DNA of 64,000 bases. It comes from Phycisphaerae bacterium (lineage in GTDB: Bacteria; Planctomycetota; Phycisphaerae; UBA1845; Fen-1342). Shown in pieces: positions 1 to 64,000 of the stretch; position 1 is the stretch's first letter, and each line of letters starts with the position of its first letter. Below the pieces are notes generated by a model that was given only the letters and a program-made list of their open reading frames with translations, was not told the origin of the DNA and did not search any database. The translations under genes and the position numbers were made by a program. The stretch lies in assembly GCA_050115495.1 (NCBI GenBank), contig JASFQK010000031.1:1-64000 (forward strand), written 5' to 3'.

Positions 1-152
1 TCTGTGTTCATCCGTGAACATCGGCGAGTCCTCCTGACTAAGTCTTGCTCAATAACCAACTTAGATCAGCGAGGACTCTATTCTGTCAAGACCAAGGTTA
101 GTACCATTGGGTGAAACCCGCCCTACCACCCCTGATCCCCCCAGCGTATGCC

Positions 153-542
153 TCAGCGCCCGCAGTGCGCCTCGGCTTCGATCTCGATCAGCATGTCGGG
201 AGCGATCAGCCGCCGCACTTCCACCATCGTCGTCGCCGGCCGCTGCTCGCCGAAGAACTCGCGGTGCGCCCGCCCGAACTCCGCCCAGCGCTCGATGTCG
301 GTGACGAACATCCGCGTGCGCACCACATCACCCGGACCCGCCCCGAGCTCCGCCAATACCCGGCCGATGATCTCGAGGCAGCGCCGCGCCTGGGCGTACG
401 CATCGCTCGGCGCCACGGTCTTCCCGTCCTCGCCGACCGGCGCCGTCCCCGTGACATACACGTGATCCCCCGCACGCAGCGCGCGGCAGTAGCCGATCTC
501 CCCTTCCCACGGCGCCCCCGAATACGCCCGACGAATCTCCAT
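153..542 (-). CDS. RidA/YjgF/YER057c family protein
   Basis: 129 aa; GYCRA, VYVTGT, VVRTRMFVTDI and RPATTMVEV..L..P..LIEIE motifs typical of Rid family. Confidence 0.9.
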   Translation of the reverse strand: MEIRRAYSGAPWEGEIGYCRALRAGDHVYVTGTAPVGEDGKTVAPSDAYAQARRCLEIIGRVLAELGAGPGDVVRTRMFVTDIERWAEFGRAHREFFGEQRPATTMVEVRRLIAPDMLIEIEAEAHCGR

Positions 543-581
543 GCCGACCGGCCTCCCTGCGGCGTCCGGCCGGCGGGGCGA

Positions 582-2774
582 TCAACCGCCGGTCAGCAGC
601 GCCACGAACGGTGCGATATCGAAGTTGTTCAGCAACCCGTCGCCGCTGCAATCGCCATTCAGCGGATCGCAACCCGGGTACGCCTCAGCGTAACCCTCCG
701 GGTTGGTCAGGGCCAGCACGAACGGGGCGATGTCGAAGTTGTTCACCAAGCCATCGCAGTTCATGTCGCCCGCCGCGTGGAAGGCGAACACGCCGAGGTA
801 CGTGCCCCAGATGTTCTCGGCGTGCCCGTACTCCTGGAGCATGTAGAACGTCTTCTGCTCCACCGGGTCCAGCGTCGTGTAGCTGTAGTCACCCCAGCGG
901 TTCCGCCCGTTCCCGTCGATGTTGTTCTGCGGACCGGTGCCCGCCTTGTACTGCACCGGCGCCGCCATCGTTCCGAGCGGATCCGTCGCCCGCCGGCCCG
1001 TGACGTAGCAGCCCGCGTACTGGTTCGCGTCAGACCCGGTGAAGCCCATCACCACGTCCCCGTCGGCGTTGACCATGATCGACGGGAAGAAGTAGCCCAA
1101 CCACGTGTCGGCCATCGTCCCCGACTGCACGAGGCGAAAGGCCGACGGCTCCAGCTCGTACCACCGGCACGCCGGCCGCCCGCTCTGGCTGATCGTGTGC
1201 GCCGTCCACAGCCGCCCACCCCGCAACACCGCCATCATCAACCGCGCGTCCACCGTGTCGAGCGGCGTCGAGCTACCCAGAGCCGACGCGTCCGGCGGAT
1301 CGTAGAAGTGCGACACTGAGATCGTGCCGAGGTCCATCAGTGACGGCGAGCTCGCCGGCGGCACGATCCGCCGCAGGTGCAACGCGTTGTTGCCCGAGGT
1401 CGACACGAGCAGCGTCGCGCCACCGGTGTCGTACTTGTGCACCGGCTGCACCGCCCGCTCCCACGGCAACCCGCGGAAGGCCGTTATCGTGCCCAGGCTC
1501 GGCGGCGACGCCACCAGCGGCGCCTTGTCGATTACGAACACGCTGTGCCCCGGCCCACCGACCATGTACGCCGTCGTCACGATCATGCTGTCGTTCACGC
1601 CCAGCGTCGGGTAGTCCGGCCAGTTACCCGTGTCGCTGCCCTGGGCAGTGACGAAGCTCGTCTTGAACCAATCACCGAGCGGATCGTCCGTCAGCGACAC
1701 CGCCAGGTAGATCGACGCCGTCGCGTTGAAATCACTCACCAGCACGATCCACCGCCCGCTGTGATGGTCGAAGAGCACACGCGGATCGCCGTTCGATCCC
1801 GGCAGAAACGCCCCCAGCAGAATGTTGAGCTGCTCCTGCCCCGTCTCCCGGTCGTACACTGCGAAGTTCCGGTTCACCGTAATCACGTAGTGGTTCGGCC
1901 CCACCGCTCCGTCCGTGTCCGGTGGATAGCTCAACGAACCCGCATCGCCGCGAATCACACCCTGGTACGAGGTCACCATCGTGGGCGGTCGCGGCACCGT
2001 TCGCGGCGTCTCCCGCGGGCCGCCTTCCTCCCCTGCCGGCTCCTCGACCGGAGCGACCGGCATCATCGGCCCGTGCACGCCGTCATCCGTCCCGAAGTCC
2101 CCGGAACCCGCCTCCCACGTCAGGCCGGCGTATCCCGAACCGCTCAGCTTCGTGTCGTAGTCCAGGTCGTCGAAGTCGACCACAACCGTCGGCGCGCCTT
2201 CTGCCGCCGCCACCGTGTACGTCAGGTCATCCATCCCGTACCAGCCGCCGCCATTGACCACGGGCTCGGCAACGATCTCGATCCGGTCCACCCGTTGCAG
2301 GTTCATGGCCAGCCACGCCGGCTCGGAACCGATTCCGCGAAACGGCTCCGTCCGCTGCACTTCGCGACCATCGCGATAGCTAATGACGACAATGCCCGTC
2401 GTCCAGACGCCCGGCCCCGCCTGGCCGGCGAAGTATGCGCCCTGCACGTCGACGAGCTGCGGGAAGCCGATGCCCATGTGGGTGTCGCCCCACTTGTTAA
2501 TGACGTTGTGGCTACCGGAATGCGGGAATGTCGTCGCGCCCCGCGACGGCACGACCCACTCGCCGTGCCGCCCGTTTCGTGCCCGGTTGTTCTCCGGAAT
2601 TGGCATCAACCGATCGCGGTCCACCGCCGCCTGCATCGACTCCACGTACGAACGCCCGAACGCAGACGGCTCCAACTGCTCGCCGGCGATCGCTTCCTGG
2701 GCCTGTGCCAGCAGCCCGAAACCGGCAAGGACAATAGCAAATGCGAGCGCGGCGGTGATCTTCGTAGCTGTCAT
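582..2774 (-). CDS. Secreted protein with C-terminal dockerin-like (double EF-hand) domain
   Basis: Signal peptide (..LLAQA); central PPDTDGAVGPNH..DPRVLFD..DYPTLG..NRWGDYS domain of unknown function; C-terminal GDMNCDGLVNNFDIAPFV..GDCSGDGLLNNFDIAPFV. Confidence 0.8.
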   Translation of the reverse strand: MTATKITAALAFAIVLAGFGLLAQAQEAIAGEQLEPSAFGRSYVESMQAAVDRDRLMPIPENNRARNGRHGEWVVPSRGATTFPHSGSHNVINKWGDTHMGIGFPQLVDVQGAYFAGQAGPGVWTTGIVVISYRDGREVQRTEPFRGIGSEPAWLAMNLQRVDRIEIVAEPVVNGGGWYGMDDLTYTVAAAEGAPTVVVDFDDLDYDTKLSGSGYAGLTWEAGSGDFGTDDGVHGPMMPVAPVEEPAGEEGGPRETPRTVPRPPTMVTSYQGVIRGDAGSLSYPPDTDGAVGPNHYVITVNRNFAVYDRETGQEQLNILLGAFLPGSNGDPRVLFDHHSGRWIVLVSDFNATASIYLAVSLTDDPLGDWFKTSFVTAQGSDTGNWPDYPTLGVNDSMIVTTAYMVGGPGHSVFVIDKAPLVASPPSLGTITAFRGLPWERAVQPVHKYDTGGATLLVSTSGNNALHLRRIVPPASSPSLMDLGTISVSHFYDPPDASALGSSTPLDTVDARLMMAVLRGGRLWTAHTISQSGRPACRWYELEPSAFRLVQSGTMADTWLGYFFPSIMVNADGDVVMGFTGSDANQYAGCYVTGRRATDPLGTMAAPVQYKAGTGPQNNIDGNGRNRWGDYSYTTLDPVEQKTFYMLQEYGHAENIWGTYLGVFAFHAAGDMNCDGLVNNFDIAPFVLALTNPEGYAEAYPGCDPLNGDCSGDGLLNNFDIAPFVALLTGG

Positions 2775-2925
2775 GACTACCTCGGCGAAGGCTTAGAGAA
2801 ATGGCCGAAACCAGCGCAGTGACGGCTCAGTTCCATAGTAGGGATCGGTCGCCAAGCGGACAACCAAAAGCCCGCAGCGTTCGCGCGGCACGGAGATCAT
2901 CGGGTGTTATCGGGCGTCTCCCCTG

Positions 2926-4173
2926 TCAACCGCGTTCGCCCGGCGAACGTCGCGCTTCGGTCAGCATCTTGAGGTAACTGAGATACCGCCGACGACTGAT
3001 GGCGCCTTGGATGACCGCCTCGCGGATCGCGCAGCCGCGCTCATTCCGATGCAGGCAGTCTTTGAACTGGCAGCGCGGCACGTGCGGGATGAACTCGGTG
3101 AACAGCGCTTCAAACTCCGCCGGCTGGATCGACCACAGGTCGAATGAGCGGATGCCCGGCGTGTCGACGACGTAGCCGCCGACCTCCAGACGCAGCAGGC
3201 GGGCCAGTGTCGTCGTGTGCCGGCCCTTCTCCGTGTCGCGGCTGACGTCGGCGACCTTCAGCTTCAGGCCGGGCTGGACGGCGTTGAGCAGTGAGCTCTT
3301 CCCGACGCCCGATTGGCCCGCTACGCCGGTAACGTGACCGCGTAACGCCTCGCGCAGCTCGTCGACCCCGGAACCGGTTACGGTGCTCGTGCAGATGCAG
3401 CGGTAGCCGAGCGCCCGGTACTCACCAAGAACGCTCCCGACCGTGATCGACTGCCGATCGGGCTCGTCGTCGGGATCGGTTTCGGATGGCCGCCCCACGC
3501 TCTGCGTGTAGATCAGCAGATCGTCCGGATCCACGCCGCCGGCCGTCTCGGCCAAGTCCATCTTGTTGACGCACACGATCGGCGTGAGGTTGCCACGGAG
3601 GGCGGCGACGATGTACCGGTCGATGAGGTGCGGTTTGAGCTGCGGCTCGGCGATGCTGGCCGTGATGAGGAGCTGATCCGCGTTGGCAACGATCGTGTGC
3701 GCCCGCCCGCGACGATCGCGCCGGTCGAGACGCGTGGTCCGCGGCTGTACGCGCTCAATGACGCCCACCGGCTCGCCGCCCGCCGACCCGGACTGGTCGG
3801 AGAACCACACGCGGTCGCCGACGGCCACCGGCGATCGGCGCTCGATTTCGAGCGTGCGCAACACCCGGCGAACGGTGCATTCCCACACGCGACCGCCCTC
3901 ATCGTCGACGTAGCAGATGAGGCCGTGGACGCTGGTGACGGTGCCGGCCCGCCACAGGTGCTCGTCGACGAGAGGCAGCTCGTCCTCGCCCATGATGACC
4001 GTGCGCCGCCGGGAGAGGTCACCCTTCGGGCGGACGGATTCGCTGAGGTGGGTGTCCTCGACGGCCGGGTCCTCGTCCTGGAATTGGCGGGTCCAATCGT
4101 CGGAGCGCCGCCGAACCTGCCGGTTCTGGCGGAAATCGACGCGTACCTTGCGCCCGCGGGGTTTCCTGGCCAT
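2926..4173 (-). CDS. rsgA: Ribosome small subunit-dependent GTPase A
   Basis: Circularly permuted GTPase motifs NKMD, GQSGVGKSS, GRHTTT, DTPGIR; C-terminal CQFKDCLH..E.GC zinc finger. Confidence 0.95.
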   Translation of the reverse strand: MARKPRGRKVRVDFRQNRQVRRRSDDWTRQFQDEDPAVEDTHLSESVRPKGDLSRRRTVIMGEDELPLVDEHLWRAGTVTSVHGLICYVDDEGGRVWECTVRRVLRTLEIERRSPVAVGDRVWFSDQSGSAGGEPVGVIERVQPRTTRLDRRDRRGRAHTIVANADQLLITASIAEPQLKPHLIDRYIVAALRGNLTPIVCVNKMDLAETAGGVDPDDLLIYTQSVGRPSETDPDDEPDRQSITVGSVLGEYRALGYRCICTSTVTGSGVDELREALRGHVTGVAGQSGVGKSSLLNAVQPGLKLKVADVSRDTEKGRHTTTLARLLRLEVGGYVVDTPGIRSFDLWSIQPAEFEALFTEFIPHVPRCQFKDCLHRNERGCAIREAVIQGAISRRRYLSYLKMLTEARRSPGERG

Positions 4174-4296
4174 AGGGACATTTTACCGCAGGCCCGCCCG
4201 GGTCACATGCCGGCGGAGCCGGGAGCCGTTGCGGGACGCCGGCCGATCGGGCAGAATGCCGCGACGGGCCGAGCAACTTCTCCTGGGGCAACAGAC

Positions 4297-5655
4297 ATGG
4301 CGGCATTGGCGCAGACGCTCGCCGAGCGAGCACGGGCGGCTGGGTTCGACACTTTGAGCCCGGCGGTGGTGCACGAAGTCAAACGGCGCGTGCTGGACTC
4401 GATCGGCACGGCCCTCGGCGCGTGGTCCAGCCGGCCGGGGCGGATCGCCCGCGAACTGGCCACGAGCGTGCCCATCGCCGGCGGCGCCTCGCTGCTGGGC
4501 TCGAAGCACCGCACCACGCCCGACCTGGCTGTCTTCGCCAACGGCGCGCTCGTCCGCTACCTCGACTTCAACGACACCTACCTCAGCCGCGAGCCGGCCC
4601 ATCCGAGCGACAACATTCCGGCGGCGTGGGCCGCAGCCCAGGCGGCGAGAGCCGGCGGCCGCGAGCTCATCACCGCCATCGCCCTCGGTTACGAGTTGCA
4701 GTGTCGCCTATGTGATGCGGCGTCGCTGCGGGCCCACGGCTGGGACCACGTCTGCTACGGGGCCCTGTCCACCGCCCTGCTGGCCAGCAAGCTGTACGGA
4801 CTGAGCGTCGAGCAGACCGTGCACGCCCTCGGCCTGGCCGGCGTCTGCAACTTCGCCACGCGGCAGACGCGGACCGGGCAAATTTCCGACTGGAAGGCCT
4901 GCGCCTTCTCGAACGCGGCCCGCAACGGGCTGTTCGCCGCCGACCTGGCCCGCCGCGGCCTCACTGGGCCGAACGAGATCTTCGAAGGGCCGAAGGGGCT
5001 CTTCCAGATGATCACCGGTCCGTTCAACCTGGCCTGGTCCGCCGGCCTGGACGACTGGATGATCCGCAAGACCTACATCAAGTTCTGGCCGGCGGAGTAC
5101 CACTCCCAGTCGGCGATCGATGCCGCGCTGCAATTGCGCCCCGAGGTCGGCGACGCGCGGCGAATTCAGAGCATCCTCATCGAGAGTTTCGAGGCCGCCG
5201 TCAGCATCATCGGCAGCGAGCCGGAGAAGTGGCGGCCCACCAGCCGCGAAACTGCCGACCACAGCATGGGCTACTGCGTGGCCTGTGCCCTGCTCGACGG
5301 CGACGTCAGCCGGGAGTCCTTCAGCGAGGAGAGAATACGCGACGCGGAAACTCTGAAGCTGCTGGATAAGATCAAGATCGTGGAGACGGCCGAATGCAAC
5401 GCGGGGTATCCCGACGGGATCCCGAACCGCCTGATCGTCACGATGCAGGACGGGCGCGAGTTGACCAAACTGGTCAAATACCCCCGCGGCCACGCCGGAA
5501 ACCCAATGACGGATGACGAAGTGATCGCCAAATTCCGGGGCCTGGCGGCGGACGTGGTCAGTCCGGCGACCGCCGACGAGATCATCGCCCGAGCCATGTC
5601 ACTGGAGAAGCTGGACGACGTTGGCGAATTGCTGGAGTTCGCCACGTTGAGGTAG
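4297..5655 (+). CDS. prpD: MmgE/PrpD family 2-methylcitrate dehydratase
   Basis: [26 protein letters not shown] motifs; start moved to ATG 4297 because the longer ORF overlaps rsgA antisense; clustered with prpB and prpC. Confidence 0.9.
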
Positions 5656-5719
5656 GCGGCTGGTGTTGCCGGGCTCGTGCTGCGGCACGTCCGGCCAGGA
5701 ACAAGCACAGAGGCGGACC

Positions 5720-7009
5720 ATGGGCGAGACGGCGCGACTGATCGACGGCGACAAAACGTACGAGCTACCCGTCGTGGTGGGCACGGAGCACGAACGCGGC
5801 GTGGACGTCAGCCAACTGCGGGCGCAGTCCGGGCTGATCACCGTCGACGACGGCTACGGCAACACGGGCTCGTGCATCAGCGACATCACCTTCATCGACG
5901 GCGAGCGGGGCATCCTGCGCTACCGCGGATACCCGATCGAGGAGCTGGCCGAGGAGGCCTCTTTCGTCGAGACGGCGTACCTGCTGATCTTCGGCGAACT
6001 GCCCAGCGCGGCCCAACTCCAGGATTTCCGCCAGATGATGACCGACCACATGTTCCTGCACGAGAACATGCGGCATCACTTCGAGGGCTTCCCCACCGAC
6101 GCCCCGCCGATGGCCATCCTCTCGGCCATGATCAACACCATGGGCTGCTTCCAGCCGGAACTGACCGAGCCGGAGGACGACGCCCACTTCATGCCGGCGG
6201 CGGCCCGCCTGCTGTCCAAGGTGCGGACGATCGCCGCCCAGAGCTACCGGCGGTCGCGCGGCCTGCCCTTCAGCTATCCGCGGTGGGACCTGTCCTACAC
6301 GGCGAATTTCCTGCACATGATGTTCTGCCTGCCGAACAAGGAATGCCCGCCGGACCCGGACGTCGTGCGAGCCCTCAAACAGATCCTGATCCTGCACGCC
6401 GACCACGAGCAGAACTGTTCGACGTCGACGGTGCGCATGGTCGGCTCGGCCCAGGCAAACCTCTACGCCTCGACGGCCGCGGGCGTCTGCGCCCTGTGGG
6501 GACCGCTGCACGGCGGCGCGAACGTCGCCGTGATCGAGATGCTCACCCAGATCCACAACAGCGGCGAGCCACTCGAGAAATTCATCGCCCGCGTCAAGGA
6601 CCGCGAGTCCGGAGCGCGGCTGATGGGCTTCGGCCACCGCGTCTACAAGAACTTCGACCCGCGGGCCCAGATCATCAAGCGCTCGGCGGACAAGGTGCTG
6701 GCCAAGCTCGGTATCAAGGATCCGCTGCTCGAGATCGCCATCAAGCTCGAAGAGACAGCCCTGAAGGACGAGTATTTCGTCGAGCGCAAGCTCTACCCGA
6801 ACGTCGATTTCTACAGCGGTATCATCATGCGGGCCATCGGCATTCCGCTGAACATGTTCACCGTGATGTTCGCCATCGGCCGCATGCCCGGCTGGATCGC
6901 CAACTGGCGCGAGGTGCACCTGAGCCCGCGCGCACGCATCTACCGCCCGCGGCAGATCTACAACGGCCCGACCGAACGCCACTACGTGCCGCTGCCGCAA
7001 CGCGCCTAG
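5720..7009 (+). CDS. gltA: Citrate synthase (GltA type)
   Basis: [60 protein letters not shown]. Confidence 0.93.
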
Positions 7010-7049
7010 CCGCCGTGTCCGCCCGATTAGCCCAGCGAGGTCGCCCCCG

Positions 7050-7928
7050 ATGACCGCCACTACGCACTCCCGATCGGCGCGGCTGCGAGCCGCCCTCCGT
7101 GATCACACCGTCGTGCTCCCCGGCGCCATCAACGCCCTGAGCGCCCGGGCCATCGAGCAGGCCGGCTTCGAGGCCATCTACCTCTCCGGCGCCGTGCTGG
7201 CCAACAGCGTCCTCGGCGTGCCGGACATCGGCTTGAGCACACTGACCGAGGCCGTTTCTCACGCCGCCCGCTGCGCCGCGGTCACCACGCTGCCGATCAT
7301 CATGGACGCCGACACCGGCTTCGGCAGCCCGGAGAACGCCGCCCGCACGGTTGAGGAATACGCCCGCGCCGGGCTGAGCGGCCTGCACCTCGAAGACCAG
7401 GAGTTCCCCAAGCGCTGCGGCCATCTGACCGGCAAGCGGCTGGTGCCGACCGGCGAATTTTGCGCGAAGATCGTCGCCGCCGTCACCGCCCGGCCCGATC
7501 CCGACTTCATGATTATCGCCCGCACGGACGCTCGCGGCGTCAGCTCGTACGACGAGGCGGTCACGCGAGCCCACGCCTACCTCGCTTCCGGCGCCGACGC
7601 CATCTTCCCCGAAGCCCTGGAGACCCGCGAGGAGTTCGCCCGCTTCGCCCGGGACGTGCCGGCGACGCTGTTGGCCAACATGACCGAGTTCGGCCGCACG
7701 CCCTACCTGACCGTCGACGAGTTCGCCGACCTGGGTTATCGCCTGGTGATCTTTCCCGTCACACTCCAGCGCGTGGCGATGAAGGCCATGGAAGTGGCGC
7801 TGCGCGAGCTGAAGGGGCAGGGCACACAGCAGCACATGCTGGACCGCATGCAGACGCGGCAGGAGCTGTACGAGCTGCTGGAATACGACGGGGTGGTGCG
7901 AGCCGGTTCACCTGGAGACAGTGCATGA
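7050..7928 (+). CDS. prpB: 2-methylisocitrate lyase
   Basis: DADTGFG, LEDQ..PKRCGH, IARTDA, ANMTEFG.TP, MQTR.ELY. Confidence 0.93.
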   Translation: MTATTHSRSARLRAALRDHTVVLPGAINALSARAIEQAGFEAIYLSGAVLANSVLGVPDIGLSTLTEAVSHAARCAAVTTLPIIMDADTGFGSPENAARTVEEYARAGLSGLHLEDQEFPKRCGHLTGKRLVPTGEFCAKIVAAVTARPDPDFMIIARTDARGVSSYDEAVTRAHAYLASGADAIFPEALETREEFARFARDVPATLLANMTEFGRTPYLTVDEFADLGYRLVIFPVTLQRVAMKAMEVALRELKGQGTQQHMLDRMQTRQELYELLEYDGVVRAGSPGDSA

Positions 7929-9049
7929 ACAAGGCTAACGAAGCGTACCACCCGGGGCTCGAAGGCGTGATCGCCGGCGAAACGGCGATCTGCTCGGTCG
8001 AGCAGGACGGCCTCGCCTACCGCGGCTACGACGTCACCGACCTCGCCGAGCACGCCAGCTTCGAGGAATGCGCCTACCTGCTGCTGCACGGCGAGTTGCC
8101 AACCGAGCCTGAGCTGAAGCTCTTCCGCCGCTGCCTGGCCTCGCACTACGAGCTGCCGCCGCCGGTGATCGAGGCCCTGCGGGCCATCCCGCGGCACATC
8201 GAGGGCATGGACGTCCTACGCACGGGCGTGAGCCTCTCCGCCCATTATGATTCCTGTTCGGGCAGCAGCCGCGAAGTGCTCCTGTGCCGGGCCGCGCGGC
8301 TGCTGGCCCAGACACCGGCGATCATCGGCGCCCGCCTCCGCCTGCTGGCCGGACAGGCACCGCTCGCTCCGCTGCCGGGCCTGAGCCACGCCGGCCAGAT
8401 GCTCTACCTGACCCTCGGTCACGAGCCCACGCCGCTGGCCGAGCGCACCCTCAACCTCACACTCATCCTCTACGCCGAGCACGAGTTCAACGCCTCCACC
8501 TTCGCCGCCCGCGTCTGCACCAGCACGGAAAGCGACCTCTACTCGGCGGTCGTGGCCGCCATCGCCACGCTCAAAGGTCCGCTGCACGGTGGCGCCAACG
8601 AGGCGGCCATTCGCCTGATCAACCGCTTCGGCAGCGCTGCCGAAGCCCGCACCTGGGTCACGCAGGCCTTGGCCGACAAGACCAAGATCATGGGCTTCGG
8701 CCACCGCGTCTACAAAAACGGCGACCATCGGGCCCGCATTCTCGAGCGCCACCTCGGCGAACTGGCCGCCGCCCGCGACGAGCGCTGGCGGCTCGAAGTC
8801 TACGACGCCATCAAGGACACGGTGCAGCAGGCGAAGGGCCTGCACCCCAACCTCGACTTCCCCTGCGGCCTCGCCTACTACCTGCTCGGCCTGCCCATCG
8901 ATATCTACACGCCGCTGTTCGTCGCCTCGCGGGTCAGCGGCTGGTGTGCCCACATCATCGAGCAGACCGAGCACAACCGCATCATCCGCCCGCGCAGCCG
9001 CTACACCGGCCCACCCCGCCGGAAGTTCGTGCCCCTGGCCGAACGCTAG
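7925..9049 (+). CDS. prpC: 2-methylcitrate synthase / citrate synthase
   Basis: ATGA overlap with prpB stop; [46 protein letters not shown]. Confidence 0.88.
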   Translation: MNKANEAYHPGLEGVIAGETAICSVEQDGLAYRGYDVTDLAEHASFEECAYLLLHGELPTEPELKLFRRCLASHYELPPPVIEALRAIPRHIEGMDVLRTGVSLSAHYDSCSGSSREVLLCRAARLLAQTPAIIGARLRLLAGQAPLAPLPGLSHAGQMLYLTLGHEPTPLAERTLNLTLILYAEHEFNASTFAARVCTSTESDLYSAVVAAIATLKGPLHGGANEAAIRLINRFGSAAEARTWVTQALADKTKIMGFGHRVYKNGDHRARILERHLGELAAARDERWRLEVYDAIKDTVQQAKGLHPNLDFPCGLAYYLLGLPIDIYTPLFVASRVSGWCAHIIEQTEHNRIIRPRSRYTGPPRRKFVPLAER

Positions 9050-9114
9050 ACTCGCCCGGCGACACGCCGCCGCCCGTCGTTGACAGCCGCCGGGCCGCGG
9101 CGGAAACTGTCCGC

Positions 9115-10557
9115 ATGCCGCCCTTCTGGGTCGTCGTGCTGGGCATCGACGTTCTGCTCATCCCCTTTGTCATCGCTTCCGTTCTGCGCCAGCGCAAAGA
9201 GCCGATGGCCATGCTCGCCTGGATCCTCGGCGTGCTGGCCCTGCCATACGTGGGCATGGCGTTGTACTGGCTGATGGGCTCGAACCGCGTCGTCCGCCGC
9301 ACACGCCGCCGGCGCCGCCGCATCGCCCACCTCATCGCCCAGCTCGAGAACTGGACGCGTTCGTATGTCGCCGCCGGCGGGCAGGACCACACGCCCGAAC
9401 TGCCCGAGGACCTGCGGGCCATCGCCCACGTCGGCCAGCGCCTGGCCCAGATGCCACCCACGCGCGGCAACGAGGTCGAAGTCTACGAAGAAGCCAACGC
9501 CACCTACAGCGCCCTCGAAGAGGCCATCCGCCAGGCCCGCCACCACGTCCATCTCGAATACTACATCTGGCGGCCGGACGAGACGGGCCTCGCCTTCCGC
9601 GACCTGCTCGTGCAGAAGGCGCGCAGCGGCGTGGAATGTCGGCTGTTGCTGGATTCCGTCGGCTGCTGGCGGCTGGGGCGGCGCTTCACGAAACCGCTCA
9701 CCGACGCCGGCGCCCAGGTGGCCTTCTACCTGCCGCTTCATCCGCTGCGCAAGCGCTGGAGCCCGCACCTGCGTAACCACCGCAAGATCGTCGTCATCGA
9801 CGGCCAGCACGCTTTCCTCGGCAGTCAGAACATCGGCGACGAGTATCGCGGCCGCCTTCGGCAACTGAGCCCCTGGTACGACACGCACGTGCGCGTCAGC
9901 GGGCCGGCGGCGCTCTTCCTGCAACGGACCTTCGCCGAGGACTGGCTCTTCGCCACGCGCGAGAACCTCGTCGGCGAGGCCTACTTCGCCGCCCCGTCGC
10001 ACCCCGGGCGCACCGTCGTCCAGATCCTGCCCACCGGCCCCGACCAAAACATCAGCCCGCTCGAACAGGTTGTCTTCGCCGCGGTCAGCTCGGCCCGAGA
10101 GTCCATCCGCATCGCCACGCCGTACTTCGTGCCCGGTCCCGGCCTACGCATGGCACTGGCCCACGCCCGCGCCCGCGACGTCGCCGTCGAACTCGTCCTG
10201 CCCACCCGCAGCGACTCGCCGATCGTCCTGTGTGCCGGCCGCAGCTTCTACGGCGAGTTGCTCGAAGTCGGCGTCCACATCCACGAGTACGACGGCGGCA
10301 TGCTCCACTCCAAGCTCGTCACCGTCGATGACCGCTGGTGCATGCTCGGCTCGGCCAACATGGACGTCCGCAGCTTCCGCCTGAACTTCGAGGTCACCGC
10401 GCTCGTCTACGATGCGGCGGTGACCCGGACGCTCTCGGCCTATATTGAGCGTTTCGTGAAGGGCGCCCGGTCCGTCTCGATGCGTGACGTGCGTCAGCGC
10501 ACGCTGACCCAACAATTAGCGGAAGGCGCGGCCCGCCTTTTGACCCCTCTACTGTAG
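9115..10557 (+). CDS. cls: Cardiolipin synthase
   Basis: Two N-terminal TM helices and two HKD motifs (RNHRKIVVIDG, LHSKLVTVDD..GSANMD); start set at ATG 9115. Confidence 0.92.
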   Translation: MPPFWVVVLGIDVLLIPFVIASVLRQRKEPMAMLAWILGVLALPYVGMALYWLMGSNRVVRRTRRRRRRIAHLIAQLENWTRSYVAAGGQDHTPELPEDLRAIAHVGQRLAQMPPTRGNEVEVYEEANATYSALEEAIRQARHHVHLEYYIWRPDETGLAFRDLLVQKARSGVECRLLLDSVGCWRLGRRFTKPLTDAGAQVAFYLPLHPLRKRWSPHLRNHRKIVVIDGQHAFLGSQNIGDEYRGRLRQLSPWYDTHVRVSGPAALFLQRTFAEDWLFATRENLVGEAYFAAPSHPGRTVVQILPTGPDQNISPLEQVVFAAVSSARESIRIATPYFVPGPGLRMALAHARARDVAVELVLPTRSDSPIVLCAGRSFYGELLEVGVHIHEYDGGMLHSKLVTVDDRWCMLGSANMDVRSFRLNFEVTALVYDAAVTRTLSAYIERFVKGARSVSMRDVRQRTLTQQLAEGAARLLTPLL

Positions 10558-10589
10558 ATATTATCGGGCGACACAAACCACCTACCCAC

Positions 10590-10621
10590 AAAAAAAGGCG
10601 ACCCGCATCATGCGGGTCGCC
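10590..10621 (-). terminator. Rho-independent terminator of flagellin gene
   Basis: GGCGACCCGCA-tca-TGCGGGTCGCC 11-bp hairpin next to an A7 run (U-tract on the minus strand). Confidence 0.85.
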
Positions 10622-10652
10622 GGAAGGTTCCCTAGGAGGCAGAGGTCGTCGT

Positions 10653-12140
10653 CTAGCCGAGCAGGTTCAGGGCGTTCTGCGGGGCGGCGTTGGCGAGCCG
10701 CAGGACGTTGGTGGCCGACTGCTGGAGGATCTGCGCCCTGGTCAGGGCACTGGTCTCCGAGGCGAAGTCGGTGTCGCGGATGACTGACTCGGCCGCCGCG
10801 GTGTTTTCGAGGGTGACCTGCAGCGAGTTGGCCGTCGTCTCTAGCGTGTCCTTCTGGAAGGCGCCGAGCCGCCCGCGCAACTGGGCCACGTAGCTCTGGG
10901 CCGCACGCAGAATGGTCTGAGCCGTGGAGTAGTTCCCGCTGGACAGCGAGTTCGTCTGACCGGTGGCGATTGAGGACAGGAAGCCCCACTGACCGTCACC
11001 GAGCGAGCCGGTGTCCACGGCCTGGATGCCCAGGCTGGCCAGGCCGGCCAGTTCGGCCGTCGGCGAGATCATGAAGTCCGCCCCGCCGCCGGTGATGTCG
11101 AACGCGCGGTACTGGTTCAGCGCCGTGGCAGTGACGGGGTCGTTGCCCAGCGTACCGAACTCAGCCGTCAGCGTGATATCCACACTAAGGGCTTGCGTCC
11201 GCATGCTGGCCTGCAAACCGTCCGTGATCGCCTGGACGCCGTTGATCTTCACCGACGCATCCCGGCCGGCGTCGACATGGTCGCCCTGGTCGCCCATGGA
11301 GAGGTTCGACTCGAAATTCGTGCCGCCGTTGTCCAGCACCTTCACCCGCACGAACTGCGACGAGCCGTACTGCGTGCTGTTGATACGCAGACCGCTGCTG
11401 TCCGCGGAGATGGTGGCGGACACGCCGGTGAGCCCGGTGCTCTGGTTGATCGCCGTCTGGACCTCGGAGAGCGAGGTGCCGGAGCCGAACGTGAGCACTT
11501 CGGTCCCCAGGGCTCCCGTGACCTGGAAGGTGACCGAGTTACCCGAGCCGGTGCCGACGATCTCCGTGCCGGCGAAGGTCAGCTCGGCGAGGTTGGCCGA
11601 ACCGGTCACCTGCACGGTGACGGTGCGGAACCCGCCGTTGGGGATCTTTGCGGCGTTGATGGTGACGTTCTGGAAGTAGTTACTGGCCGTCACCACCCCA
11701 GACGTCGTATAGCCCAGGTCGCCGGAGAGGAGCTTGCGCCCCTGAAACTCCGTGCTGTTGGCGATGCGGTTGATCGAATCGAGGATCGTATCGATCTGGA
11801 GCTGGTTCGCATCCCGCTCGTCAACACTGATGCCGGCCTCGTTGGCGCTGCGGTCAACGAGATCCTCCAGTTCGAGTAGGAGCTTGTTGATCTCGACCAG
11901 TCCGCCCTCCGCCGAGGCGACGACGTTATTGGCCCGCGTGATGTTGGTCAGCGCGGACTGAATAGCCGTCTTTTCGGCGCGGAGGTTTTCGGATGCGATC
12001 AGGCCCGCCGGGTCGTCCTTGCCCGTGTTGATGCGGTAACCTGTGCTCAACCGGTACAGCGACGTGTTCAGCTCGTTGGTCTGGTGAACCAGGACGCGCT
12101 GTGCGACGAGCGACTGGATGTTGGTGTTGATACGGCTCAT
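10653..12140 (-). CDS. fliC: Flagellin (probable major filament subunit)
   Basis: MSRINTNI..RLSTGYRIN..KDDPAGL N-terminus; AESVIRDTDFA.E...LTRAQIL C-terminus; own promoter candidate and terminator. Confidence 0.95.
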   Translation of the reverse strand: MSRINTNIQSLVAQRVLVHQTNELNTSLYRLSTGYRINTGKDDPAGLIASENLRAEKTAIQSALTNITRANNVVASAEGGLVEINKLLLELEDLVDRSANEAGISVDERDANQLQIDTILDSINRIANSTEFQGRKLLSGDLGYTTSGVVTASNYFQNVTINAAKIPNGGFRTVTVQVTGSANLAELTFAGTEIVGTGSGNSVTFQVTGALGTEVLTFGSGTSLSEVQTAINQSTGLTGVSATISADSSGLRINSTQYGSSQFVRVKVLDNGGTNFESNLSMGDQGDHVDAGRDASVKINGVQAITDGLQASMRTQALSVDITLTAEFGTLGNDPVTATALNQYRAFDITGGGADFMISPTAELAGLASLGIQAVDTGSLGDGQWGFLSSIATGQTNSLSSGNYSTAQTILRAAQSYVAQLRGRLGAFQKDTLETTANSLQVTLENTAAAESVIRDTDFASETSALTRAQILQQSATNVLRLANAAPQNALNLLG

Positions 12141-12267
12141 GGAACGACGCCTCCAAGGGCGAACCTGGCGTTGCCTTACAGGGTTCTCTGCGGGCCACCG
12201 CCCACTGCCTCATCCTCGAAGCGGTGCCGACCGGACCGACCGGCCACGTTTCCCTGTTGACACTGAG

Positions 12268-12295
12268 GAATCGTCCCGACGTGCAGGAGGCTTTA
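12268..12295 (-). promoter_or_regulatory. Sigma28 (FliA)-type promoter candidate
   Basis: Minus strand TAAA-N16-GACGATTC versus consensus TAAA-N15/16-GCCGATAA, about 130 nt upstream of flagellin. Confidence 0.6.
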
Positions 12296-12426
12296 GTTAA
12301 AAGACCCGCGCCACTATGCACACAGGGCCCCGGGGCGGCCTTTGCCGCCAACCCGGGGCCCTGCCGGCGTACCCGCCGCGGGAAGCGAGCTTTTTATCGG
12401 GCGCCCATGGGCGGCGCCCCTCACTC

Positions 12427-13857
12427 CTAGCCGCCCAGGAGGCTTAACACCATCTGCGGCGTCTGGTTCGCGATGGACAGCGAAGCCGTGCCGGCGTTCA
12501 CCAGAACCTGGTTCCGCGTCAGTTGCGACGTCTCATAGGCGAAGTCCGCGTCGCGAATCGTCGATTCCGCCGCGACCAGATTCTCCATGGTGATGCCGAG
12601 CTGGTTCATGTTCGTCTGGAGCGTGTTCCGTTCGAACGCGCCCAGCCGGCCACGCAGGATCGACACCTGCCGGATCGCCTCGTCCACGATGCGGGAGGCC
12701 GCCGTGTACTCCCCGGCCACGAGCGAATTCTCCTCGCCGGTCTTCACCTGTGACAGGTAACCCAGCGAGGCGTTGCCCAGCCGCGACGGGGCGATCGACT
12801 GCACGCCAATGTTAACCTGCAGGTTCGTGTTCACCCGCGGGCCGACCTGGAACAGGGCCCCGCCTTCGGTGATGGCGAACTCCGTCTGGCCCAAGCCGAA
12901 GTGGTTCGCCAGGGTCAGCTCGATGTCGAGGGTCGAGGTCTTCAGCGTCAGGCGGTTGCCGTCGCCGATGCACTCGGCCCCGTTGATGGCCGCCCCGGCA
13001 TCCCGGCCGTAGTCCCGGGTGTAGGCGGAACCGTCAACATCAAACATCTCGAAGGGACCGCCGCCGGGCAGGGCCTTGACCGACACGAACTGCCGGCTAC
13101 CCAGCCCCTCGCTCTGCATGTAGAACCCGGCCGTCGGGTCCGCCGACAGGACGGCGTTCACGCCGGTCGAGTCGGCCACGGCATTGATGCCCTGGACGAT
13201 CATGGACGCGGTCGTGCCCGAGCCGAACGAGAGCGTGGTCACCCCCAGGTTGCCCTGGATTTCGAGCGTGACGGCGCTGGTCAGCACCCCATTGGGGTAG
13301 TACAGCTCGGCGTGCTGGGCGGACGTGGTGACGTCAACGCGGACCGGCACGTAGGGACGCGAGCCGAACTGAGCACCGTTGATCGCCAGTTGCACGACGT
13401 TGTCGACGGAGACACCGCTGGTCACGTAGTCGAGCGTGCCGTTGAGCAGGTAACGGCCGGCGAACGTGGTCGAGTTCGCGATGCGCTCGATGCTGGAGAT
13501 CGCGGAGTCGATCTGCAACTGGTTGGCCTTGATCTCATCTTCCGAGAGGGCACCCTCGTTGGCGGCCTCGATGATCAGGCCCTGGATATCACTGAGCAGG
13601 CTGGAGACCTCGTCGAGGGCCCCTTCCGTGGTGGCGATGATCAGCCCGGCGCGTTGCGTATTGGTAATCGCCTTGCTGACGGCGCCGACCTCGGCCCGCA
13701 GATGCTCGGACACGATCAGACCGGCCGGATCGTCCTTGCCATGGTTGATGCGCAGGCCGGTGCTGAGGCGCTCGAGCGTACTGTTGAGCGTTCTGTACGA
13801 CGTATTCAGGTGCCGTTGTGCGACAACGGCAGCGACGTTCGAGTTAATACGAGCCAT
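12427..13857 (-). CDS. fliC: Flagellin (second paralog)
   Basis: MARINSNV..RLSTGLRIN..KDDPAGL; AESTIRDADFA.E...LTRNQVL. Confidence 0.93.
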   Translation of the reverse strand: MARINSNVAAVVAQRHLNTSYRTLNSTLERLSTGLRINHGKDDPAGLIVSEHLRAEVGAVSKAITNTQRAGLIIATTEGALDEVSSLLSDIQGLIIEAANEGALSEDEIKANQLQIDSAISSIERIANSTTFAGRYLLNGTLDYVTSGVSVDNVVQLAINGAQFGSRPYVPVRVDVTTSAQHAELYYPNGVLTSAVTLEIQGNLGVTTLSFGSGTTASMIVQGINAVADSTGVNAVLSADPTAGFYMQSEGLGSRQFVSVKALPGGGPFEMFDVDGSAYTRDYGRDAGAAINGAECIGDGNRLTLKTSTLDIELTLANHFGLGQTEFAITEGGALFQVGPRVNTNLQVNIGVQSIAPSRLGNASLGYLSQVKTGEENSLVAGEYTAASRIVDEAIRQVSILRGRLGAFERNTLQTNMNQLGITMENLVAAESTIRDADFAYETSQLTRNQVLVNAGTASLSIANQTPQMVLSLLGG

Positions 13858-13860
13858 TGG

Positions 13861-13877
13861 CCATCCTCCTTGAACGG
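13861..13877 (-). promoter_or_regulatory. Candidate CsrA-binding hairpin overlapping the flagellin Shine-Dalgarno sequence
   Basis: mRNA CCGUUC-AAGGA-GGAUGG: 6-bp stem (2 G-U pairs) with ANGGA in the loop, 3 nt before the start codon. Confidence 0.55.
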
Positions 13878-13938
13878 TTCGTGGCTTTGCCTCTGAATTC
13901 GGAGACCGGTTGAAGGATACGGGTGGTGGCGAGCCGGC

Positions 13939-14184
13939 TTATCGGGCTCTCTTGCCGTTGCGCAGCGGGGGTGCGGCCACCTTGGCCAGATCCTCCGCCT
14001 CCACGGCAGAAGCCTTGCGGTTCTCGCGCTGAATGGCGTCGTACACTTCCTTGCGATGCACGGGTATCTCTGCGGGGGCGATAATTCCCAGCCGGACCTT
14101 GTCCCCCCGAATATCGACGACCGTGATTTGCACGTTGTCGCCGATGATGATCGATTCGTCTCGTTGTCTTGAGAGCACCAACAT
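13939..14184 (-). CDS. csrA: Carbon storage regulator CsrA
   Basis: [46 protein letters not shown]. Confidence 0.97.
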
Positions 14185-14400
14185 CCGCGGCTCCTTCCTG
14201 GATTGTGCCGATGCCTGGTCTGTCAGCGGGCGTCCTCGGATCAGCGAAGGTCACCCGACAGGTGTTGGACGTTCGATCGTCGGCCGGCCGCACTGCCGGC
14301 ATGGCAGCGGGCCGCAGCGCTGGCGAAGGCTGCCCTGGCCACTCGCTCAGACTCATTATAACCGACGTTCCCATCACAACACCGCTCCGTTCGTTCCGTT

Positions 14401-14850
14401 TTAGGCGGTCTTGGCGACCGGCTCCGCAGTACTCGCCGGCACCAGCGGGTGCCGCGTGTCGTACCGCTTGTCCGACAGGACGAGCTGCTTGCCCAGCAGC
14501 GAGCCGGCCCCGATAACCAGGGGACCGAGCAGGTTCGCCGTCAGGTGACCCTTCACCTTGTTCACGATCACCAGCACCTGGCAATCGTTCAGCTCGTCCA
14601 TCTGCAGCGTCTGCAGGTCATCACGCCGCACCGGAACCTGGTAGTCCGGCACGAACGCCACCGGGTCGCAGACGACGAACGCCAGGCCCGGATCGTCGAC
14701 CGACTGCAACCAGAAGAAGACCGGGTCCGGCGACGTCTGCACCAGAGCGAACCGCCGGTGGCCAGGAAACCCCAGCAGTCCGTTCTGGAAGGTGATGATT
14801 CTGGCGCCGTCCACTTCCAAGGGTCCAAACCGTTTCGTGTTGATGAGCAT
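14401..14850 (-). CDS. fliW: Flagellar assembly factor FliW
   Basis: MLINTKRFG..ITF..GLLGF..F.WLQS.DDP.LAFVV.DP..F...Y..TANLLGP.VI; start set at ATG 14850. Confidence 0.92.
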   Translation of the reverse strand: MLINTKRFGPLEVDGARIITFQNGLLGFPGHRRFALVQTSPDPVFFWLQSVDDPGLAFVVCDPVAFVPDYQVPVRRDDLQTLQMDELNDCQVLVIVNKVKGHLTANLLGPLVIGAGSLLGKQLVLSDKRYDTRHPLVPASTAEPVAKTA

Positions 14851-15083
14851 CCTTTTGCTCCCGTGGCTCTTGCCAGTCCGGATCACCCGACGATCGGTGG
14901 GACCGCCTCTACTGGGCGCGTCCGCGAACCGTTGCCGGGGCGGGCTCTCCGTCCGCCCAACCCGCCTCTTGCGGGTCACCGGGGAGACTGCGACGGTCGA
15001 GCCACCGGGACCCGCCGCAGCCGCCTATGTCGCCCTTTCCAGACCTCCGCCGACCCGCCACTGCGGGCCGTGACCTGCACTTC

Positions 15084-16994
15084 CTACAGGTAGTCGATCA
15101 GCGAGAGATTCATGATCTGCGTCGACGTGGACAGGTTCGCCTGCAGCGCAGTCTGCACCTGTTGGAAGCGGACCACAGCGTCGGCCAGGTCCACGTCGCG
15201 GACGTCGCTCAGCAGCACTCGGGCCGCCGTCACTTCGTCTTCCATGCGGGTCATGCGCATGTCCATGGTTTTGGCATGCGAGGCCATCCGGCCCTGCACC
15301 TCTCGCATTCGCTTCAGGGCGTTTTCCAATCGCTCGGCCGCAAAGCCGATGTTCCGCGTGTCGTCGTGCTGCAGGGCGTCCCGCAGCTCCAGCAGCGACG
15401 TGAAGCCGCTGTCCACGCGGAGGGGGTTCACGTCCCGTCCCGCGAGCGTGTCGCCCGTGGCCGTGACGTCCAGACCCAGCCCGTCCAGGGCCGGGGAGAG
15501 ATTCACGCGCTCGACGCGGAACGTGCCCGCGCCCGCCGTTTGATCCGTTATCACCAGTCCGTTGCCCGTCGCCGCCAGGCTGGCCGTCACCGCGCCCCCA
15601 CCCTGCGCGTTGATCAGGTCCACCACTTCCGCCAGCGTCGTGGCCCCGGACACATCCACTTCGATCTCGCTGCCGTCGGCCGTCACGAACCGCAGGTCCG
15701 CCCCATCGATCGTCTCGACCCCGCGTCCGTCGTTCAGTTCCGACAGCGTTGTTCCGCCGTGCAGCGTGCGCAGCCCCAGGGCCGTCGCCAGTTGCCCGCC
15801 ATTCTCCTCGATGGTCAGGTCGCTGCCCGAAATCCGGTTCAGCACCTCGATCGTGCGGCCGTCGCTGGCCAGGCGGGCCCAGACCCCCACGTCCGCCTGG
15901 TTCATCAGGTTCAGCACGTCCTCGACCGTCTCGGCGTTGCTGAAGTCCAGCGTCGCCGACTGTGATCCGTTGCGGATGGTCAAGCTGTCGGCCACGTTGA
16001 TGCCCAGTCCGCCGGCCAGGTCGGTCACGCGCGTCCGCAGCGTGACCTTCGGATCGAGGTCGGACCCCGCCCCGGCGAGCATCAGCCCCTCGGCCGCCAG
16101 CCCCAGGTCGCGGGCCGTCTGCCCGCCGTCCAGGTCGCGTACCGTCACCGGCTGCGCCCCCAGCGCGTCACCGATGGTGATTCCGCGATCATCGAGGGCA
16201 GCGACCAGGTTACCCGGCATATCCGCGTTCAGCTTGTCCAGCACGTCGCCGACCGTGTCGGCGCCGCTCAGATCAATGTAAGCCTCTTCGTTCCCGTCAC
16301 TGACCAGGATCCGCCCCAGCGTCACCCCGCCGCCGGTTGTACCCCGCAGATCGCTGATGCGCGTGTCGACCGTGAGCGCCGCATCCAGGTCCACCACGCC
16401 GGCGACCGTGGCCCGCGTGGCGGCGAAGAACTCGGCACCGGAGATGGTGAACGAGTCCTGGCTCATGTCGGTATCCACGATCGTGTAGCTCCGGCCCTCG
16501 TCACCGCGATACAGCACGCCGTCCTCGGTCAGCTCGAACGGAACGTCGTCCGTGTAGTGACCGGAGAACAGGTACATGTCCATGTACCGGCGGTTGCCCA
16601 CCGCGATGAGCTGATCCAGCACGCTGTCCACCACGATGGCCAGCGCCTCACGCTCGTCCGCACCCACCGTGTCGCCCACGGTCTCGGACGCGACCGAGCT
16701 GACGTCCATCAGCAGGTTGACCGCGTCGAGCATCGCCCCTTCGCTGAGCGTCAGGGCGTTGTTGGCATGCAGCAGGTTCTGCTGGATCTGATCGATCTGG
16801 TCCAACTGGCGATCGACGGCCCCCACCGCCGTCGCTCCCAGCGGATCGTCGCTCGGCCGGGCGATACGTAGCCCGGTGGAGAGCTGGTTCTGGACGCGGA
16901 ACAGACTGGTGGTGTTGGCCCGCACCGACTCGAGCAGGTTGAACGCCCGCAGGTTCTGGCTGACGCGTGCCAAGTTGATCGGGATAACTGCCAT
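15084..16994 (-). CDS. flgL: Flagellar hook-associated protein 3 FlgL, extended
   Basis: QNQLSTGLRIARPSDDP, YLFSG, DVDLADAV..QTALQA termini; located downstream of flgK. Confidence 0.85.
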   Translation of the reverse strand: MAVIPINLARVSQNLRAFNLLESVRANTTSLFRVQNQLSTGLRIARPSDDPLGATAVGAVDRQLDQIDQIQQNLLHANNALTLSEGAMLDAVNLLMDVSSVASETVGDTVGADEREALAIVVDSVLDQLIAVGNRRYMDMYLFSGHYTDDVPFELTEDGVLYRGDEGRSYTIVDTDMSQDSFTISGAEFFAATRATVAGVVDLDAALTVDTRISDLRGTTGGGVTLGRILVSDGNEEAYIDLSGADTVGDVLDKLNADMPGNLVAALDDRGITIGDALGAQPVTVRDLDGGQTARDLGLAAEGLMLAGAGSDLDPKVTLRTRVTDLAGGLGINVADSLTIRNGSQSATLDFSNAETVEDVLNLMNQADVGVWARLASDGRTIEVLNRISGSDLTIEENGGQLATALGLRTLHGGTTLSELNDGRGVETIDGADLRFVTADGSEIEVDVSGATTLAEVVDLINAQGGGAVTASLAATGNGLVITDQTAGAGTFRVERVNLSPALDGLGLDVTATGDTLAGRDVNPLRVDSGFTSLLELRDALQHDDTRNIGFAAERLENALKRMREVQGRMASHAKTMDMRMTRMEDEVTAARVLLSDVRDVDLADAVVRFQQVQTALQANLSTSTQIMNLSLIDYL

Positions 16995-17137
16995 GGTCTG
17001 TTCCGTACTACGCGCCCCAGCGCGACAAACCCCGGATGATCGCGCACGATGGCTTGCGGCCGCTTCGCGACCTTCTTGTGCAAGTCCACCGTCCGTGATC
17101 CATCCGTGGGTACATGTTCTGCCTTCTGTTTTTCAGG

Positions 17138-18865
17138 TTACGTCACCAGCGAGAGCACCTCGTAGGTCAAATCGTCCAGAACCGTCAGGTAACGGGCCAC
17201 GCCCTGGTAGGCGCGCTCGTATCTCGTCAGATTGATCGCTTCCTCGTCCAGGCTCACCCCGGACACCGCCTCCCGTTGCGCGTTCAGACTGCTGTATACC
17301 GCGTCGGCCGCCTCGTACGCCGTCGCCGCCGACGAGGTCTTGATGGCCACGTCGTTCACCATGGCCGCGTGGAAGTCTTCGGCCGTCTGATTGTTCAGCA
17401 GGGTCGAGGCCGTCTCGCCCAGCGCCGCGAAGCGCCCGGCGTTGTCGCCGTCGTTGGCTGCTCCGGACAGCGAGGCGGCGATCAGCCGCGGATCGCTCCA
17501 CACGTCATCAGCCACCGAGATCGTCGCCGCGTCCACGCCGGTCAGCATGGCCCCGACGCCCAGCGCCGCCAGCGCCCCCGAGCTGTCCTCGCTGAACCAC
17601 ACTTCCGAGCCCGCCCCGGCGTCGATCTGCAACCGCCGATCCGTCGTGACCGCGGCCGTCAGGCCGGGCACGTCGTTGAGGGCAGCCGCCAGGCTGGCCA
17701 GCGTTGTGTCCTCGTCGCCAGCCACGTTGGGATCGTCGATCCCGTCCAGGTCCACCTCGATCAGCCGGGTGATCTCCTGGCCCGTGTCCTGGTTGCGCAC
17801 GTGCACGATGAACGAGCCGTTCTCCAGCGGGAAGGGCAGGTCCGCCGCGCTGCTGTCCAGCGCCGCATCGACGTCCTTGACCGCGTACGCCCCCGTGATC
17901 GACTCGTAGCCGACCAGGCCCCGCCCCGTCGACTGCACGCGATTGATCTCGTAGATCAGTCCCCGAGCCAACTGGTCGAGCCTGTCGATCTGGTCGAGCA
18001 GGTGCTCTTCCCGGCTCTCGAGCTGCGCCCCCAGCGTTCCGTTCTTGACGAGCACCAGGCCGTTGTTGTCGCTGAAGCGCACCGTGGCCTGTTCCAGCCC
18101 GTCCACCTGTTCCGTCTCGACCGACAGCCCGCGCGAACGGTTGAACTCCACGAGCGGCTCGCTGCCCACGTAGACGTTCACCGCCCCGTTGCTCTGCTCG
18201 TGCACCTGGATGTCCATCAGCCCGGCCAGCTCACGCAGCAGCGTGTCGCGCCGATCCCGCAACGGCGAGCCGAACCCCGCCCCGCGCGATTCCTGCACGA
18301 CCACCGTCTCGTTGAGCCCGGCGATCTCGTCGGCGATGGCCGCCGCCCGGTTCGCCGCCTGCTCGATGCTGACGTTCATCGTGACGGCCTGATCGACGAC
18401 CGCCGCCCGCTGCCGCTGCAACGACTGCGTCACGCGGTCCATGGCCGCAATGACCAGGTTCCGCGTGGGCATTTCGTCCGGATCGTTCTGCATCGCCGCG
18501 AAGGCGTTGTAGAGCTCGGTCAGTTCGGTCGACAGGTCGTAGTCGGTAAGTTCGTAGTAGAGCGTCTCGAGGTCGCTGAGCGTTTGGTGCGACGATTCGG
18601 CCGCCGCCCGCTGGCCCAGGGCCGTCCGCAGCCGCGACTCGATCGCTTCATCGACGTGGCGCTCGAGGGCCGACAGCACGACGCCGCCGCCCGGGGCCAC
18701 GCCGCCCAGCGTCACGCCGCCTTCCAGCGCGCTGAGCCGCCCCGTCTGCCGCGAGTAGTCCGCGTTGCCGACGTTGGCGATATTCTGGCCGCTGATGGCA
18801 ATCGCCGACTGATACGCGGCCAGCGCGCTACGGCCAATCTGGAATGAAGCACCCAACAACGCCAC
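17138..18865 (-). CDS. flgK: Flagellar hook-associated protein FlgK
   Basis: GQNIANV...YSRQ, LRDRRD.LL.EL, SGVSLDEEAINL..YERAYQ. Confidence 0.93.
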   Translation of the reverse strand: MALLGASFQIGRSALAAYQSAIAISGQNIANVGNADYSRQTGRLSALEGGVTLGGVAPGGGVVLSALERHVDEAIESRLRTALGQRAAAESSHQTLSDLETLYYELTDYDLSTELTELYNAFAAMQNDPDEMPTRNLVIAAMDRVTQSLQRQRAAVVDQAVTMNVSIEQAANRAAAIADEIAGLNETVVVQESRGAGFGSPLRDRRDTLLRELAGLMDIQVHEQSNGAVNVYVGSEPLVEFNRSRGLSVETEQVDGLEQATVRFSDNNGLVLVKNGTLGAQLESREEHLLDQIDRLDQLARGLIYEINRVQSTGRGLVGYESITGAYAVKDVDAALDSSAADLPFPLENGSFIVHVRNQDTGQEITRLIEVDLDGIDDPNVAGDEDTTLASLAAALNDVPGLTAAVTTDRRLQIDAGAGSEVWFSEDSSGALAALGVGAMLTGVDAATISVADDVWSDPRLIAASLSGAANDGDNAGRFAALGETASTLLNNQTAEDFHAAMVNDVAIKTSSAATAYEAADAVYSSLNAQREAVSGVSLDEEAINLTRYERAYQGVARYLTVLDDLTYEVLSLVT

Positions 18866-18868
18866 GGC

Positions 18869-19435
18869 TTACCCTACCGCGTCCACCCAGGACCGCACGT
18901 TGCGTGATTCGTGTTGTCCCTGGGGTCCGTACACCACTGTCTCCTGTTGGTCTTTCGCCAACGTGGCGAAGACCGCACGAATATGCGTTTGCAGGTTCTG
19001 TGCCACGCGTGCCACCAGCGCGTTTTTCTCTTGCAACTGCGCCGCCGCACACTGCAAACCCACGCTCCTGGCCCTGAAAACCGAGGAAAGCGGCTCTGGC
19101 AATTGCCGGCATACTTCCCCGAGCGTTCGTGGCGGGGCCAGGTCAGTCGGCAAGCCCTGCGCGATGCGCGCAAAGATTGCCGTTCGCCGCTGCCGTACGC
19201 GTGACACCTCGGCCAGCAGATCTGACTCTCTCACGGAGCAGCTCTGCATCCGCTGCGTGTCCGCCGTCTTGATGGCCGCCAGCTTCTCTTCCGCCTGCCC
19301 CAGCAACTGCCGCAGCAGCCCCTGGAGGGCCGCCAGGTTCTCGTTCAGTTCCGCCGCACACGCCGCCAGTGCTGCGCTGGGCGTCTCGTCCGGCTGGGCG
19401 TGCAGGGCAATCGTCGGTAGACCGTTACGTGTCAT
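18869..19435 (-). CDS. flgN: Flagellar export chaperone FlgN-like protein
   Basis: Helical protein between flgJ and flgK; 'LQEKNALV' and 'YGPQG' near the C-terminus. Confidence 0.65.
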   Translation of the reverse strand: MTRNGLPTIALHAQPDETPSAALAACAAELNENLAALQGLLRQLLGQAEEKLAAIKTADTQRMQSCSVRESDLLAEVSRVRQRRTAIFARIAQGLPTDLAPPRTLGEVCRQLPEPLSSVFRARSVGLQCAAAQLQEKNALVARVAQNLQTHIRAVFATLAKDQQETVVYGPQGQHESRNVRSWVDAVG

Positions 19436-19842
19436 CGTGTCTGACCCTCCGCCATCTCTTGAAGCTGCTTCAGCGTGGACCAGCAGACCCCCGGCCAGGT
19501 CCTCGTGCTCTTCGGCTGCTCCGCCTCGACCTGCGCCTCCGCCTGCGGCATCTGCGCGCTCTCGGGCGACAGGTACTTCGCGATCTGCGTCACGAGCCCG
19601 CCCTGGTCGGCGTTGGCCGCCGCATCGGCCAGCAGTTCGTCGAGCCGCTCCCCAAACACCTCTTCACCGCGACCGCCCCCACCGATCTCCCCACCAAACG
19701 GCGATGCCCGCATCTCGGCCAGCAGCGGCTTGAAGAACAGCTCCGAGACCATCTGCGCCGCGGTCCGGCGAACCAGCACCGGATCGTGCGGGTCGAGCGG
19801 CGTAGCCGCCGAGGAAGCAGATTGGATGGCCGATACGCTCAT
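19432..19842 (-). CDS. flgJ: FlgJ-like rod-binding protein (no muramidase domain)
   Basis: 136 aa; ELFFKPLLAEMRAS..GGGRGEEVFGERLDE..GL..QI; position directly after flgI. Confidence 0.7.
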   Translation of the reverse strand: MSVSAIQSASSAATPLDPHDPVLVRRTAAQMVSELFFKPLLAEMRASPFGGEIGGGGRGEEVFGERLDELLADAAANADQGGLVTQIAKYLSPESAQMPQAEAQVEAEQPKSTRTWPGVCWSTLKQLQEMAEGQTR

Positions 19843-19851
19843 GTCCGCGAC

Positions 19852-21051
19852 CTATTCCTCGTACCGCAATTGCGCGTGCAGCGTCCCGCTCCTATGCAGG
19901 TGCTCGATCGCCGCGATCATCTGCTCCGGGCTGACCCGCAGTGCCGACAGCGTCTCCAGCAGCTCCTGGAACTGCACCCCGCCCGTCGCCTGTGGATCCA
20001 GACCGACCACGCCACCCGCGCCCCCCTGCCCCGGCGCTCCGACCGAAACCGTGCCGAAACCCGGAATCTGGAGCACCGTCGGCGAAATCGTCACCGTGCC
20101 CGTGAACGAGATGTTTCGCGTCACGCGGTTGATCGTTACCCGGGCCTGCTGTGCCGGCGGGTCGAACAGCTCCGATTGCAGCACCCGGCTGATGAACGCC
20201 GCCGGCTGTGGCAGCTCAGGCGTCGGGATGCGTACGCGCACATTTTTCGGTCCGATAGCCGCGGCCACCTCGGCCTGCACGATGCGTCGTGCCCCGCGGC
20301 CGTCCGCATCGTACGCCGCCGTCAGCTCACCGTTTGCGTGGTTGATCGCCTTGGCGACCACCTGGGCCCAGGTCCAGCCGGCGTGCTCGTCATCGAGCAC
20401 GAGCGTGATCGCCTCGCCCTCGATGAACGAGTAGAAGAAGTCGGCTTCGAGCGTCGCCCCGCCGCGGATGATGCCACGTGTCGGCACCTCCGGATCAGGC
20501 AGGTCGATGCGTCCGCCGGCTAGCGCAAAAATCTGCTGTGTCGTCGGGTCCTGCGGGTCAAACAGCACGAATTGCAGTGGCGTGGTCAGCAACTGCCCGC
20601 CGGCCAGGCCCTCCGCCGCCCCGATCACCGAAACGACGGCGTCCAGCGTCTCGCCTTCGCGAGCCCCGAACTCAGGGATGGTCACCTCGACGGTGACGAT
20701 GGCCACGCTCTTGTTGCCCTTCAGATCGTCTTCACTCAGCACGGGGGCCGCGTAGCGCCGGTGCAGGGCCATCAGGGCCCGCATGGTCGAGGCATACCGA
20801 TCGCCGTCGCCCGTGCCGGCCAGCCCCACGACCAGCCCGTAACCCATCAGCTTGTTCGTCCGCTGGCCCTGGAGATGGGCCACGTCCTGCACGCGCACGG
20901 TGAACGGCCGGCCGCCGACCGGGGCCGCGTTTGCCGCCGCCGGGCCCGTGGCCTGCACCACCTGCCCGCCGGCCGGCGTCGCACTGCCCAGCACGCCGGC
21001 GATCAGCAGTGCCGTCAAAGCCGCGGCGATGTTCGTCCGTTGAGACTTCAA
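19852..21051 (-). CDS. flgI: Flagellar P-ring protein
   Basis: RVQDVA.LQG.R.NKLMGYGLVVGLAGTGD, D.VVS.IG.A..L.GG.LL.TPL, G.LHAQL. Confidence 0.9.
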   Translation of the reverse strand: MKSQRTNIAAALTALLIAGVLGSATPAGGQVVQATGPAAANAAPVGGRPFTVRVQDVAHLQGQRTNKLMGYGLVVGLAGTGDGDRYASTMRALMALHRRYAAPVLSEDDLKGNKSVAIVTVEVTIPEFGAREGETLDAVVSVIGAAEGLAGGQLLTTPLQFVLFDPQDPTTQQIFALAGGRIDLPDPEVPTRGIIRGGATLEADFFYSFIEGEAITLVLDDEHAGWTWAQVVAKAINHANGELTAAYDADGRGARRIVQAEVAAAIGPKNVRVRIPTPELPQPAAFISRVLQSELFDPPAQQARVTINRVTRNISFTGTVTISPTVLQIPGFGTVSVGAPGQGGAGGVVGLDPQATGGVQFQELLETLSALRVSPEQMIAAIEHLHRSGTLHAQLRYEE

Positions 21052-21097
21052 GACTTATCCTCGCTGGCCGGGGCACTGGCCCCGGGGCATATCTCGC

Positions 21098-21874
21098 CTA
21101 GAACGGCCTCAGGAAATCGAACGCCCGCATCAGCCACCCGCGCCGTGTCGCGTCGCGCACAGCACCGAGCTCCGGCATGTCCACCTCGAGGTTGGCCAGT
21201 TGCGTGCTCAGCACGGTGTTCTGGGCCGTGACGTCCTCGCTACGGCATTCGCCGGTCAGCGTGGCGATCACGACCTCGTCGCCCGTCTTGATCCGCTTGC
21301 GGGCTTCGAGGATGAGATTGCCGTTCGGCTTCACGTCGATCACGGTCGCCGTAATCCGCGTGGTCAGCTCGTCCTTGCGGTCGTACTTGCCCTTGCCGTC
21401 GTATTTGTTCTCGAAGTCGGAGTCGATCCCCGGCGTGCCATCAGGGAACACCTGCGGCACCAGCTTGTCATGCGTGTCCAGCCGCAGCCACTTGGCCAGC
21501 TCCCACTTGATCTGCCAGTTCTTCTGCGATTCCATCTTGGCGTCGTTCAGGCTCGTGCGCGACTCCCGCACGATCACCGTTACCAGGTCGTGCGTGCAAA
21601 TCTTGCGCGGCTTCGGTGGCTCCACCCCGATCGGCGAGACCATCACCAGCACTTCGTTCGGCGGCGGCGCATCGTCCACGCGCGACGCCGGCCGAATGCC
21701 GATCCCCGCCGACGTCGGCACCGGCTGGCTGACGACCGGCTGTGACGTCGGCGCCGGCCGCGAGCGCTGCCCGCGCAATAACGAGTTGCTCTGCGCCGCC
21801 GCGGGCACCGCGACCAGCCCACAGGCCAGCCACACGGCCCCCGCGCATCTCAGGTGCAAACGAGCGTGCATCAT
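21098..21874 (-). CDS. flgH: Flagellar L-ring protein
   Basis: DLVTVIVRE, ITATVIDVKPNGNLILEA.K, NTVLSTQLA, GWLMRAFD..RPF. Confidence 0.9.
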   Translation of the reverse strand: MMHARLHLRCAGAVWLACGLVAVPAAAQSNSLLRGQRSRPAPTSQPVVSQPVPTSAGIGIRPASRVDDAPPPNEVLVMVSPIGVEPPKPRKICTHDLVTVIVRESRTSLNDAKMESQKNWQIKWELAKWLRLDTHDKLVPQVFPDGTPGIDSDFENKYDGKGKYDRKDELTTRITATVIDVKPNGNLILEARKRIKTGDEVVIATLTGECRSEDVTAQNTVLSTQLANLEVDMPELGAVRDATRRGWLMRAFDFLRPF

Positions 21875-22911
21875 CCTTCCTCCATCACCTGTACCGTGCC
21901 CACGCCGGTGACGATCCCGCGCAGAATCGTCCGACTTCGCCGGGCGTCGCCCAGGCGCACGCGCACGGCGTCCCCGTAATTGCCGTTGTCCAGGGCCGTC
22001 CCCGTGAGGTGCACCTGCACGTTGCGACCCGAGCTCAGCACCTTGACCGGCCGCGAACGCTGCACCAGCTCCACGGCCTTCAGATCGCCGCGGGCCACCA
22101 TCTGGTCGGCCGGCACAAACTGCGCCACCTGCTGACCCACGACCTGTTCGAGCCGATCCGGCCCGATGTCCTCCTCACGCTCGAAGAGGCGTGCCTCCAG
22201 CGCAATCTCTTCCCGCCGCACGAACGACCCCACGTTCAGCGGCCGCCGGGCCACCACGACCTCCTTGGACAGACGCACGCGCACGAAGACGCTCACGGCC
22301 CGCACCGTCCGCCCATCCCGCCGCAGAATGACCCGATACTCGCGCAGCCCCAGCCGCGCCGCCCCCTGCCCGCGAATGGAGAACTCGAACGGCGGTGACG
22401 TCAGGTCCAGGAACTGCCGAGCGGCCTGCTCGAACTCCAGCTCCGGCGTGCCGCCGAGTCCGGACAGCTCGTCCGTCACGTGCCGCCGCAAGGCCTCAGC
22501 CAGCGTGCCTGCCCCGGCGAGCACCCCATTCTCCGCCTCGAGCGCCGCCGGCGCTAAGATCACCTCGGCCGGCTGCGGCGGACGCAGTGTGACCTGGCAG
22601 CTCATCGCCCCGCCCAGCAGCACACCGCCCAGGTCCACGCCCAGCTCACGCAGCCGGCGTTCAATCTGCTCGTGGGTCACCGCCACCGTCGACGCCCCAC
22701 CCTCCGGCACCGACAGCGACTGCCCGCCGACGGCCTGCCGCAGGGACGACCTCGCCGGCTGGAACAGCAATACGTCGTCGAAGGTGACCTGCTCGCCCCA
22801 GACCAGTGCCTGCGGGCGGAGCTTCAGGGAAACCACGTCGGTCGGCGACGGGTCCGCCGCCTGCCCCGTGCCCAGGGCCGCCGCAATCAGGATGATGCCG
22901 AGCATGCGCAT
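21871..22911 (-). CDS. flgA: Flagellar P-ring formation chaperone FlgA
   Basis: Signal peptide; SAF-like VVVARRPL..G; C-terminal LV....V...G.ALDNG.YGD.VRV; start could be 22911 or 22920. Confidence 0.8.
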   Translation of the reverse strand: MRMLGIILIAAALGTGQAADPSPTDVVSLKLRPQALVWGEQVTFDDVLLFQPARSSLRQAVGGQSLSVPEGGASTVAVTHEQIERRLRELGVDLGGVLLGGAMSCQVTLRPPQPAEVILAPAALEAENGVLAGAGTLAEALRRHVTDELSGLGGTPELEFEQAARQFLDLTSPPFEFSIRGQGAARLGLREYRVILRRDGRTVRAVSVFVRVRLSKEVVVARRPLNVGSFVRREEIALEARLFEREEDIGPDRLEQVVGQQVAQFVPADQMVARGDLKAVELVQRSRPVKVLSSGRNVQVHLTGTALDNGNYGDAVRVRLGDARRSRTILRGIVTGVGTVQVMEEG

Positions 22912-22946
22912 TTCCTGCACCTCAATGCTTAGCCGCTACCCGGGCG

Positions 22947-23747
22947 TTACCGCCTCAGGTTGGCGACGACCTGCAACGACTCGTTGGCCGCCTGGATCGT
23001 CTGCGAGTTCATCTGGAACACCCGCTGCGTCTTGATCAGCTCCACCAACTCGGTGACCGCCTCGGTCGTGCTCGACTCGAGGTTGCCGCCCATCACCGTC
23101 CCCAGCCCGTTCTCGCCGGCGACGCCCTGGATCGGCTCGCCCGACGCGGGGCTTTGCAGGTACAGATTCGAGCCGTACTGGATCAGCCCCTCGGGGTTCG
23201 GGAAGCGGGCCAGCTCGAGCTGCCCCACCACCGTCGCCTGGGCGTTGTCGTCGATCACCGTGATCTCGCCGTTACTGCCGATGGCGATCCGCTCGGGCGG
23301 GATGTTCGTATCGATCGTGATGCCGTCCGCGAGCCGGTGGCCGAAGTTGTTGCCCAGCACCAGTTCGCCGTCGGCGTTACGCACCAGGTTGCCGTAACGC
23401 GTGTAGGCCACGCCGCCGCCGGGCAGTTCCACGCGGAAGAAGCCGTCGCCCTGGATCATGGCGTCGAGCGTTCGTCCGGTGAGCTCGGCCGACCCCTGGT
23501 GGAACATGATCTGCGTGTTGGCCAGGGCCGTGCCCAGGCCGATCTGCGTGCCCAGGGGCGACGTCGTCTCGGCGCTGGTCTGCACGCCCGGCTGGGCGTA
23601 CATCTGGTACAGCAGATCCTGGAAGTTGGCCCGCGAGGCCTTGTAGCCGTGCGTGTTCGCGTTAGCGATGTTGTGCGCGATGACGTCGATCTTCGTGGAC
23701 AGGGCTTGCATCCCCGTCGCGGCTGTATGCAAAGCGCTTATCGCCAT
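22947..23747 (-). CDS. flgG: Flagellar basal-body rod protein FlgG
   Basis: AATGM...DVIAHNIANANT.GYK.SR..FQDLLYQ, GDGFF, F.NP.GL...G.NLY, LE.S; GGAGGAG SD before ATG 23747. Confidence 0.92.
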   Translation of the reverse strand: MAISALHTAATGMQALSTKIDVIAHNIANANTHGYKASRANFQDLLYQMYAQPGVQTSAETTSPLGTQIGLGTALANTQIMFHQGSAELTGRTLDAMIQGDGFFRVELPGGGVAYTRYGNLVRNADGELVLGNNFGHRLADGITIDTNIPPERIAIGSNGEITVIDDNAQATVVGQLELARFPNPEGLIQYGSNLYLQSPASGEPIQGVAGENGLGTVMGGNLESSTTEAVTELVELIKTQRVFQMNSQTIQAANESLQVVANLRR

Positions 23748-23789
23748 CGCGAACACTCCTCCGTTTCAACGTTCGTTCTGATCCCGCGC

Positions 23790-24539
23790 TTAGCGGGCCA
23801 GCAGATTGATCAGCCGGCTGGCCGACTGATCCTGCAGCGAGAGCATGCGGGCGTTGATCTCGTACGCCCGCGCGGTCTCGATCATGCCTACCAGTTCCTG
23901 CACCGGGTCGACGCTCGACGCCTCCACCTTGCCCGACAGCACCCGGGCCACCGACGGAATCGTCGCCGTCTCCCCCGCATCGAACCGCCCCGACCCGGCG
24001 TGCCGCAGCGCGTCCCGGTCGGCGAAGTCGACCACCGCCAACTGCCCGACGATCACGCCGTCCTGCACGACGCGGCCGTCCTCGTCGCAGCTCGGCTTTC
24101 CCCCGAACGGATTCACCTGGACCGGCGCCCCGGACGGGCCGAGCATGGGCGCTCCGTCCGTCGCACTGCGCACCTGACCGGTGTCGTCCACCATCAGCCG
24201 GCCGTCACGCGTGTACAGCACGCGCCCGTCCGCTTCGGTCACCAGGAAACCCGGACCGTCCAGGGCGACGTCCATCTCATTCCCCGTCTCCACGAGCGTG
24301 CCCTGGCTCCAGTCCGTGTACGTCTGTCCCAGCCACAGCCCCCCGGACAATGCCTCCAGCCCCACCGCGCTCGGACCCTGACGTCCCCCGCTCACGCTCT
24401 CCGGCTCACGCTCGGCGAGTACGGCGACTTCCTGCTTGAAGCCGACCGTCTCCGCGTTCGCCAGGTTGTTGGCGATCACGTTCTGCTCGTATTCGCGGGT
24501 CATCATGCCCGCCGCAGAGTGATACAGCCCGTAGATCAT
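23790..24539 (-). CDS. flgF: Flagellar basal-body rod protein FlgF
   Basis: MIYGLY.SAAGM..NVIANNLANAET.GFK, TGN..DVALDGPGF, YTRDG, E.S.VD.V.E. Confidence 0.85.
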   Translation of the reverse strand: MIYGLYHSAAGMMTREYEQNVIANNLANAETVGFKQEVAVLAEREPESVSGGRQGPSAVGLEALSGGLWLGQTYTDWSQGTLVETGNEMDVALDGPGFLVTEADGRVLYTRDGRLMVDDTGQVRSATDGAPMLGPSGAPVQVNPFGGKPSCDEDGRVVQDGVIVGQLAVVDFADRDALRHAGSGRFDAGETATIPSVARVLSGKVEASSVDPVQELVGMIETARAYEINARMLSLQDQSASRLINLLAR

Positions 24540-24772
24540 GACTGACATTCCTCAATGGAGCGGATGGCGGCGGATGCCGGCGTCATCGCGTTGCGCAAGG
24601 CGAGTTCATCCGTGGCTCGCCGCAACGCCTCAGCCAGCACCCGCCGCCCCAGTTCGCTCCAGTCCCGCGGCGTGGAGTCCGTCGTCGGCAGCGGACGGCC
24701 ATCGCATTCGCCTGTCACCGCCGGCTCAGCGGTGAACCATGACGTCGCGATGCGCTGTGTCTGCCGAGGCAT
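24536..24772 (-). CDS. Hypothetical 78-aa protein heading the flg operon
   Basis: AAGGAG SD 8 nt before ATG 24772; its TGA overlaps the flgF ATG (ATGA); lies downstream of a sigma54-like site. Confidence 0.55.
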   Translation of the reverse strand: MPRQTQRIATSWFTAEPAVTGECDGRPLPTTDSTPRDWSELGRRVLAEALRRATDELALRNAMTPASAAIRSIEECQS

Positions 24773-24849
24773 ACCGTTACTCCTTCGCCGTGCACTGCGC
24801 GCGCCGCCGTCCGTGGCGGCCGACCGCGTAGCACTCGCTGCCCCTCTTC

Positions 24850-24865
24850 TGCACAGGCCGTGCCA
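24850..24865 (-). promoter_or_regulatory. Sigma54 promoter candidate of the flg operon
   Basis: Minus strand TGGCACGGCCTGTGCA matches TGGCAC-N5-TTGCA with correct -24/-12 spacing. Confidence 0.65.
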
Positions 24866-25237
24866 ACGCGGTGCGCCGCGCATGCCAGAAGGCGCGGCAC
24901 CGCGCGCGAATTGGCTAAAATGACGTGTTTTGCTGCGTTTTCGCGAAGTCTGTCGCCGGCTGTCGCCGCACGCGCCGCCCACCCGTCATCAGCAGCACTT
25001 GCGCCCGCCGCGCAGACCGTGCCGACCCGCCCCCGCCCGTTATCGGCCTCCCCCACCCCGTAGCGTCCGGGCTCCGTACCGGACGTCTTCCCTCTACACC
25101 AGAGGCAAATGTCTTTGGCCGGCAGATCCATTAGTGTATATTGAATCTGTGGCTCGTCGGTCTCGGCCGAGCTGACGGGCGATAATCACGTTGTTCTCGG
25201 GCGATCATTCGACATCCAGACAGGGAAGGGAAACGCG

Positions 25238-27688
25238 ATGACTGCGCGCTTCTATTATGGGCTGTGGACGGTCCTGCTCGTCCTCGCCCTCGGCTGGCTC
25301 GCGCCGGCGCAAGGTCCGTTATTCTGGACCGGGGGCTTCACCGCCCCCGGCACCGATGGCCAGGTTCTGGCTCTGGTGGCGTTCGACGACGGCAGCGGGC
25401 CTGCCGTGATTATGGGCGGCGACTTCACGACCGCCGCCGGTTTGACGACCGGCAACATCGTCAAGTGGGATGGTTCAACGTTCACGCCGCTCGGCGACGG
25501 CCTCGACGGTCCCGTGCGCGCTTTGGCCGTGCTCGACGACGGGCGCGGGCCGGCGTTATATGCGGGCGGCACATTCACCACCGCCGGCGGCGCCGCGGCG
25601 CTCAACATCGCTCGCTGGGACGGTAGCACTTGGTCCGCCGTGGATACCGGACTCAGCGGCGATGTGCATGCGCTCACAGTGTTCGCCGATGAGCGCGGAC
25701 CGGCGTTGTACGCAGGCGGCGCGTTCAGCACCGCCGGCGACACACCGGCATCGTGTGTCGCCCGCTGGGACGGCACGTCGTGGTCTGCGCTGGATGAAGG
25801 TCTCGACGCCGGCGAACCGACATGTGCGCACGCCTTTGTCGTGTTTGACGACGGGCGCGGGCCGGCGCTGTACGTCGCCGGCCGCTTCACCGAGGCCGGC
25901 GACGTGCACGCCAACCGCGTCGCCCGCTGGGACGGCACCGCGTGGTCCGCCGTCGGCTGGGGCATGAACACCGACGTCTATGCGCTGGCCGTCTTCGATC
26001 CGCCGGATCGGGATGGCCCCGTGCTCTGCGCCGGGGGCTGGTTCACCATGGCCGATAACCAGCCGGCCAACCGCATCGCCTCCTGGGACGGACAGGCATG
26101 GTCTGCGCTCGGCGACGGCATGGCCGGCGAGGACTTCCCGCCCGTCTACGCTCTTGCCGTCCACGACGACGGCGCGGGCGAAGCGCTGTACGTCGGCGGC
26201 GCGTTCACGCTGGCCGGCGGCCTGAGCACGCCCTACATCGCCCGCTGGGATGGCATCACCTTCAGCCCCGTCGGCGAAGCGCTCGACGCCCCCGTCCGCG
26301 CCCTGTTGAGCACGGACGGCGAGACCGGGCCGACGCTCTACGCCGGCGGCGACTTCCGCAATCCACCACGACACGTCGCCGAATGGAACGGCGCGACGTG
26401 GACGGCCGTCGACGGTGGCCACGGCATGACCGGTCAGATCGACGCGCTGGCGGTCTTCGACGACGGCGACGGCACGGCGCTCTACGCCGGCGGAGCCTTC
26501 ACCGCCGCCGGTCGTCTGCCCGCCGCCCATATCGCCCGTTGGAATGGCTGGTCCTGGACAGCGCTGGGCAGCGGCCTGGGCGGCGTGGAGGATCCGACGA
26601 TTCAGGCCTTCGCGGTCTATGACGACGGCAATGAGCGTACGCTGTGTGTGGCCGGCCGCTTCACTACGGCCGACACGGTCAGCGCCGCGCACATCGCCTG
26701 CTGGAACGGCGACACCTTCGCCGCGCTCGGCGAGGGTGTCGGCGGCGTGCCCGTACCCATCATCCACGCCCTGGCTGTCTTCGACGATGGACGCGGGCCG
26801 GCCCTCTACGCCGGCGGTGACTTCCTCACCGCCGGCGGCCAGCCCGCCGCGCACATCGCCCGCTGGGATGGCCAGGCGTGGTCCGCCGTCGGCAGCGGAC
26901 TCAACGATCGTGTCTACGCCCTGACCGCCTTCGACGACGGACGCGGCCCAGCCCTCTACGCCGGCGGAGCCTTCACCGCCGCCGGCAGCGTACCCGTCAG
27001 CTACATTGCCCGCTGGGACGGCCAGACGTGGTCGGAGCTGGACGGCGGCACGAACGGTCCGGTCCACGCCCTGGCTCCCGCCGAAGCCCTCGGTAGTTCG
27101 CTGTTGTACGCCGGCGGGTGGTTCAGCAACGCCGGCGGCCGAAGCGCTCTGCACGTTGCGCGTTGGGACGGGCAGGCGTGGTCCGCGCTGGGCGCCGGGC
27201 TGTCGAACACCGTCCGCGTCCTGAAGTACGTGGAGCGCTGGCCGATGCCGGGCCTCTACGCCGGCGGCAGCTTCATGAGCAGCGGCGGGACGAGCGTGCC
27301 GTACGTCGCCCGTTGGGACGGACTGGACTGGACGGATTTCGACACCGGCATGGACGACGAGGTTTATGCGCTGGCGTTCTTCGACGACGGCGCGAACGAC
27401 GCCCTGTACGTCGGCGGACGGTTCCGCAGCGCCGGCGGCATCCCGTCCGACGGTATCGCCCGCTGGGGCGGCGAGGTCAGCGGTCTGCTCGGTGACGTGA
27501 ACTGCGACGGCGACGTGAACAACTTCGACATCACCCCGTTCGTCGTGTTGATCACCGACATACCGCCCGACTATCCCAACTACTACAACCGCTGGCCCGA
27601 CTGCGACCACACGCTCGGCGATGTGAACGGCGATGGACAGATCAACAACTTCGACATCGCCCCGTTCATCGCCCTGATCACGCGCTGA
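25238..27688 (+). CDS. Secreted 14-repeat beta-propeller protein with C-terminal dockerin-like domain
   Basis: Signal peptide; 14 copies of V.ALAVFDDG.GPALYAGG.F..AG..A..IARWDG..W; C-terminal GDVNCDGDVNNFDITPFV..GDVNGDGQINNFDIAPFI. Confidence 0.85.
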   Translation: MTARFYYGLWTVLLVLALGWLAPAQGPLFWTGGFTAPGTDGQVLALVAFDDGSGPAVIMGGDFTTAAGLTTGNIVKWDGSTFTPLGDGLDGPVRALAVLDDGRGPALYAGGTFTTAGGAAALNIARWDGSTWSAVDTGLSGDVHALTVFADERGPALYAGGAFSTAGDTPASCVARWDGTSWSALDEGLDAGEPTCAHAFVVFDDGRGPALYVAGRFTEAGDVHANRVARWDGTAWSAVGWGMNTDVYALAVFDPPDRDGPVLCAGGWFTMADNQPANRIASWDGQAWSALGDGMAGEDFPPVYALAVHDDGAGEALYVGGAFTLAGGLSTPYIARWDGITFSPVGEALDAPVRALLSTDGETGPTLYAGGDFRNPPRHVAEWNGATWTAVDGGHGMTGQIDALAVFDDGDGTALYAGGAFTAAGRLPAAHIARWNGWSWTALGSGLGGVEDPTIQAFAVYDDGNERTLCVAGRFTTADTVSAAHIACWNGDTFAALGEGVGGVPVPIIHALAVFDDGRGPALYAGGDFLTAGGQPAAHIARWDGQAWSAVGSGLNDRVYALTAFDDGRGPALYAGGAFTAAGSVPVSYIARWDGQTWSELDGGTNGPVHALAPAEALGSSLLYAGGWFSNAGGRSALHVARWDGQAWSALGAGLSNTVRVLKYVERWPMPGLYAGGSFMSSGGTSVPYVARWDGLDWTDFDTGMDDEVYALAFFDDGANDALYVGGRFRSAGGIPSDGIARWGGEVSGLLGDVNCDGDVNNFDITPFVVLITDIPPDYPNYYNRWPDCDHTLGDVNGDGQINNFDIAPFIALITR

Positions 27689-27851
27689 GCCGACCGCGAG
27701 GGCGAGCGCCTCTCGACGATCGACGGCCGACACCGAGGTCGGCTGCTACGTTGGCGTGCGAAGCGTTTGTCACATGCGACGTCGGCCACGGGGGGCCGAC
27801 GCTACGCGCGTTGTCGGCGGTCGCGGCACGACGGCTGACGCTGCGGGATGA

Positions 27852-29900
27852 TTAACGCGCGATGACGGTGTCGCCGGCTTGTGGCGGCGACTCGCGCGGC
27901 GACGTCAGCAGCTCCGCAACGACCACCGTGCGTCCGGAGTAGCGCTGCACGACGCGCATCTGCCCCACCTCGCGCCCGCCGTGACGCACCGACACGGACA
28001 TCCCCACATACGCACGCGGCAGTTCGAGCGTCGCCAGCCGCCGGCCCGCGTCGTACGTGCGTACCACGCCCTCCACCGCCGGCAGTCGGGTCAGCGCCCT
28101 TGCTCGCTCCAGGGCTCGCTCCGTCGAATGACGCCCCCACGGCGGCAGCCGCGACACCACATCATCCAACAGCGCCAGACCCAGCGGATTGTCGTTCCAG
28201 GCCAGCGCCTCGGCCGCCGCCGTGGCCACGCGATGATCCGGATCGGACAGCAACTCGACGAGCACCACCTCCGCCGACTCATAGCGCAACGCGGCGAGAC
28301 AGGACACCGCATCCAGCCGCTGCCTCGCATTCGCCTCAGCCAGGTACGCCCGCCAATCTGCCACGCCGAGCAGCACATCCTCGGTCAGATATGCTGGCGT
28401 GTGGCGATAGTAGATCTCGAGTGTGAGCACGCAGATCGCCGTCGTGTAGACGCGACTGCCCATCTCGCCCCACTTGCCCCACTTGGCCCCGTTTGAGCCG
28501 TACGGATCCCAACTACCGTCGGCCGATCGGCGACGAGCACCGGCGGCCGGCCGATTCTGCAACGGCAGAATCGTGTCGCGCAGAACGGCGTTCCAGCGTT
28601 CCCAGTCACGCCCGCCGCGCTGGAACATCGCCACCGTGCCGTAGTACCAGTAGTACTCGCTGTGCAGCTCCGTCGGGTCGCGGCCGCGGGCCAGCCCCGT
28701 CGACGGCGGCCGCGCGAGCAGCAGCGCCGCCTGCCGACGCGGCATCGCCCCATCCATGCGCCAGCCGAGCAGTTGTGTGCACGTCAGGCCGGCGGCGGTC
28801 ATCGACGGTCCGAAGCGGTACTCCGGCCGCCCGCTCGCATCGAGCTCGTAGCCCGTGCCGGCGTCGGCGTACCACACGCGCCCGTCCGGCTGCGTCGCCC
28901 GTGAGAAATGCAGCGCCGCCAACACCAACGTCCGCCGCGGCACCTCGATCCCCGCCGCCGCACAGGCATGCAGCGCCTGCACGACCCACGCCGTGATCGA
29001 CGTGTCATTCCGGCCGATGTCCGGCCACGCCCGGTAGTCCCAGCCGCCCAGCGCCTGCTGAGCGCGCACCAGTCGCCCCACCGCCCGTTGCAGTGGCTCG
29101 ACCAGCCGCGGCTGCCGCGTCATGGCGTAGTGCTCGGCGAGGGCGAACGTCGCCAGCGAATCGTTGTACCCGGCCATCTCATCGTCGGGACCAGGGCCGA
29201 ACCCGCCGTCCGGCTGCTGCATATTGAGCAGCGCCGTCACTGCCCGCTCGACCACCCGCTGGTACGGACCACGCTCATCCGTGTAGCCCGCCCCGAGAAA
29301 CGCCAGCAGGCACAACCCGGTCAGGCCGGCGTCCAGCGACACCTCCGTCCGCCGGATTGCATGCCCGGTGCAGCGATCGCGATCCGGATCGAGGTCGGCG
29401 AAGTGGAAGCGGTCCCAGATACCCTCCGGCGACTGGTGGGCGGCGAGCCAGTTCAGCCCGGCCTCGACGGCGTTCTCTGTCTGTGGTGTACCGCCGAACT
29501 CGGCCACGCCACGTTCGCGGGCCTCGGGTGAACGGTCGAGCTGCTCGGGTGTGGCCGGCCGCGTGGTCACCGGAGGCAGCGGTCCGCTCGGCGCCGCCGA
29601 TTGACCCTGTACACGTTCGACTTCGACGATCGGCCCGCTCGGCTCTGTTTCGTCCTGGTCGCCACCGGTTGTCACGATCGGCGGAGGTGCCGGGCGCTCT
29701 CGAACAGGCGCCGCCGGAAGCGTGGCCGGGCCGGCGACAAACGGGGCCGGCCGACTGGTGACCGCGCGTGCCCCCCCGCCGACCGGCGCACGCGGCGGGC
29801 TCGCCGCAGGCCACAATAGCAGCAGCGGCAGCGCCACCACGAGCGCAGTGACGGCGATGAGGAACAGCCCTCCCCAGCGTACCGACCAGCGGTCCAGCAT
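27852..29900 (-). CDS. Membrane-anchored prenyltransferase/squalene-cyclase repeat protein with HEAT repeats
   Basis: N-terminal TM and Pro-rich linker; AVEAGLNWLAAHQ, GGWDY, DTSITAW, YYWYYGT, GSWDP, RVYTTA..LTLEIYYR. Confidence 0.8.
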   Translation of the reverse strand: MLDRWSVRWGGLFLIAVTALVVALPLLLLWPAASPPRAPVGGGARAVTSRPAPFVAGPATLPAAPVRERPAPPPIVTTGGDQDETEPSGPIVEVERVQGQSAAPSGPLPPVTTRPATPEQLDRSPEARERGVAEFGGTPQTENAVEAGLNWLAAHQSPEGIWDRFHFADLDPDRDRCTGHAIRRTEVSLDAGLTGLCLLAFLGAGYTDERGPYQRVVERAVTALLNMQQPDGGFGPGPDDEMAGYNDSLATFALAEHYAMTRQPRLVEPLQRAVGRLVRAQQALGGWDYRAWPDIGRNDTSITAWVVQALHACAAAGIEVPRRTLVLAALHFSRATQPDGRVWYADAGTGYELDASGRPEYRFGPSMTAAGLTCTQLLGWRMDGAMPRRQAALLLARPPSTGLARGRDPTELHSEYYWYYGTVAMFQRGGRDWERWNAVLRDTILPLQNRPAAGARRRSADGSWDPYGSNGAKWGKWGEMGSRVYTTAICVLTLEIYYRHTPAYLTEDVLLGVADWRAYLAEANARQRLDAVSCLAALRYESAEVVLVELLSDPDHRVATAAAEALAWNDNPLGLALLDDVVSRLPPWGRHSTERALERARALTRLPAVEGVVRTYDAGRRLATLELPRAYVGMSVSVRHGGREVGQMRVVQRYSGRTVVVAELLTSPRESPPQAGDTVIAR

Positions 29901-30057
29901 GGGCCAGCCTCTCCCGTTGCCCGGCGCCACGAACGGCACCGGACACTCTCATTCTACGCGCCAGCCCAAGCGCCCGCTGAATCCCCCCGTCCCTCCGCGC
30001 AAACAAAAGTCCCGTGGCCGGCAACCGACCACGGGACCACCCTTCCCGCCCGTGCCT

Positions 30058-31740
30058 CTATTCGCCGTTCATCTGTCGCAGCAGCCGGCAGCGGCGCGAA
30101 AACTGCGCGTCGCCGTCGCGCGTCAGGTCACAGATCGAGCGCCACGTCGCCGCGGCGCGGTCCACCAGGCCGATGTTCTGCAGGGCCAATGCGAGGTTCG
30201 CCCGCAGAGCAAGGTTGCCATCGTACCGGGTGAGGGCCTGCTCGAATTCCTCGACCGCCAGCTCGAAGTGGCTGCGCTGGGCGAAGAGCAGACCCAACTG
30301 GTAGTGCACGTCCACGTAGCTGTCGTCGATGGCCAGCGCCCGCTGGAAAACGTCGATGGCCTCGTCAGTCTGCCCGGTCTCCTTGAGGCAAACGCCCAGC
30401 TTGATCAGCGCCTTGGCGTAGCCGGGGTTGATGGCCACGGCGCCGCGGAACGCCCGGATCGCCTCGTCGAAGTCACCGACCTGCCGCAGCAGCAGCCCGT
30501 AGCGATAGTGCAGATCGGCGTGCTGCGGCGTGGCTTGCAGGGCCTCGCGGTGCCGGCGGATCGCCTCGGCCAGCAGGTCCTGCTCGTCCTCGCCGTCGTC
30601 GTCCTCCTCCTGCCACGACTCGACCGGCTCGGTCTGCCGCTGCTCCGACTGGAGATGCAGGCGTGTGGCCTCGGTGAACAGCAGCGTACTGCTCGGTTCG
30701 AGACTCGCCGCGAGGTCCAATGTGGCGAGAGCCTCATGCCGATGGCCGGCGGCGTGCTGCGAGACGCCCAGCCCAACGAACGCCAGCATCAGCCGATCGT
30801 TCAACTCGACGGCCCGGTTGAATGTCTGCGCGGCGTCGATGTGCCGACCCTGGCGCAAGTGTTGTGTACCGAGCTTCACCGTGGCTTCGAGCAGCTCCGG
30901 CTGTGTGCGCAGGGCGACTTCGTACTGCTCGACGGCCCGCCCATCCTCACCAGCCTTCACGTACAGATCGCCGAGATGAATATGGAACGGCGCAACGCCC
31001 GGGTAGCGCGCCACCAGGTGCTCGACGGTCTCGATGGCCTGTTCCAGTTCGCCGTCGGCGGTGAACTCGTCGGCCGTGCTCAGCGCTTCGTCCGAGAAAT
31101 CGGGCTCAACCAGCAGCGCCTGCTGGTACTGCTCCGACGCTTCCTCCGGCCGGCGCGTGCGCAGGTACAGGTTCGCCAGCGTCAGCAGCACGTCCAGATC
31201 GCCCGCCTCGAGGTCGGCCAGTTGCTCGTAGCAGACCGTCGCCGTCTCGAAGTCGCCCCGGCGGATGGCCACCGCGGCCAGGCGCTCGTAGGCGTTGCGC
31301 AGCTCCGGACAAAGCTCGATCGCCCGGCGGTAGCTGGCCACGGCGGCGTCCATGTCGTCCGCCCGCTCGTGGCAGATGCCGATAGAGAATGCGATCGCCG
31401 GGTCTTCCGGATCCTGCGCCTGGGCGATGGCCAGGTAGCGCAGCGCCTCGGAGGTCTGCCCACGGGCGTCGCACACGCAGGCCAGCCCGAGAGCCGGCTG
31501 CGGCGACGTGGGCACGAGCTTAAGCGCCCGCTCGAAAGCGGAGCGCGCCTCAGCCAGACGCATCTGTCGCAGGCAGGCCACACCCAGCCGCACCGCCAGA
31601 TCCGCCGAGTTCGGTGATTCGTGGCAGCGGGCCTTCAGCCCTTCGGGCCGGTCTTCGGCCAGCCCGGGGAGCTGGTTCTCGAAGGCTGCCAGCAATTCCG
31701 CCAGCAACCCACGCCCCAATGCTTCAAGCAGGTAGCCCAT
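30058..31740 (-). CDS. Tetratricopeptide repeat protein
   Basis: Many TPR units (e.g. FRGAVAINPGYAKALIKLGVCL); GGAGG SD before ATG 31740. Confidence 0.88.
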   Translation of the reverse strand: MGYLLEALGRGLLAELLAAFENQLPGLAEDRPEGLKARCHESPNSADLAVRLGVACLRQMRLAEARSAFERALKLVPTSPQPALGLACVCDARGQTSEALRYLAIAQAQDPEDPAIAFSIGICHERADDMDAAVASYRRAIELCPELRNAYERLAAVAIRRGDFETATVCYEQLADLEAGDLDVLLTLANLYLRTRRPEEASEQYQQALLVEPDFSDEALSTADEFTADGELEQAIETVEHLVARYPGVAPFHIHLGDLYVKAGEDGRAVEQYEVALRTQPELLEATVKLGTQHLRQGRHIDAAQTFNRAVELNDRLMLAFVGLGVSQHAAGHRHEALATLDLAASLEPSSTLLFTEATRLHLQSEQRQTEPVESWQEEDDDGEDEQDLLAEAIRRHREALQATPQHADLHYRYGLLLRQVGDFDEAIRAFRGAVAINPGYAKALIKLGVCLKETGQTDEAIDVFQRALAIDDSYVDVHYQLGLLFAQRSHFELAVEEFEQALTRYDGNLALRANLALALQNIGLVDRAAATWRSICDLTRDGDAQFSRRCRLLRQMNGE

Positions 31741-31752
31741 TGCTTCCTCCAC

Positions 31753-32346
31753 TCACTCCGGATGAACGCATGTCGCCAGACCGCGTTGCGCACTGGCCAG
31801 GTCCCCGTTGATCTCCAGGGCGCGGCGATAGGCCTGTGCGGCCTGAGCGACGTCGTCCAGCTTCTTCCACACTTCTCCGAGCATCACGTGCACGTCGGCG
31901 TAGTCAGCGCCGTGGGCCAGCGCGCGCTGCAACACCGGTAGCGCCTCATCGGGCCGGTTCTCGGCCATGGCCACCCGCGCCGCGAGAATCAGGGCGTCGC
32001 GGTAGCCGGGATTCAGTTCGAGCGCGCCGTCCAGCCAGCTCCGCGCCTCGGCATGTCGGCCGAGACGCACCGCCACCTGGGCCGCCGCGTATCGCAGATC
32101 CGCATAGTTCGGGCAGGCCGCGATCGCCTGCTCGGCCGCGGCCAGCACCAGCGGCAGACGCGGCGAGTCGGGCTCTTCGGTCTCCAGGCAAGCCAGGATC
32201 AGCTCCGGCTCACGGCCGAACGAACGAGCCAGCTTGTCGGTGGCGGCGGCGTGTGCCGTGGACGCAGGGTTGGTCTCCGGCAAGGCCGGCCGCTCCCCGC
32301 GGACGGGCAAACGTCGAATCGGAATGCGCGTACGATCGTTGTCCAT
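31753..32346 (-). CDS. Tetratricopeptide repeat protein
   Basis: ALELNPGYRDA and YADVHVMLGEV..A..AYRRALEIN TPR units. Confidence 0.8.
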   Translation of the reverse strand: MDNDRTRIPIRRLPVRGERPALPETNPASTAHAAATDKLARSFGREPELILACLETEEPDSPRLPLVLAAAEQAIAACPNYADLRYAAAQVAVRLGRHAEARSWLDGALELNPGYRDALILAARVAMAENRPDEALPVLQRALAHGADYADVHVMLGEVWKKLDDVAQAAQAYRRALEINGDLASAQRGLATCVHPE

Positions 32347-32393
32347 ATTCCTCGCCGCCGCTTACTGCCGACGAAAGCTGGTCCGCCTGTGGG

Positions 32394-32597
32394 CTATTCC
32401 GGCTTCTTTCCACCTCGCGTACCGGCCTCCTCATCGGGTTGGATGAGGTCGGCCGGCGCGTTGCGGTCCTCGGTCCGCGCAGGCACCATGAAGAGCTGCT
32501 TGCAGTGCACGCAGCGTACAACCTTCCCGCGGGCAGAGTCCGGCGCCACCACTGTGCACCGGCAGTTCAAGTTGGGGCAGATCATCGTGACCGGCAT
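32394..32597 (-). CDS. Small zinc-ribbon protein
   Basis: CPNLNC-x16-CVHC with GKVVRC..C.QLF.VP. Confidence 0.7.
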   Translation of the reverse strand: MPVTMICPNLNCRCTVVAPDSARGKVVRCVHCKQLFMVPARTEDRNAPADLIQPDEEAGTRGGKKPE

Positions 32598-32750
32598 ACG
32601 CTCAAACCCTTCTGTCGCCCCGGACTTCGTCCCGGACGCGAGTCGTATCGGTAAGATGAGAAAGCCCCACCACCAAAGAGACAGGATCCCCCGCGGTCTC
32701 GGCGCGACGGACGCAACGTCAGCGTAAGGCGTGCCGAGTGCCCCCTCGAC

Positions 32751-34718
32751 CTACAATTTACCGGGAGCGGCCGGAGGATTTTGTTTTCGCCGAGCGCGGC
32801 GTTGTCCGCCGACCGGCCGAGAAATGTTGGGTGACCTACGCGTTATGGGGCGGCGGGTCGTCGGCACCTCGATTACTTCCCGCCCGGCGAGGTACGCGCC
32901 GGTGAGCGAAGCGGCCGATTCGCGGAGGTCGGCGACGCTGCCGGCGGCCACCACGTGCCCGCCGCGTACGCCCGGTCCGGGACCGAAGTCGACGATGCGG
33001 TCGGCGGCTTCCATCGTGTCGCGATCGTGCTCGACGACGATCACCGTGTTGCCCTGGTCACGCAGGCGTTGCAGCGACGCCAGCAGCCGCCGGTTGTCCC
33101 GCGGGTGCAGCCCGATGCTCGGCTCGTCCAGGACGTAGAGCACGCCGACCAATCCGCAGCCGATCTGGCTGGCCAGGCGAATACGCTGGGACTCGCCGCC
33201 GGAAAGCGTCGGGGCGGCGCGATCCAGCGTCAGGTAGTCGAGTCCGACGTCGACGAGGAAGCCCAGCCGGCCGCGGATCTCCTTGAGCGGCTCCTCGGCG
33301 ATGAGGCGGGCGGTGCCGTCCAGGCGCAGCTCGTCGAAGAACGACAGCGCCGCCCGGATCGGCAGGCGGCAGACTTCGTGGATGTTCAGCGCCGTCGCGG
33401 CCCGTCGCCGGCCGCGGCCCGACGACAGCGTCACGCCCAGCGGCTGCGGCTTCAGTCGCGCGCCGCCGCAACGCGGGCAGGTCCCCTGGCGCATGAACTG
33501 CTCGTAAAACCGACGGACCATGGCGGAGTTGGTTTTGCGATGGCGAGCCTGGAGTTCGGCGATGATGCCCTCGAACGGGCCGCCGTGCCGCCAGGTGCCG
33601 AAGCGCCCCTTCCATTCGTAGGTGATGTGCGTCTCGCCGGTGCCGTAGAGGAAGGCCGTGCGGGCCGACTCGGGCCATTTACCCCACGGCGTGTCCAGAT
33701 CGACGCCGAGATGTTCGGCGACGCCGGCGTAGATGTGCTGCCGCCACTTGCCCGGCGGATGGCGGAAGGCGGCGATGCACGGGGCGAGGAACGACAGCCG
33801 CGGATCGGGGACGAGCAGCTCCGGGTCGAAGTCGTAGCGCGTGCCCAACCCGTCGCAGTGTGCGCACATGCCCTGCGGGCTGTTGAAGCTGAACATCTGC
33901 GGCTCGGGTGGCTCGAAGCTTACGCCGCAATCGGCGCAGGCGTACGCCGACGAGAGCAGGATGTCGCCCGTCGCGCCGCGTCCCTTCCCTTCGACCACCG
34001 CGACGATGGCCGAGCCCTCGCCGACGGACAGCGCCGTATCCAGCGCTTCGGCCAGGCGCGGCCGCACTTCCGGCGTGATGACCAACCGATCGACGACGAC
34101 CTCGATGTCGTGCCGGCGATAGCGGTCCAGGGCCGGAGCGTCGCTCAGCTCCACGACCTCGCCATCGACGCGGGCCCGGACGAAACCATGCTGAAGCAGC
34201 TCGGCGAACAGGTCCTTGTACTCGCCCTTCTGTGCCCGCACCTTCGGCGCCAGCAGCAGGAAGCGCGTGCCTTCGCCCAGTGACAGGATGCGGCCGAGCA
34301 TCTGCTCGCGCGTCTGCGCTGTGATCGGCTGGTGGCAGTTCGGGCAGTGCGCCACGCCGGCTCGGGCGAAGAGCACGCGCAGGTAGTCATGGATCTGCGT
34401 GATCGTGCCGACCGTGCTGCGCGGGTTCCAGCCGCTCGTCTTCTGCTGGATCGAGATGGACGGGGCCAGCCCGGTGATCTGGTCGACGTCGGGCTTGGGC
34501 AGTTGGCCCATGAACTGCCGGGCGTAGGAGCTGAGCGACTCGACGTAGCGCCGCTGCCCTTCCGCATAGAGCGTGTCGAAGGCCAGGCTGCTCTTGCCGC
34601 TGCCGGAAACGCCGGTGAAACAGATGAGCTCGTTCTTCGGCAGCGACAGCGTCACGCTGCGCAGGTTGTGCTCCCGCGCGCCGGCGACGCGAATCGTGTC
34701 CTGCTCGGTGCTGCTCAT
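32751..34718 (-). CDS. uvrA: Excinuclease ABC subunit A, N-terminal half only (single ABC module)
   Basis: GAREHNL, GVSGSGKSSLAFDTLYAEGQRRY, FSFNSPQGMC..C.G.G, TLSGGESQRIRLA, LDEPSIGLHPRD, VVEHD; stops at 655 aa, before a second nucleotide-binding domain. Confidence 0.85.
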   Translation of the reverse strand: MSSTEQDTIRVAGAREHNLRSVTLSLPKNELICFTGVSGSGKSSLAFDTLYAEGQRRYVESLSSYARQFMGQLPKPDVDQITGLAPSISIQQKTSGWNPRSTVGTITQIHDYLRVLFARAGVAHCPNCHQPITAQTREQMLGRILSLGEGTRFLLLAPKVRAQKGEYKDLFAELLQHGFVRARVDGEVVELSDAPALDRYRRHDIEVVVDRLVITPEVRPRLAEALDTALSVGEGSAIVAVVEGKGRGATGDILLSSAYACADCGVSFEPPEPQMFSFNSPQGMCAHCDGLGTRYDFDPELLVPDPRLSFLAPCIAAFRHPPGKWRQHIYAGVAEHLGVDLDTPWGKWPESARTAFLYGTGETHITYEWKGRFGTWRHGGPFEGIIAELQARHRKTNSAMVRRFYEQFMRQGTCPRCGGARLKPQPLGVTLSSGRGRRRAATALNIHEVCRLPIRAALSFFDELRLDGTARLIAEEPLKEIRGRLGFLVDVGLDYLTLDRAAPTLSGGESQRIRLASQIGCGLVGVLYVLDEPSIGLHPRDNRRLLASLQRLRDQGNTVIVVEHDRDTMEAADRIVDFGPGPGVRGGHVVAAGSVADLRESAASLTGAYLAGREVIEVPTTRRPITRRSPNISRPVGGQRRARRKQNPPAAPGKL

Positions 34719-34808
34719 CCCTTCAGCTCCGACCGTCCGCAGACGACAACGGCCACCCGCACCGGCTCGAACCGGCGCGGATGGCCGCCACTGCGAGCCG
34801 GTCGATCA

Positions 34809-35384
34809 TCAACCGGCCAGCTCGAAGATCGACTGCGTCTTGACCAGCGTCCGATCGTGCGGGAACGCGTGGAAAGCGTGAATGTGGAACTCGGAGTCGC
34901 GGGCTTCGTGATCCATGTAGCTGAACGGCACGAGCTCACCCTCGCCCCACTGGTCGTACGGCACGTACCAGCCGCGCTTCTGCGCGTGGCGCAGCAGGTC
35001 GTTGTGCACGGACTTGTACAGCGGCTCGTCCATCGTCTCGACCTGGCTGCTGATCATGTGGCACCAGCCATCCGGCAGGCGCCGCTCCTGGTCGCGCTCG
35101 CCCTTGAGGCGGAAACGCGAGATCAAACCGCGCGTCGGCAGCAGGTCGCTGTCCGGACACAGCACTTCGGTGACCGAGCGCTGGCCGCGCGTCAGCGTGA
35201 CCACGTGGCTCAGCCCGACGATCCAGATATCCGTATGGTACTGCCCCTGCGACACACGGTACGCCGCGTAGTGCCGGAACAGCTCCGGGTGCAACGGGCG
35301 GTCGTACAGCAGCAGGTGCAAGTCTGCCGCCTGCAATACCGTGGTGGTCGGATCCAAACGTTTAATGGTGTTCTCTGTTGACAT
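34809..35384 (-). CDS. DUF2617-like hypothetical protein
   Basis: L.LYDRPLHPELF..HVVT..FHAFP....VKTQSIFE pattern recalled for this family. Confidence 0.6.
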   Translation of the reverse strand: MSTENTIKRLDPTTTVLQAADLHLLLYDRPLHPELFRHYAAYRVSQGQYHTDIWIVGLSHVVTLTRGQRSVTEVLCPDSDLLPTRGLISRFRLKGERDQERRLPDGWCHMISSQVETMDEPLYKSVHNDLLRHAQKRGWYVPYDQWGEGELVPFSYMDHEARDSEFHIHAFHAFPHDRTLVKTQSIFELAG

Positions 35385-35520
35385 CGCGAACCTTGAACCC
35401 TGCGACAAAACCTGATTTTAACGCGTCTTGCGACGAAACCAAACGAAATCGCACTCGCCGATCGCACGAGCCCCTTTGTAGTACGTCGGCCGGTCGCCGA
35501 CAGTTCATCTCCGGAAGCCC

Positions 35521-35853
35521 TCACGCCTCGCCCGCGCCGCCCGCACCGAGCGAGCGCAGCAGGCCGAAGTCGTACAGCCCCGTCGCGTGCCCGTCGTTCC
35601 AGACAATGCGCAGGGCATAATTGCCGACGAGCTCGGCGGTGCGAACCGTCACCATGTCCACCTGTCGCGCCGGCGGCTGCATCACGCGCAACGGATTCGC
35701 CGCCTCGGCCGCACGCTGCTCCCGGCAGGCAGCACAGGGGCATTCCCGACGCAGGTGAGCGAGCGGGTGAACCGTTTCCACGCCGTCCGCCCAGCGGATC
35801 CGCAACTCGCGCGTGCGGTCCAGGTCCAGGGCGACCGGCTGTTCGGCGTTCAC
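35521..35853 (-). CDS. DUF971 / gamma-butyrobetaine hydroxylase N-terminal-like protein
   Basis: L.I.WADG, LRRECPCAAC, VGNYALRIVWNDGHATGLY; start could be 35853 or 35877. Confidence 0.85.
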   Translation of the reverse strand: MNAEQPVALDLDRTRELRIRWADGVETVHPLAHLRRECPCAACREQRAAEAANPLRVMQPPARQVDMVTVRTAELVGNYALRIVWNDGHATGLYDFGLLRSLGAGGAGEA

Positions 35854-36108
35854 GTTCTCACATCCGTCCGCACGCAACGCGGTACCTCGCCTGGCAGGTT
35901 ACCACAGCAAATGCTGTACCTATCCCCGGTTCCTCGCCGCCCACCAGCGGGGAACCCGGCAACCCGACCACCTCTTGTCTTCTTCCGACCCCAGCCGGCC
36001 CCGGCGGTAGTCCCCTGCGTCAACCGCCCGACCCATAAACCGGACGGCGTGCCCTCGCCAGGACTTCTGTCTTGCTGCCGCCGCGGAGCATCACTGCCCC
36101 GCGACGCG

Positions 36109-37191
36109 CTACTCCCGCGTCTCGCCGGCGGCGACCGCCTCCGCCGACCTCCGTCGCCCGCGCGACCGCGTGGTCTTGGCCGAGCTGGCCGGGCGGGCCG
36201 CGAAAAACGCCCCCAGACCGCGCAGACGCTCGTAGCGCCGGCGCAACAACGTGTCGATCCGCACGCGCCGCAGGTCCCGGACCTTCTGACTGATCCAGTC
36301 CTCCAGCGTCTTCGCCGCCACCTGCGGGTCGCGGTGCGCCCCGCCCAGCGGTTCGTCGATGACCGCGTCGATGATCTCCAGGCGCTTCAGGTTCTTCGGC
36401 GTCAGCTTCAGCGCCTCGGCCGCCAGCGGAGCCTGCTCGCCCGACTTCCACAAGATCGCCGCACAGCCCTCCGGGCTGATCACCGAGTAATACGCGTATT
36501 CCATGACGGCGACCTGGTCGGCGACGGCGATGCCCAGGGCCCCGCCGCTGCCGCCCTCCCCGATCACCACCGCCACGATCGGCGTCGGCAGCCGGGACAT
36601 CTCGGCCAGGTTGACCGCGATGGCACTGGCAATGCCCCGCTCCTCCGCCTCGACCCCCGGATAGGCCCCTGGCGTATCTACTAAGCAGACGATAGGGACC
36701 TTGAACTTCGCCGCCAGCTTCATCTTGGCCAGCGCCTTGCGATACCCTTCCGGGTGGGCGCAGCCAAAGTTCGACTCGATCTTTTCCTTCGTGTCGCGGC
36801 CTTTCTGGTGGCCGACGATCATGACCCGCTGGCCGCCGATCCGGGCGAACCCGCAGACCATGGCCCGGTCGTCCCCGTAGGTCGCGTCGCCGTGGAGCTC
36901 ACAGAAGTCCTTGGCGATCATGCGGATATAGTCGCGGAGCAGCGGCCGCCTGGGATGCCGGGCGACCAAGACATGCTCCCAGGGGGTCAGTTTGGCGTAC
37001 GCTTCCTTCAGGGCGATCTGGAGCTGTGCGCGAATTCCCTCGATGGTCTCCGAGAAATCGCGCCCCGACTCGGCCTGGGTGGCTTCGAGGCGTTCAATCT
37101 CCTGGGCCATTCGGGCCAGCGGCTTTTCAAACTCCAGCACGTACGGGGTCGCTGCACCCGCTCTGGACTGGGAGCTAGGCTGTGTACTCAT
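36109..37191 (-). CDS. accA: Acetyl-CoA carboxylase carboxyltransferase alpha subunit
   Basis: LEFEKP, ARHPRRP, ELHGD, PEGYRKA, DTPGAYPG..AEERG, GEGGSGGAL, SVISPEGCAAILW. Confidence 0.95.
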   Translation of the reverse strand: MSTQPSSQSRAGAATPYVLEFEKPLARMAQEIERLEATQAESGRDFSETIEGIRAQLQIALKEAYAKLTPWEHVLVARHPRRPLLRDYIRMIAKDFCELHGDATYGDDRAMVCGFARIGGQRVMIVGHQKGRDTKEKIESNFGCAHPEGYRKALAKMKLAAKFKVPIVCLVDTPGAYPGVEAEERGIASAIAVNLAEMSRLPTPIVAVVIGEGGSGGALGIAVADQVAVMEYAYYSVISPEGCAAILWKSGEQAPLAAEALKLTPKNLKRLEIIDAVIDEPLGGAHRDPQVAAKTLEDWISQKVRDLRRVRIDTLLRRRYERLRGLGAFFAARPASSAKTTRSRGRRRSAEAVAAGETRE

Positions 37192-37369
37192 AGGCACCTG
37201 AGACCTTATACCGCGCCAACGCCGGGCTCGTCGCAGCCCGGACCGCTTACCCACAAGGGCGAAATCCTAACCGCTCTGGAGCGCAAAATGCAAGATTAAT
37301 CTCGTCAAACTCTGCGAGGCGGACCCTGCCGCCGGAGACGATTACAGCGAAACGAATAGGCATAAGACC

Positions 37370-38257
37370 CTGAAAATAAACGATTTACATACAATCTGCA
37401 TCGTCGGCCCCGGCCTCATGGGCGGCTCGGTCGGGCTGGCCCTCCAGGCGGCGGGCTACCGCGGGCAGCTCGTCGCCCTGGCCCGTGATCCCAGCGACGC
37501 CGAGGCCGCCGTCGGGGCCGGCGCCGTCCACGAGGGCTTCACGCGGGTCGAGGACCTGCCCGCCGGGATCCAGCTCTTCTGTCTGGCCGTGCCGCTGTCG
37601 GCGATGCCCCAGGTTCTCCGGCAGCTCGCCCCACGGCTCACCGACGCCGAAGTTATCGTGACCGACGTCGGCAGCGTGAAGGTCCCCGTCGTGACCGCCG
37701 CCGCCGGCATCATGCCCCACCCCGGCAACTACGTCGGGGCCCATCCGATGGCGGGATTCCGCCAACGCGGCGTGACCTTCGCCCGGGCGGACCTTTTCCA
37801 CGGCGTACACGTGATCCTGACGCCGGTGTCCGCGACACACAAGCGAGCCCTGGAAGTAATACGCTCGATGTGGAGCATCGTTCACGGCCACGTGACCACG
37901 ATGTCGCCCGTCCAGCACGACGAGCTCATCGCCCGCGTCAGCCACCTGCCGCACGTGTCGGCCGCCCTGCTGCTGCTGGAGGCGGCCCGCGAGGAGGGGC
38001 TGAGTGTCGCCGGCACCGGCCTGCTCGACGTGACCCGCGTCGCCAGCCGGGACGCCTGGCTCTGGCAGGACATCCTCGTCTCGAACCGCGAGCAGGTCCG
38101 CGAGGCCATCGGCCGGCTGATCGAGGATCTCCGGCGGGTGGATACGTGGCTTGAGCGACACGAGGACGGTAATATCGGGCGTCTGCTGCAGCGCGCAGCC
38201 CAGATCCGCGACGAGTGGGTGGCGAGCAAGTTCGAGCACCCCGACTGGATCGACTAA
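37370..38257 (+). CDS. tyrA: Prephenate/arogenate dehydrogenase
   Basis: TDVGSVK, GAHPMAG, HD..IA.VSHLPH, D.TRVAS; the Rossmann motif ICIVGPGLMGGS begins upstream of the first ATG (37418), so the start was placed at in-frame CTG 37370 (exact start uncertain). Confidence 0.85.
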   Translation: MKINDLHTICIVGPGLMGGSVGLALQAAGYRGQLVALARDPSDAEAAVGAGAVHEGFTRVEDLPAGIQLFCLAVPLSAMPQVLRQLAPRLTDAEVIVTDVGSVKVPVVTAAAGIMPHPGNYVGAHPMAGFRQRGVTFARADLFHGVHVILTPVSATHKRALEVIRSMWSIVHGHVTTMSPVQHDELIARVSHLPHVSAALLLLEAAREEGLSVAGTGLLDVTRVASRDAWLWQDILVSNREQVREAIGRLIEDLRRVDTWLERHEDGNIGRLLQRAAQIRDEWVASKFEHPDWID

Positions 38258-38284
38258 GGCCCGAACCCCGGACCCGGATTCCAC

Positions 38285-41257
38285 ATGAGTGTCTATTGCA
38301 TTGAGGTATCGCCCCGCGACCGCCAGGGTCGGCCGGTCGCCGACCAGACCGTCCTGGCCCGGCTGCATGAGGCAGGACTGTCGGCGGTCGAACAAGCCCG
38401 GACCGTCCGCCTGTTCTTCGTCGAAGGCGGCCTCACCCGCCGACAGGCCGAGCACATCGCCACCGACCTGCTGACCGACCCGGTCACCGAGTCGGCCGCG
38501 ATCCGCGACGAGCACCAACCGCACGAGCCCGAGGCCGGCGCCGTCGAGATCGAAGTGCACCCCCGCCCCGGCGTGATGGACCCCGTCGCCGAGAGCACGC
38601 TCGCCGAATTGCGGGCCGAGAGCCTGCCGGTCGACGTCGTTCGCACCGGCCGCCGGCACGTTGTGCGCGGGCCGGTTCAGCCGGCGGACGTGCTGGCCAC
38701 GGCGGCCCGCACGCTCGCCAACGACTGCATCGAGCAGACCGTGCTCGGCACCGCCGGCGTGCATCCGGCCCCGAAGCCGCCCGTCTTCCGCTTCGAGCTG
38801 CGGCATGTGTCCATTCGCACCCTGGACGACGGCGGCCTCGAACGGCTCTCGCGCGAAGGACACCTCTTCCTCTCGCTCGACGAGATGCGCACGGTACAGG
38901 CCCACTTCCGCGACCTGGACCGCGACCCGACCGACCTCGAATTGGAGACGCTCGCCCAAACCTGGTCCGAGCACTGCGTGCACAAAACGCTGCGCAGCGC
39001 CATCGCCTATCGCGGCGCCGCCTTCCCCGCCGACGGTTCGCCCAATCCGCAACAGCCGATCGAGCGCCGCTACGGCAACCTGCTGAAGGAGACGATCGCC
39101 CGGGCGACGGAGGAGCTGATCGCCGAAGGCCGCGGCCCCGAGTGCCTCTCCGTCTTCCAGGACAACGCCGGCATCATCCGCTTCGACGATGAATACGGCG
39201 TCGCCTTCAAGGTCGAGACGCACAACCACCCGTCGGCCATCGAGCCCTACGGCGGTGCAGCCACCGGCATCGGCGGGTGCATCCGCGACGTGCTGGGCTG
39301 CGGACTCGGCGCGAAACCGATCGCCAACACCGACATCTTCTGCGTCGCCGGCTCCGACTGGCCGCTCGACCGATTGCCCAAGGGCGTGCTGCATCCGCGC
39401 CGCGTGCTGCGCGGCATCGTCAAGGGCGTCGCCGACTACGGCAACCGCATGGGCATCCCCACGGTCAACGGCGCCGTCTGCTTCGACCCGCGCTACCTGG
39501 GCAACCCGCTCGTCTATTGCGGCTGCGTCGGACTCATACCGGCGGCGATGGTCACGAAGGCCGCCTGCCCGGATGACCTTATCCTGCTCATCGGCGGGCG
39601 CACCGGCCGCGACGGCATTCACGGCGCCACGTTCTCGTCGGCTGAATTGACCGACGCCCACGCCGACGAATTCTCGCACGCCGTGCAGATCGGTAACGCC
39701 ATCACCGAGAAGCGCATCCTCGACGCGATCCTGCGAGCCCGCGACGAGGCCGGCGGCTGTTTGTACAGCGCCATCACCGATTGCGGCGCCGGCGGCCTGA
39801 GCAGCGCCGTCGGCGAGATGGGCGCCGAGATCGGCGCGACCGTCGAACTCGAGCGCGTGCCGCTGAAATACGCCGGTCTGCGCTACGACGAGATCTGGAT
39901 CAGCGAAGCGCAGGAACGCATGGTTCTCGCCGTTCCGCCGGCGAACCTCCCGCGCGTGCTCGAAATCATGCAGGAAGAAGAGGTCGAGGCCACCGTCATC
40001 GGTACGTTCGGCACTGGCGGCGGCGCGCGGCTCATCGTCCGTTACGAAGGTCACATCGTCGGCGACATCGACATGCCCTTCCTGCACGACGGCCTGCCCC
40101 GCAGCGAACGCCGGGCCGAGTGGCAGCCGACCGGTGAGCTCCGTACGCCGCGAGCGCCGACGCCAGCGGACCCCGCCGCATTGCTCGCTGCGCTGCGACA
40201 TGAGCTATCCCGGCCGGTCGTCGCCGTCAAAGAGTGGATCATCCGGCGGTACGATCACGAAGTGCAGGGCGGCAGTGCGGTCAAGCCGCTAGGCGGCCCG
40301 GGCCAGGGACCCGGCGATGCGGCGGTCGTGCGGCCGCGTCTCGATACGCACCGCGCTATCGCCCTCGGCTGCGGTATCACGCCGCAACTTGGCGACGTCG
40401 ATCCGTACTGGATGGCCGTTGCCGCCATCGATGAGGCCGTGCGCAACGTCGTCGCCGTCGGCGGAGATCCGCGGCAAACGGCCATTCTGGACAACTTCTG
40501 CTGGGGCCGGAGCGACGACCCGCAGCAGCTCGGCCGGCTCGTGCGCGCCTGCCAGGCCTGCTACGACGTCGCGAAGGCGTACGGCGTGCCGTTCGTCTCG
40601 GGCAAGGACTCGCTGAACAACGAGTTCGCCCTGGACGAGGCCGACGTCGAACCGCTGCTCGAAACGCTGCGCGCGATCGCCGCCGGCGAGGCCACCGACG
40701 CGGCCCGGCTGCGCGACATTCTGCCCGAGCTCGAAGCGCACATCCGCCGGACGAAACGCCTGGCCATTCCGGCCACGCTGCTGATCAGCGCGATGAGCAT
40801 CGTGCCGGATGCGCGGCGTTGCGTGACGTCCGATCTGAGGACCGCGGGCGATGTGCTCTACCTCGTCGGCGGACTACCGGTCATCGGGATGTCGCTCACC
40901 GCTGCAGCCGCGGTGCACGCCGCCGTGGCCGAGGCGATTCAGCAAGGACTTATCGTCGCCTGTCACGACGTCAGCGACGGTGGCTGGCTGACGGCGGCGG
41001 CGGAAATGGCCATCGCGGGCGATCGAGGATTGCGGCTGACCGACGCACCGGCTAACGAAGATCTGCCGCCGTTCGGTGAGCTCTGCGCCGCGTACGTTGT
41101 GGAGACGGCCCGAGCAGCCGACCTGCGACGGCTGTTCGAATCGCACGGCGTGCGGCTCGTCGAGCTGGGCGAGGTCGTCGCCGGCGGCGAGCTCACCGTC
41201 GGGACGGCGCGCACAAGGGTGCACGAGCTGCGGGCGGCGTGGCGATCGGCGAAGTGA
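38285..41257 (+). CDS. purL: Phosphoribosylformylglycinamidine synthase subunit PurL with N-terminal PurS-like extension
   Basis: AQTWSEHCVHK, DNAG, KVETHNHPSAIEPYGGAATG, RDGIHGATFSS, DCGAGG, SEAQERM, YDHEV, SGKDS, HDVSDGG; no glutaminase domain. Confidence 0.93.
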   Translation: MSVYCIEVSPRDRQGRPVADQTVLARLHEAGLSAVEQARTVRLFFVEGGLTRRQAEHIATDLLTDPVTESAAIRDEHQPHEPEAGAVEIEVHPRPGVMDPVAESTLAELRAESLPVDVVRTGRRHVVRGPVQPADVLATAARTLANDCIEQTVLGTAGVHPAPKPPVFRFELRHVSIRTLDDGGLERLSREGHLFLSLDEMRTVQAHFRDLDRDPTDLELETLAQTWSEHCVHKTLRSAIAYRGAAFPADGSPNPQQPIERRYGNLLKETIARATEELIAEGRGPECLSVFQDNAGIIRFDDEYGVAFKVETHNHPSAIEPYGGAATGIGGCIRDVLGCGLGAKPIANTDIFCVAGSDWPLDRLPKGVLHPRRVLRGIVKGVADYGNRMGIPTVNGAVCFDPRYLGNPLVYCGCVGLIPAAMVTKAACPDDLILLIGGRTGRDGIHGATFSSAELTDAHADEFSHAVQIGNAITEKRILDAILRARDEAGGCLYSAITDCGAGGLSSAVGEMGAEIGATVELERVPLKYAGLRYDEIWISEAQERMVLAVPPANLPRVLEIMQEEEVEATVIGTFGTGGGARLIVRYEGHIVGDIDMPFLHDGLPRSERRAEWQPTGELRTPRAPTPADPAALLAALRHELSRPVVAVKEWIIRRYDHEVQGGSAVKPLGGPGQGPGDAAVVRPRLDTHRAIALGCGITPQLGDVDPYWMAVAAIDEAVRNVVAVGGDPRQTAILDNFCWGRSDDPQQLGRLVRACQACYDVAKAYGVPFVSGKDSLNNEFALDEADVEPLLETLRAIAAGEATDAARLRDILPELEAHIRRTKRLAIPATLLISAMSIVPDARRCVTSDLRTAGDVLYLVGGLPVIGMSLTAAAAVHAAVAEAIQQGLIVACHDVSDGGWLTAAAEMAIAGDRGLRLTDAPANEDLPPFGELCAAYVVETARAADLRRLFESHGVRLVELGEVVAGGELTVGTARTRVHELRAAWRSAK

Positions 41258-41258
41258 G

Positions 41259-41462
41259 TCAGATCAGCGGCGGTTCGTCGTCGGCGTCGGCCGGCGGCGC
41301 GACGTCGTGGCCGGCGGCGCGGCGATCGCGGGCCGCCCATTCCTGGTCGATCCAGTAGAGCAGCGCGACGCCGAGACCGATGGTGAGGAGTGCCCCGCCG
41401 GCTACCCAGAGCTGCTCGTTCAGCGTCGCAGCCAGAAGCGGGAGGCGTTCGATCGGGATCAT
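41259..41462 (-). CDS. Small single-pass membrane protein
   Basis: 67 aa with hydrophobic segment LWVAGGALLTIGLGVALLYWI; fills the gap after purL. Confidence 0.5.
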   Translation of the reverse strand: MIPIERLPLLAATLNEQLWVAGGALLTIGLGVALLYWIDQEWAARDRRAAGHDVAPPADADDEPPLI

Positions 41463-41541
41463 GCGGGTACTTTACCCGCGGGCGAGGTGAAATAGAATGC
41501 GCATGCGGGCGGCTGCCGCCCGTCAGTGAGGATCCCGCTTC

Positions 41542-42099
41542 ATGAATGAGGGCACACCGCCAGCATCTCCCGGAACCGCCGCCGACCGCGCCGCCTGGCG
41601 AGCCATGGCCGAACGCCGCTGGCGCGTCTGGATCAACATCTGCGTCTTCGTCCTGGCCACGGCGCTGATCCTCGTGCTGTCCATGGCGCAGCGGGACCAC
41701 CAGTCGGTGCAGACCTGCTTCGAGCGAATGGATTACATACGGCAACAGCTCGAGGGGTTGCTCGGCAAGGGCGAGGTCGCCCCGCGCCATCTGCCCCTGC
41801 CCGAAGTCGAGCCGCCCCCCAGTGATGCCTCCCTCGATGAGCGCGAGCGGTACGAGGAAGAGGTCTTGAGCCGCCGTGAGCACTACTTCTACAACACACG
41901 CTACGGTGCCGCCGCCGCGACGCCCGACGCACCCACCGGTGTCTGCTGCTGCAAGGCCCCCCACAGGCTGTACCTGCGCGAAGACGGGCGGCACGTTATC
42001 ATCTTTGATGGAGAGCAATACGAGCTCATCTGGCTCACCGAGTCCGAGTTCCGCCGCCGGGAGAAGGCGCTCGGCTTCGACCTGCCCACCGCCCCTTAA
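41542..42099 (+). CDS. Hypothetical membrane-anchored protein
   Basis: TM segment VWINICVFVLATALILVLSMA; GC3-biased codons; upstream of ribF. Confidence 0.65.
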   Translation: MNEGTPPASPGTAADRAAWRAMAERRWRVWINICVFVLATALILVLSMAQRDHQSVQTCFERMDYIRQQLEGLLGKGEVAPRHLPLPEVEPPPSDASLDERERYEEEVLSRREHYFYNTRYGAAAATPDAPTGVCCCKAPHRLYLREDGRHVIIFDGEQYELIWLTESEFRRREKALGFDLPTAP

Positions 42100-42174
42100 G
42101 CGCGGCCCGGGCCCGAACTGCCAGCGACCACTGCGGCCCTACTCGACCTGCGGAGCCTTCGGATCAACGCGCCT

Positions 42175-43146
42175 ATGGAAGTCTGTCACGGCATCGAATC
42201 GTTCACGCCATCCCGTTACGGCGTCACGCTCACCATCGGCAACTTCGATGGCGTTCACCGCGGTCATCAACGCATCATCGAACGCGCCCGGTCGGCCGCG
42301 ACGGCGCTCGGCACGCCCGTCGTCGCCCTGACGTTCGAGCCGCACCCCGCCGCCGTGCTCAGCCCGCAACGGGCCCCCGCCCGGCTGGTCACCGCCGAGG
42401 AGAAGCTGCACCTGCTGGCCGCGTGCGGCGTGGATGCGTGCGTTGTGGCCCGCAGCACGCCGGAGCTGTTCGCCCAGACAGCCGACGCATTCCTCGCCCT
42501 TATCGCCGAACGCTGCCGGCCGCGGGCCATCGTCGAAGGGCCGGACTTCAACTTCGGCCGGGGTCGCGGCGGCTCGGTGCAGACGCTGCGTGATGCCGCC
42601 AGTCGGTACGGCTACGAGGTGCATGTGGTGGAGACGACAGCCTGCCCCGAGTTGGCAGGCGCACCGCCCGTGCGCAGCTCGGCGATCCGTGCCGCGCTGC
42701 GCGAGGGCGGCGCGGACGTGGCCGCCGCCATGCTCGGCCGACCGCACCGCGTAACCGGTATCGTCGGTCACGGGGCCAGCCGCGGTCGCACACTCGGCTT
42801 CCCGACGGCGAATCTCGACGCGATCCCCCAACTCCTGCCGGCGGAAGCAGTGTACGCGGCGGCAGCACAGTTGCTGGACGGATCGTGGCGGCCGGCCGCG
42901 GTCAACGTCGGACCCCAACCCACGTTCGAGCAGTCTCAATCACGCGTCGAGGCGTACCTGCTCGATTGGGATCAGCCGCTCGTGGGACAGAGACTCGGCC
43001 TGCACCTGCTCCGCCGGCTGCGTGGCCAACGCCGGTTCGATGGGCCGCAGGAGCTTATCGAGCAGATCCGCCAGGATGTCACCGAGACCCGGGCGGCGGC
43101 GGCTGAGTTTCTGCGGGTCCCCCCGTCGGTAGTGGCTCCGCTGTAG
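42175..43146 (+). CDS. ribF: Bifunctional riboflavin kinase / FAD synthetase
   Basis: TIGNFDGVHRGHQ, TFEPHP, G.DFNFG, SS.IR, RGRTLGFPTANL, NVG.QPTF, EAYLLD. Confidence 0.95.
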   Translation: MEVCHGIESFTPSRYGVTLTIGNFDGVHRGHQRIIERARSAATALGTPVVALTFEPHPAAVLSPQRAPARLVTAEEKLHLLAACGVDACVVARSTPELFAQTADAFLALIAERCRPRAIVEGPDFNFGRGRGGSVQTLRDAASRYGYEVHVVETTACPELAGAPPVRSSAIRAALREGGADVAAAMLGRPHRVTGIVGHGASRGRTLGFPTANLDAIPQLLPAEAVYAAAAQLLDGSWRPAAVNVGPQPTFEQSQSRVEAYLLDWDQPLVGQRLGLHLLRRLRGQRRFDGPQELIEQIRQDVTETRAAAAEFLRVPPSVVAPL

Positions 43147-43210
43147 GCTGCTTCCCCGCGCTGCGACCGCTCAGCGGCGCCGCGTCCCTCTTCCTTCCTT
43201 TCACGCAAAT

Positions 43211-43242
43211 AAAGAAAGGAGCCGGACTTGCGTCCGGCTCCT
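43211..43242 (-). terminator. Rho-independent terminator
   Basis: AGGAGCCGGAC-ttgc-GTCCGGCTCCT hairpin with an A-rich flank, just downstream of PEP-CTERM gene A. Confidence 0.8.
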
Positions 43243-43275
43243 GTGAGATTCGGGCTTGCGGATCGCTATGAGAGA

Positions 43276-44058
43276 TTAGCGACGACGCAGAGCCAGACCG
43301 GCAAGGCCGAGCAGCAGCAGGCTGGCCGGCTCAGGAACACAGGTGATCGTCAGGTCGGCGACCGACGAGGTGCCCCAGAAGTCGTTGTTCAGGATGGGGT
43401 CATCGCCAGCACCGAACTGGACATAGTCGTCGCCAGGGCCGCCAGTCGCACTGGCAATGCCGCCGGGGCCGACCGCGAAGAACAGCTCGTAGGTCTCGCC
43501 CGCACAGGGATCCGGGCAGGTGAAGGTGACTTCGCCGAGCAGGTAGTAGCCGTAGATCCAGTCGTTGTCCATGACCATCATCGTGTCGAGATCACTGCCG
43601 AGGGCCAGGAACTTGGACGAGGGGACACCAACGCCAACGCCATTGACGTGGTTGTCTTCGAACGGCAGGTAGTAGTCACCGATCGGGTTGACGCCGGGCT
43701 GCGCGGTGTCGGGGAACGGGGAGTTGTCATCCACACTGAGACCGCCGTTCCAGCGATAACGCCAGGCAGCGGGGGCCGTGACAGGGTTCATGTCCGGGTT
43801 GTAGTACATGCCCTCGTAGTCGGCACCGACAAGACCGAGGTCCACACCGAGCCAGGAGTCGCCCATCGAGACGTCAACCTTGGCCCACATGTAGTACGTG
43901 ACGGACTCGCCGCACTGCAGCTCGATGCTGGGATTCGTCACGGCAGGCGCGACGTCGAGCGCATCCGTATCGGAGAAGAACACGCCGAGCGTTGCCTGGG
44001 CGTTGGCGGCGCCACAGACGAAGCCCAAGCAGACCAACGCACACAGAAGCTTCCTCAT
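43276..44058 (-). CDS. PEP-CTERM sorting-domain surface protein (paralog A)
   Basis: Signal peptide MRKLL..AANA; C-terminal VPEPASLLLLGLAGLALRRR; AAAGGA SD. Confidence 0.9.
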   Translation of the reverse strand: MRKLLCALVCLGFVCGAANAQATLGVFFSDTDALDVAPAVTNPSIELQCGESVTYYMWAKVDVSMGDSWLGVDLGLVGADYEGMYYNPDMNPVTAPAAWRYRWNGGLSVDDNSPFPDTAQPGVNPIGDYYLPFEDNHVNGVGVGVPSSKFLALGSDLDTMMVMDNDWIYGYYLLGEVTFTCPDPCAGETYELFFAVGPGGIASATGGPGDDYVQFGAGDDPILNNDFWGTSSVADLTITCVPEPASLLLLGLAGLALRRR

Positions 44059-44166
44059 GGTAATTCCTTTCTCCCTCAAAAAAAGAGCCGTTGCAACCTG
44101 GAGGACTCCTCCTCCAAACCGTTTCTAACGAGGTGGGTGCCGCTCACCCTCACTCTCACGAAGCCG
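44059..44166 (-). promoter_or_regulatory. Conserved structured 5' leader (copy A)
   Basis: Stems GGGTG/CACCC, CGTT/AACG and TGGAG/CTCCA, plus CTCTTTTT..GAGGGAGAAAGGAA, shared with 45272-45378. Confidence 0.55.
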
Positions 44167-44195
44167 ACTATACCGCGTTGGAATATGCAATGCAA
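44167..44195 (-). promoter_or_regulatory. Sigma70-type promoter candidate
   Basis: TTGCAT-N17-TATAGT immediately upstream of the conserved leader. Confidence 0.6.
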
Positions 44196-44399
44196 TGGGA
44201 GTTTCGCGAAAATTCAGTGAACGGCGCTGCCCTTTGAGCCGAGAATGTCCTATAATTACGCGATCAGCAGGCTATCCGACACGAAGTTCGCCCATCCATC
44301 CGGCCGTGCTCCTCGCTGCGTCCATCCCGTCGCCCACGTCCGCCGCGGAGGGTTCTGCGCCCCCCCTGCTTCGCCGGCGCCAGGACGTCACCGCGCACG

Positions 44400-44438
44400 A
44401 AAAAGGCAGGGGCCGGACGAGATCGTCCGGTCCCTGCC
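44400..44438 (-). terminator. Rho-independent terminator
   Basis: GGCAGGGGCCGGACG..CGTCCGGTCCCTGCC long hairpin preceded by A5, downstream of PEP-CTERM gene B. Confidence 0.8.
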
Positions 44439-44482
44439 GTAGATGTCTAGAGCCGCGAATCTCTCGACTCGCAGTGTACCGC

Positions 44483-45271
44483 TTAGCGGCGACGCAGGGC
44501 GAGGCCCGCGATGCCGAGCAGCAGCAGGCTGGCCGGCTCAGGGACGCAGTTGATCGTCAGGTCGGCGACCGACGAGGTTCCCCAGTAGTCGTCGTTCAGG
44601 ATCGGGTCATCGCCAACGCCAAACTGGATGCTGTCGTCGCCAGGGCCGCCAGTCGCACTGGCAATGCCGCCGGGGCCAACGGCCAGGAAGATCTCGTACG
44701 ACTCGCCACCGCACGGATCCGGGCAGGTGAAGGTGGCTTCGCCGAGCAGGTAGTAGCCGTAGATCCAGTCGTTGTCCATGACCATCATCGTGTCGAGGTC
44801 ACTGCCGAGAGCCAGGAACTTGGACGAGGGGACGCCAACGCCAACGCCGTTGACGTGGTTGTCTTCGAACGGCAGGTAGTAGTCGCCGATCGGGTTGACG
44901 CCGGGCTGCGCGGTGTCGGGGAACTCGGAGTTGTCATCCACACTGAGACCGCCGTTCCAGCGATAACGCCAGGCAGCGGGGGCCGTGACAGGGTTCATGT
45001 CCGGGTTGTAGTACATGCCCTCGAAACCGATGGTGTCCACGCCGGAGATACCGAGGTCGACACCCAGCCACGAGTCACCCATCGAGACGTCAACCTTCGC
45101 CCAGATGTACACGGTCTCGGACTCACCGCAGTTCAGCGTGAGCTCCGGGTTCGAGGCGGTCGGCGCCGCGGCGAGATCGTCCGTGGTCGAGAAGAACAGG
45201 CCGAGCTCCGTGGCATTCGCCATCGTCGCAGCCAGGCCAACACACAGAATCGCACAAGCAAGCTTCTTCAT
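44483..45271 (-). CDS. PEP-CTERM sorting-domain surface protein (paralog B)
   Basis: Signal peptide MKKLA..MANA; C-terminal VPEPASLLLLGIAGLALRRR; core nearly identical to paralog A. Confidence 0.9.
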   Translation of the reverse strand: MKKLACAILCVGLAATMANATELGLFFSTTDDLAAAPTASNPELTLNCGESETVYIWAKVDVSMGDSWLGVDLGISGVDTIGFEGMYYNPDMNPVTAPAAWRYRWNGGLSVDDNSEFPDTAQPGVNPIGDYYLPFEDNHVNGVGVGVPSSKFLALGSDLDTMMVMDNDWIYGYYLLGEATFTCPDPCGGESYEIFLAVGPGGIASATGGPGDDSIQFGVGDDPILNDDYWGTSSVADLTINCVPEPASLLLLGIAGLALRRR

Positions 45272-45378
45272 GGTGTTTCCTTTCTCCCTCTAAAAAGAGT
45301 TCCGTCAATTACAATGGAGATATTCTGCTCCACACGTTCTACGAGGTGGGTGCCACACACCCAAGCTCTCACGACGCC
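45272..45378 (-). promoter_or_regulatory. Conserved structured 5' leader (copy B)
   Basis: Same stems as 44059-44166 with different loops. Confidence 0.55.
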
Positions 45379-45589
45379 ATTTTCTATGCCCCTCAAATCG
45401 CCGAAGGCAAACGTGAAAAAGAAAAACCGGACCAAATGGCGGGAAGATCGCCGCGCGGCGACGGCTGATAAGAAATGCTCGCAGTTCTGCGGTGGTTTGC
45501 CCCCCCGCCTCAACCACTCCCGGTACCGGCCAAACGCCCCTGCCGCCGGCTCCCTGGCGTGGCAATCCGATAACGCGAACCCGCCCCGC

Positions 45590-46372
45590 TCAGTCCAAAT
45601 CAAACAGGCTGTTGTCGTCGTCGCGGCCGAACCAGCCCACGTCGCAGGTTCCCGGATCGCCGGGGTACAAGCCACTGCGCCAGGTGAACGTCATCTGCCG
45701 GCGATCGACGTGCCCGTCGGCCCACGCTACGTTCGCCCATCGACGATGTCGGAAATGAACGGACGGATCGGCCCGCGTCCCATACACCGGGAAGTACCGT
45801 GGCTCGGCGAAGCTGTACTCCACGGGTTCGCCGCTGACGAAGGCGCTGTCCGCGAACATCAACGTCGCCTCCGGATGACGGACGGCGTCAACGCGTGCGC
45901 CATGCAGGTCGGTGACGACGCGACACAGCCCGGAGGCGTCACTGTCCAGCTCACGGCCCAGGTAGGCCAGGTTGTACCCGTACCCCCCGCAGTTGCGCTC
46001 GAAGCCTCGCGTGCCGTCCGAGGGCCGGCCGCCAGGCAGGCCCGGACAGGCCCGGATGCGGCCTTCGGGCCCCAAATATGGTGTTAAGGGACCGCCGGCG
46101 CTGGTGAATGGCTCGCTCGGCCGCTGTCGCGTGCCGTGCCAACGATGCAGATTGCGGGTCACGAAGTTGGCCGCGCCAGGGCAGTAACGATACTCATGGT
46201 CGCCGGCGTAGAGGGCGTTGGCCAGGGCGATCTCGCGGAGGTGGGTGCCGCACACGGCCGTCTGCGCCTGCGCCCGGGCGTGTTGCAGCCCGGGCAGCAG
46301 AACGCTCAGCAGTACCGCCAGGATGGCGACGACGACCAGCAGCTCCACGAGACTGAATGCCCGCCGGCGCAC
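45590..46372 (-). CDS. Prepilin-type N-terminal cleavage/methylation protein with H-X9-DG C-terminal motif (DUF1559-like)
   Basis: RRRAFSLVELLVVVAILAVLLSVLLPGL..AR..A....C..HL..I; C-terminal FRHRRWANVAWADGHV; GGAGG SD. Confidence 0.9.
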   Translation of the reverse strand: MRRRAFSLVELLVVVAILAVLLSVLLPGLQHARAQAQTAVCGTHLREIALANALYAGDHEYRYCPGAANFVTRNLHRWHGTRQRPSEPFTSAGGPLTPYLGPEGRIRACPGLPGGRPSDGTRGFERNCGGYGYNLAYLGRELDSDASGLCRVVTDLHGARVDAVRHPEATLMFADSAFVSGEPVEYSFAEPRYFPVYGTRADPSVHFRHRRWANVAWADGHVDRRQMTFTWRSGLYPGDPGTCDVGWFGRDDDNSLFDLD

Positions 46373-46376
46373 GCGT

Positions 46377-47546
46377 CTATCCTCCGGTCAACAGGCCCAC
46401 GAACGGGCTGATATCGAAGTTGTTCACCAGTCCATCGCCGTTGACGTCGGCACGCAGGCGCCAGCAACCCGGCTGGGCGGCAGCGTAGCCCTCGGGGTTG
46501 GTCAGCGCCAGCACGAACGGACCGATGTCGAAATTGTTGAGACGGCCGTCGCAGTTGACGTCGCCGCGTGGCGCCGCATCCGCGACCGCCCCGATTTCCG
46601 TCGAGAGTTCGCCGAAGAACAAGGATACGTAGTTCACACCGGTGGTCACACGGATGAAGTCGAACCCATCGAGGCCGGCCGGAGATCCGCTGACCGGGTC
46701 GATGGCCCAGGCGATGTCGAAGCCGTCGCCGCCGCCGGCGCCGGGTGTGATGCCCACCGCGAGCGGATCATCGGGCATGGTGTAGAACGACTCCGGCAGC
46801 AGGTCTGGCTCGTCCACGATGTTGTCGCCGTCGATGTCGCCGCGCGACAGCACGGGCGTGAAGTCGGCATAACCGAAGATGCCCTCTTCCTCCGCGTACG
46901 GACCGGCCGGGTTCTCGACGACGTCGTGGTCGAAGATCTCGCTCGGCAGGCGATAGCCAGCGGTGTCCCACACGCCGCTGTAACCGGGCGGAATCCAGTT
47001 GGGGTACGGATTGCTCGGCGGCGGCGGCAGTGGTGGGTAGGTCGGGTCTTCGATGTCGTCGTCCCACGTCTGCACGTACCACTGCCCACCGGGATCGACG
47101 ACGTGCGAACCCGGCACGAGATACCAGGGATCGTCGGCCACGCCGTTGCCGTTAGCGTCGCGGCTGATCTCGATCACGCCGCACTCGGCCCAGTGCCGGT
47201 TTGGATCGTCGCCCACCCAGTGGGGATTGCCGAAGACGATGGCATCGACGCCGAACGCGTTCGCCGGATTATCGAGCACGGTGTGGTCGAAGCGCAGCGT
47301 GATGGATCCGCCGAAACCGCCGAGGCTGACGAGCTTGCTGTTGTCGGGGTCGTACGTGCCGCCGCCGATCGGTGCACCGAGGGCGCGGGCCGGATCGTTG
47401 AACTCGGGCACGTTGGCAAACTGCCCGGGTGCCGGCTGGAAGCTCATCACCGCCGTCGCGAACGGGTCTTCGGGCCGAGCCGCACCGACGAACACGACGG
47501 CCAGCGCGACCGCCGCCAATCGTGGTAAGTAACTGTGTCTGGTCAT
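46377..47546 (-). CDS. Secreted cell-surface protein (BtuH-like, by recalled motifs) with dockerin-like C-terminus
   Basis: Signal peptide; PAPGQFAN, VSLGGFGGSITLRFDH, IVFGN, E.GVIEIS.D.NGNG..DD.WY, GDGFDIAWA, DFIRV.TG; C-terminal GDVNCDG..NNFDIGPFV..ADVNGDG.VNNFDISPFV. Confidence 0.75.
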   Translation of the reverse strand: MTRHSYLPRLAAVALAVVFVGAARPEDPFATAVMSFQPAPGQFANVPEFNDPARALGAPIGGGTYDPDNSKLVSLGGFGGSITLRFDHTVLDNPANAFGVDAIVFGNPHWVGDDPNRHWAECGVIEISRDANGNGVADDPWYLVPGSHVVDPGGQWYVQTWDDDIEDPTYPPLPPPPSNPYPNWIPPGYSGVWDTAGYRLPSEIFDHDVVENPAGPYAEEEGIFGYADFTPVLSRGDIDGDNIVDEPDLLPESFYTMPDDPLAVGITPGAGGGDGFDIAWAIDPVSGSPAGLDGFDFIRVTTGVNYVSLFFGELSTEIGAVADAAPRGDVNCDGRLNNFDIGPFVLALTNPEGYAAAQPGCWRLRADVNGDGLVNNFDISPFVGLLTGG

Positions 47547-47624
47547 GTTGCGCGTCTCCAGGTGGCCCGCGGCGAACGGCAGCCCCCTCCGTGGAGCAGC
47601 CGTCCGCGTCTGCGGGCCGGTGGC

Positions 47625-48719
47625 CTAGCGGCGAGCGCCGCGACCCAGAGCCAACGCCGCGGCCAGGGCAAGCAGCGCTGCCGATGCGGGCTCCGGAACC
47701 ACGTACGTGTAGACCACGTTTCCCTGGCGTACGTACAGCTCGCCGGTGACGTGATTGGCCACGACGTCGTAGAGGCTGCCGGCCGTCGGGTCGGGGTCCA
47801 GTCGGCAGACCTGCTGCGGATCGAGCGGATCGACCGGCCCGCCACCGCCAAGGGCATCCGCCAGCGCCACCTGCCGGATGAGCGCCGCGTACTCGAAGTC
47901 ACCGCCGGTCGAGTCTGCCCCACCGACGTGCAGGTTCCCCTCCGCGTCGAAACCGAGCGAGCTCGCCGAGAGAACGTCGGCCACGAGCGTGCCGCCAACC
48001 TCGAAGTCCACGGCGGGACCGGTGCCCTCGAAAGCCGGCAGCCAGTCCGCCGTCGCGAACGCCTTGATCCAGCCGGTGCCGCTGGGACCGGCGGCCGCGA
48101 AACCGTTACCCGTGTACAGGTTGCCGGCGGCGTCGAAGGCGATGCCACCCGAGTAGCCGCCGATGTTGTCGATGAGCATCGGGTTGAGCGGGCTGCCCGG
48201 ATCGCTGGTCGTGTCCAGCGCCGTGACGACGCTCGGCGGGCCGGTGACCCCGCCGGCGCTCATGACCAAATGCGTCCCGTCGATCCAGGCGGCGTCGTAG
48301 TGACGTGCCGAGAACCAGTCGCCAGTCAACCCGGTCAGGTCGAAGACGCCAACCTCGTAGTTGCTCCAGGAGCTGCCGCCGTTGTTGCCGACGGCAACCT
48401 TCATCCCGTCCGGAGAGACACGCACAAACGCGGGGCCGGCGTAGACCGGGTCCGGCATGTCGGCGTCGGGCAATACGCCGACCGAATTGAAGCTGCGCGA
48501 CAGCGGCGCCGTCTCGACGAGAACCTCGGCGCCCGAAACTGTGATCAACCGTCCATCCCCCAGCACGTCGAACTCACCGCCGGTCGTCGGGGTCGGCAAT
48601 ACGAACGATCCGCTAAGCGTGTAGTCCGCGAAGGCATCGGCCCAGACCGGTGCGGCCGCCGCACAAAGGACCACCACCACAGACAACAGACTCCTGCTCA
48701 GTCCTCTTCCTTCTCTCAC
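47625..48719 (-). CDS. PEP-CTERM surface protein, probable beta-propeller
   Basis: AAGGAGG SD then GTG 48719; signal peptide ..APVWA; blade-like GIAFDAAGNLYTG, SLGFDAEGNLHVG, VSPDG.KVAVG; C-terminal VPEPASAALLALAAALALGRGARR. Confidence 0.85.
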   Translation of the reverse strand: MREGRGLSRSLLSVVVVLCAAAAPVWADAFADYTLSGSFVLPTPTTGGEFDVLGDGRLITVSGAEVLVETAPLSRSFNSVGVLPDADMPDPVYAGPAFVRVSPDGMKVAVGNNGGSSWSNYEVGVFDLTGLTGDWFSARHYDAAWIDGTHLVMSAGGVTGPPSVVTALDTTSDPGSPLNPMLIDNIGGYSGGIAFDAAGNLYTGNGFAAAGPSGTGWIKAFATADWLPAFEGTGPAVDFEVGGTLVADVLSASSLGFDAEGNLHVGGADSTGGDFEYAALIRQVALADALGGGGPVDPLDPQQVCRLDPDPTAGSLYDVVANHVTGELYVRQGNVVYTYVVPEPASAALLALAAALALGRGARR

Positions 48720-48974
48720 AATGTTCCTCCTTACAAACCTCACCCAGGCCCGCTCCCTGGAGCGGCCTAGGCCGGTTGCCTGCGGCGAGCAGCGGTAAGT
48801 GCGTCAGCCGAGCTCACCACGCCGGAAGGAACGGCACGGCCAGACCGGCAGCACGCCGCGCGCGAACACATCGCCCGCGCAAACGTTCGCCGCTCTGGCA
48901 CCTGCGAAAGGAATCAGACAGGCTGGCGTGGGCACGGAACCTTCCCGCGAAGGCAACCCGAGACAGATGGGTCT

Positions 48975-49172
48975 TGCTGGCAGGTCTTCTGACTCCCGGG
49001 CTCGCAACTCGCCGAAAGCGGCGTGTCGCACCTACTGGCTGCGCCTTCTCAGCCTGCTGTCGCAGGCCAATGACTTGTGCAGTGTTCGTTCCCGGTCACA
49101 GCGGCGGGGCCGTTCCGGACTTGCACCGGATTCCCTATTCTTCCGACCGCTCCGAGCGGCGGACACCAGTGA
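48975..49172 (-). ncRNA. Cobalamin (B12) riboswitch
   Basis: Minus strand: CTGGTG..AATAGGGAATCCGGTGCAAGTCCGGAACGGCCCCGCCGCTGTGACC..GAAGGC..CCCGGGAGTCAGAAGACCTGCCAG (B12 box). Confidence 0.95.
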
Positions 49173-49182
49173 CCAATTATGG

Positions 49183-49211
49183 TTTGTAGCTCGAACCGGC
49201 CGGCGCGTCAA
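49183..49211 (-). promoter_or_regulatory. Sigma70-type promoter candidate for the riboswitch transcript
   Basis: TTGACG-N17-TACAAA about 10 nt upstream of the aptamer. Confidence 0.5.
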
Positions 49212-49452
49212 GCCTGACCAGCTCAACAGGTGACAGCTGTTCCTGTGATGGCGAGCCACGTACGTCGCTCTGTGTCCCTGTAGGCTGACAAGCCGACAGA
49301 AATATTGATGACAGAGAAGGCAAAGAATAGGGTAAATACCCCATTGCGATTGAGGGCCGAAAACTGTTAGATATGAGATTGTGTTTGGGCGCGCGGGCAG
49401 CGGGTCCGCAGTCCGTGAGAAGAGAGAGGCGAGGAAGTCGGAGAGGAGACCC

Positions 49453-50154
49453 ATGACAACACAGTTCATCCCGCACGGGCGAGTCACGTGGCTTGCTGCG
49501 CTGCTCGTGTGCGGGATCCTGGCGACGGCCGGGGCACAGGCGGAAACCGTCGTTCTGGGTAGTTCAGGGTGGGCGGCGACATACGACGATTCGTGGATCC
49601 CGTACCTGTCGTTGATCGTCGACGATGTGAGCGACGACACGCTCTACCTGCAGAAGTCGGCGGAGTTCGTGCAGCCGCCGGTGGGCGGCGTCTTCCCACC
49701 GATCCCCATTCAGTTCCACCAGATCGCGTGGCCGGCGGTGCATCGGTTCATGATCGTCGACGAGATCATCACGAACTCGACGGGATGCGACTGGACCGAT
49801 TTCCACTGGCTGTTGCTCGACGGGCAGGACGCGGTGTTCAACGCGGACCTGACATTCGCGTCGGGCTTCTACACTTCGCCGTTTGACAACCAGGAATTCA
49901 ACGCGACCTGCACGCTGTTCTCGGTCGACGGTTTCGGCCTCGGCGAGGGTGGCAGCGACGCGATCATTCCCAACGGCGGCGTGTGGTTCCCGGGCGACGG
50001 CGCGTCGGACGGTGAACTGGTCATCGACGTCGTGCCGCACGAGGAAGAGCCGTACACGGTCTTCACGCTGAAGGAAACGCCAACGCCCGAGCCAAGCGCG
50101 ATCCTGCTGCTGGGCGCGAGCCTGGCTCTGATCGCTGGCAGGCGGCGTTCGTAG
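49453..50154 (+). CDS. PEP-CTERM sorting-domain surface protein
   Basis: GAGGAG SD before ATG 49453; signal peptide ..AGAQA; C-terminal TPEPSAILLLGASLALIAGRRRS. Confidence 0.88.
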   Translation: MTTQFIPHGRVTWLAALLVCGILATAGAQAETVVLGSSGWAATYDDSWIPYLSLIVDDVSDDTLYLQKSAEFVQPPVGGVFPPIPIQFHQIAWPAVHRFMIVDEIITNSTGCDWTDFHWLLLDGQDAVFNADLTFASGFYTSPFDNQEFNATCTLFSVDGFGLGEGGSDAIIPNGGVWFPGDGASDGELVIDVVPHEEEPYTVFTLKETPTPEPSAILLLGASLALIAGRRRS

Positions 50155-50199
50155 AGCTCCAAAAGGGAGCCAGCCGCACTCCTCATGGTTAGGGGGCAA

Positions 50200-50241
50200 G
50201 CGGGCCGGTGCCTGCCAAAGGCGCCGGTCCGTTCGTTTTTT
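50200..50241 (+). terminator. Rho-independent terminator
   Basis: CGGGCCGGTGCCT-gccaa-AGGCGCCGGTCCG hairpin followed by TTCGTTTTTT. Confidence 0.75.
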
Positions 50242-50479
50242 GCGCCGAGGGGCGATTCGCTGTAGCCCCCGTGCTTCGTTCCACTAGTGAACGAAATGAT
50301 GTACAATCCTGCCGGTCGGGACAGACCCGGCCCGGAGTACGGACGGGGCTTCGTGGTTCGTCCGGAGCCCGCGCGACACGCCGATCCGGCGTTCGTCAAG
50401 TCACCAGTCCGGCGACCCCCTCCCGCCCGACCGCATCCGCTCCGTCTCAGCGTCAAGTTCACATGCAAGGAGATTGCCC

Positions 50480-51031
50480 ATGAACACAGCGACGCGGGTT
50501 GTGCTGGCCGTAATGGCTGCCGGTTTGTTGATCACCGCCGGGTGCGCGCAGAACCAGGCCAGGGTGGAACAACTGGAGGGCCAGGTTGCCCAGCTCGAGC
50601 AGGACAACCAGCAACTCAACGCCGAGCTCACCTCGGCACAGACCACGCTCGAGCAGAGAGACACTGAACTGCACGCGGCCAACGAAGAGAAGGACCGCGC
50701 CCGTACGGATGCCACCGCGCTCCACAAGCAGATTGCAGCCATGGCGGAGGCGCTGCGCGAAGTCGAGTCGCAGTCCGAGCAGACGCGGCGAGCGCTCGCC
50801 GTGGCCAACAAGAACCTCGCTCAGGCGCAGACCGCTCAGCGTGAGGCACAGTCGAGCCGGAAAGAAGCCGTGGCCAAGGCGCAGGCCGCCGCGGCTACTG
50901 CCCAAGCCGAGGTGGACCGCCTGAACAAAGAGGTCGCGGAGCTGAACGAGAAGCTGCAGAAGGCCGAGGCCGCGCTAGAGAAAGCCCGGCGTGAGCGCGA
51001 GGAGCCGCCGCCGCCACCGGAGAACCCCTAG
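50480..51031 (+). CDS. Coiled-coil lipoprotein
   Basis: AAGGAG SD; lipobox ITAG-C; long heptad-rich A/E/Q/K helix; Pro-rich tail. Confidence 0.8.
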   Translation: MNTATRVVLAVMAAGLLITAGCAQNQARVEQLEGQVAQLEQDNQQLNAELTSAQTTLEQRDTELHAANEEKDRARTDATALHKQIAAMAEALREVESQSEQTRRALAVANKNLAQAQTAQREAQSSRKEAVAKAQAAAATAQAEVDRLNKEVAELNEKLQKAEAALEKARREREEPPPPPENP

Positions 51032-51094
51032 GAGCTCGTCGCGGTCCCTCCTCGCACTGGACGTTCGAGGACACCCGGAGTCTCCGAGCGCGGT

Positions 51095-51832
51095 TCACGG
51101 ACGCAGGCGGGCGATCTCGCCGGCGCTGACGCGGTGCTGCCTGTCGCCGGCGTCGAGGAGGAGGCTGCCGTCGTCTGCCAGTCCTGCGATGCGGCCCACG
51201 ACGGGCGGCCCGCCGGTGATGAGCTGCGCCCGCACCTGCTCGCCGAGCCAGGCGAGCCGGGAGCGAACGTCGGGGAGACAAGCCGCGGGGCCGTCGCGAT
51301 CGTACGCCACCAGAAGCGCTTCGAGCTGCCCCACCGCCGCCGCTAGCACGGCGTCGAGATCCACCGGTCGACCCAGCTCATCCTGAAGCGACGTCGCTGG
51401 GTACAGCAGGTCCGGGCCGAGGTCGGCAGCGGCGAAGTTGCCGTTGAGGCCCACGCCGACGATCGCCGCCGGCTGGTCCGCGGCGAGCTCCATTTGCACG
51501 AGCACACCGGCGACCTTCCGCCCCGCGATCAACACGTCATTGGGCCACTTGATCTGCGGGCGAACGCCGCACGTCTCCTCCAGCGCCAGGGCGATCGCCG
51601 CACCGGCGGCCAGCGGCACGGCCGTGTAGTGCGCCGGCGGCCGCCGGAGGGGCCACGCGACAGTCAACCACAATCCTCCCGGCGGGCTCTGCCAGGGACG
51701 ATCATGACGGCCACGGCCCGCCGTCTGCACCGTGGCGGTGATGAGGAAGGGGTGCGCCTGATCGCTCACCCGCCAGCGGCGGACAGCTTCGAGGTTGGTG
51801 GAATCGATCTCGGTGAGGTGAGCGCGTTGCAC
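51095..51832 (-). CDS. birA: Biotin--protein ligase (no HTH domain)
   Basis: IDSTN, QTAGRGR..R.W.SP.G, IKWPNDV...GRKVAGVL, GVGLN. Confidence 0.93.
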   Translation of the reverse strand: MQRAHLTEIDSTNLEAVRRWRVSDQAHPFLITATVQTAGRGRHDRPWQSPPGGLWLTVAWPLRRPPAHYTAVPLAAGAAIALALEETCGVRPQIKWPNDVLIAGRKVAGVLVQMELAADQPAAIVGVGLNGNFAAADLGPDLLYPATSLQDELGRPVDLDAVLAAAVGQLEALLVAYDRDGPAACLPDVRSRLAWLGEQVRAQLITGGPPVVGRIAGLADDGSLLLDAGDRQHRVSAGEIARLRP

Positions 51833-51852
51833 GAGATCACCTCCACGGGTGG

Positions 51853-53307
51853 TCAGCCTTGCAGGCGGCTCAGCAGCACGCCGGCCGCAACGGCTGAACC
51901 GATCACGCCGGCGACGTTGGGGCCCATGGCCTGCATGAGCACGAAGTTCTGCGGGTCTTCTTCCTGGGCGACGCGTTGCACGACACGGGCGGCCATCGGC
52001 ACCGCCGACACGCCCGCCGCCCCGATCAGCGGATTGACTGGGTCGCGGCTCAGGCGGTTCATGAGCTTGGCCAACAGCACGCCGGCCGCCGTAGCGATGG
52101 CGAAGGCGGCCACACCGAGGATGAAGATCTTGATGGTCTGGGGGGTCAGGAAGTTGCTGGCCTGCGTCTTCGCTCCGACCGTGACGCCGAGCAGGATGGT
52201 GATGATGTCCACGAACGCCGTGCTGGCGGTCTTGGCCAACCGCTCGGTGACGAGGCTTTCGCGCAGCAGGTTACCGAAGAAGAGCATGCCCAGCAGCGGC
52301 AGCGCCCCGTTGGCGATGAACGCCGTCAACAGAAAGCCGACGATGGGGAAGATGATGCGCATCGTCCGCGTAACTTCGCGCGGCGGGGCCATGCGGATGC
52401 GACGTTCGCTCGGTGTCGTCAGCAACCTCATGATCGGCGGCTGGATGACCGGCACGAGCGCCATGTAGCTGTACGCCGCCAGGGCGACGGCTCCGAGCAG
52501 GTCGGGGGCAAGCTGTGTGCAGACGAAGATCGAGGTTGGGCCGTCGGCGCCGCCGATAATGCCGATCGACGCGGCTTGTTCCTCTGTGAAACCAAGCAGC
52601 ATGGCCGCCAGCAACGCGCCGAAGATGCCCACCTGCGCCGCCGCCCCAAGCAGGAGCGTGCGCGGCTGGGCGAGCAGCGGACCGAAGTCGGTCAGCGCGC
52701 CGACGCCAAGGAAGATGAGCGGCGGGAAGAATCCCCACGCGACGCCGCGGAAGAGCCACCAGAAGACGCCCGCCCTCCACGGGTTCTGGGAGTCGAGCGA
52801 AACGATGGACGGATAGCGGTGGTCGGTCGCCGGCGCGAGGGCCAGAATCTGCCGGCCCTGGGGCAGGTCGATGACGCCGGGCTGCGGGATCTCCTGGTTG
52901 TAGACGAGCTTGGCCTCGGGATTGACCATCACGGCGAGGCCGCGCTCGACGAGATCTTTCACCAGGTAGCGACGGGCGGGAAGGTCGCTGTCCGGCGGCG
53001 GTGGGTAGATCTGCTGCCAGGGGCCGACCGTCACGCCGTCGATGGTCACCGAAGTGGCGCCGCTGTAATAGACGAGCGTGTGCTCGTCGACCGGGCCGTC
53101 GTACACGCCGACGCTGAGCGAGCGCACGTCGTAGGGGATGTTGCCGATGAGGATGCCGAAGCCGATGGGCACGAGCAGCAGCGGCTCGAAGCCTTTGCGG
53201 ATCGCCAGGAAGATGAAGCCGAGCCCGATGAGGATCATCACGCCGTTGCCGAGCGTGAATTGCCCGAACCCGGAGTCGCGCAGGTAATTGAGGAACATCT
53301 CCAGCAT
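51853..53307 (-). CDS. mmdB: Sodium ion-translocating decarboxylase beta subunit
   Basis: FEPLLLVPIGFG, PPLIFLGVGALTDFGP, IGIIGGADGPT, AYSYMALVPVIQPP, GAAGVSAVPMAAR, AMGPNVAG. Confidence 0.93.
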   Translation of the reverse strand: MLEMFLNYLRDSGFGQFTLGNGVMILIGLGFIFLAIRKGFEPLLLVPIGFGILIGNIPYDVRSLSVGVYDGPVDEHTLVYYSGATSVTIDGVTVGPWQQIYPPPPDSDLPARRYLVKDLVERGLAVMVNPEAKLVYNQEIPQPGVIDLPQGRQILALAPATDHRYPSIVSLDSQNPWRAGVFWWLFRGVAWGFFPPLIFLGVGALTDFGPLLAQPRTLLLGAAAQVGIFGALLAAMLLGFTEEQAASIGIIGGADGPTSIFVCTQLAPDLLGAVALAAYSYMALVPVIQPPIMRLLTTPSERRIRMAPPREVTRTMRIIFPIVGFLLTAFIANGALPLLGMLFFGNLLRESLVTERLAKTASTAFVDIITILLGVTVGAKTQASNFLTPQTIKIFILGVAAFAIATAAGVLLAKLMNRLSRDPVNPLIGAAGVSAVPMAARVVQRVAQEEDPQNFVLMQAMGPNVAGVIGSAVAAGVLLSRLQG

Positions 53308-53372
53308 GGCGGCCGCTCCTTGGACCGCCGGGACGACGTGTCAGGCACGCGTCCCGGCGCGGCTGCGCGGGC

Positions 53373-53753
53373 TTACTCGAACTCGATCAGCAGATCGCCC
53401 TGCTTCACGGTGGCTCCGACGGTGGCGTGCACGGCCTTGACACGGCCGTCCACGGGTGAAGGGACGTTCGTCTCCATCTTCATCGCGTCGAGCACCAGCA
53501 GCGTCTGGTTTGCCGAGACGGTGTCACCCGCCTTCACGTGGATCTTCAGCACGGTGCCCGGCAGCGGCGACACGCAACGGCTGGCGTCGTGCGCCGTGAC
53601 CGGCGCAGGTGCCTGCGAGCGTACCGGGCGACTTTCGGCCACCGGTGGCGGTGCGGCGACCTTCACCGGTGCCGGCGTTGCCGGTCCGGCGTCGCCGACC
53701 ACCTCGACATCCACTTCGTACGTCTTGCCTTCAACGGTGATGCGCAACTTCAT
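53373..53753 (-). CDS. mmdC: Biotin carboxyl carrier protein (decarboxylase gamma subunit)
   Basis: MKLRITVEGKTYEVDVE, Ala/Pro linker, SPLPG.V, DAMKMET biotinylation motif. Confidence 0.9.
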   Translation of the reverse strand: MKLRITVEGKTYEVDVEVVGDAGPATPAPVKVAAPPPVAESRPVRSQAPAPVTAHDASRCVSPLPGTVLKIHVKAGDTVSANQTLLVLDAMKMETNVPSPVDGRVKAVHATVGATVKQGDLLIEFE

Positions 53754-53758
53754 GGCGG

Positions 53759-54154
53759 TCACTTTCGGAAACGGTGGGAGGATTGAACGGCGATGCGACC
53801 GTGCCCGGTCCAGGACGAGCTTGGATGGCGGACCACGCTGCGCACACGCCGAATGCGTACCCCCGGACCCAGAGCGGCCACGGCGGCCGCGGTGAGAATC
53901 GCGAGCGTGCGGCCATCGACCGGCCCGTCCTCCGCTACGGGCGGATCGGCCGGCGCCGGTGCAGCGGCCACGACAGTCGCCGCGCGGCGCTGAGACAGGA
54001 TCCCCCGCAACAGCTCCAGCCCACCCCACACGAGCACCAGGGCCAGAAAAACGACGGCCACGCCGACGATGGACAGCATCACGCCGTCGAACAGGTTGCC
54101 GTCGGCAGCGGGCGGCGACGCCTCAGCCAGAATACCAAACCACACCGCGAACAT
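53759..54154 (-). CDS. mmdD: OadG/MmdD-family membrane subunit (delta)
   Basis: TM segment GV.VVFLALVLV, 'AILTAAAVA', C-terminal SW...GR; GAAGGA SD before ATG 54154. Confidence 0.8.
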   Translation of the reverse strand: MFAVWFGILAEASPPAADGNLFDGVMLSIVGVAVVFLALVLVWGGLELLRGILSQRRAATVVAAAPAPADPPVAEDGPVDGRTLAILTAAAVAALGPGVRIRRVRSVVRHPSSSWTGHGRIAVQSSHRFRK

Positions 54155-54205
54155 GGACTTATCCTTCTCCGCCGCGGACAAACGTCGCCCGCAGCGGCAA
54201 TGCAC

Positions 54206-55777
54206 TTACAGCGGGATCAGGCCGTGCTTCTTCTCGGGCCGCATCTCGCGCTTGGTTTCGAGCGCTTCGAGCGCCGCCGCGACATAACGCCGCGTGTCGG
54301 CCGGCTCGATGATGTTGTCGATCAGGCGACGGGCGGCGGCCACGTACGGCGTGGCGAACGTCGAGCGGTACAGGTCGATCAGCTCGGCCCGGCGTGCCGC
54401 CGGATCCTCCGCCGCCTTAATCTCCTTGCTGAACACGACGTTCACGGCGCCCTCGGCGCCCATGACGGCGATCTCGGCGCTGGGCCAGGCGGCACAGCGG
54501 TCGGCACCCAGGTCCTTGCCGCACATGGCCAGGTACGCCCCGCCGTACGCCTTGCGCAGGACGATGCTGACCTTGGGCACGGTGGCCGCCGAGTAGGCGA
54601 AGAGCATCTTCGCCCCGTGGCGGATGATGCCGCCGTACTCCTGCTTCACACCCGGCATGAAGCCCGGCACGTCGACGAACGTCACCAGCGGGATGTTGAA
54701 CGCGTTGCAGAAGCGGACGAAGCGGGAGACTTTGTCGGAGCTGTCGATATCCAGCGCGCCGGCCATGACCATCGGCTGGTTGCCGACGATGCCGATCGGC
54801 CGGCCGAGAATCCGCCCGAAGCCGACGATGACGTTCTGGGCGAAGTGCTCCTGCACCTCTAGGAAATCGTGGTTGTCGACGACACGCTGCACGACGTGCC
54901 GCATGTCGAACGCCTTTTTCGGATCGTCGGGGATGATGTGGTTCAGCTCTTCGTCGAGTTCGATCACGCCGTCGTGCTCCAGCCGCGGCGGCGATTCGAG
55001 GTTGTTCGACGGCAGGAAGCCGAGCAGCTTCTTGCAGATCTGGACGGCGTGGCGGTCGTCGTCGGCCACGAAGTGCACGACGCCCGAGTAGCTCATCTGC
55101 GCTTCGGGTCCGCCGAGCTGTTCGGCGGTGACTTCCTCGCCCGTCACCTGCTTGATGACCGCCGGGCCGGTGATGAACATCTGCGCCTGGCGTGTCTGGA
55201 TGATGAAATCGGTCAGCGCCGGGCTGTACGCCGCCCCGCCGGCACACGGCCCGCAGATCAGCGAAACCTGCGGCACCACGCCCGACAGCAGCACGTTGTG
55301 ATAGAAGACGCGGCCGTAGCCGGCGAGACTGTCGATGCCCTCCTGCACGCGGGCCCCGCCCGAGTCGTTGATGAAGATGAACGGGCTGCCGGTCTTCAGA
55401 GAAGCGGCCATCGTCTCGGCGATCTTCTCGGAGTGGACCTGGCCGGCCGCGCCGCCGCTGACAGTGAAGTCCTGACTGGCGAAGTACACGAGACGGCCGT
55501 CAATCGCCCCGACGCCGGTGACAACGCCGTCGGCGGGCAGTTCCTTGCCCTCCAATCCGAAGTGCGTGCAGCGGTGCTGCGCGAACAGGAAGCCTTCCTG
55601 AAAGCTCTCCGGATCGAGCAGCACGTCGATGCGCTCGCGCGCCGTCAGCTTGCCCGCCTGGTGCTGCTTGTCGATGCGGGCCTTACCACCACCCAGTTCA
55701 TACCGGGCCCGTCGCGTGCGCAGCTCCTCGATCTTCTCACGATTGCTGAGCACGCGCTTCGCGGGAGTTTCGGACAT
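54206..55777 (-). CDS. mmdA: Methylmalonyl-CoA decarboxylase alpha / acyl-CoA carboxyltransferase subunit
   Basis: GKLTARERI, DGVVTG, QDFTV.GG, DSGGARVQEG, GPCAGGAAYSPALTD, DVPGFMPG..QE.GGIIRHGAK, KKHGLIPL. Confidence 0.9.
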   Translation of the reverse strand: MSETPAKRVLSNREKIEELRTRRARYELGGGKARIDKQHQAGKLTARERIDVLLDPESFQEGFLFAQHRCTHFGLEGKELPADGVVTGVGAIDGRLVYFASQDFTVSGGAAGQVHSEKIAETMAASLKTGSPFIFINDSGGARVQEGIDSLAGYGRVFYHNVLLSGVVPQVSLICGPCAGGAAYSPALTDFIIQTRQAQMFITGPAVIKQVTGEEVTAEQLGGPEAQMSYSGVVHFVADDDRHAVQICKKLLGFLPSNNLESPPRLEHDGVIELDEELNHIIPDDPKKAFDMRHVVQRVVDNHDFLEVQEHFAQNVIVGFGRILGRPIGIVGNQPMVMAGALDIDSSDKVSRFVRFCNAFNIPLVTFVDVPGFMPGVKQEYGGIIRHGAKMLFAYSAATVPKVSIVLRKAYGGAYLAMCGKDLGADRCAAWPSAEIAVMGAEGAVNVVFSKEIKAAEDPAARRAELIDLYRSTFATPYVAAARRLIDNIIEPADTRRYVAAALEALETKREMRPEKKHGLIPL

Positions 55778-55809
55778 GTCGCAAGGCTCCTTGCCGGACG
55801 GACCGCGCG

Positions 55810-56229
55810 TCAGGAATGCCGAGGCGCCGGCTCGCAGAGTTCGGTCAGCACGCCGCCGGTGGCCTTCGGATGCAGGAACGCGATGCGCGATTCATGCGCC
55901 CCAGGGCGCGGTTCTTCGTCAATCAGACGCACGCCGGCGGCTTTGAGCTCGGCCAGGCGCGCCGACAGATCGGACACCGAATAGGCAATGTGGTGGACGC
56001 CCTCGCCGCGCTTTTCGAGGAACGCCGCCACCGGGCTGGTCGCCTCCGTCGGCTCGAGCAGCTCCAGGCGCACCGGTCCGACGGTGAAGAACGCCACGCG
56101 CACCTTCTGCCCGGGCACCGTCTCCTCGCCCTCGTAGTGGGCTCCGAGAACCTTCTCGTAGAACGACCTCGCCTCCGTAATGCTGTGGACGGCGATGCCG
56201 ACGTGACTTACGCCTTCTACCGGCTTCAT
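55810..56229 (-). CDS. mce: Methylmalonyl-CoA epimerase
   Basis: HVGIAV, Q.VRVAF, ELLEP, FLEKRGEGVHHIA, FLHPK.TGGVL.EL. Confidence 0.93.
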   Translation of the reverse strand: MKPVEGVSHVGIAVHSITEARSFYEKVLGAHYEGEETVPGQKVRVAFFTVGPVRLELLEPTEATSPVAAFLEKRGEGVHHIAYSVSDLSARLAELKAAGVRLIDEEPRPGAHESRIAFLHPKATGGVLTELCEPAPRHS

Positions 56230-56293
56230 CGAACGGCTCCGTTTGCGAGCGCCGCCGCCACACCGGCGGCCGGCAGTTCAGGCCCTAACGCTA

Positions 56294-56309
56294 TGCAAGA
56301 TGCATGCCT
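56294..56309 (-). promoter_or_regulatory. Sigma54 promoter candidate of the mce-mmd operon
   Basis: Minus strand AGGCATGCATCTTGCA, with GG and GC at -24/-12 spacing, about 65 nt before mce. Confidence 0.5.
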
Positions 56310-56600
56310 CTTCCATCGTGAAGAGCGAACAAGCGGCCGCACACCGACGGCCATCGGCGATTGCGGACAGCCAATATGCGTGAATGGCTCACAACCGGGC
56401 CGTCCGCCGATGTGCCGAGAACGGCGGTGGCTGGAACAGAATGTGCTTCCGGGGTGTGAGGCCCCCCTGTCGCCGAGGAGCTGTCCCCGCCGCAGCGGGC
56501 CGTGACCGTGGGGCGGTGCGCGATTTCGAGCGCGCCCTGCGTGAGGAGCGCAACGCCGGAGCACCGACCGCCCCCCGAACAAGATTCACAGGAACGCCTG

Positions 56601-58727
56601 ATGTTGCCACCGCAACCCGACCTGGCTGAAGACTTCCCACCTGTACCCTACGAAAACTGGCGACAACTCGTCGAAGAGGACCTGAACGGCGCCCCCTTTG
56701 AGCGCCGCCTCGTCACCCACACGTACGAGGGCGTCCAGATCCAGCCGGTCTACAGCGCCCATCACTGGCCCTCCGCCGGCGACCCCAGCGGCCTGCCCGG
56801 CCTGCCGCCCTACACCCGCGGCGGCCAGCCCCTCGGCGGCGCCCGGCACGGCTGGCTGATCGAGCAGGAGCATACCTACCCCTGCCCGCAGAAAGCCAAC
56901 GCCGCCATCCTCGACGATCTCGCCCACGGGGTGAACTCGCTCATCCTTCGCTTCGACCGCGCCGCTCGCACCGGCCTCGATCCCGGCGACGATCGCGCCG
57001 CCGACCTCGTCGGCCGCGACGGCATCATGATCTACAACGTCGACGACCTCGACCTGGTCCTCAAGGACGTCCGGCCCGAGCTGATCAACATCTCGCTCGA
57101 AGCCGGCACCGGCTTCCGCCTGGCGGCCGCCCTGCTCGTGGCGCTCTGGCAGCGGCGCGGGGTCAGCTTCGCCGAGGCCCGCGGCGCGTTCAACGCTGAC
57201 CCGCTGGCGACGCTGGTCCGCGCCGGCTGGCTGCCAGTCCCGCTCGACGAAGCCATCCTGCGGATGGTCGACCTGGCCCGCTGGACGGATGAAAACCTGC
57301 CGAACGTGACGTCCGTCCGTGTCCGCACCGGCACGTACCACAACGCCGGCGCCACCGTCGTTCAGGACCTCGCCTTCTCGATGGCCACGGGCATCGAATA
57401 CCTGCGGGCCCTCACCGCCGGCGGCATGAGCGTTGGCGCCGCGGCCCGGCAGATTCTCTTCAGCTACAACGTCGGCTGCCACTTCTTCCTGGCGTCCGCC
57501 AAGCTCCGCGCCGCCCGCAAGCTCTGGGCCCGCGTGGTCGAAGCCTGTGGCGGCGACGCCGACGCGCAAACCATGCGCATGAGCGTCCGCACGAGCCGGC
57601 GGGTCATGACCCGTCGCGACCCGTGGGTGAACATGCTGCGGAACACGGTGTGCTGCTTCGCCGGAGCCATCGCCGGCGCCGACGCCGTCAACTCGCAGCC
57701 CTTCGACGCCGCCCTCGGCCTGCCCGACCGCTTCAGCCGCCGCATCGCCCGCAACACGCAGATCATCCTCCAGGAAGAAGCCCACCTGCACCGAGCCATC
57801 GACCCCGCCGGCGGAAGCTGGTTCCTCGAGAACCTCACTGACGAATTGGCGGTCAAGGCCTGGGAGCTGCTTCAGGTCATCGAGGTGCTCGGCGGCATGA
57901 AGCAGGCGGTCCTCAGCGGCTGGATCGCCCGGCACATTGATGAGGCCTTCACGCCGCGGCGTAAGAACCTCGCCAAGCGCAAGGACCCCATCACCGGCGT
58001 GAGCGAATTCCCCAACCTCGCCGAGCAGCCCCTCGCCCGCGAGCAGCTCGACTACGTCGCCCTGCGCGACGCCGCGGTCCAGCGCCACGGCACTCGGCCG
58101 ACGACCGATGCCGGCCAGCGACTGCACCAGCTCATTGCCGACCGCGGCGCTTCGGGCGACGCAGTGATGCCGGCCCTGATCGACGCGGCCAAGGCGGGCA
58201 CCACCATCGGCGAGATTTACTCCGCCCTGACGCAGGATGCCGAAACGGTCCACATTACGCCGCTGTCGGCCCACCGCTTCGCCGAGGCCTTCGAGGCCCT
58301 GCGCGACGCGAGCGATGCGTACCTGGCGAAGACCGGGGCCCGCCCCAAGGTCTTCCTGGCCAACATGGGCCCCATCGCCCACCACACGGCGCGAGCCACG
58401 TACGCCCGCAACTTCTTCCAGGCCGGCGGCTTCGATGTGATCACCAACGACGGCTTCGCCCACGCCGACACCGCAGCCGAAGCCTGCCGGGAAAGCGGCG
58501 CGCACATCGCCGTGATCTGCTCTTCCGATACGCTGTACGAAACGGTCGTCGCCCAGGTCGCTCCGGCGCTCAAGGCCGCCGGCGCCCGCACGGTCGTCCT
58601 CGCCGGCCAGCCCGGCAACAAGGAGGCCGCCTACCAGGAGGCGGGGGTCGATCGCTTCATCTACATACGCTGCGACGTCCTGCAAACCCTGCAAGAGTTG
58701 CTGCGCGAGGAGGGAGTGCTGTCATGA
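56601..58727 (+). CDS. mutA: Methylmalonyl-CoA mutase small (non-catalytic) subunit
   Basis: [50 protein letters not shown]; lacks DxHxxG. Confidence 0.88.
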
Positions 58728-60931
58728 GCAACATCCCCAACTTCTCCAAAGTGGACTTCGCCGGCGGCGCCAAAGCCCAGGGCACGCTCGAAGACTGGCA
58801 GACGCGGGCCGCCGCGGCCGCGGGCACGGCCCTCGACCAACTCGCCTGGCACACGCCGGAAGGCATCGACGTCAAGCCGCTGTACACCGCCGCCGACCTC
58901 GATGGGCTCGAGCATCTGCACACGATGCCCGGTCTGCCGCCGTTCCTGCGGGGGCCGTACCCGACGATGTACGTCATGCGGCCGTGGACGGTGCGGCAGT
59001 ACGCCGGCTTCTCGACGGCTGAAGAGTCGAACGCGTTCTATCGCCGCAATCTCACCGCCGGCCAAAAGGGCCTGAGCATCGCCTTCGACCTGGCGACGCA
59101 CCGCGGTTACGACTCGGACCATCCGCGGGTGATGGGCGATGTGGGCATGGCCGGCGTGGCCATCGACAGCATCGAGGACATGCGCATCCTGTTCGACGGC
59201 ATTCCGCTCGACAAGATGAGCGTCTCCATGACCATGAACGGCGCCGTGCTGCCGGTGATGGCCCTCTACATCCTCGCCGCCGAGGAGCAGGGCGTCCGGC
59301 CGGAGCAGTTGGCCGGGACGATCCAGAACGACATCCTCAAGGAGTTCATGGTCCGCAACACGTACATCTACCCGCCCGAGCCGAGCATCCGCATCATCGC
59401 GGACATCTTCGCCTACACCAGCCGCCACATGCCGAAGTTCAACAGCATCAGCATCAGCGGCTATCACATGCAGGAGGCGGGAGCGACGGCCGACCTCGAG
59501 CTGGCGTATACGCTGGCCGACGGCCTCCAGTACGTGCGGACGGGCGTGCAGGCCGGGCTCGACGTCGACGCGTTCTGCCCGCGGCTGTCGTTCTTCTGGG
59601 GCATCGGCATGAACTTCTTCATGGAAGTGGCCAAGCTGCGGGCGGCGCGCGTGATCTGGGCGAAGCTCATCCGCCAGTTCAACCCGCAGAACCCGAAGAG
59701 CATGTCGCTGCGCACGCACAGCCAGACGAGCGGCTGGAGCCTGACGGCGCAGGACGTGTACAACAACGTCATCCGCACGTGCATCGAGGCCATGGGCGCC
59801 ACGCAGGGCCACACGCAGAGCCTACACACCAACGCCCTCGACGAAGCCCTCGCCCTGCCGACCGATTTCTCCGCCCGGATCGCCCGCAATACGCAGCTCT
59901 TCCTCCAGCAGGAAACGGACACGTGCTCCGTGGTCGATCCGTGGGGCGGGAGCTACTTCGTCGAGCGGCTGACGCATGAGCTGATCCACCGCGCGTGGGG
60001 CCACCTCCGCGAGATCGAGGAGCTCGGCGGCATGGCCAAGGCCATCGAGGCCGGCATTCCCAAGATGCGCATCGAGGAGGCCGCGGCCCGCACGCAGGCC
60101 CGCATCGACTCCGGCCGGCAGACGGTCGTCGGCGTCAACAAGTATCCGCTCGCCCAGGAAGAGAACGTCGAAGTGCTGAAGGTGGACAACACCTCGGTGC
60201 GCAACGCCCAGGTCACCCGGCTGAAGAAGCTGCGGGCCAACCGTGACGCCGGCCAGGTCGACGCCGCTTTGGCCGCGTTGACGCAGGCCGCCGAGACGGG
60301 CGAAGGGAATCTGCTGGCCCTGGCGATCGATGCGGCGCGGGCCCGGGCCACCGTGGGTGAGATCAGTTACGCACTCGAGCGCATCTACGGCCGCCACCAG
60401 GCGACCTCGCGCACGGTCAGAGGAGTGTACAGCAAAGAGATGGGTGAGAATCAGAGTTCAGTCCAGCGTGTCCGCGAGGCGGTCAACCGCTTCGAAGAAC
60501 GTGAAGGCCGCCGGCCGCGCATGCTCATCGTGAAGATGGGTCAGGACGGGCACGATCGCGGGCAGAAGGTCATCGCCACCGCTTTTGCCGATCTCGGCTT
60601 CGACGTGGACGTCGGCCCGCTGTTCCAGACGCCGGCCGAGAGCGCCCGCCAGGCGGTCGAGAACGACGTGCACGTGGTGGGTGTGAACTCGCTCGCCGCC
60701 GGCCACCTGACGCTGGTGCCGCAGCTTCGCGAGGAGTTGGCCCGCCTCGGCCGTGAGGACATCATGATCGTGGTCGGCGGCGTCATTCCGCCGCAGGACT
60801 ACAACGCGCTCTACGAGGCCGGCGCCGCGGCGATCTTCGGCCCCGGCACGGTCATCAGCAAGGCAGCCATCAAGCTCATGAACGAGCTCGAAGACCGCCT
60901 TGGCCTGACCGAGCCGGAACCGTCCCGCTGA
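58724..60931 (+). CDS. mutB: Methylmalonyl-CoA mutase large subunit (adenosylcobalamin-dependent)
   Basis: [52 protein letters not shown]12-binding motif; ATGA overlap with mutA. Confidence 0.96.
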
Positions 60932-61065
60932 CGACTTCGCGATACGCCGCCGTCAGGCTTCGGTTAAGATAGACACGGTCCGCGGTGCGGCCGTCCGGCG
61001 TACGTGTTGCTGTTTCGGCCCGCGTGTGAGTCGGGCCGGCGGTCCGCAGTGTAGGCAAACCCGCG

Positions 61066-62133
61066 ATGTCCAGCGTTCCCGCCCAGACGCCCGAGCCGCG
61101 ACCCGTCCCGCCGACGCCGCCGCGCCCCGTCGCCCGCCGACGCCAGCTTTCGCTCGACGAGTACGCCGACGGTGTCCGCGCCGGCGATCGGGCCGTCCTC
61201 GCCCGAGCCATCACCCTCATCGAATCGCATAGCCCGCAGCACATCGACCTCGCCCAGCAACTGCTTACGCGCCTGATGCCCTTCACCGGCGGCGCCTGCC
61301 GGCTGGGCATCACAGGCGTTCCCGGCGTCGGCAAGAGCACGTTCATCGAGAGCTTCGGCCTGCACCTGACCAGCGAGGGACACCGCGTCGCCGTCCTGGC
61401 TATCGATCCGTCCAGCGGCATCTCCGGCGGCAGCATCCTCGGCGATAAGACGCGCATGGCCCAGCTTGCGATCGACCCGAACGCCTTTATCCGCCCGTCG
61501 CCCAGTGCCGGCACGCTCGGCGGCGTCGCCAGCAAGACGCGCGAGACGATGCTCGCCTGCGAGGCGGCGGGTTTCGACGTTGTGCTCATCGAGACGGTCG
61601 GCGTCGGGCAATCCGAGACGGTCGTCGCCGACATGACCGACTGCTTCCTGGCGTTGATGCTGCCGGGGGCGGGCGACGAGCTGCAGGGCATCAAGCGAGG
61701 CCTGCTCGAGTTCGCCGACCTGATCGCAGTGAACAAGGCCGACGGCGACAACGTGCCCGCCGCCGAGCGGGCCGCCGCCGAGTACCGCAGTGCTCTGCAC
61801 TTCATGCAGCCGCGTCTGGCCGACTGGACGCCGCCGGTGGTGACGTGCAGCGCCCGCCGGAACACGGGCCTGTGCGAGATCTGGGAGCAGGTGACCGCGT
61901 ATCGCCAACTCCTGGAGCAAACCGGCGTTCTCCAGGCTCGCCGGCGCGAGCAGACGTTGCGCTGGATGTGGACGATGGTGGACGAGCAACTTCGCGCCAA
62001 CCTCAAGGCTCATCCCGAGGTGAAGGCGACACTGCCCCGTCTCGAAGAAGAAGTCCGCGCCGGCCGGCTTCCGCCGACTCTCGGCGCCCGCACGTTGCTT
62101 AGGGCGTTTGGCGTTCTGAAGTCGGATGGGTAG
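61066..62133 (+). CDS. meaB: Methylmalonyl-CoA mutase-associated GTPase
   Basis: LARAITLIES, GITGVPGVGKST, DPSS..SGGSILGDKTRM, ETVGVGQSE, GDELQGIKRG, NKAD. Confidence 0.95.
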   Translation: MSSVPAQTPEPRPVPPTPPRPVARRRQLSLDEYADGVRAGDRAVLARAITLIESHSPQHIDLAQQLLTRLMPFTGGACRLGITGVPGVGKSTFIESFGLHLTSEGHRVAVLAIDPSSGISGGSILGDKTRMAQLAIDPNAFIRPSPSAGTLGGVASKTRETMLACEAAGFDVVLIETVGVGQSETVVADMTDCFLALMLPGAGDELQGIKRGLLEFADLIAVNKADGDNVPAAERAAAEYRSALHFMQPRLADWTPPVVTCSARRNTGLCEIWEQVTAYRQLLEQTGVLQARRREQTLRWMWTMVDEQLRANLKAHPEVKATLPRLEEEVRAGRLPPTLGARTLLRAFGVLKSDG

Positions 62134-62268
62134 CGCTTGGTTGCCGACATCCGCAGCGATGCCCGCGTTTCGGGGCAAGGCAACAAGGCAACGAGGCAAA
62201 GAAGACGCCACTACGCGTGGCACCGGTGGGTGCCACTGGTGGCTTGCCCACCAGTGCGAGCGCGGTGC

Positions 62269-62365
62269 GTGGCATGCCCAAGCTCTCAGGCGCGGGCATG
62301 AGCAGGCGTGAGCATGCCTGTACGGGGAGAAAGACATGCCGGCGCCTAAGGCTTCAGCATGCCAC
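62269..62365. repeat. REP/REPIN-like inverted repeat pair
   Basis: 62269-62300 GTGGCATGCCCAAGCTCTCAGGCGCGGGCATG versus reverse complement of 62335-62365 GTGGCATGCTGAAGCCTTAGGCGCCGGCATG. Confidence 0.6.
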
Positions 62366-62370
62366 ACTCC

Positions 62371-62424
62371 GGCTCATGGCTCACGGCTCAAGGCTCAGGG
62401 CTGACGGCTGACGGCTGACGGCTC
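62371..62424. repeat. Heptamer tandem repeat GGCT(C/G)A(N), about 7.5 copies
   Basis: ggctcat ggctcac ggctcaa ggctcag ggctgac ggctgac ggctgac ggctc. Confidence 0.85.
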
Positions 62425-62428
62425 GCAC

Positions 62429-64000
62429 CTACTTCGTCAACTCCGCCAGCTCGTCGCGAACCATGGCAGTCGCTTTGGCGATGGCCTTCGCCGGCGGGAG
62501 GGGCTGTTTGACGCCATCCCGGCGGTGGCTCAGCTCGACCACGCCGTCCTTGAGGCTCTTGCGGCCGACGACGATCCGCACGGGGATGCCGACGAGGTCC
62601 GCGTCCTTGAACTTGAACCCGGCCCGCTCGTCGCGATCATCGAACAGCACTTCGAGCCCGGCCGCCGCCAGCTCTGCCTGGATCTGTTCGGCGGTCTTCA
62701 CGACCTCGTCGTCACGCGGGTCGAGCGCCATGACCAGCACGTGGAACGGCGCGATGGACATTGGCCAGACGATACCGTTGTCGTCGTGGTGCGACTCGAT
62801 GGCCGCCGCGACGAGCCGGTTTACGCCGATGCCGTAGCAGCCCATGATCAGCGGCTGCGGCTTGCCCTCGCGCGTGAGGAACTGGGCCTCCATCGCCGCG
62901 CTGTACTTCGTCCCCAGCTTGAACACGTGGCCGATCTCGATGGCCGTGCGCATGCTCAGCGGACTGCCGCTGCCGGTCGGCGACAGATCGCCGGTGACGG
63001 CGTTGCGAATGTCGGCCACGACGACCTTCTCGCCCTCGATGGGGAAATCGCGACCCGGGTTGATGTTCCGCACGTGATAGTCCGTCTTGTTCGCTCCGCT
63101 GGCCGCGTTGCGCATGGTCGTCACGTCGCGGTCGATCACCATCAGGTCGATGCGCTCCAGCAACGTGTGCGGACCGGCGAAGCCGACACCCGCCCCCGTC
63201 ACTTCCTCGATCACCCGCGGATCGGCCAGCTCGAGCACCGCCCCCGCCGCCTTGTTCAGCTTGAACTCGTTGACGTCGTGGTTGCCGCGGACGAGGGCCA
63301 CGACGCGCAGCTCGCGCTCCTTGCCGTCGGCGCCGGTCACGCAACCGGTGTAGATGAGCGTCTTGATCATCTGCTCCGGCCGCGTGCCCATGAACGCGCA
63401 GACGTCCTCGACCTTGCCGTGTCCCGGTGTATGCACCTCTTCCATCGCCGCCGGCGCCTCGGTCTGGGCGGGCAACGGCTGGGTGGTGGCCCGTTCGAGG
63501 TTCGCCGCGTAGTCGCCGTTCTCGCTGAGCACGACGAGGTCTTCACCGGCGTCGGTCAGCACCATGAACTCGTGCGACACGTCGCCGCCGATTGCCCCAC
63601 TCTGCGCCTGCACCGCGAGATAGGGCAGGCCACATCGGGCGAAGATGTGGCAATACGCCTCGTACATGTTGTCGTACTCGCGGTCGAGGCACTCTTTCTC
63701 GGCGTGGAACGAGTACGCATCCTTCATGAGGAACTCACGCGTGCGCAGGATGCCGCTCTTCGGCCGAGCCTCGCCGCGGAACTTCGCCTGAATCTGGTAG
63801 AGCGTGATCGGGAGCTGCTTGTAGCTGTTCAGGTACGCCCGGGCGATCTCGGTGATGACCTCTTCGTGCGTCGGTCCGAGCACGGTGTTCGGCCGCCAGT
63901 CGCCCTCGGGCCCGCCAAGCCGCAGCAACACGTCACCCATCGCCGCCACGCGCCCCGTCTCCTGCCACAGCGAGAGCGGTTGCAGCACGGGCATGTGCAG
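62429..64000 (-). CDS. proS: Proline--tRNA ligase (5' end lies outside the window)
   Basis: LGPTHEE, KFRGE.RP..G.LR.REFLMKDAYSF, editing insertion domain, IEIGHVFKLGTKYS, MGCYGIG, GFKFKDADL.GIP. Confidence 0.96.
   Translation of the reverse strand: MHMPVLQPLSLWQETGRVAAMGDVLLRLGGPEGDWRPNTVLGPTHEEVITEIARAYLNSYKQLPITLYQIQAKFRGEARPKSGILRTREFLMKDAYSFHAEKECLDREYDNMYEAYCHIFARCGLPYLAVQAQSGAIGGDVSHEFMVLTDAGEDLVVLSENGDYAANLERATTQPLPAQTEAPAAMEEVHTPGHGKVEDVCAFMGTRPEQMIKTLIYTGCVTGADGKERELRVVALVRGNHDVNEFKLNKAAGAVLELADPRVIEEVTGAGVGFAGPHTLLERIDLMVIDRDVTTMRNAASGANKTDYHVRNINPGRDFPIEGEKVVVADIRNAVTGDLSPTGSGSPLSMRTAIEIGHVFKLGTKYSAAMEAQFLTREGKPQPLIMGCYGIGVNRLVAAAIESHHDDNGIVWPMSIAPFHVLVMALDPRDDEVVKTAEQIQAELAAAGLEVLFDDRDERAGFKFKDADLVGIPVRIVVGRKSLKDGVVELSHRRDGVKQPLPPAKAIAKATAMVRDELAELTK

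Follow-up and report, generated by a model that had tools for sequence, protein, structure and literature searches.

A cobalamin riboswitch-led operon with a BtuH-type protein and a pilin of a riboswitch-specific subfamily: a candidate vitamin B12 capture and import system in Phycisphaerae

Introduction

How does vitamin B12 enter a bacterium whose cobalamin riboswitch leads into genes for surface proteins and a pilin, with no gene for an outer-membrane receptor among them? This question is raised by an operon within a 64,000-nucleotide stretch of DNA (the window) from a Phycisphaerae bacterium (GenBank assembly GCA_050115495.1, contig JASFQK010000031.1, positions 1 to 64,000). To our knowledge, BtuB is the only outer-membrane B12 importer of Gram-negative bacteria. 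In Bacteroides thetaiotaomicron it belongs to a relay comprising BtuJ, BtuH, BtuG, BtuB and BtuFCD (PMC8941943, PMC13616437), and the section of a review that deals with BtuH covers gut Bacteroidota only.

Results

Architecture of the operon and its leader

The operon comprises the following features:

48962-49185, minus strand: cobalamin riboswitch aptamer RF00174 (Rfam match, 103.8 bits)
48953-48940, minus strand: hairpin whose GCGGG loop is complementary to the CCCGC loop of the aptamer, the likely P13/L13 kissing-loop partner (sequence)
47625-48719, minus strand: gene 1, secreted protein of 364 aa, predicted six-bladed beta-propeller with a PEP-CTERM tail (sequence, profiles, predicted fold)
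46377-47546, minus strand: gene 2, secreted protein of 389 aa, homologue of the BtuH-type B12-binding domain (about residues 26-326), ending in a C-terminal tail of dockerin-like character (homology, site residues)
45590-46372, minus strand: gene 3, type IV prepilin-like H-X9-DG protein of 260 aa, from a B12-riboswitch-specific subfamily (profiles, motif, predicted fold)

The original prediction of a canonical cobalamin riboswitch at 48975-49172 on the minus strand was borne out by an Rfam search, in which RF00174 was the sole match in the window, covered the full model (1-189) and far exceeded its gathering score of 31.5 (E 6.6e-25). The CCCGC loop of the aptamer begins at 49108 and, together with the GCGGG hairpin loop, presumably forms the L5-L13 kissing loop of the riboswitch architecture. 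Behind it, three co-oriented open reading frames (ORFs; 47625-48743, 46377-47546 and 45590-46372) are separated by gaps of 78 and 4 nt, as had been described, and the ribosome-binding site of gene 3 overlaps the end of gene 2. The gene 1 ORF is open from 48743, and its start is most likely the GTG at 48719 that follows AAGGAGGA. A convincing terminator was not found in the leader or in the region just 3' of gene 3, nor a sigma-70 promoter for the operon, and folding of the leader (z -2.85) did not reveal a switch. In one RNA run 10% of the sequence words were present, with exact pieces of 65, 151 and 248 nt, one lying over the riboswitch and one inside gene 1; as contigs, these cannot show transcription or co-transcription.

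The matches of the genome to TonB-dependent receptors (TBDRs), periplasmic binding proteins and FecCD all lie on contigs other than that of the operon, and therefore none is in the window. The claim that operon and window hold no TBDR or BtuFCD thus stands, with the refinement that genes for a BtuFCD-type ABC transporter do occur at scattered places outside this contig. Of the B12 synthesis genes, cobQ and cobU were not found in the genome. No pilus assembly gene is linked to the operon. The B12-dependent mutase noted about 7 kb away is indeed close, its methylmalonyl-CoA mutase genes starting at 56502, 7.3 kb from the operon, but it is not a conserved neighbour in relatives. We rejected it as a member of the system: it is on the opposite strand in a cluster of its own, and in the coordinates listed for relatives it is on other contigs or distant.

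A homologue of the BtuH B12-binding domain beyond gut Bacteroidota

The product of gene 2 is homologous in sequence to the domain by which Bacteroides BtuH (PDB 7BIZ, 8BLW) binds B12, and shows homology to the C-terminal domain of BtuH2. As a single sequence searched against the PDB it matched 8BLW_B at E 8.8e-19 and 7BIZ_A at E 3e-13, and as a profile it matched them at E 9.4e-32 and 1.5e-22, the latter over positions 23-317. The contacts and metal ligands of BtuH2 have been described (PMC8941943, PMC13616437), and counterparts of its nucleotide-loop and Na/Ca site residues Q333, N399, E406, D522, S582 and E584 are kept in gene 2, where alignment gives Q42, F43, N107, E121, S315 and E317, and D228 is assigned by a GY-x-D motif only. 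Among 105 homologues, N107, E121, S315 and an acidic residue (D/E) at 228 are present in all, E317 in 104 and Q42 in 103. As for the corrin contacts, W577 is replaced by F in gene 2 and is variable across the family, F401 is replaced by H (F/Y in 66 of the 105 homologues), and H476, Y510 and W511 correspond to a middle region that is not reliably alignable. The signal region holds no cysteine and hence no lipoprotein signal. The dockerin-like tail that had been claimed has a PF00404 score of 16.4 bits, below cut-off, and weak matches to three solved dockerins. BtuH-type B12 binders are thereby extended beyond gut Bacteroidota.

A predicted PEP-CTERM propeller

Gene 1, for which we identified 214 homologues, encodes a protein with a signal peptide, PEP motif, hydrophobic helix and basic tail. 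These features agree with the predicted PEP-CTERM anchor, although the model scores fall just below cut-off (PF07589, 16.2 against 20.7; TIGR02595, 15.5 against 16), and the genome encodes an exosortase (PF09721, 168 bits, contig C7). The propeller-like character was likewise upheld at the level of prediction: the modelled fold (pLDDT 96) best matches the six-bladed NHL/SMP-30/Pizza6 propellers (Z 22-23, identity 12-17%), and a structure atlas returned just generic NHL/lactonase-like clusters at low recognition. An assignment as BtuG found no support, with no useful sequence match in the PDB and BtuG absent among the matches listed in three fold searches. Of the two surface proteins proposed to scavenge corrinoids, gene 2 gains direct support from BtuH homology and retained site residues, and B12 binding by the propeller is conjectural.

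A pilin subfamily tied to the B12 riboswitch

Gene 3 scores above cut-off with two prepilin models (PF07963, 28.1 bits; TIGR02532, 25.1 bits) and carries the H-X9-DG motif, in agreement with its original description. Its class III signal has F1, E5 and a hydrophobic helix, with Ala in place of Gly at -1; E5 is invariant in all 51 subfamily members, as are H204, D214 and H216. The predicted structure (pLDDT 91) places a long N-terminal helix (3-53) on a pilin-type head, and the top 18 VIA matches are all pilins or pseudopilins (6XXD, at a weak Z of 5.8; EpsG, 5.0; ComP, 4.5). For the head, Foldseek found no match at E<=0.001, and the head shows no known B12-binding fold or motif. A predicted complex of the BtuH-type domain with the pilin scored 0.01 against a mark of 0.32, evidence in neither direction.

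PF07596 and TIGR04294 do not match gene 3; a paralogue on contig C10 reaches PF07596 (23.5 against a cut-off of 23.3), and TIGR04294 matches 10 of the 51 subfamily members at E<=0.001. Only the two riboswitch-led ORFs among the 42 pilin-like ORFs of the genome belong to the subfamily: with a head-domain profile built without this genome they scored 241.6 and 167.1 bits, and the next of the 42 scored 33.4. A quick tree, built minus the pilins L151 and L152, which lack the regex motif, and the truncated L135, needed 2 label changes where shuffled labels gave a mean of 30.2, a result compatible with one origin or with several. By these sequence criteria, the gene 3 pilin defines a B12-specific subfamily tied to one nutrient signal.

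The pilin is the conserved core of the cassette

The linkage of riboswitch and pilin, whose absence from related genomes had been named as grounds for refuting the proposal, is strongly conserved: of the 56 relatives with a riboswitch, 52 have the pilin downstream of it, as do 53 of 63 regions. The surface genes vary, and the variable upstream genes include DUF4465/BtuJ. The conserved core of the cassette is therefore the pilin, and not the trio that had been expected. In a phylum sample unused in profile training, 21 of 24 strong carriers, spread over 11 further families, have a riboswitch within 4 kb upstream of the pilin, and three strong pilins (in G054, G115 and G132) have none. Conversely, in 58 genomes that gave no strong match, the 60 riboswitch regions contained no pilin of this or any other subfamily, and 21 of these regions had a BtuB-like receptor.

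B12 need, receptors and machinery

The genome, which is 92% complete, encodes the B12-dependent enzymes methylmalonyl-CoA mutase and MetH and, on this sequence evidence, needs B12. Searches of it for cobQ, cobU and TonB_C found none, at a completeness of 92% and with the proviso that a divergent TonB could be missed. It encodes three MotA/ExbB-family genes and a single TBDR (contig C11), and a riboswitch-led BtuB was not found. We rejected the C11 receptor as BtuB: it has no riboswitch, scores 87 bits with TIGR01779 against a cut-off of 600, and adjoins a histidine-kinase-like gene. BtuFCD-type genes do exist, unlinked to the operon and scattered as a binding protein and ATPase on C45, a binding protein on C17 and a permease on C52, the class being right and B12 a putative substrate. 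Five secretins and five PilT-family ATPases score above cut-off.

TBDRs are missing altogether from 43 of 60 close relatives, most of which carry B12 enzymes and almost none cobQ. Across 150 Planctomycetota genomes, 19 of 24 pilin carriers lack a TBDR as opposed to 19 of 126 non-carriers, a contrast that rests on 11 families and is therefore inflated by kinship. Many non-carriers place btuB behind the riboswitch instead; TIGR01779 at E<=1e-75, which matched 14 of 151 genomes, is too strict to score BtuB presence. Two genomes (G015, G131) have both the pilin and a riboswitch-led BtuB-like receptor, so the two are not strictly exclusive, and two others (G029 and G032; 97% and 99% complete) have the mutase with no riboswitch, pilin or TBDR match, so another route or need exists.

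Discussion

Taken together, the sequence data indicate that the operon very probably scavenges vitamin B12. As the group mostly lacks the usual outer-membrane B12 receptor and has the pilin behind the switch, the pilin likely marks an undescribed way of importing B12 into the cell. The reading that we favour, with a probability of roughly 0.55, is that a riboswitch-led cassette of three exported proteins scavenges B12 and imports it with a dedicated pilin that replaces BtuB, driven across the outer membrane by a pilus. Low B12 would switch the operon on, as the RF00174 match suggests. At the cell surface a two-metal nucleotide-loop site in the BtuH-type protein is predicted to hold the cobamide, with the predicted PEP-CTERM propeller as a putative surface relay or scaffold. 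After cleavage by prepilin peptidase, the pilin would enter a type IV pilus or pseudopilus whose building machinery is encoded outside the operon. The cobamide would pass to the pilin head and, as the filament retracts through a secretin, reach the periplasm, where the unlinked BtuF/BtuC/BtuD-type transporter would complete uptake.

An unlikely alternative keeps the pilin-like protein in the inner membrane, where it would catch or chaperone B12 in the periplasm for the ABC transporter, with B12 crossing the outer membrane by an unrelated pore. Its hydrophobic N-terminal helix could serve as a membrane anchor, the id of a related Pfam family is SBP_bac_10, and in three loci without a TBDR (L189, L194, L203) the pilin lies among BtuF/FecCD-type genes. 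At each of those loci, however, there is already a gene for a BtuF-type protein. The prepilin signal is retained with its invariant E5, and the enrichment of the pilin in TBDR-less genomes points to the outer-membrane step.

A rather more doubtful reading makes the pilin an export adaptor: as a cargo-specific pseudopilin of type II secretion, it would carry the B12-binding proteins encoded beside it to the surface or display them there. In Phycisphaerae the pilin nearly always comes after the surface-protein genes, fusions between surface protein and pilin occur, and pilin subtype tracks partner type, with the close BtuH homologue in 11 of 12 relative loci of the pilin clade represented in the window and in 0 of 26 of the other large clade. 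Yet the pilin is the first gene after the switch in 9 loci, in L146 it is followed by none of the surface-protein families, and its head remains homologous while its partners have unrelated folds.

Minor pilins can reportedly act as adhesins, and B12 starvation might induce one with which the cell adheres to B12-producing partners or particles, while uptake itself follows another route. An attachment role has been proposed for MUL2 of Akkermansiaceae (PMC13174399), but this quite improbable explanation accounts neither for the btuB-like position of the pilin beside BtuF/FecCD-type genes nor for the TBDR contrast. That the pilin is a chance neighbour unrelated to B12 is scarcely credible even with 42 pilin-like ORFs in the genome, being already contradicted by the linkage and subfamily results: a same-strand pilin is expected within 5 kb of a given site with a chance of about 0.02. 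The observed linkage, in contrast, involves a single subfamily and is seen in 52 of 56 genomes, at two loci of the present one, and in the 21 of 24 carriers over 11 further families.

Under the favoured reading of pilin-driven import, a wider and more tentative proposal is that, in Phycisphaerae and several further lineages of Planctomycetota, B12 crosses the outer membrane not through a TBDR but with a retractile type IV filament that bears a cargo-specific pilin. In that case the H-X9-DG/DUF1559 paralogues, dozens per genome, might make up a set of uptake pilins, each specific for a substrate. They would correspond in PVC bacteria to TBDR repertoires and supply the molecular basis that is missing for fibre-mediated uptake in planctomycetes. 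The operon names a likely missing B12 route for relatives without a TBDR, gives one of the largest uncharacterised Planctomycetota protein families its first ligand-linked member, and offers a one-gene, one-vitamin test by which planctomycete fibre uptake of large solutes becomes directly testable.

Taken alone, the BtuH part adds a member to a known family, and novelty as a new class rests on the pilin; our literature search found no description of such a riboswitch-led pilin system, with the proviso that supplementary regulon tables could list such genes. Like the B. thetaiotaomicron relay, the operon is headed by a riboswitch and encodes a surface BtuH-domain protein in which the metal and nucleotide-loop residues are the same; a propeller adjacent or fused to the BtuH domain, and DUF4465/BtuJ in sister cassettes, are further points in common. 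The operon differs in having no BtuB, with TonB_C not found in the genome, in its PEP-CTERM or dockerin-like tails in place of a lipobox, in a propeller that best matches six-bladed folds where BtuG is seven-bladed, and in the pilin as its conserved gene.

Type IV pilus DNA uptake uses a substrate-specific minor pilin, ComP. The system proposed here resembles it in pilin fold (6XXD, EpsG, ComP) and in the secretins and PilT-family ATPases of the genome; it departs from DNA uptake in its proposed cargo, a vitamin, in its control by a riboswitch, and in a head of roughly double the size for which there is no solved relative. With the DUF1559 (PF07596)/H-X9-DG (TIGR04294) proteins of Planctomycetota, of which Planctopirus limnophila has 68 paralogues without an assigned function (PMC10632474), gene 3 shares the prepilin signal, the motif and a large paralogue family, but it falls below both models as a distinct subfamily with a single nutrient signal.

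Pilus-like fibres have been proposed to capture or take up nutrients in PVC bacteria, both for the dextran-binding fibres of planctomycete crateriform structures (PMC5394234) and for Akkermansia MUL2 (PMC13174399); in the sections consulted, however, their cargo is polysaccharide or mucin and no cargo-specific subunit is named. ZepA, as described, is likewise a PEP-CTERM exoprotein under nutrient-sensing control, but it supports zinc uptake under Zur regulation, is proposed to act with TBDTs, and involves no pilin (PMC10957091).

The operon and its products

The sole RNA that Rfam matched in the window is a full-length cobalamin riboswitch, and the three closely spaced open reading frames (ORFs) that the original prediction had placed behind it were recovered, with gaps of 78 and 4 nt. 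The features are:

48962-49185, minus strand: full-length cobalamin riboswitch (Rfam, 103.8 bits)
47625-48719, minus strand: gene 1, secreted propeller-like protein
46377-47546, minus strand: gene 2, BtuH-type protein
45590-46372, minus strand: gene 3, pilin
51095-62133: methylmalonyl-CoA cluster (biotin ligase, Na+-pumping decarboxylase subunits, carboxyltransferase, epimerase, two mutase subunits and MeaB)

The likely start of gene 1 is 48719, which follows a strong ribosome-binding site; the corresponding site of gene 3 shares sequence with the 3' end of gene 2. Downstream of the operon, after a 320-nt gap, two tandem PEP-CTERM genes (43276-44079 and 44483-45271, minus strand) have a long near-identical stretch in common and are followed by a strong terminator (43242-43217); at L140, L155 and L164, loci of three genomes from the same genus, related genes come after the pilin. 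Judged by sequence, the operon is a B12-acquisition cassette with a probability of about 0.9.

The only significant solved relatives of gene 2 are 8BLW chain B (E 8.8e-19), which we take to be a BtuG-BtuH fusion, and 7BIZ chain A (E 3e-13); a profile of 105 gene 2 homologues matched them at 9.4e-32 and 1.5e-22, respectively. A section of PMC13616437 describes 7BIZ as BtuH2 with cyanocobalamin bound and informs our assumption on 8BLW. Using the BtuH2 contact residues given in sections of PMC8941943 and of the review PMC13616437, and an offset of 100 between chain and protein numbering, Q333, F334, N399, E406, S582 and E584 align with gene 2 Q42, F43, N107, E121, S315 and E317, and D522 corresponds to D228 through a motif only. 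Amongst the 105 homologues N107, E121 and S315 are invariant, E317 is retained in 104 and Q42 in 103, and position 228 is always D or E. The corrin-ring contacts are harder to judge: W577 varies, and no alignment was obtained for H476, Y510 and W511. These sequence comparisons add the gene 2 product to a known family, BtuH. It has no lipobox and ends, as originally described for this secreted protein, in a dockerin-like tail, which may serve more generally for sorting or anchoring proteins in this organism because a rough regular-expression search found 116 PEP-CTERM-like and 167 dockerin-like C-termini in the source genome.

Gene 1 has no family match apart from its PEP-CTERM tail, itself sub-threshold. 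Its predicted model is a beta-propeller (pLDDT 96) whose best structural matches are six-bladed at 12-17% identity, in line with the earlier description of a PEP-CTERM, propeller-like protein. Among the best 80 of 562 loci, 63 extend far enough upstream, and in 53 of these a propeller gene precedes gene 2; at several loci (P0065, L010, L015, L047, L131) propeller and gene 2 homologue form a single open frame. This echoes the Bacteroides propeller-BtuH fusion, although B12 binding by this propeller is unsupported.

The gene 3 prepilin signal exceeds the model cut-offs, so its identification as a prepilin stands. The predicted model has an N-terminal helix 50 residues long and a ~200-residue head (pLDDT 91), with pilins as its best structural matches, at weak scores. 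All 51 aligned members retain H204, D214 and H216 together with a Y-x-x-N motif and two cysteines.

A B12-type pilin subfamily in the source genome and its relatives

The source genome (5.97 Mb, 92% complete) has four cobalamin riboswitches: that of the operon, that of a parallel operon, and two heading genes elsewhere.

G000:C10:17568-21501 (L005): second riboswitch-led cassette, a parallel operon with three products
G000:C22:53640: riboswitch; genes read from sequence as anaerobic ribonucleotide reductase plus activase
G000:C47:39626: riboswitch; gene read from sequence as MetE

The latter two loci are read as encoding B12-independent isoenzymes. The C10 products are a PEP-CTERM protein of distant BtuH type (hhalign probability 80% against gene 2), a dockerin-tailed PQQ-type propeller, and a prepilin of the same subfamily but another subclade (32% identity to gene 3). 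When a head-domain profile was built from relatives only, leaving the source genome out, its two riboswitch-led pilins scored 241.6 and 167.1 bits and its other 40 pilin-like ORFs at most 33.4. Scores amongst the relatives, most of which had trained the profile, were bimodal, with 57 matches of at least 125 bits and the next at 63; 52 of these 57 follow a riboswitch and one more follows a riboswitch truncated where its contig ends, three sit at contig breaks, and a single one has no riboswitch. On a quickly built tree (108 rows), 2 changes of the B12 label suffice vs 30.2 in shuffles, a result compatible with one origin or with several. Look-alikes of the pilin head in the atlas are mainly from Verrucomicrobiota, a lead only.

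Almost every named homologue and neighbouring locus comes from Phycisphaerae. Amongst the best 80 of 562 gene 2 loci, 63 have 2.2 kb or more of upstream sequence; a riboswitch profile matched in 60 of them, and Rfam added one more. The pilin was found in 60 of 64 with downstream room; the four lacking it are labelled Syntrophaceae, Deltaproteobacteria, Planctomycetia and Omnitrophota. One record titled Alphaproteobacteria (L023), possibly mislabelled, has a Phycisphaerae-type cassette.

Of 60 relatives within the source genome's family or order, the riboswitch occurs in 56, and all 64 matches were examined as 63 regions. The riboswitch-pilin linkage recurs in 53 of these (52 genomes), each with a same-strand pilin of one family behind the switch; the remaining ten comprise six at contig edges, two followed by single surface genes, and one each leading to a TonB-dependent receptor (TBDR) and to btuR. 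Conservation of the whole trio is partial: of the best 80 of 562 loci, 51 extend far enough in both directions, and 39 of these combine riboswitch, propeller and pilin. In the riboswitch regions the pilin is constant, but between switch and pilin lie close or distant BtuH types, three propeller kinds, DUF4465/BtuJ, unnamed PEP-CTERM domains or nothing (L146). Because of this variation we regard the pilin as the core and the surface binders as interchangeable. At L174, L136, L137, L148 and L154, unnamed surface domains (families F6, F22, F12, F10), whose main domains have no Pfam family, replace BtuH/BtuJ ahead of the pilin. Two near-complete relatives with the mutase (G029, G032) gave no match to riboswitch, pilin subfamily or TBDR.

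Distribution across the phylum

In a phylum sample of 150 genomes, none used in profile training, 142 have the riboswitch, and the pilin head matched 26 at E<=1e-10, 24 of them also at E<=1e-18. These 24 strong carriers, which omit the two weak matches, span 11 families; in 21 a riboswitch lies within 4 kb upstream of the pilin, in one the pilin is at the edge of its contig, and the last two have no riboswitch upstream. At eight of these loci no other gene separates the switch from the pilin, and at L189, L194 and L203 the pilin adjoins BtuF/FecCD-type genes with no TBDR there. At four pilin-first loci (L184, L185, L187, L188) a small cysteine-rich lipoprotein-like gene comes next, and three of them also have DUF6580 and/or diphthamide-synthase-like genes. 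L192 has cobalamin riboswitches on both sides of the pilin gene, the second heading a BtuH-like gene.

A TBDR barrel occurs in 112 of the 150 genomes, yet in only 5 of the 24 strong carriers; it is absent from 19/24 vs 19/126 of the others, for which the nominal p of 1e-9 is too strong because of kinship among genomes. No pilin was found in 60 riboswitch regions, chosen from the rows listed for 58 genomes without a strong match; 21 contain a receptor whose representative scored best on the BtuB model. Exclusion is not strict, as G015 and G131 have both pilin and BtuB-like receptor. Elsewhere in Planctomycetota, B12 riboswitches precede a YVTN-type propeller (11 loci, including L206, L213 and L222) and unnamed secreted proteins (9 loci, including L207, L211 and L227, and 2 loci, L235 and L246), candidates for further B12 binders.

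A possible pilin-driven route across the outer membrane

The source genome encodes methylmalonyl-CoA mutase and MetH, and at 92% completeness gave no match to cobQ, cobU or TonB_C; cobQ exceeded its cut-off in one of 61 genomes (relatives plus source), and just 18 have any TBDR. The absence of BtuFCD from the window does not extend to the genome, where BtuF-, BtuC- and BtuD-type genes are dispersed over three contigs; its sole TBDR, TOL_0244-like and on C11 (L180:3604-9064), has no riboswitch. It sits between binding-protein-like and histidine-kinase-like genes in what looks like a sensing cassette. Also present are three MotA/ExbB-family genes, five secretins, 14 T2SSE-family ATPases, five PilT-family ATPases over cut-off, and one exosortase.

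We lean, by a little, towards a model in which a pilin specific for this cargo, carried on a filament that retracts through a secretin, takes B12 across the outer membrane. The identity of the riboswitch, homology and the linkage of the genes ground this model, and every later step is a proposal. We chose it because outer-membrane passage is the unexplained step and the constant, B12-specific gene at btuB's usual place is the pilin. That the pilin would instead be a periplasmic catcher is unlikely, and that it is an export adaptor somewhat more so; an adhesin role is improbable, and a chance position beside the riboswitch highly so.

The system is real and conserved, and the literature searched (open-access main texts, most of them judged by title and abstract start) showed no description of it, no link of a cobalamin riboswitch to a pilin, no BtuH in Planctomycetota and no known counterpart of a B12-dedicated pilin. 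Neither 'pilin' nor 'planctomycet' occurs in the main text of PMC13398666 or PMC3766115, and the sections seen of PMC11685898 and PMC11131199 name no pilin-based uptake gene. DUF1559 came up in four papers; it is termed of unknown function in a section of PMC10632474 and merely mentioned in PMC5352709. Dextran binds pili-like fibres at crateriform structures, according to a section of PMC5394234 that leaves the uptake system uncharacterised.

Surface domains are also fused to the pilin. Amongst the best 150 of 4432 matches in a representative library, 14 long proteins were examined and 12 junctions inspected, 11 of which run from surface domain through membrane anchor, basic linker and prepilin site to pilin. 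Six fusions contain a BtuH-type domain, and two have counterparts of equal length among the other members of their clusters. If cut at the prepilin site, such a fusion would yield surface protein and pilin 1:1. Such natural polyproteins with a B12-type pilin include P0276, P0289, P0328, P0342 and P0373.
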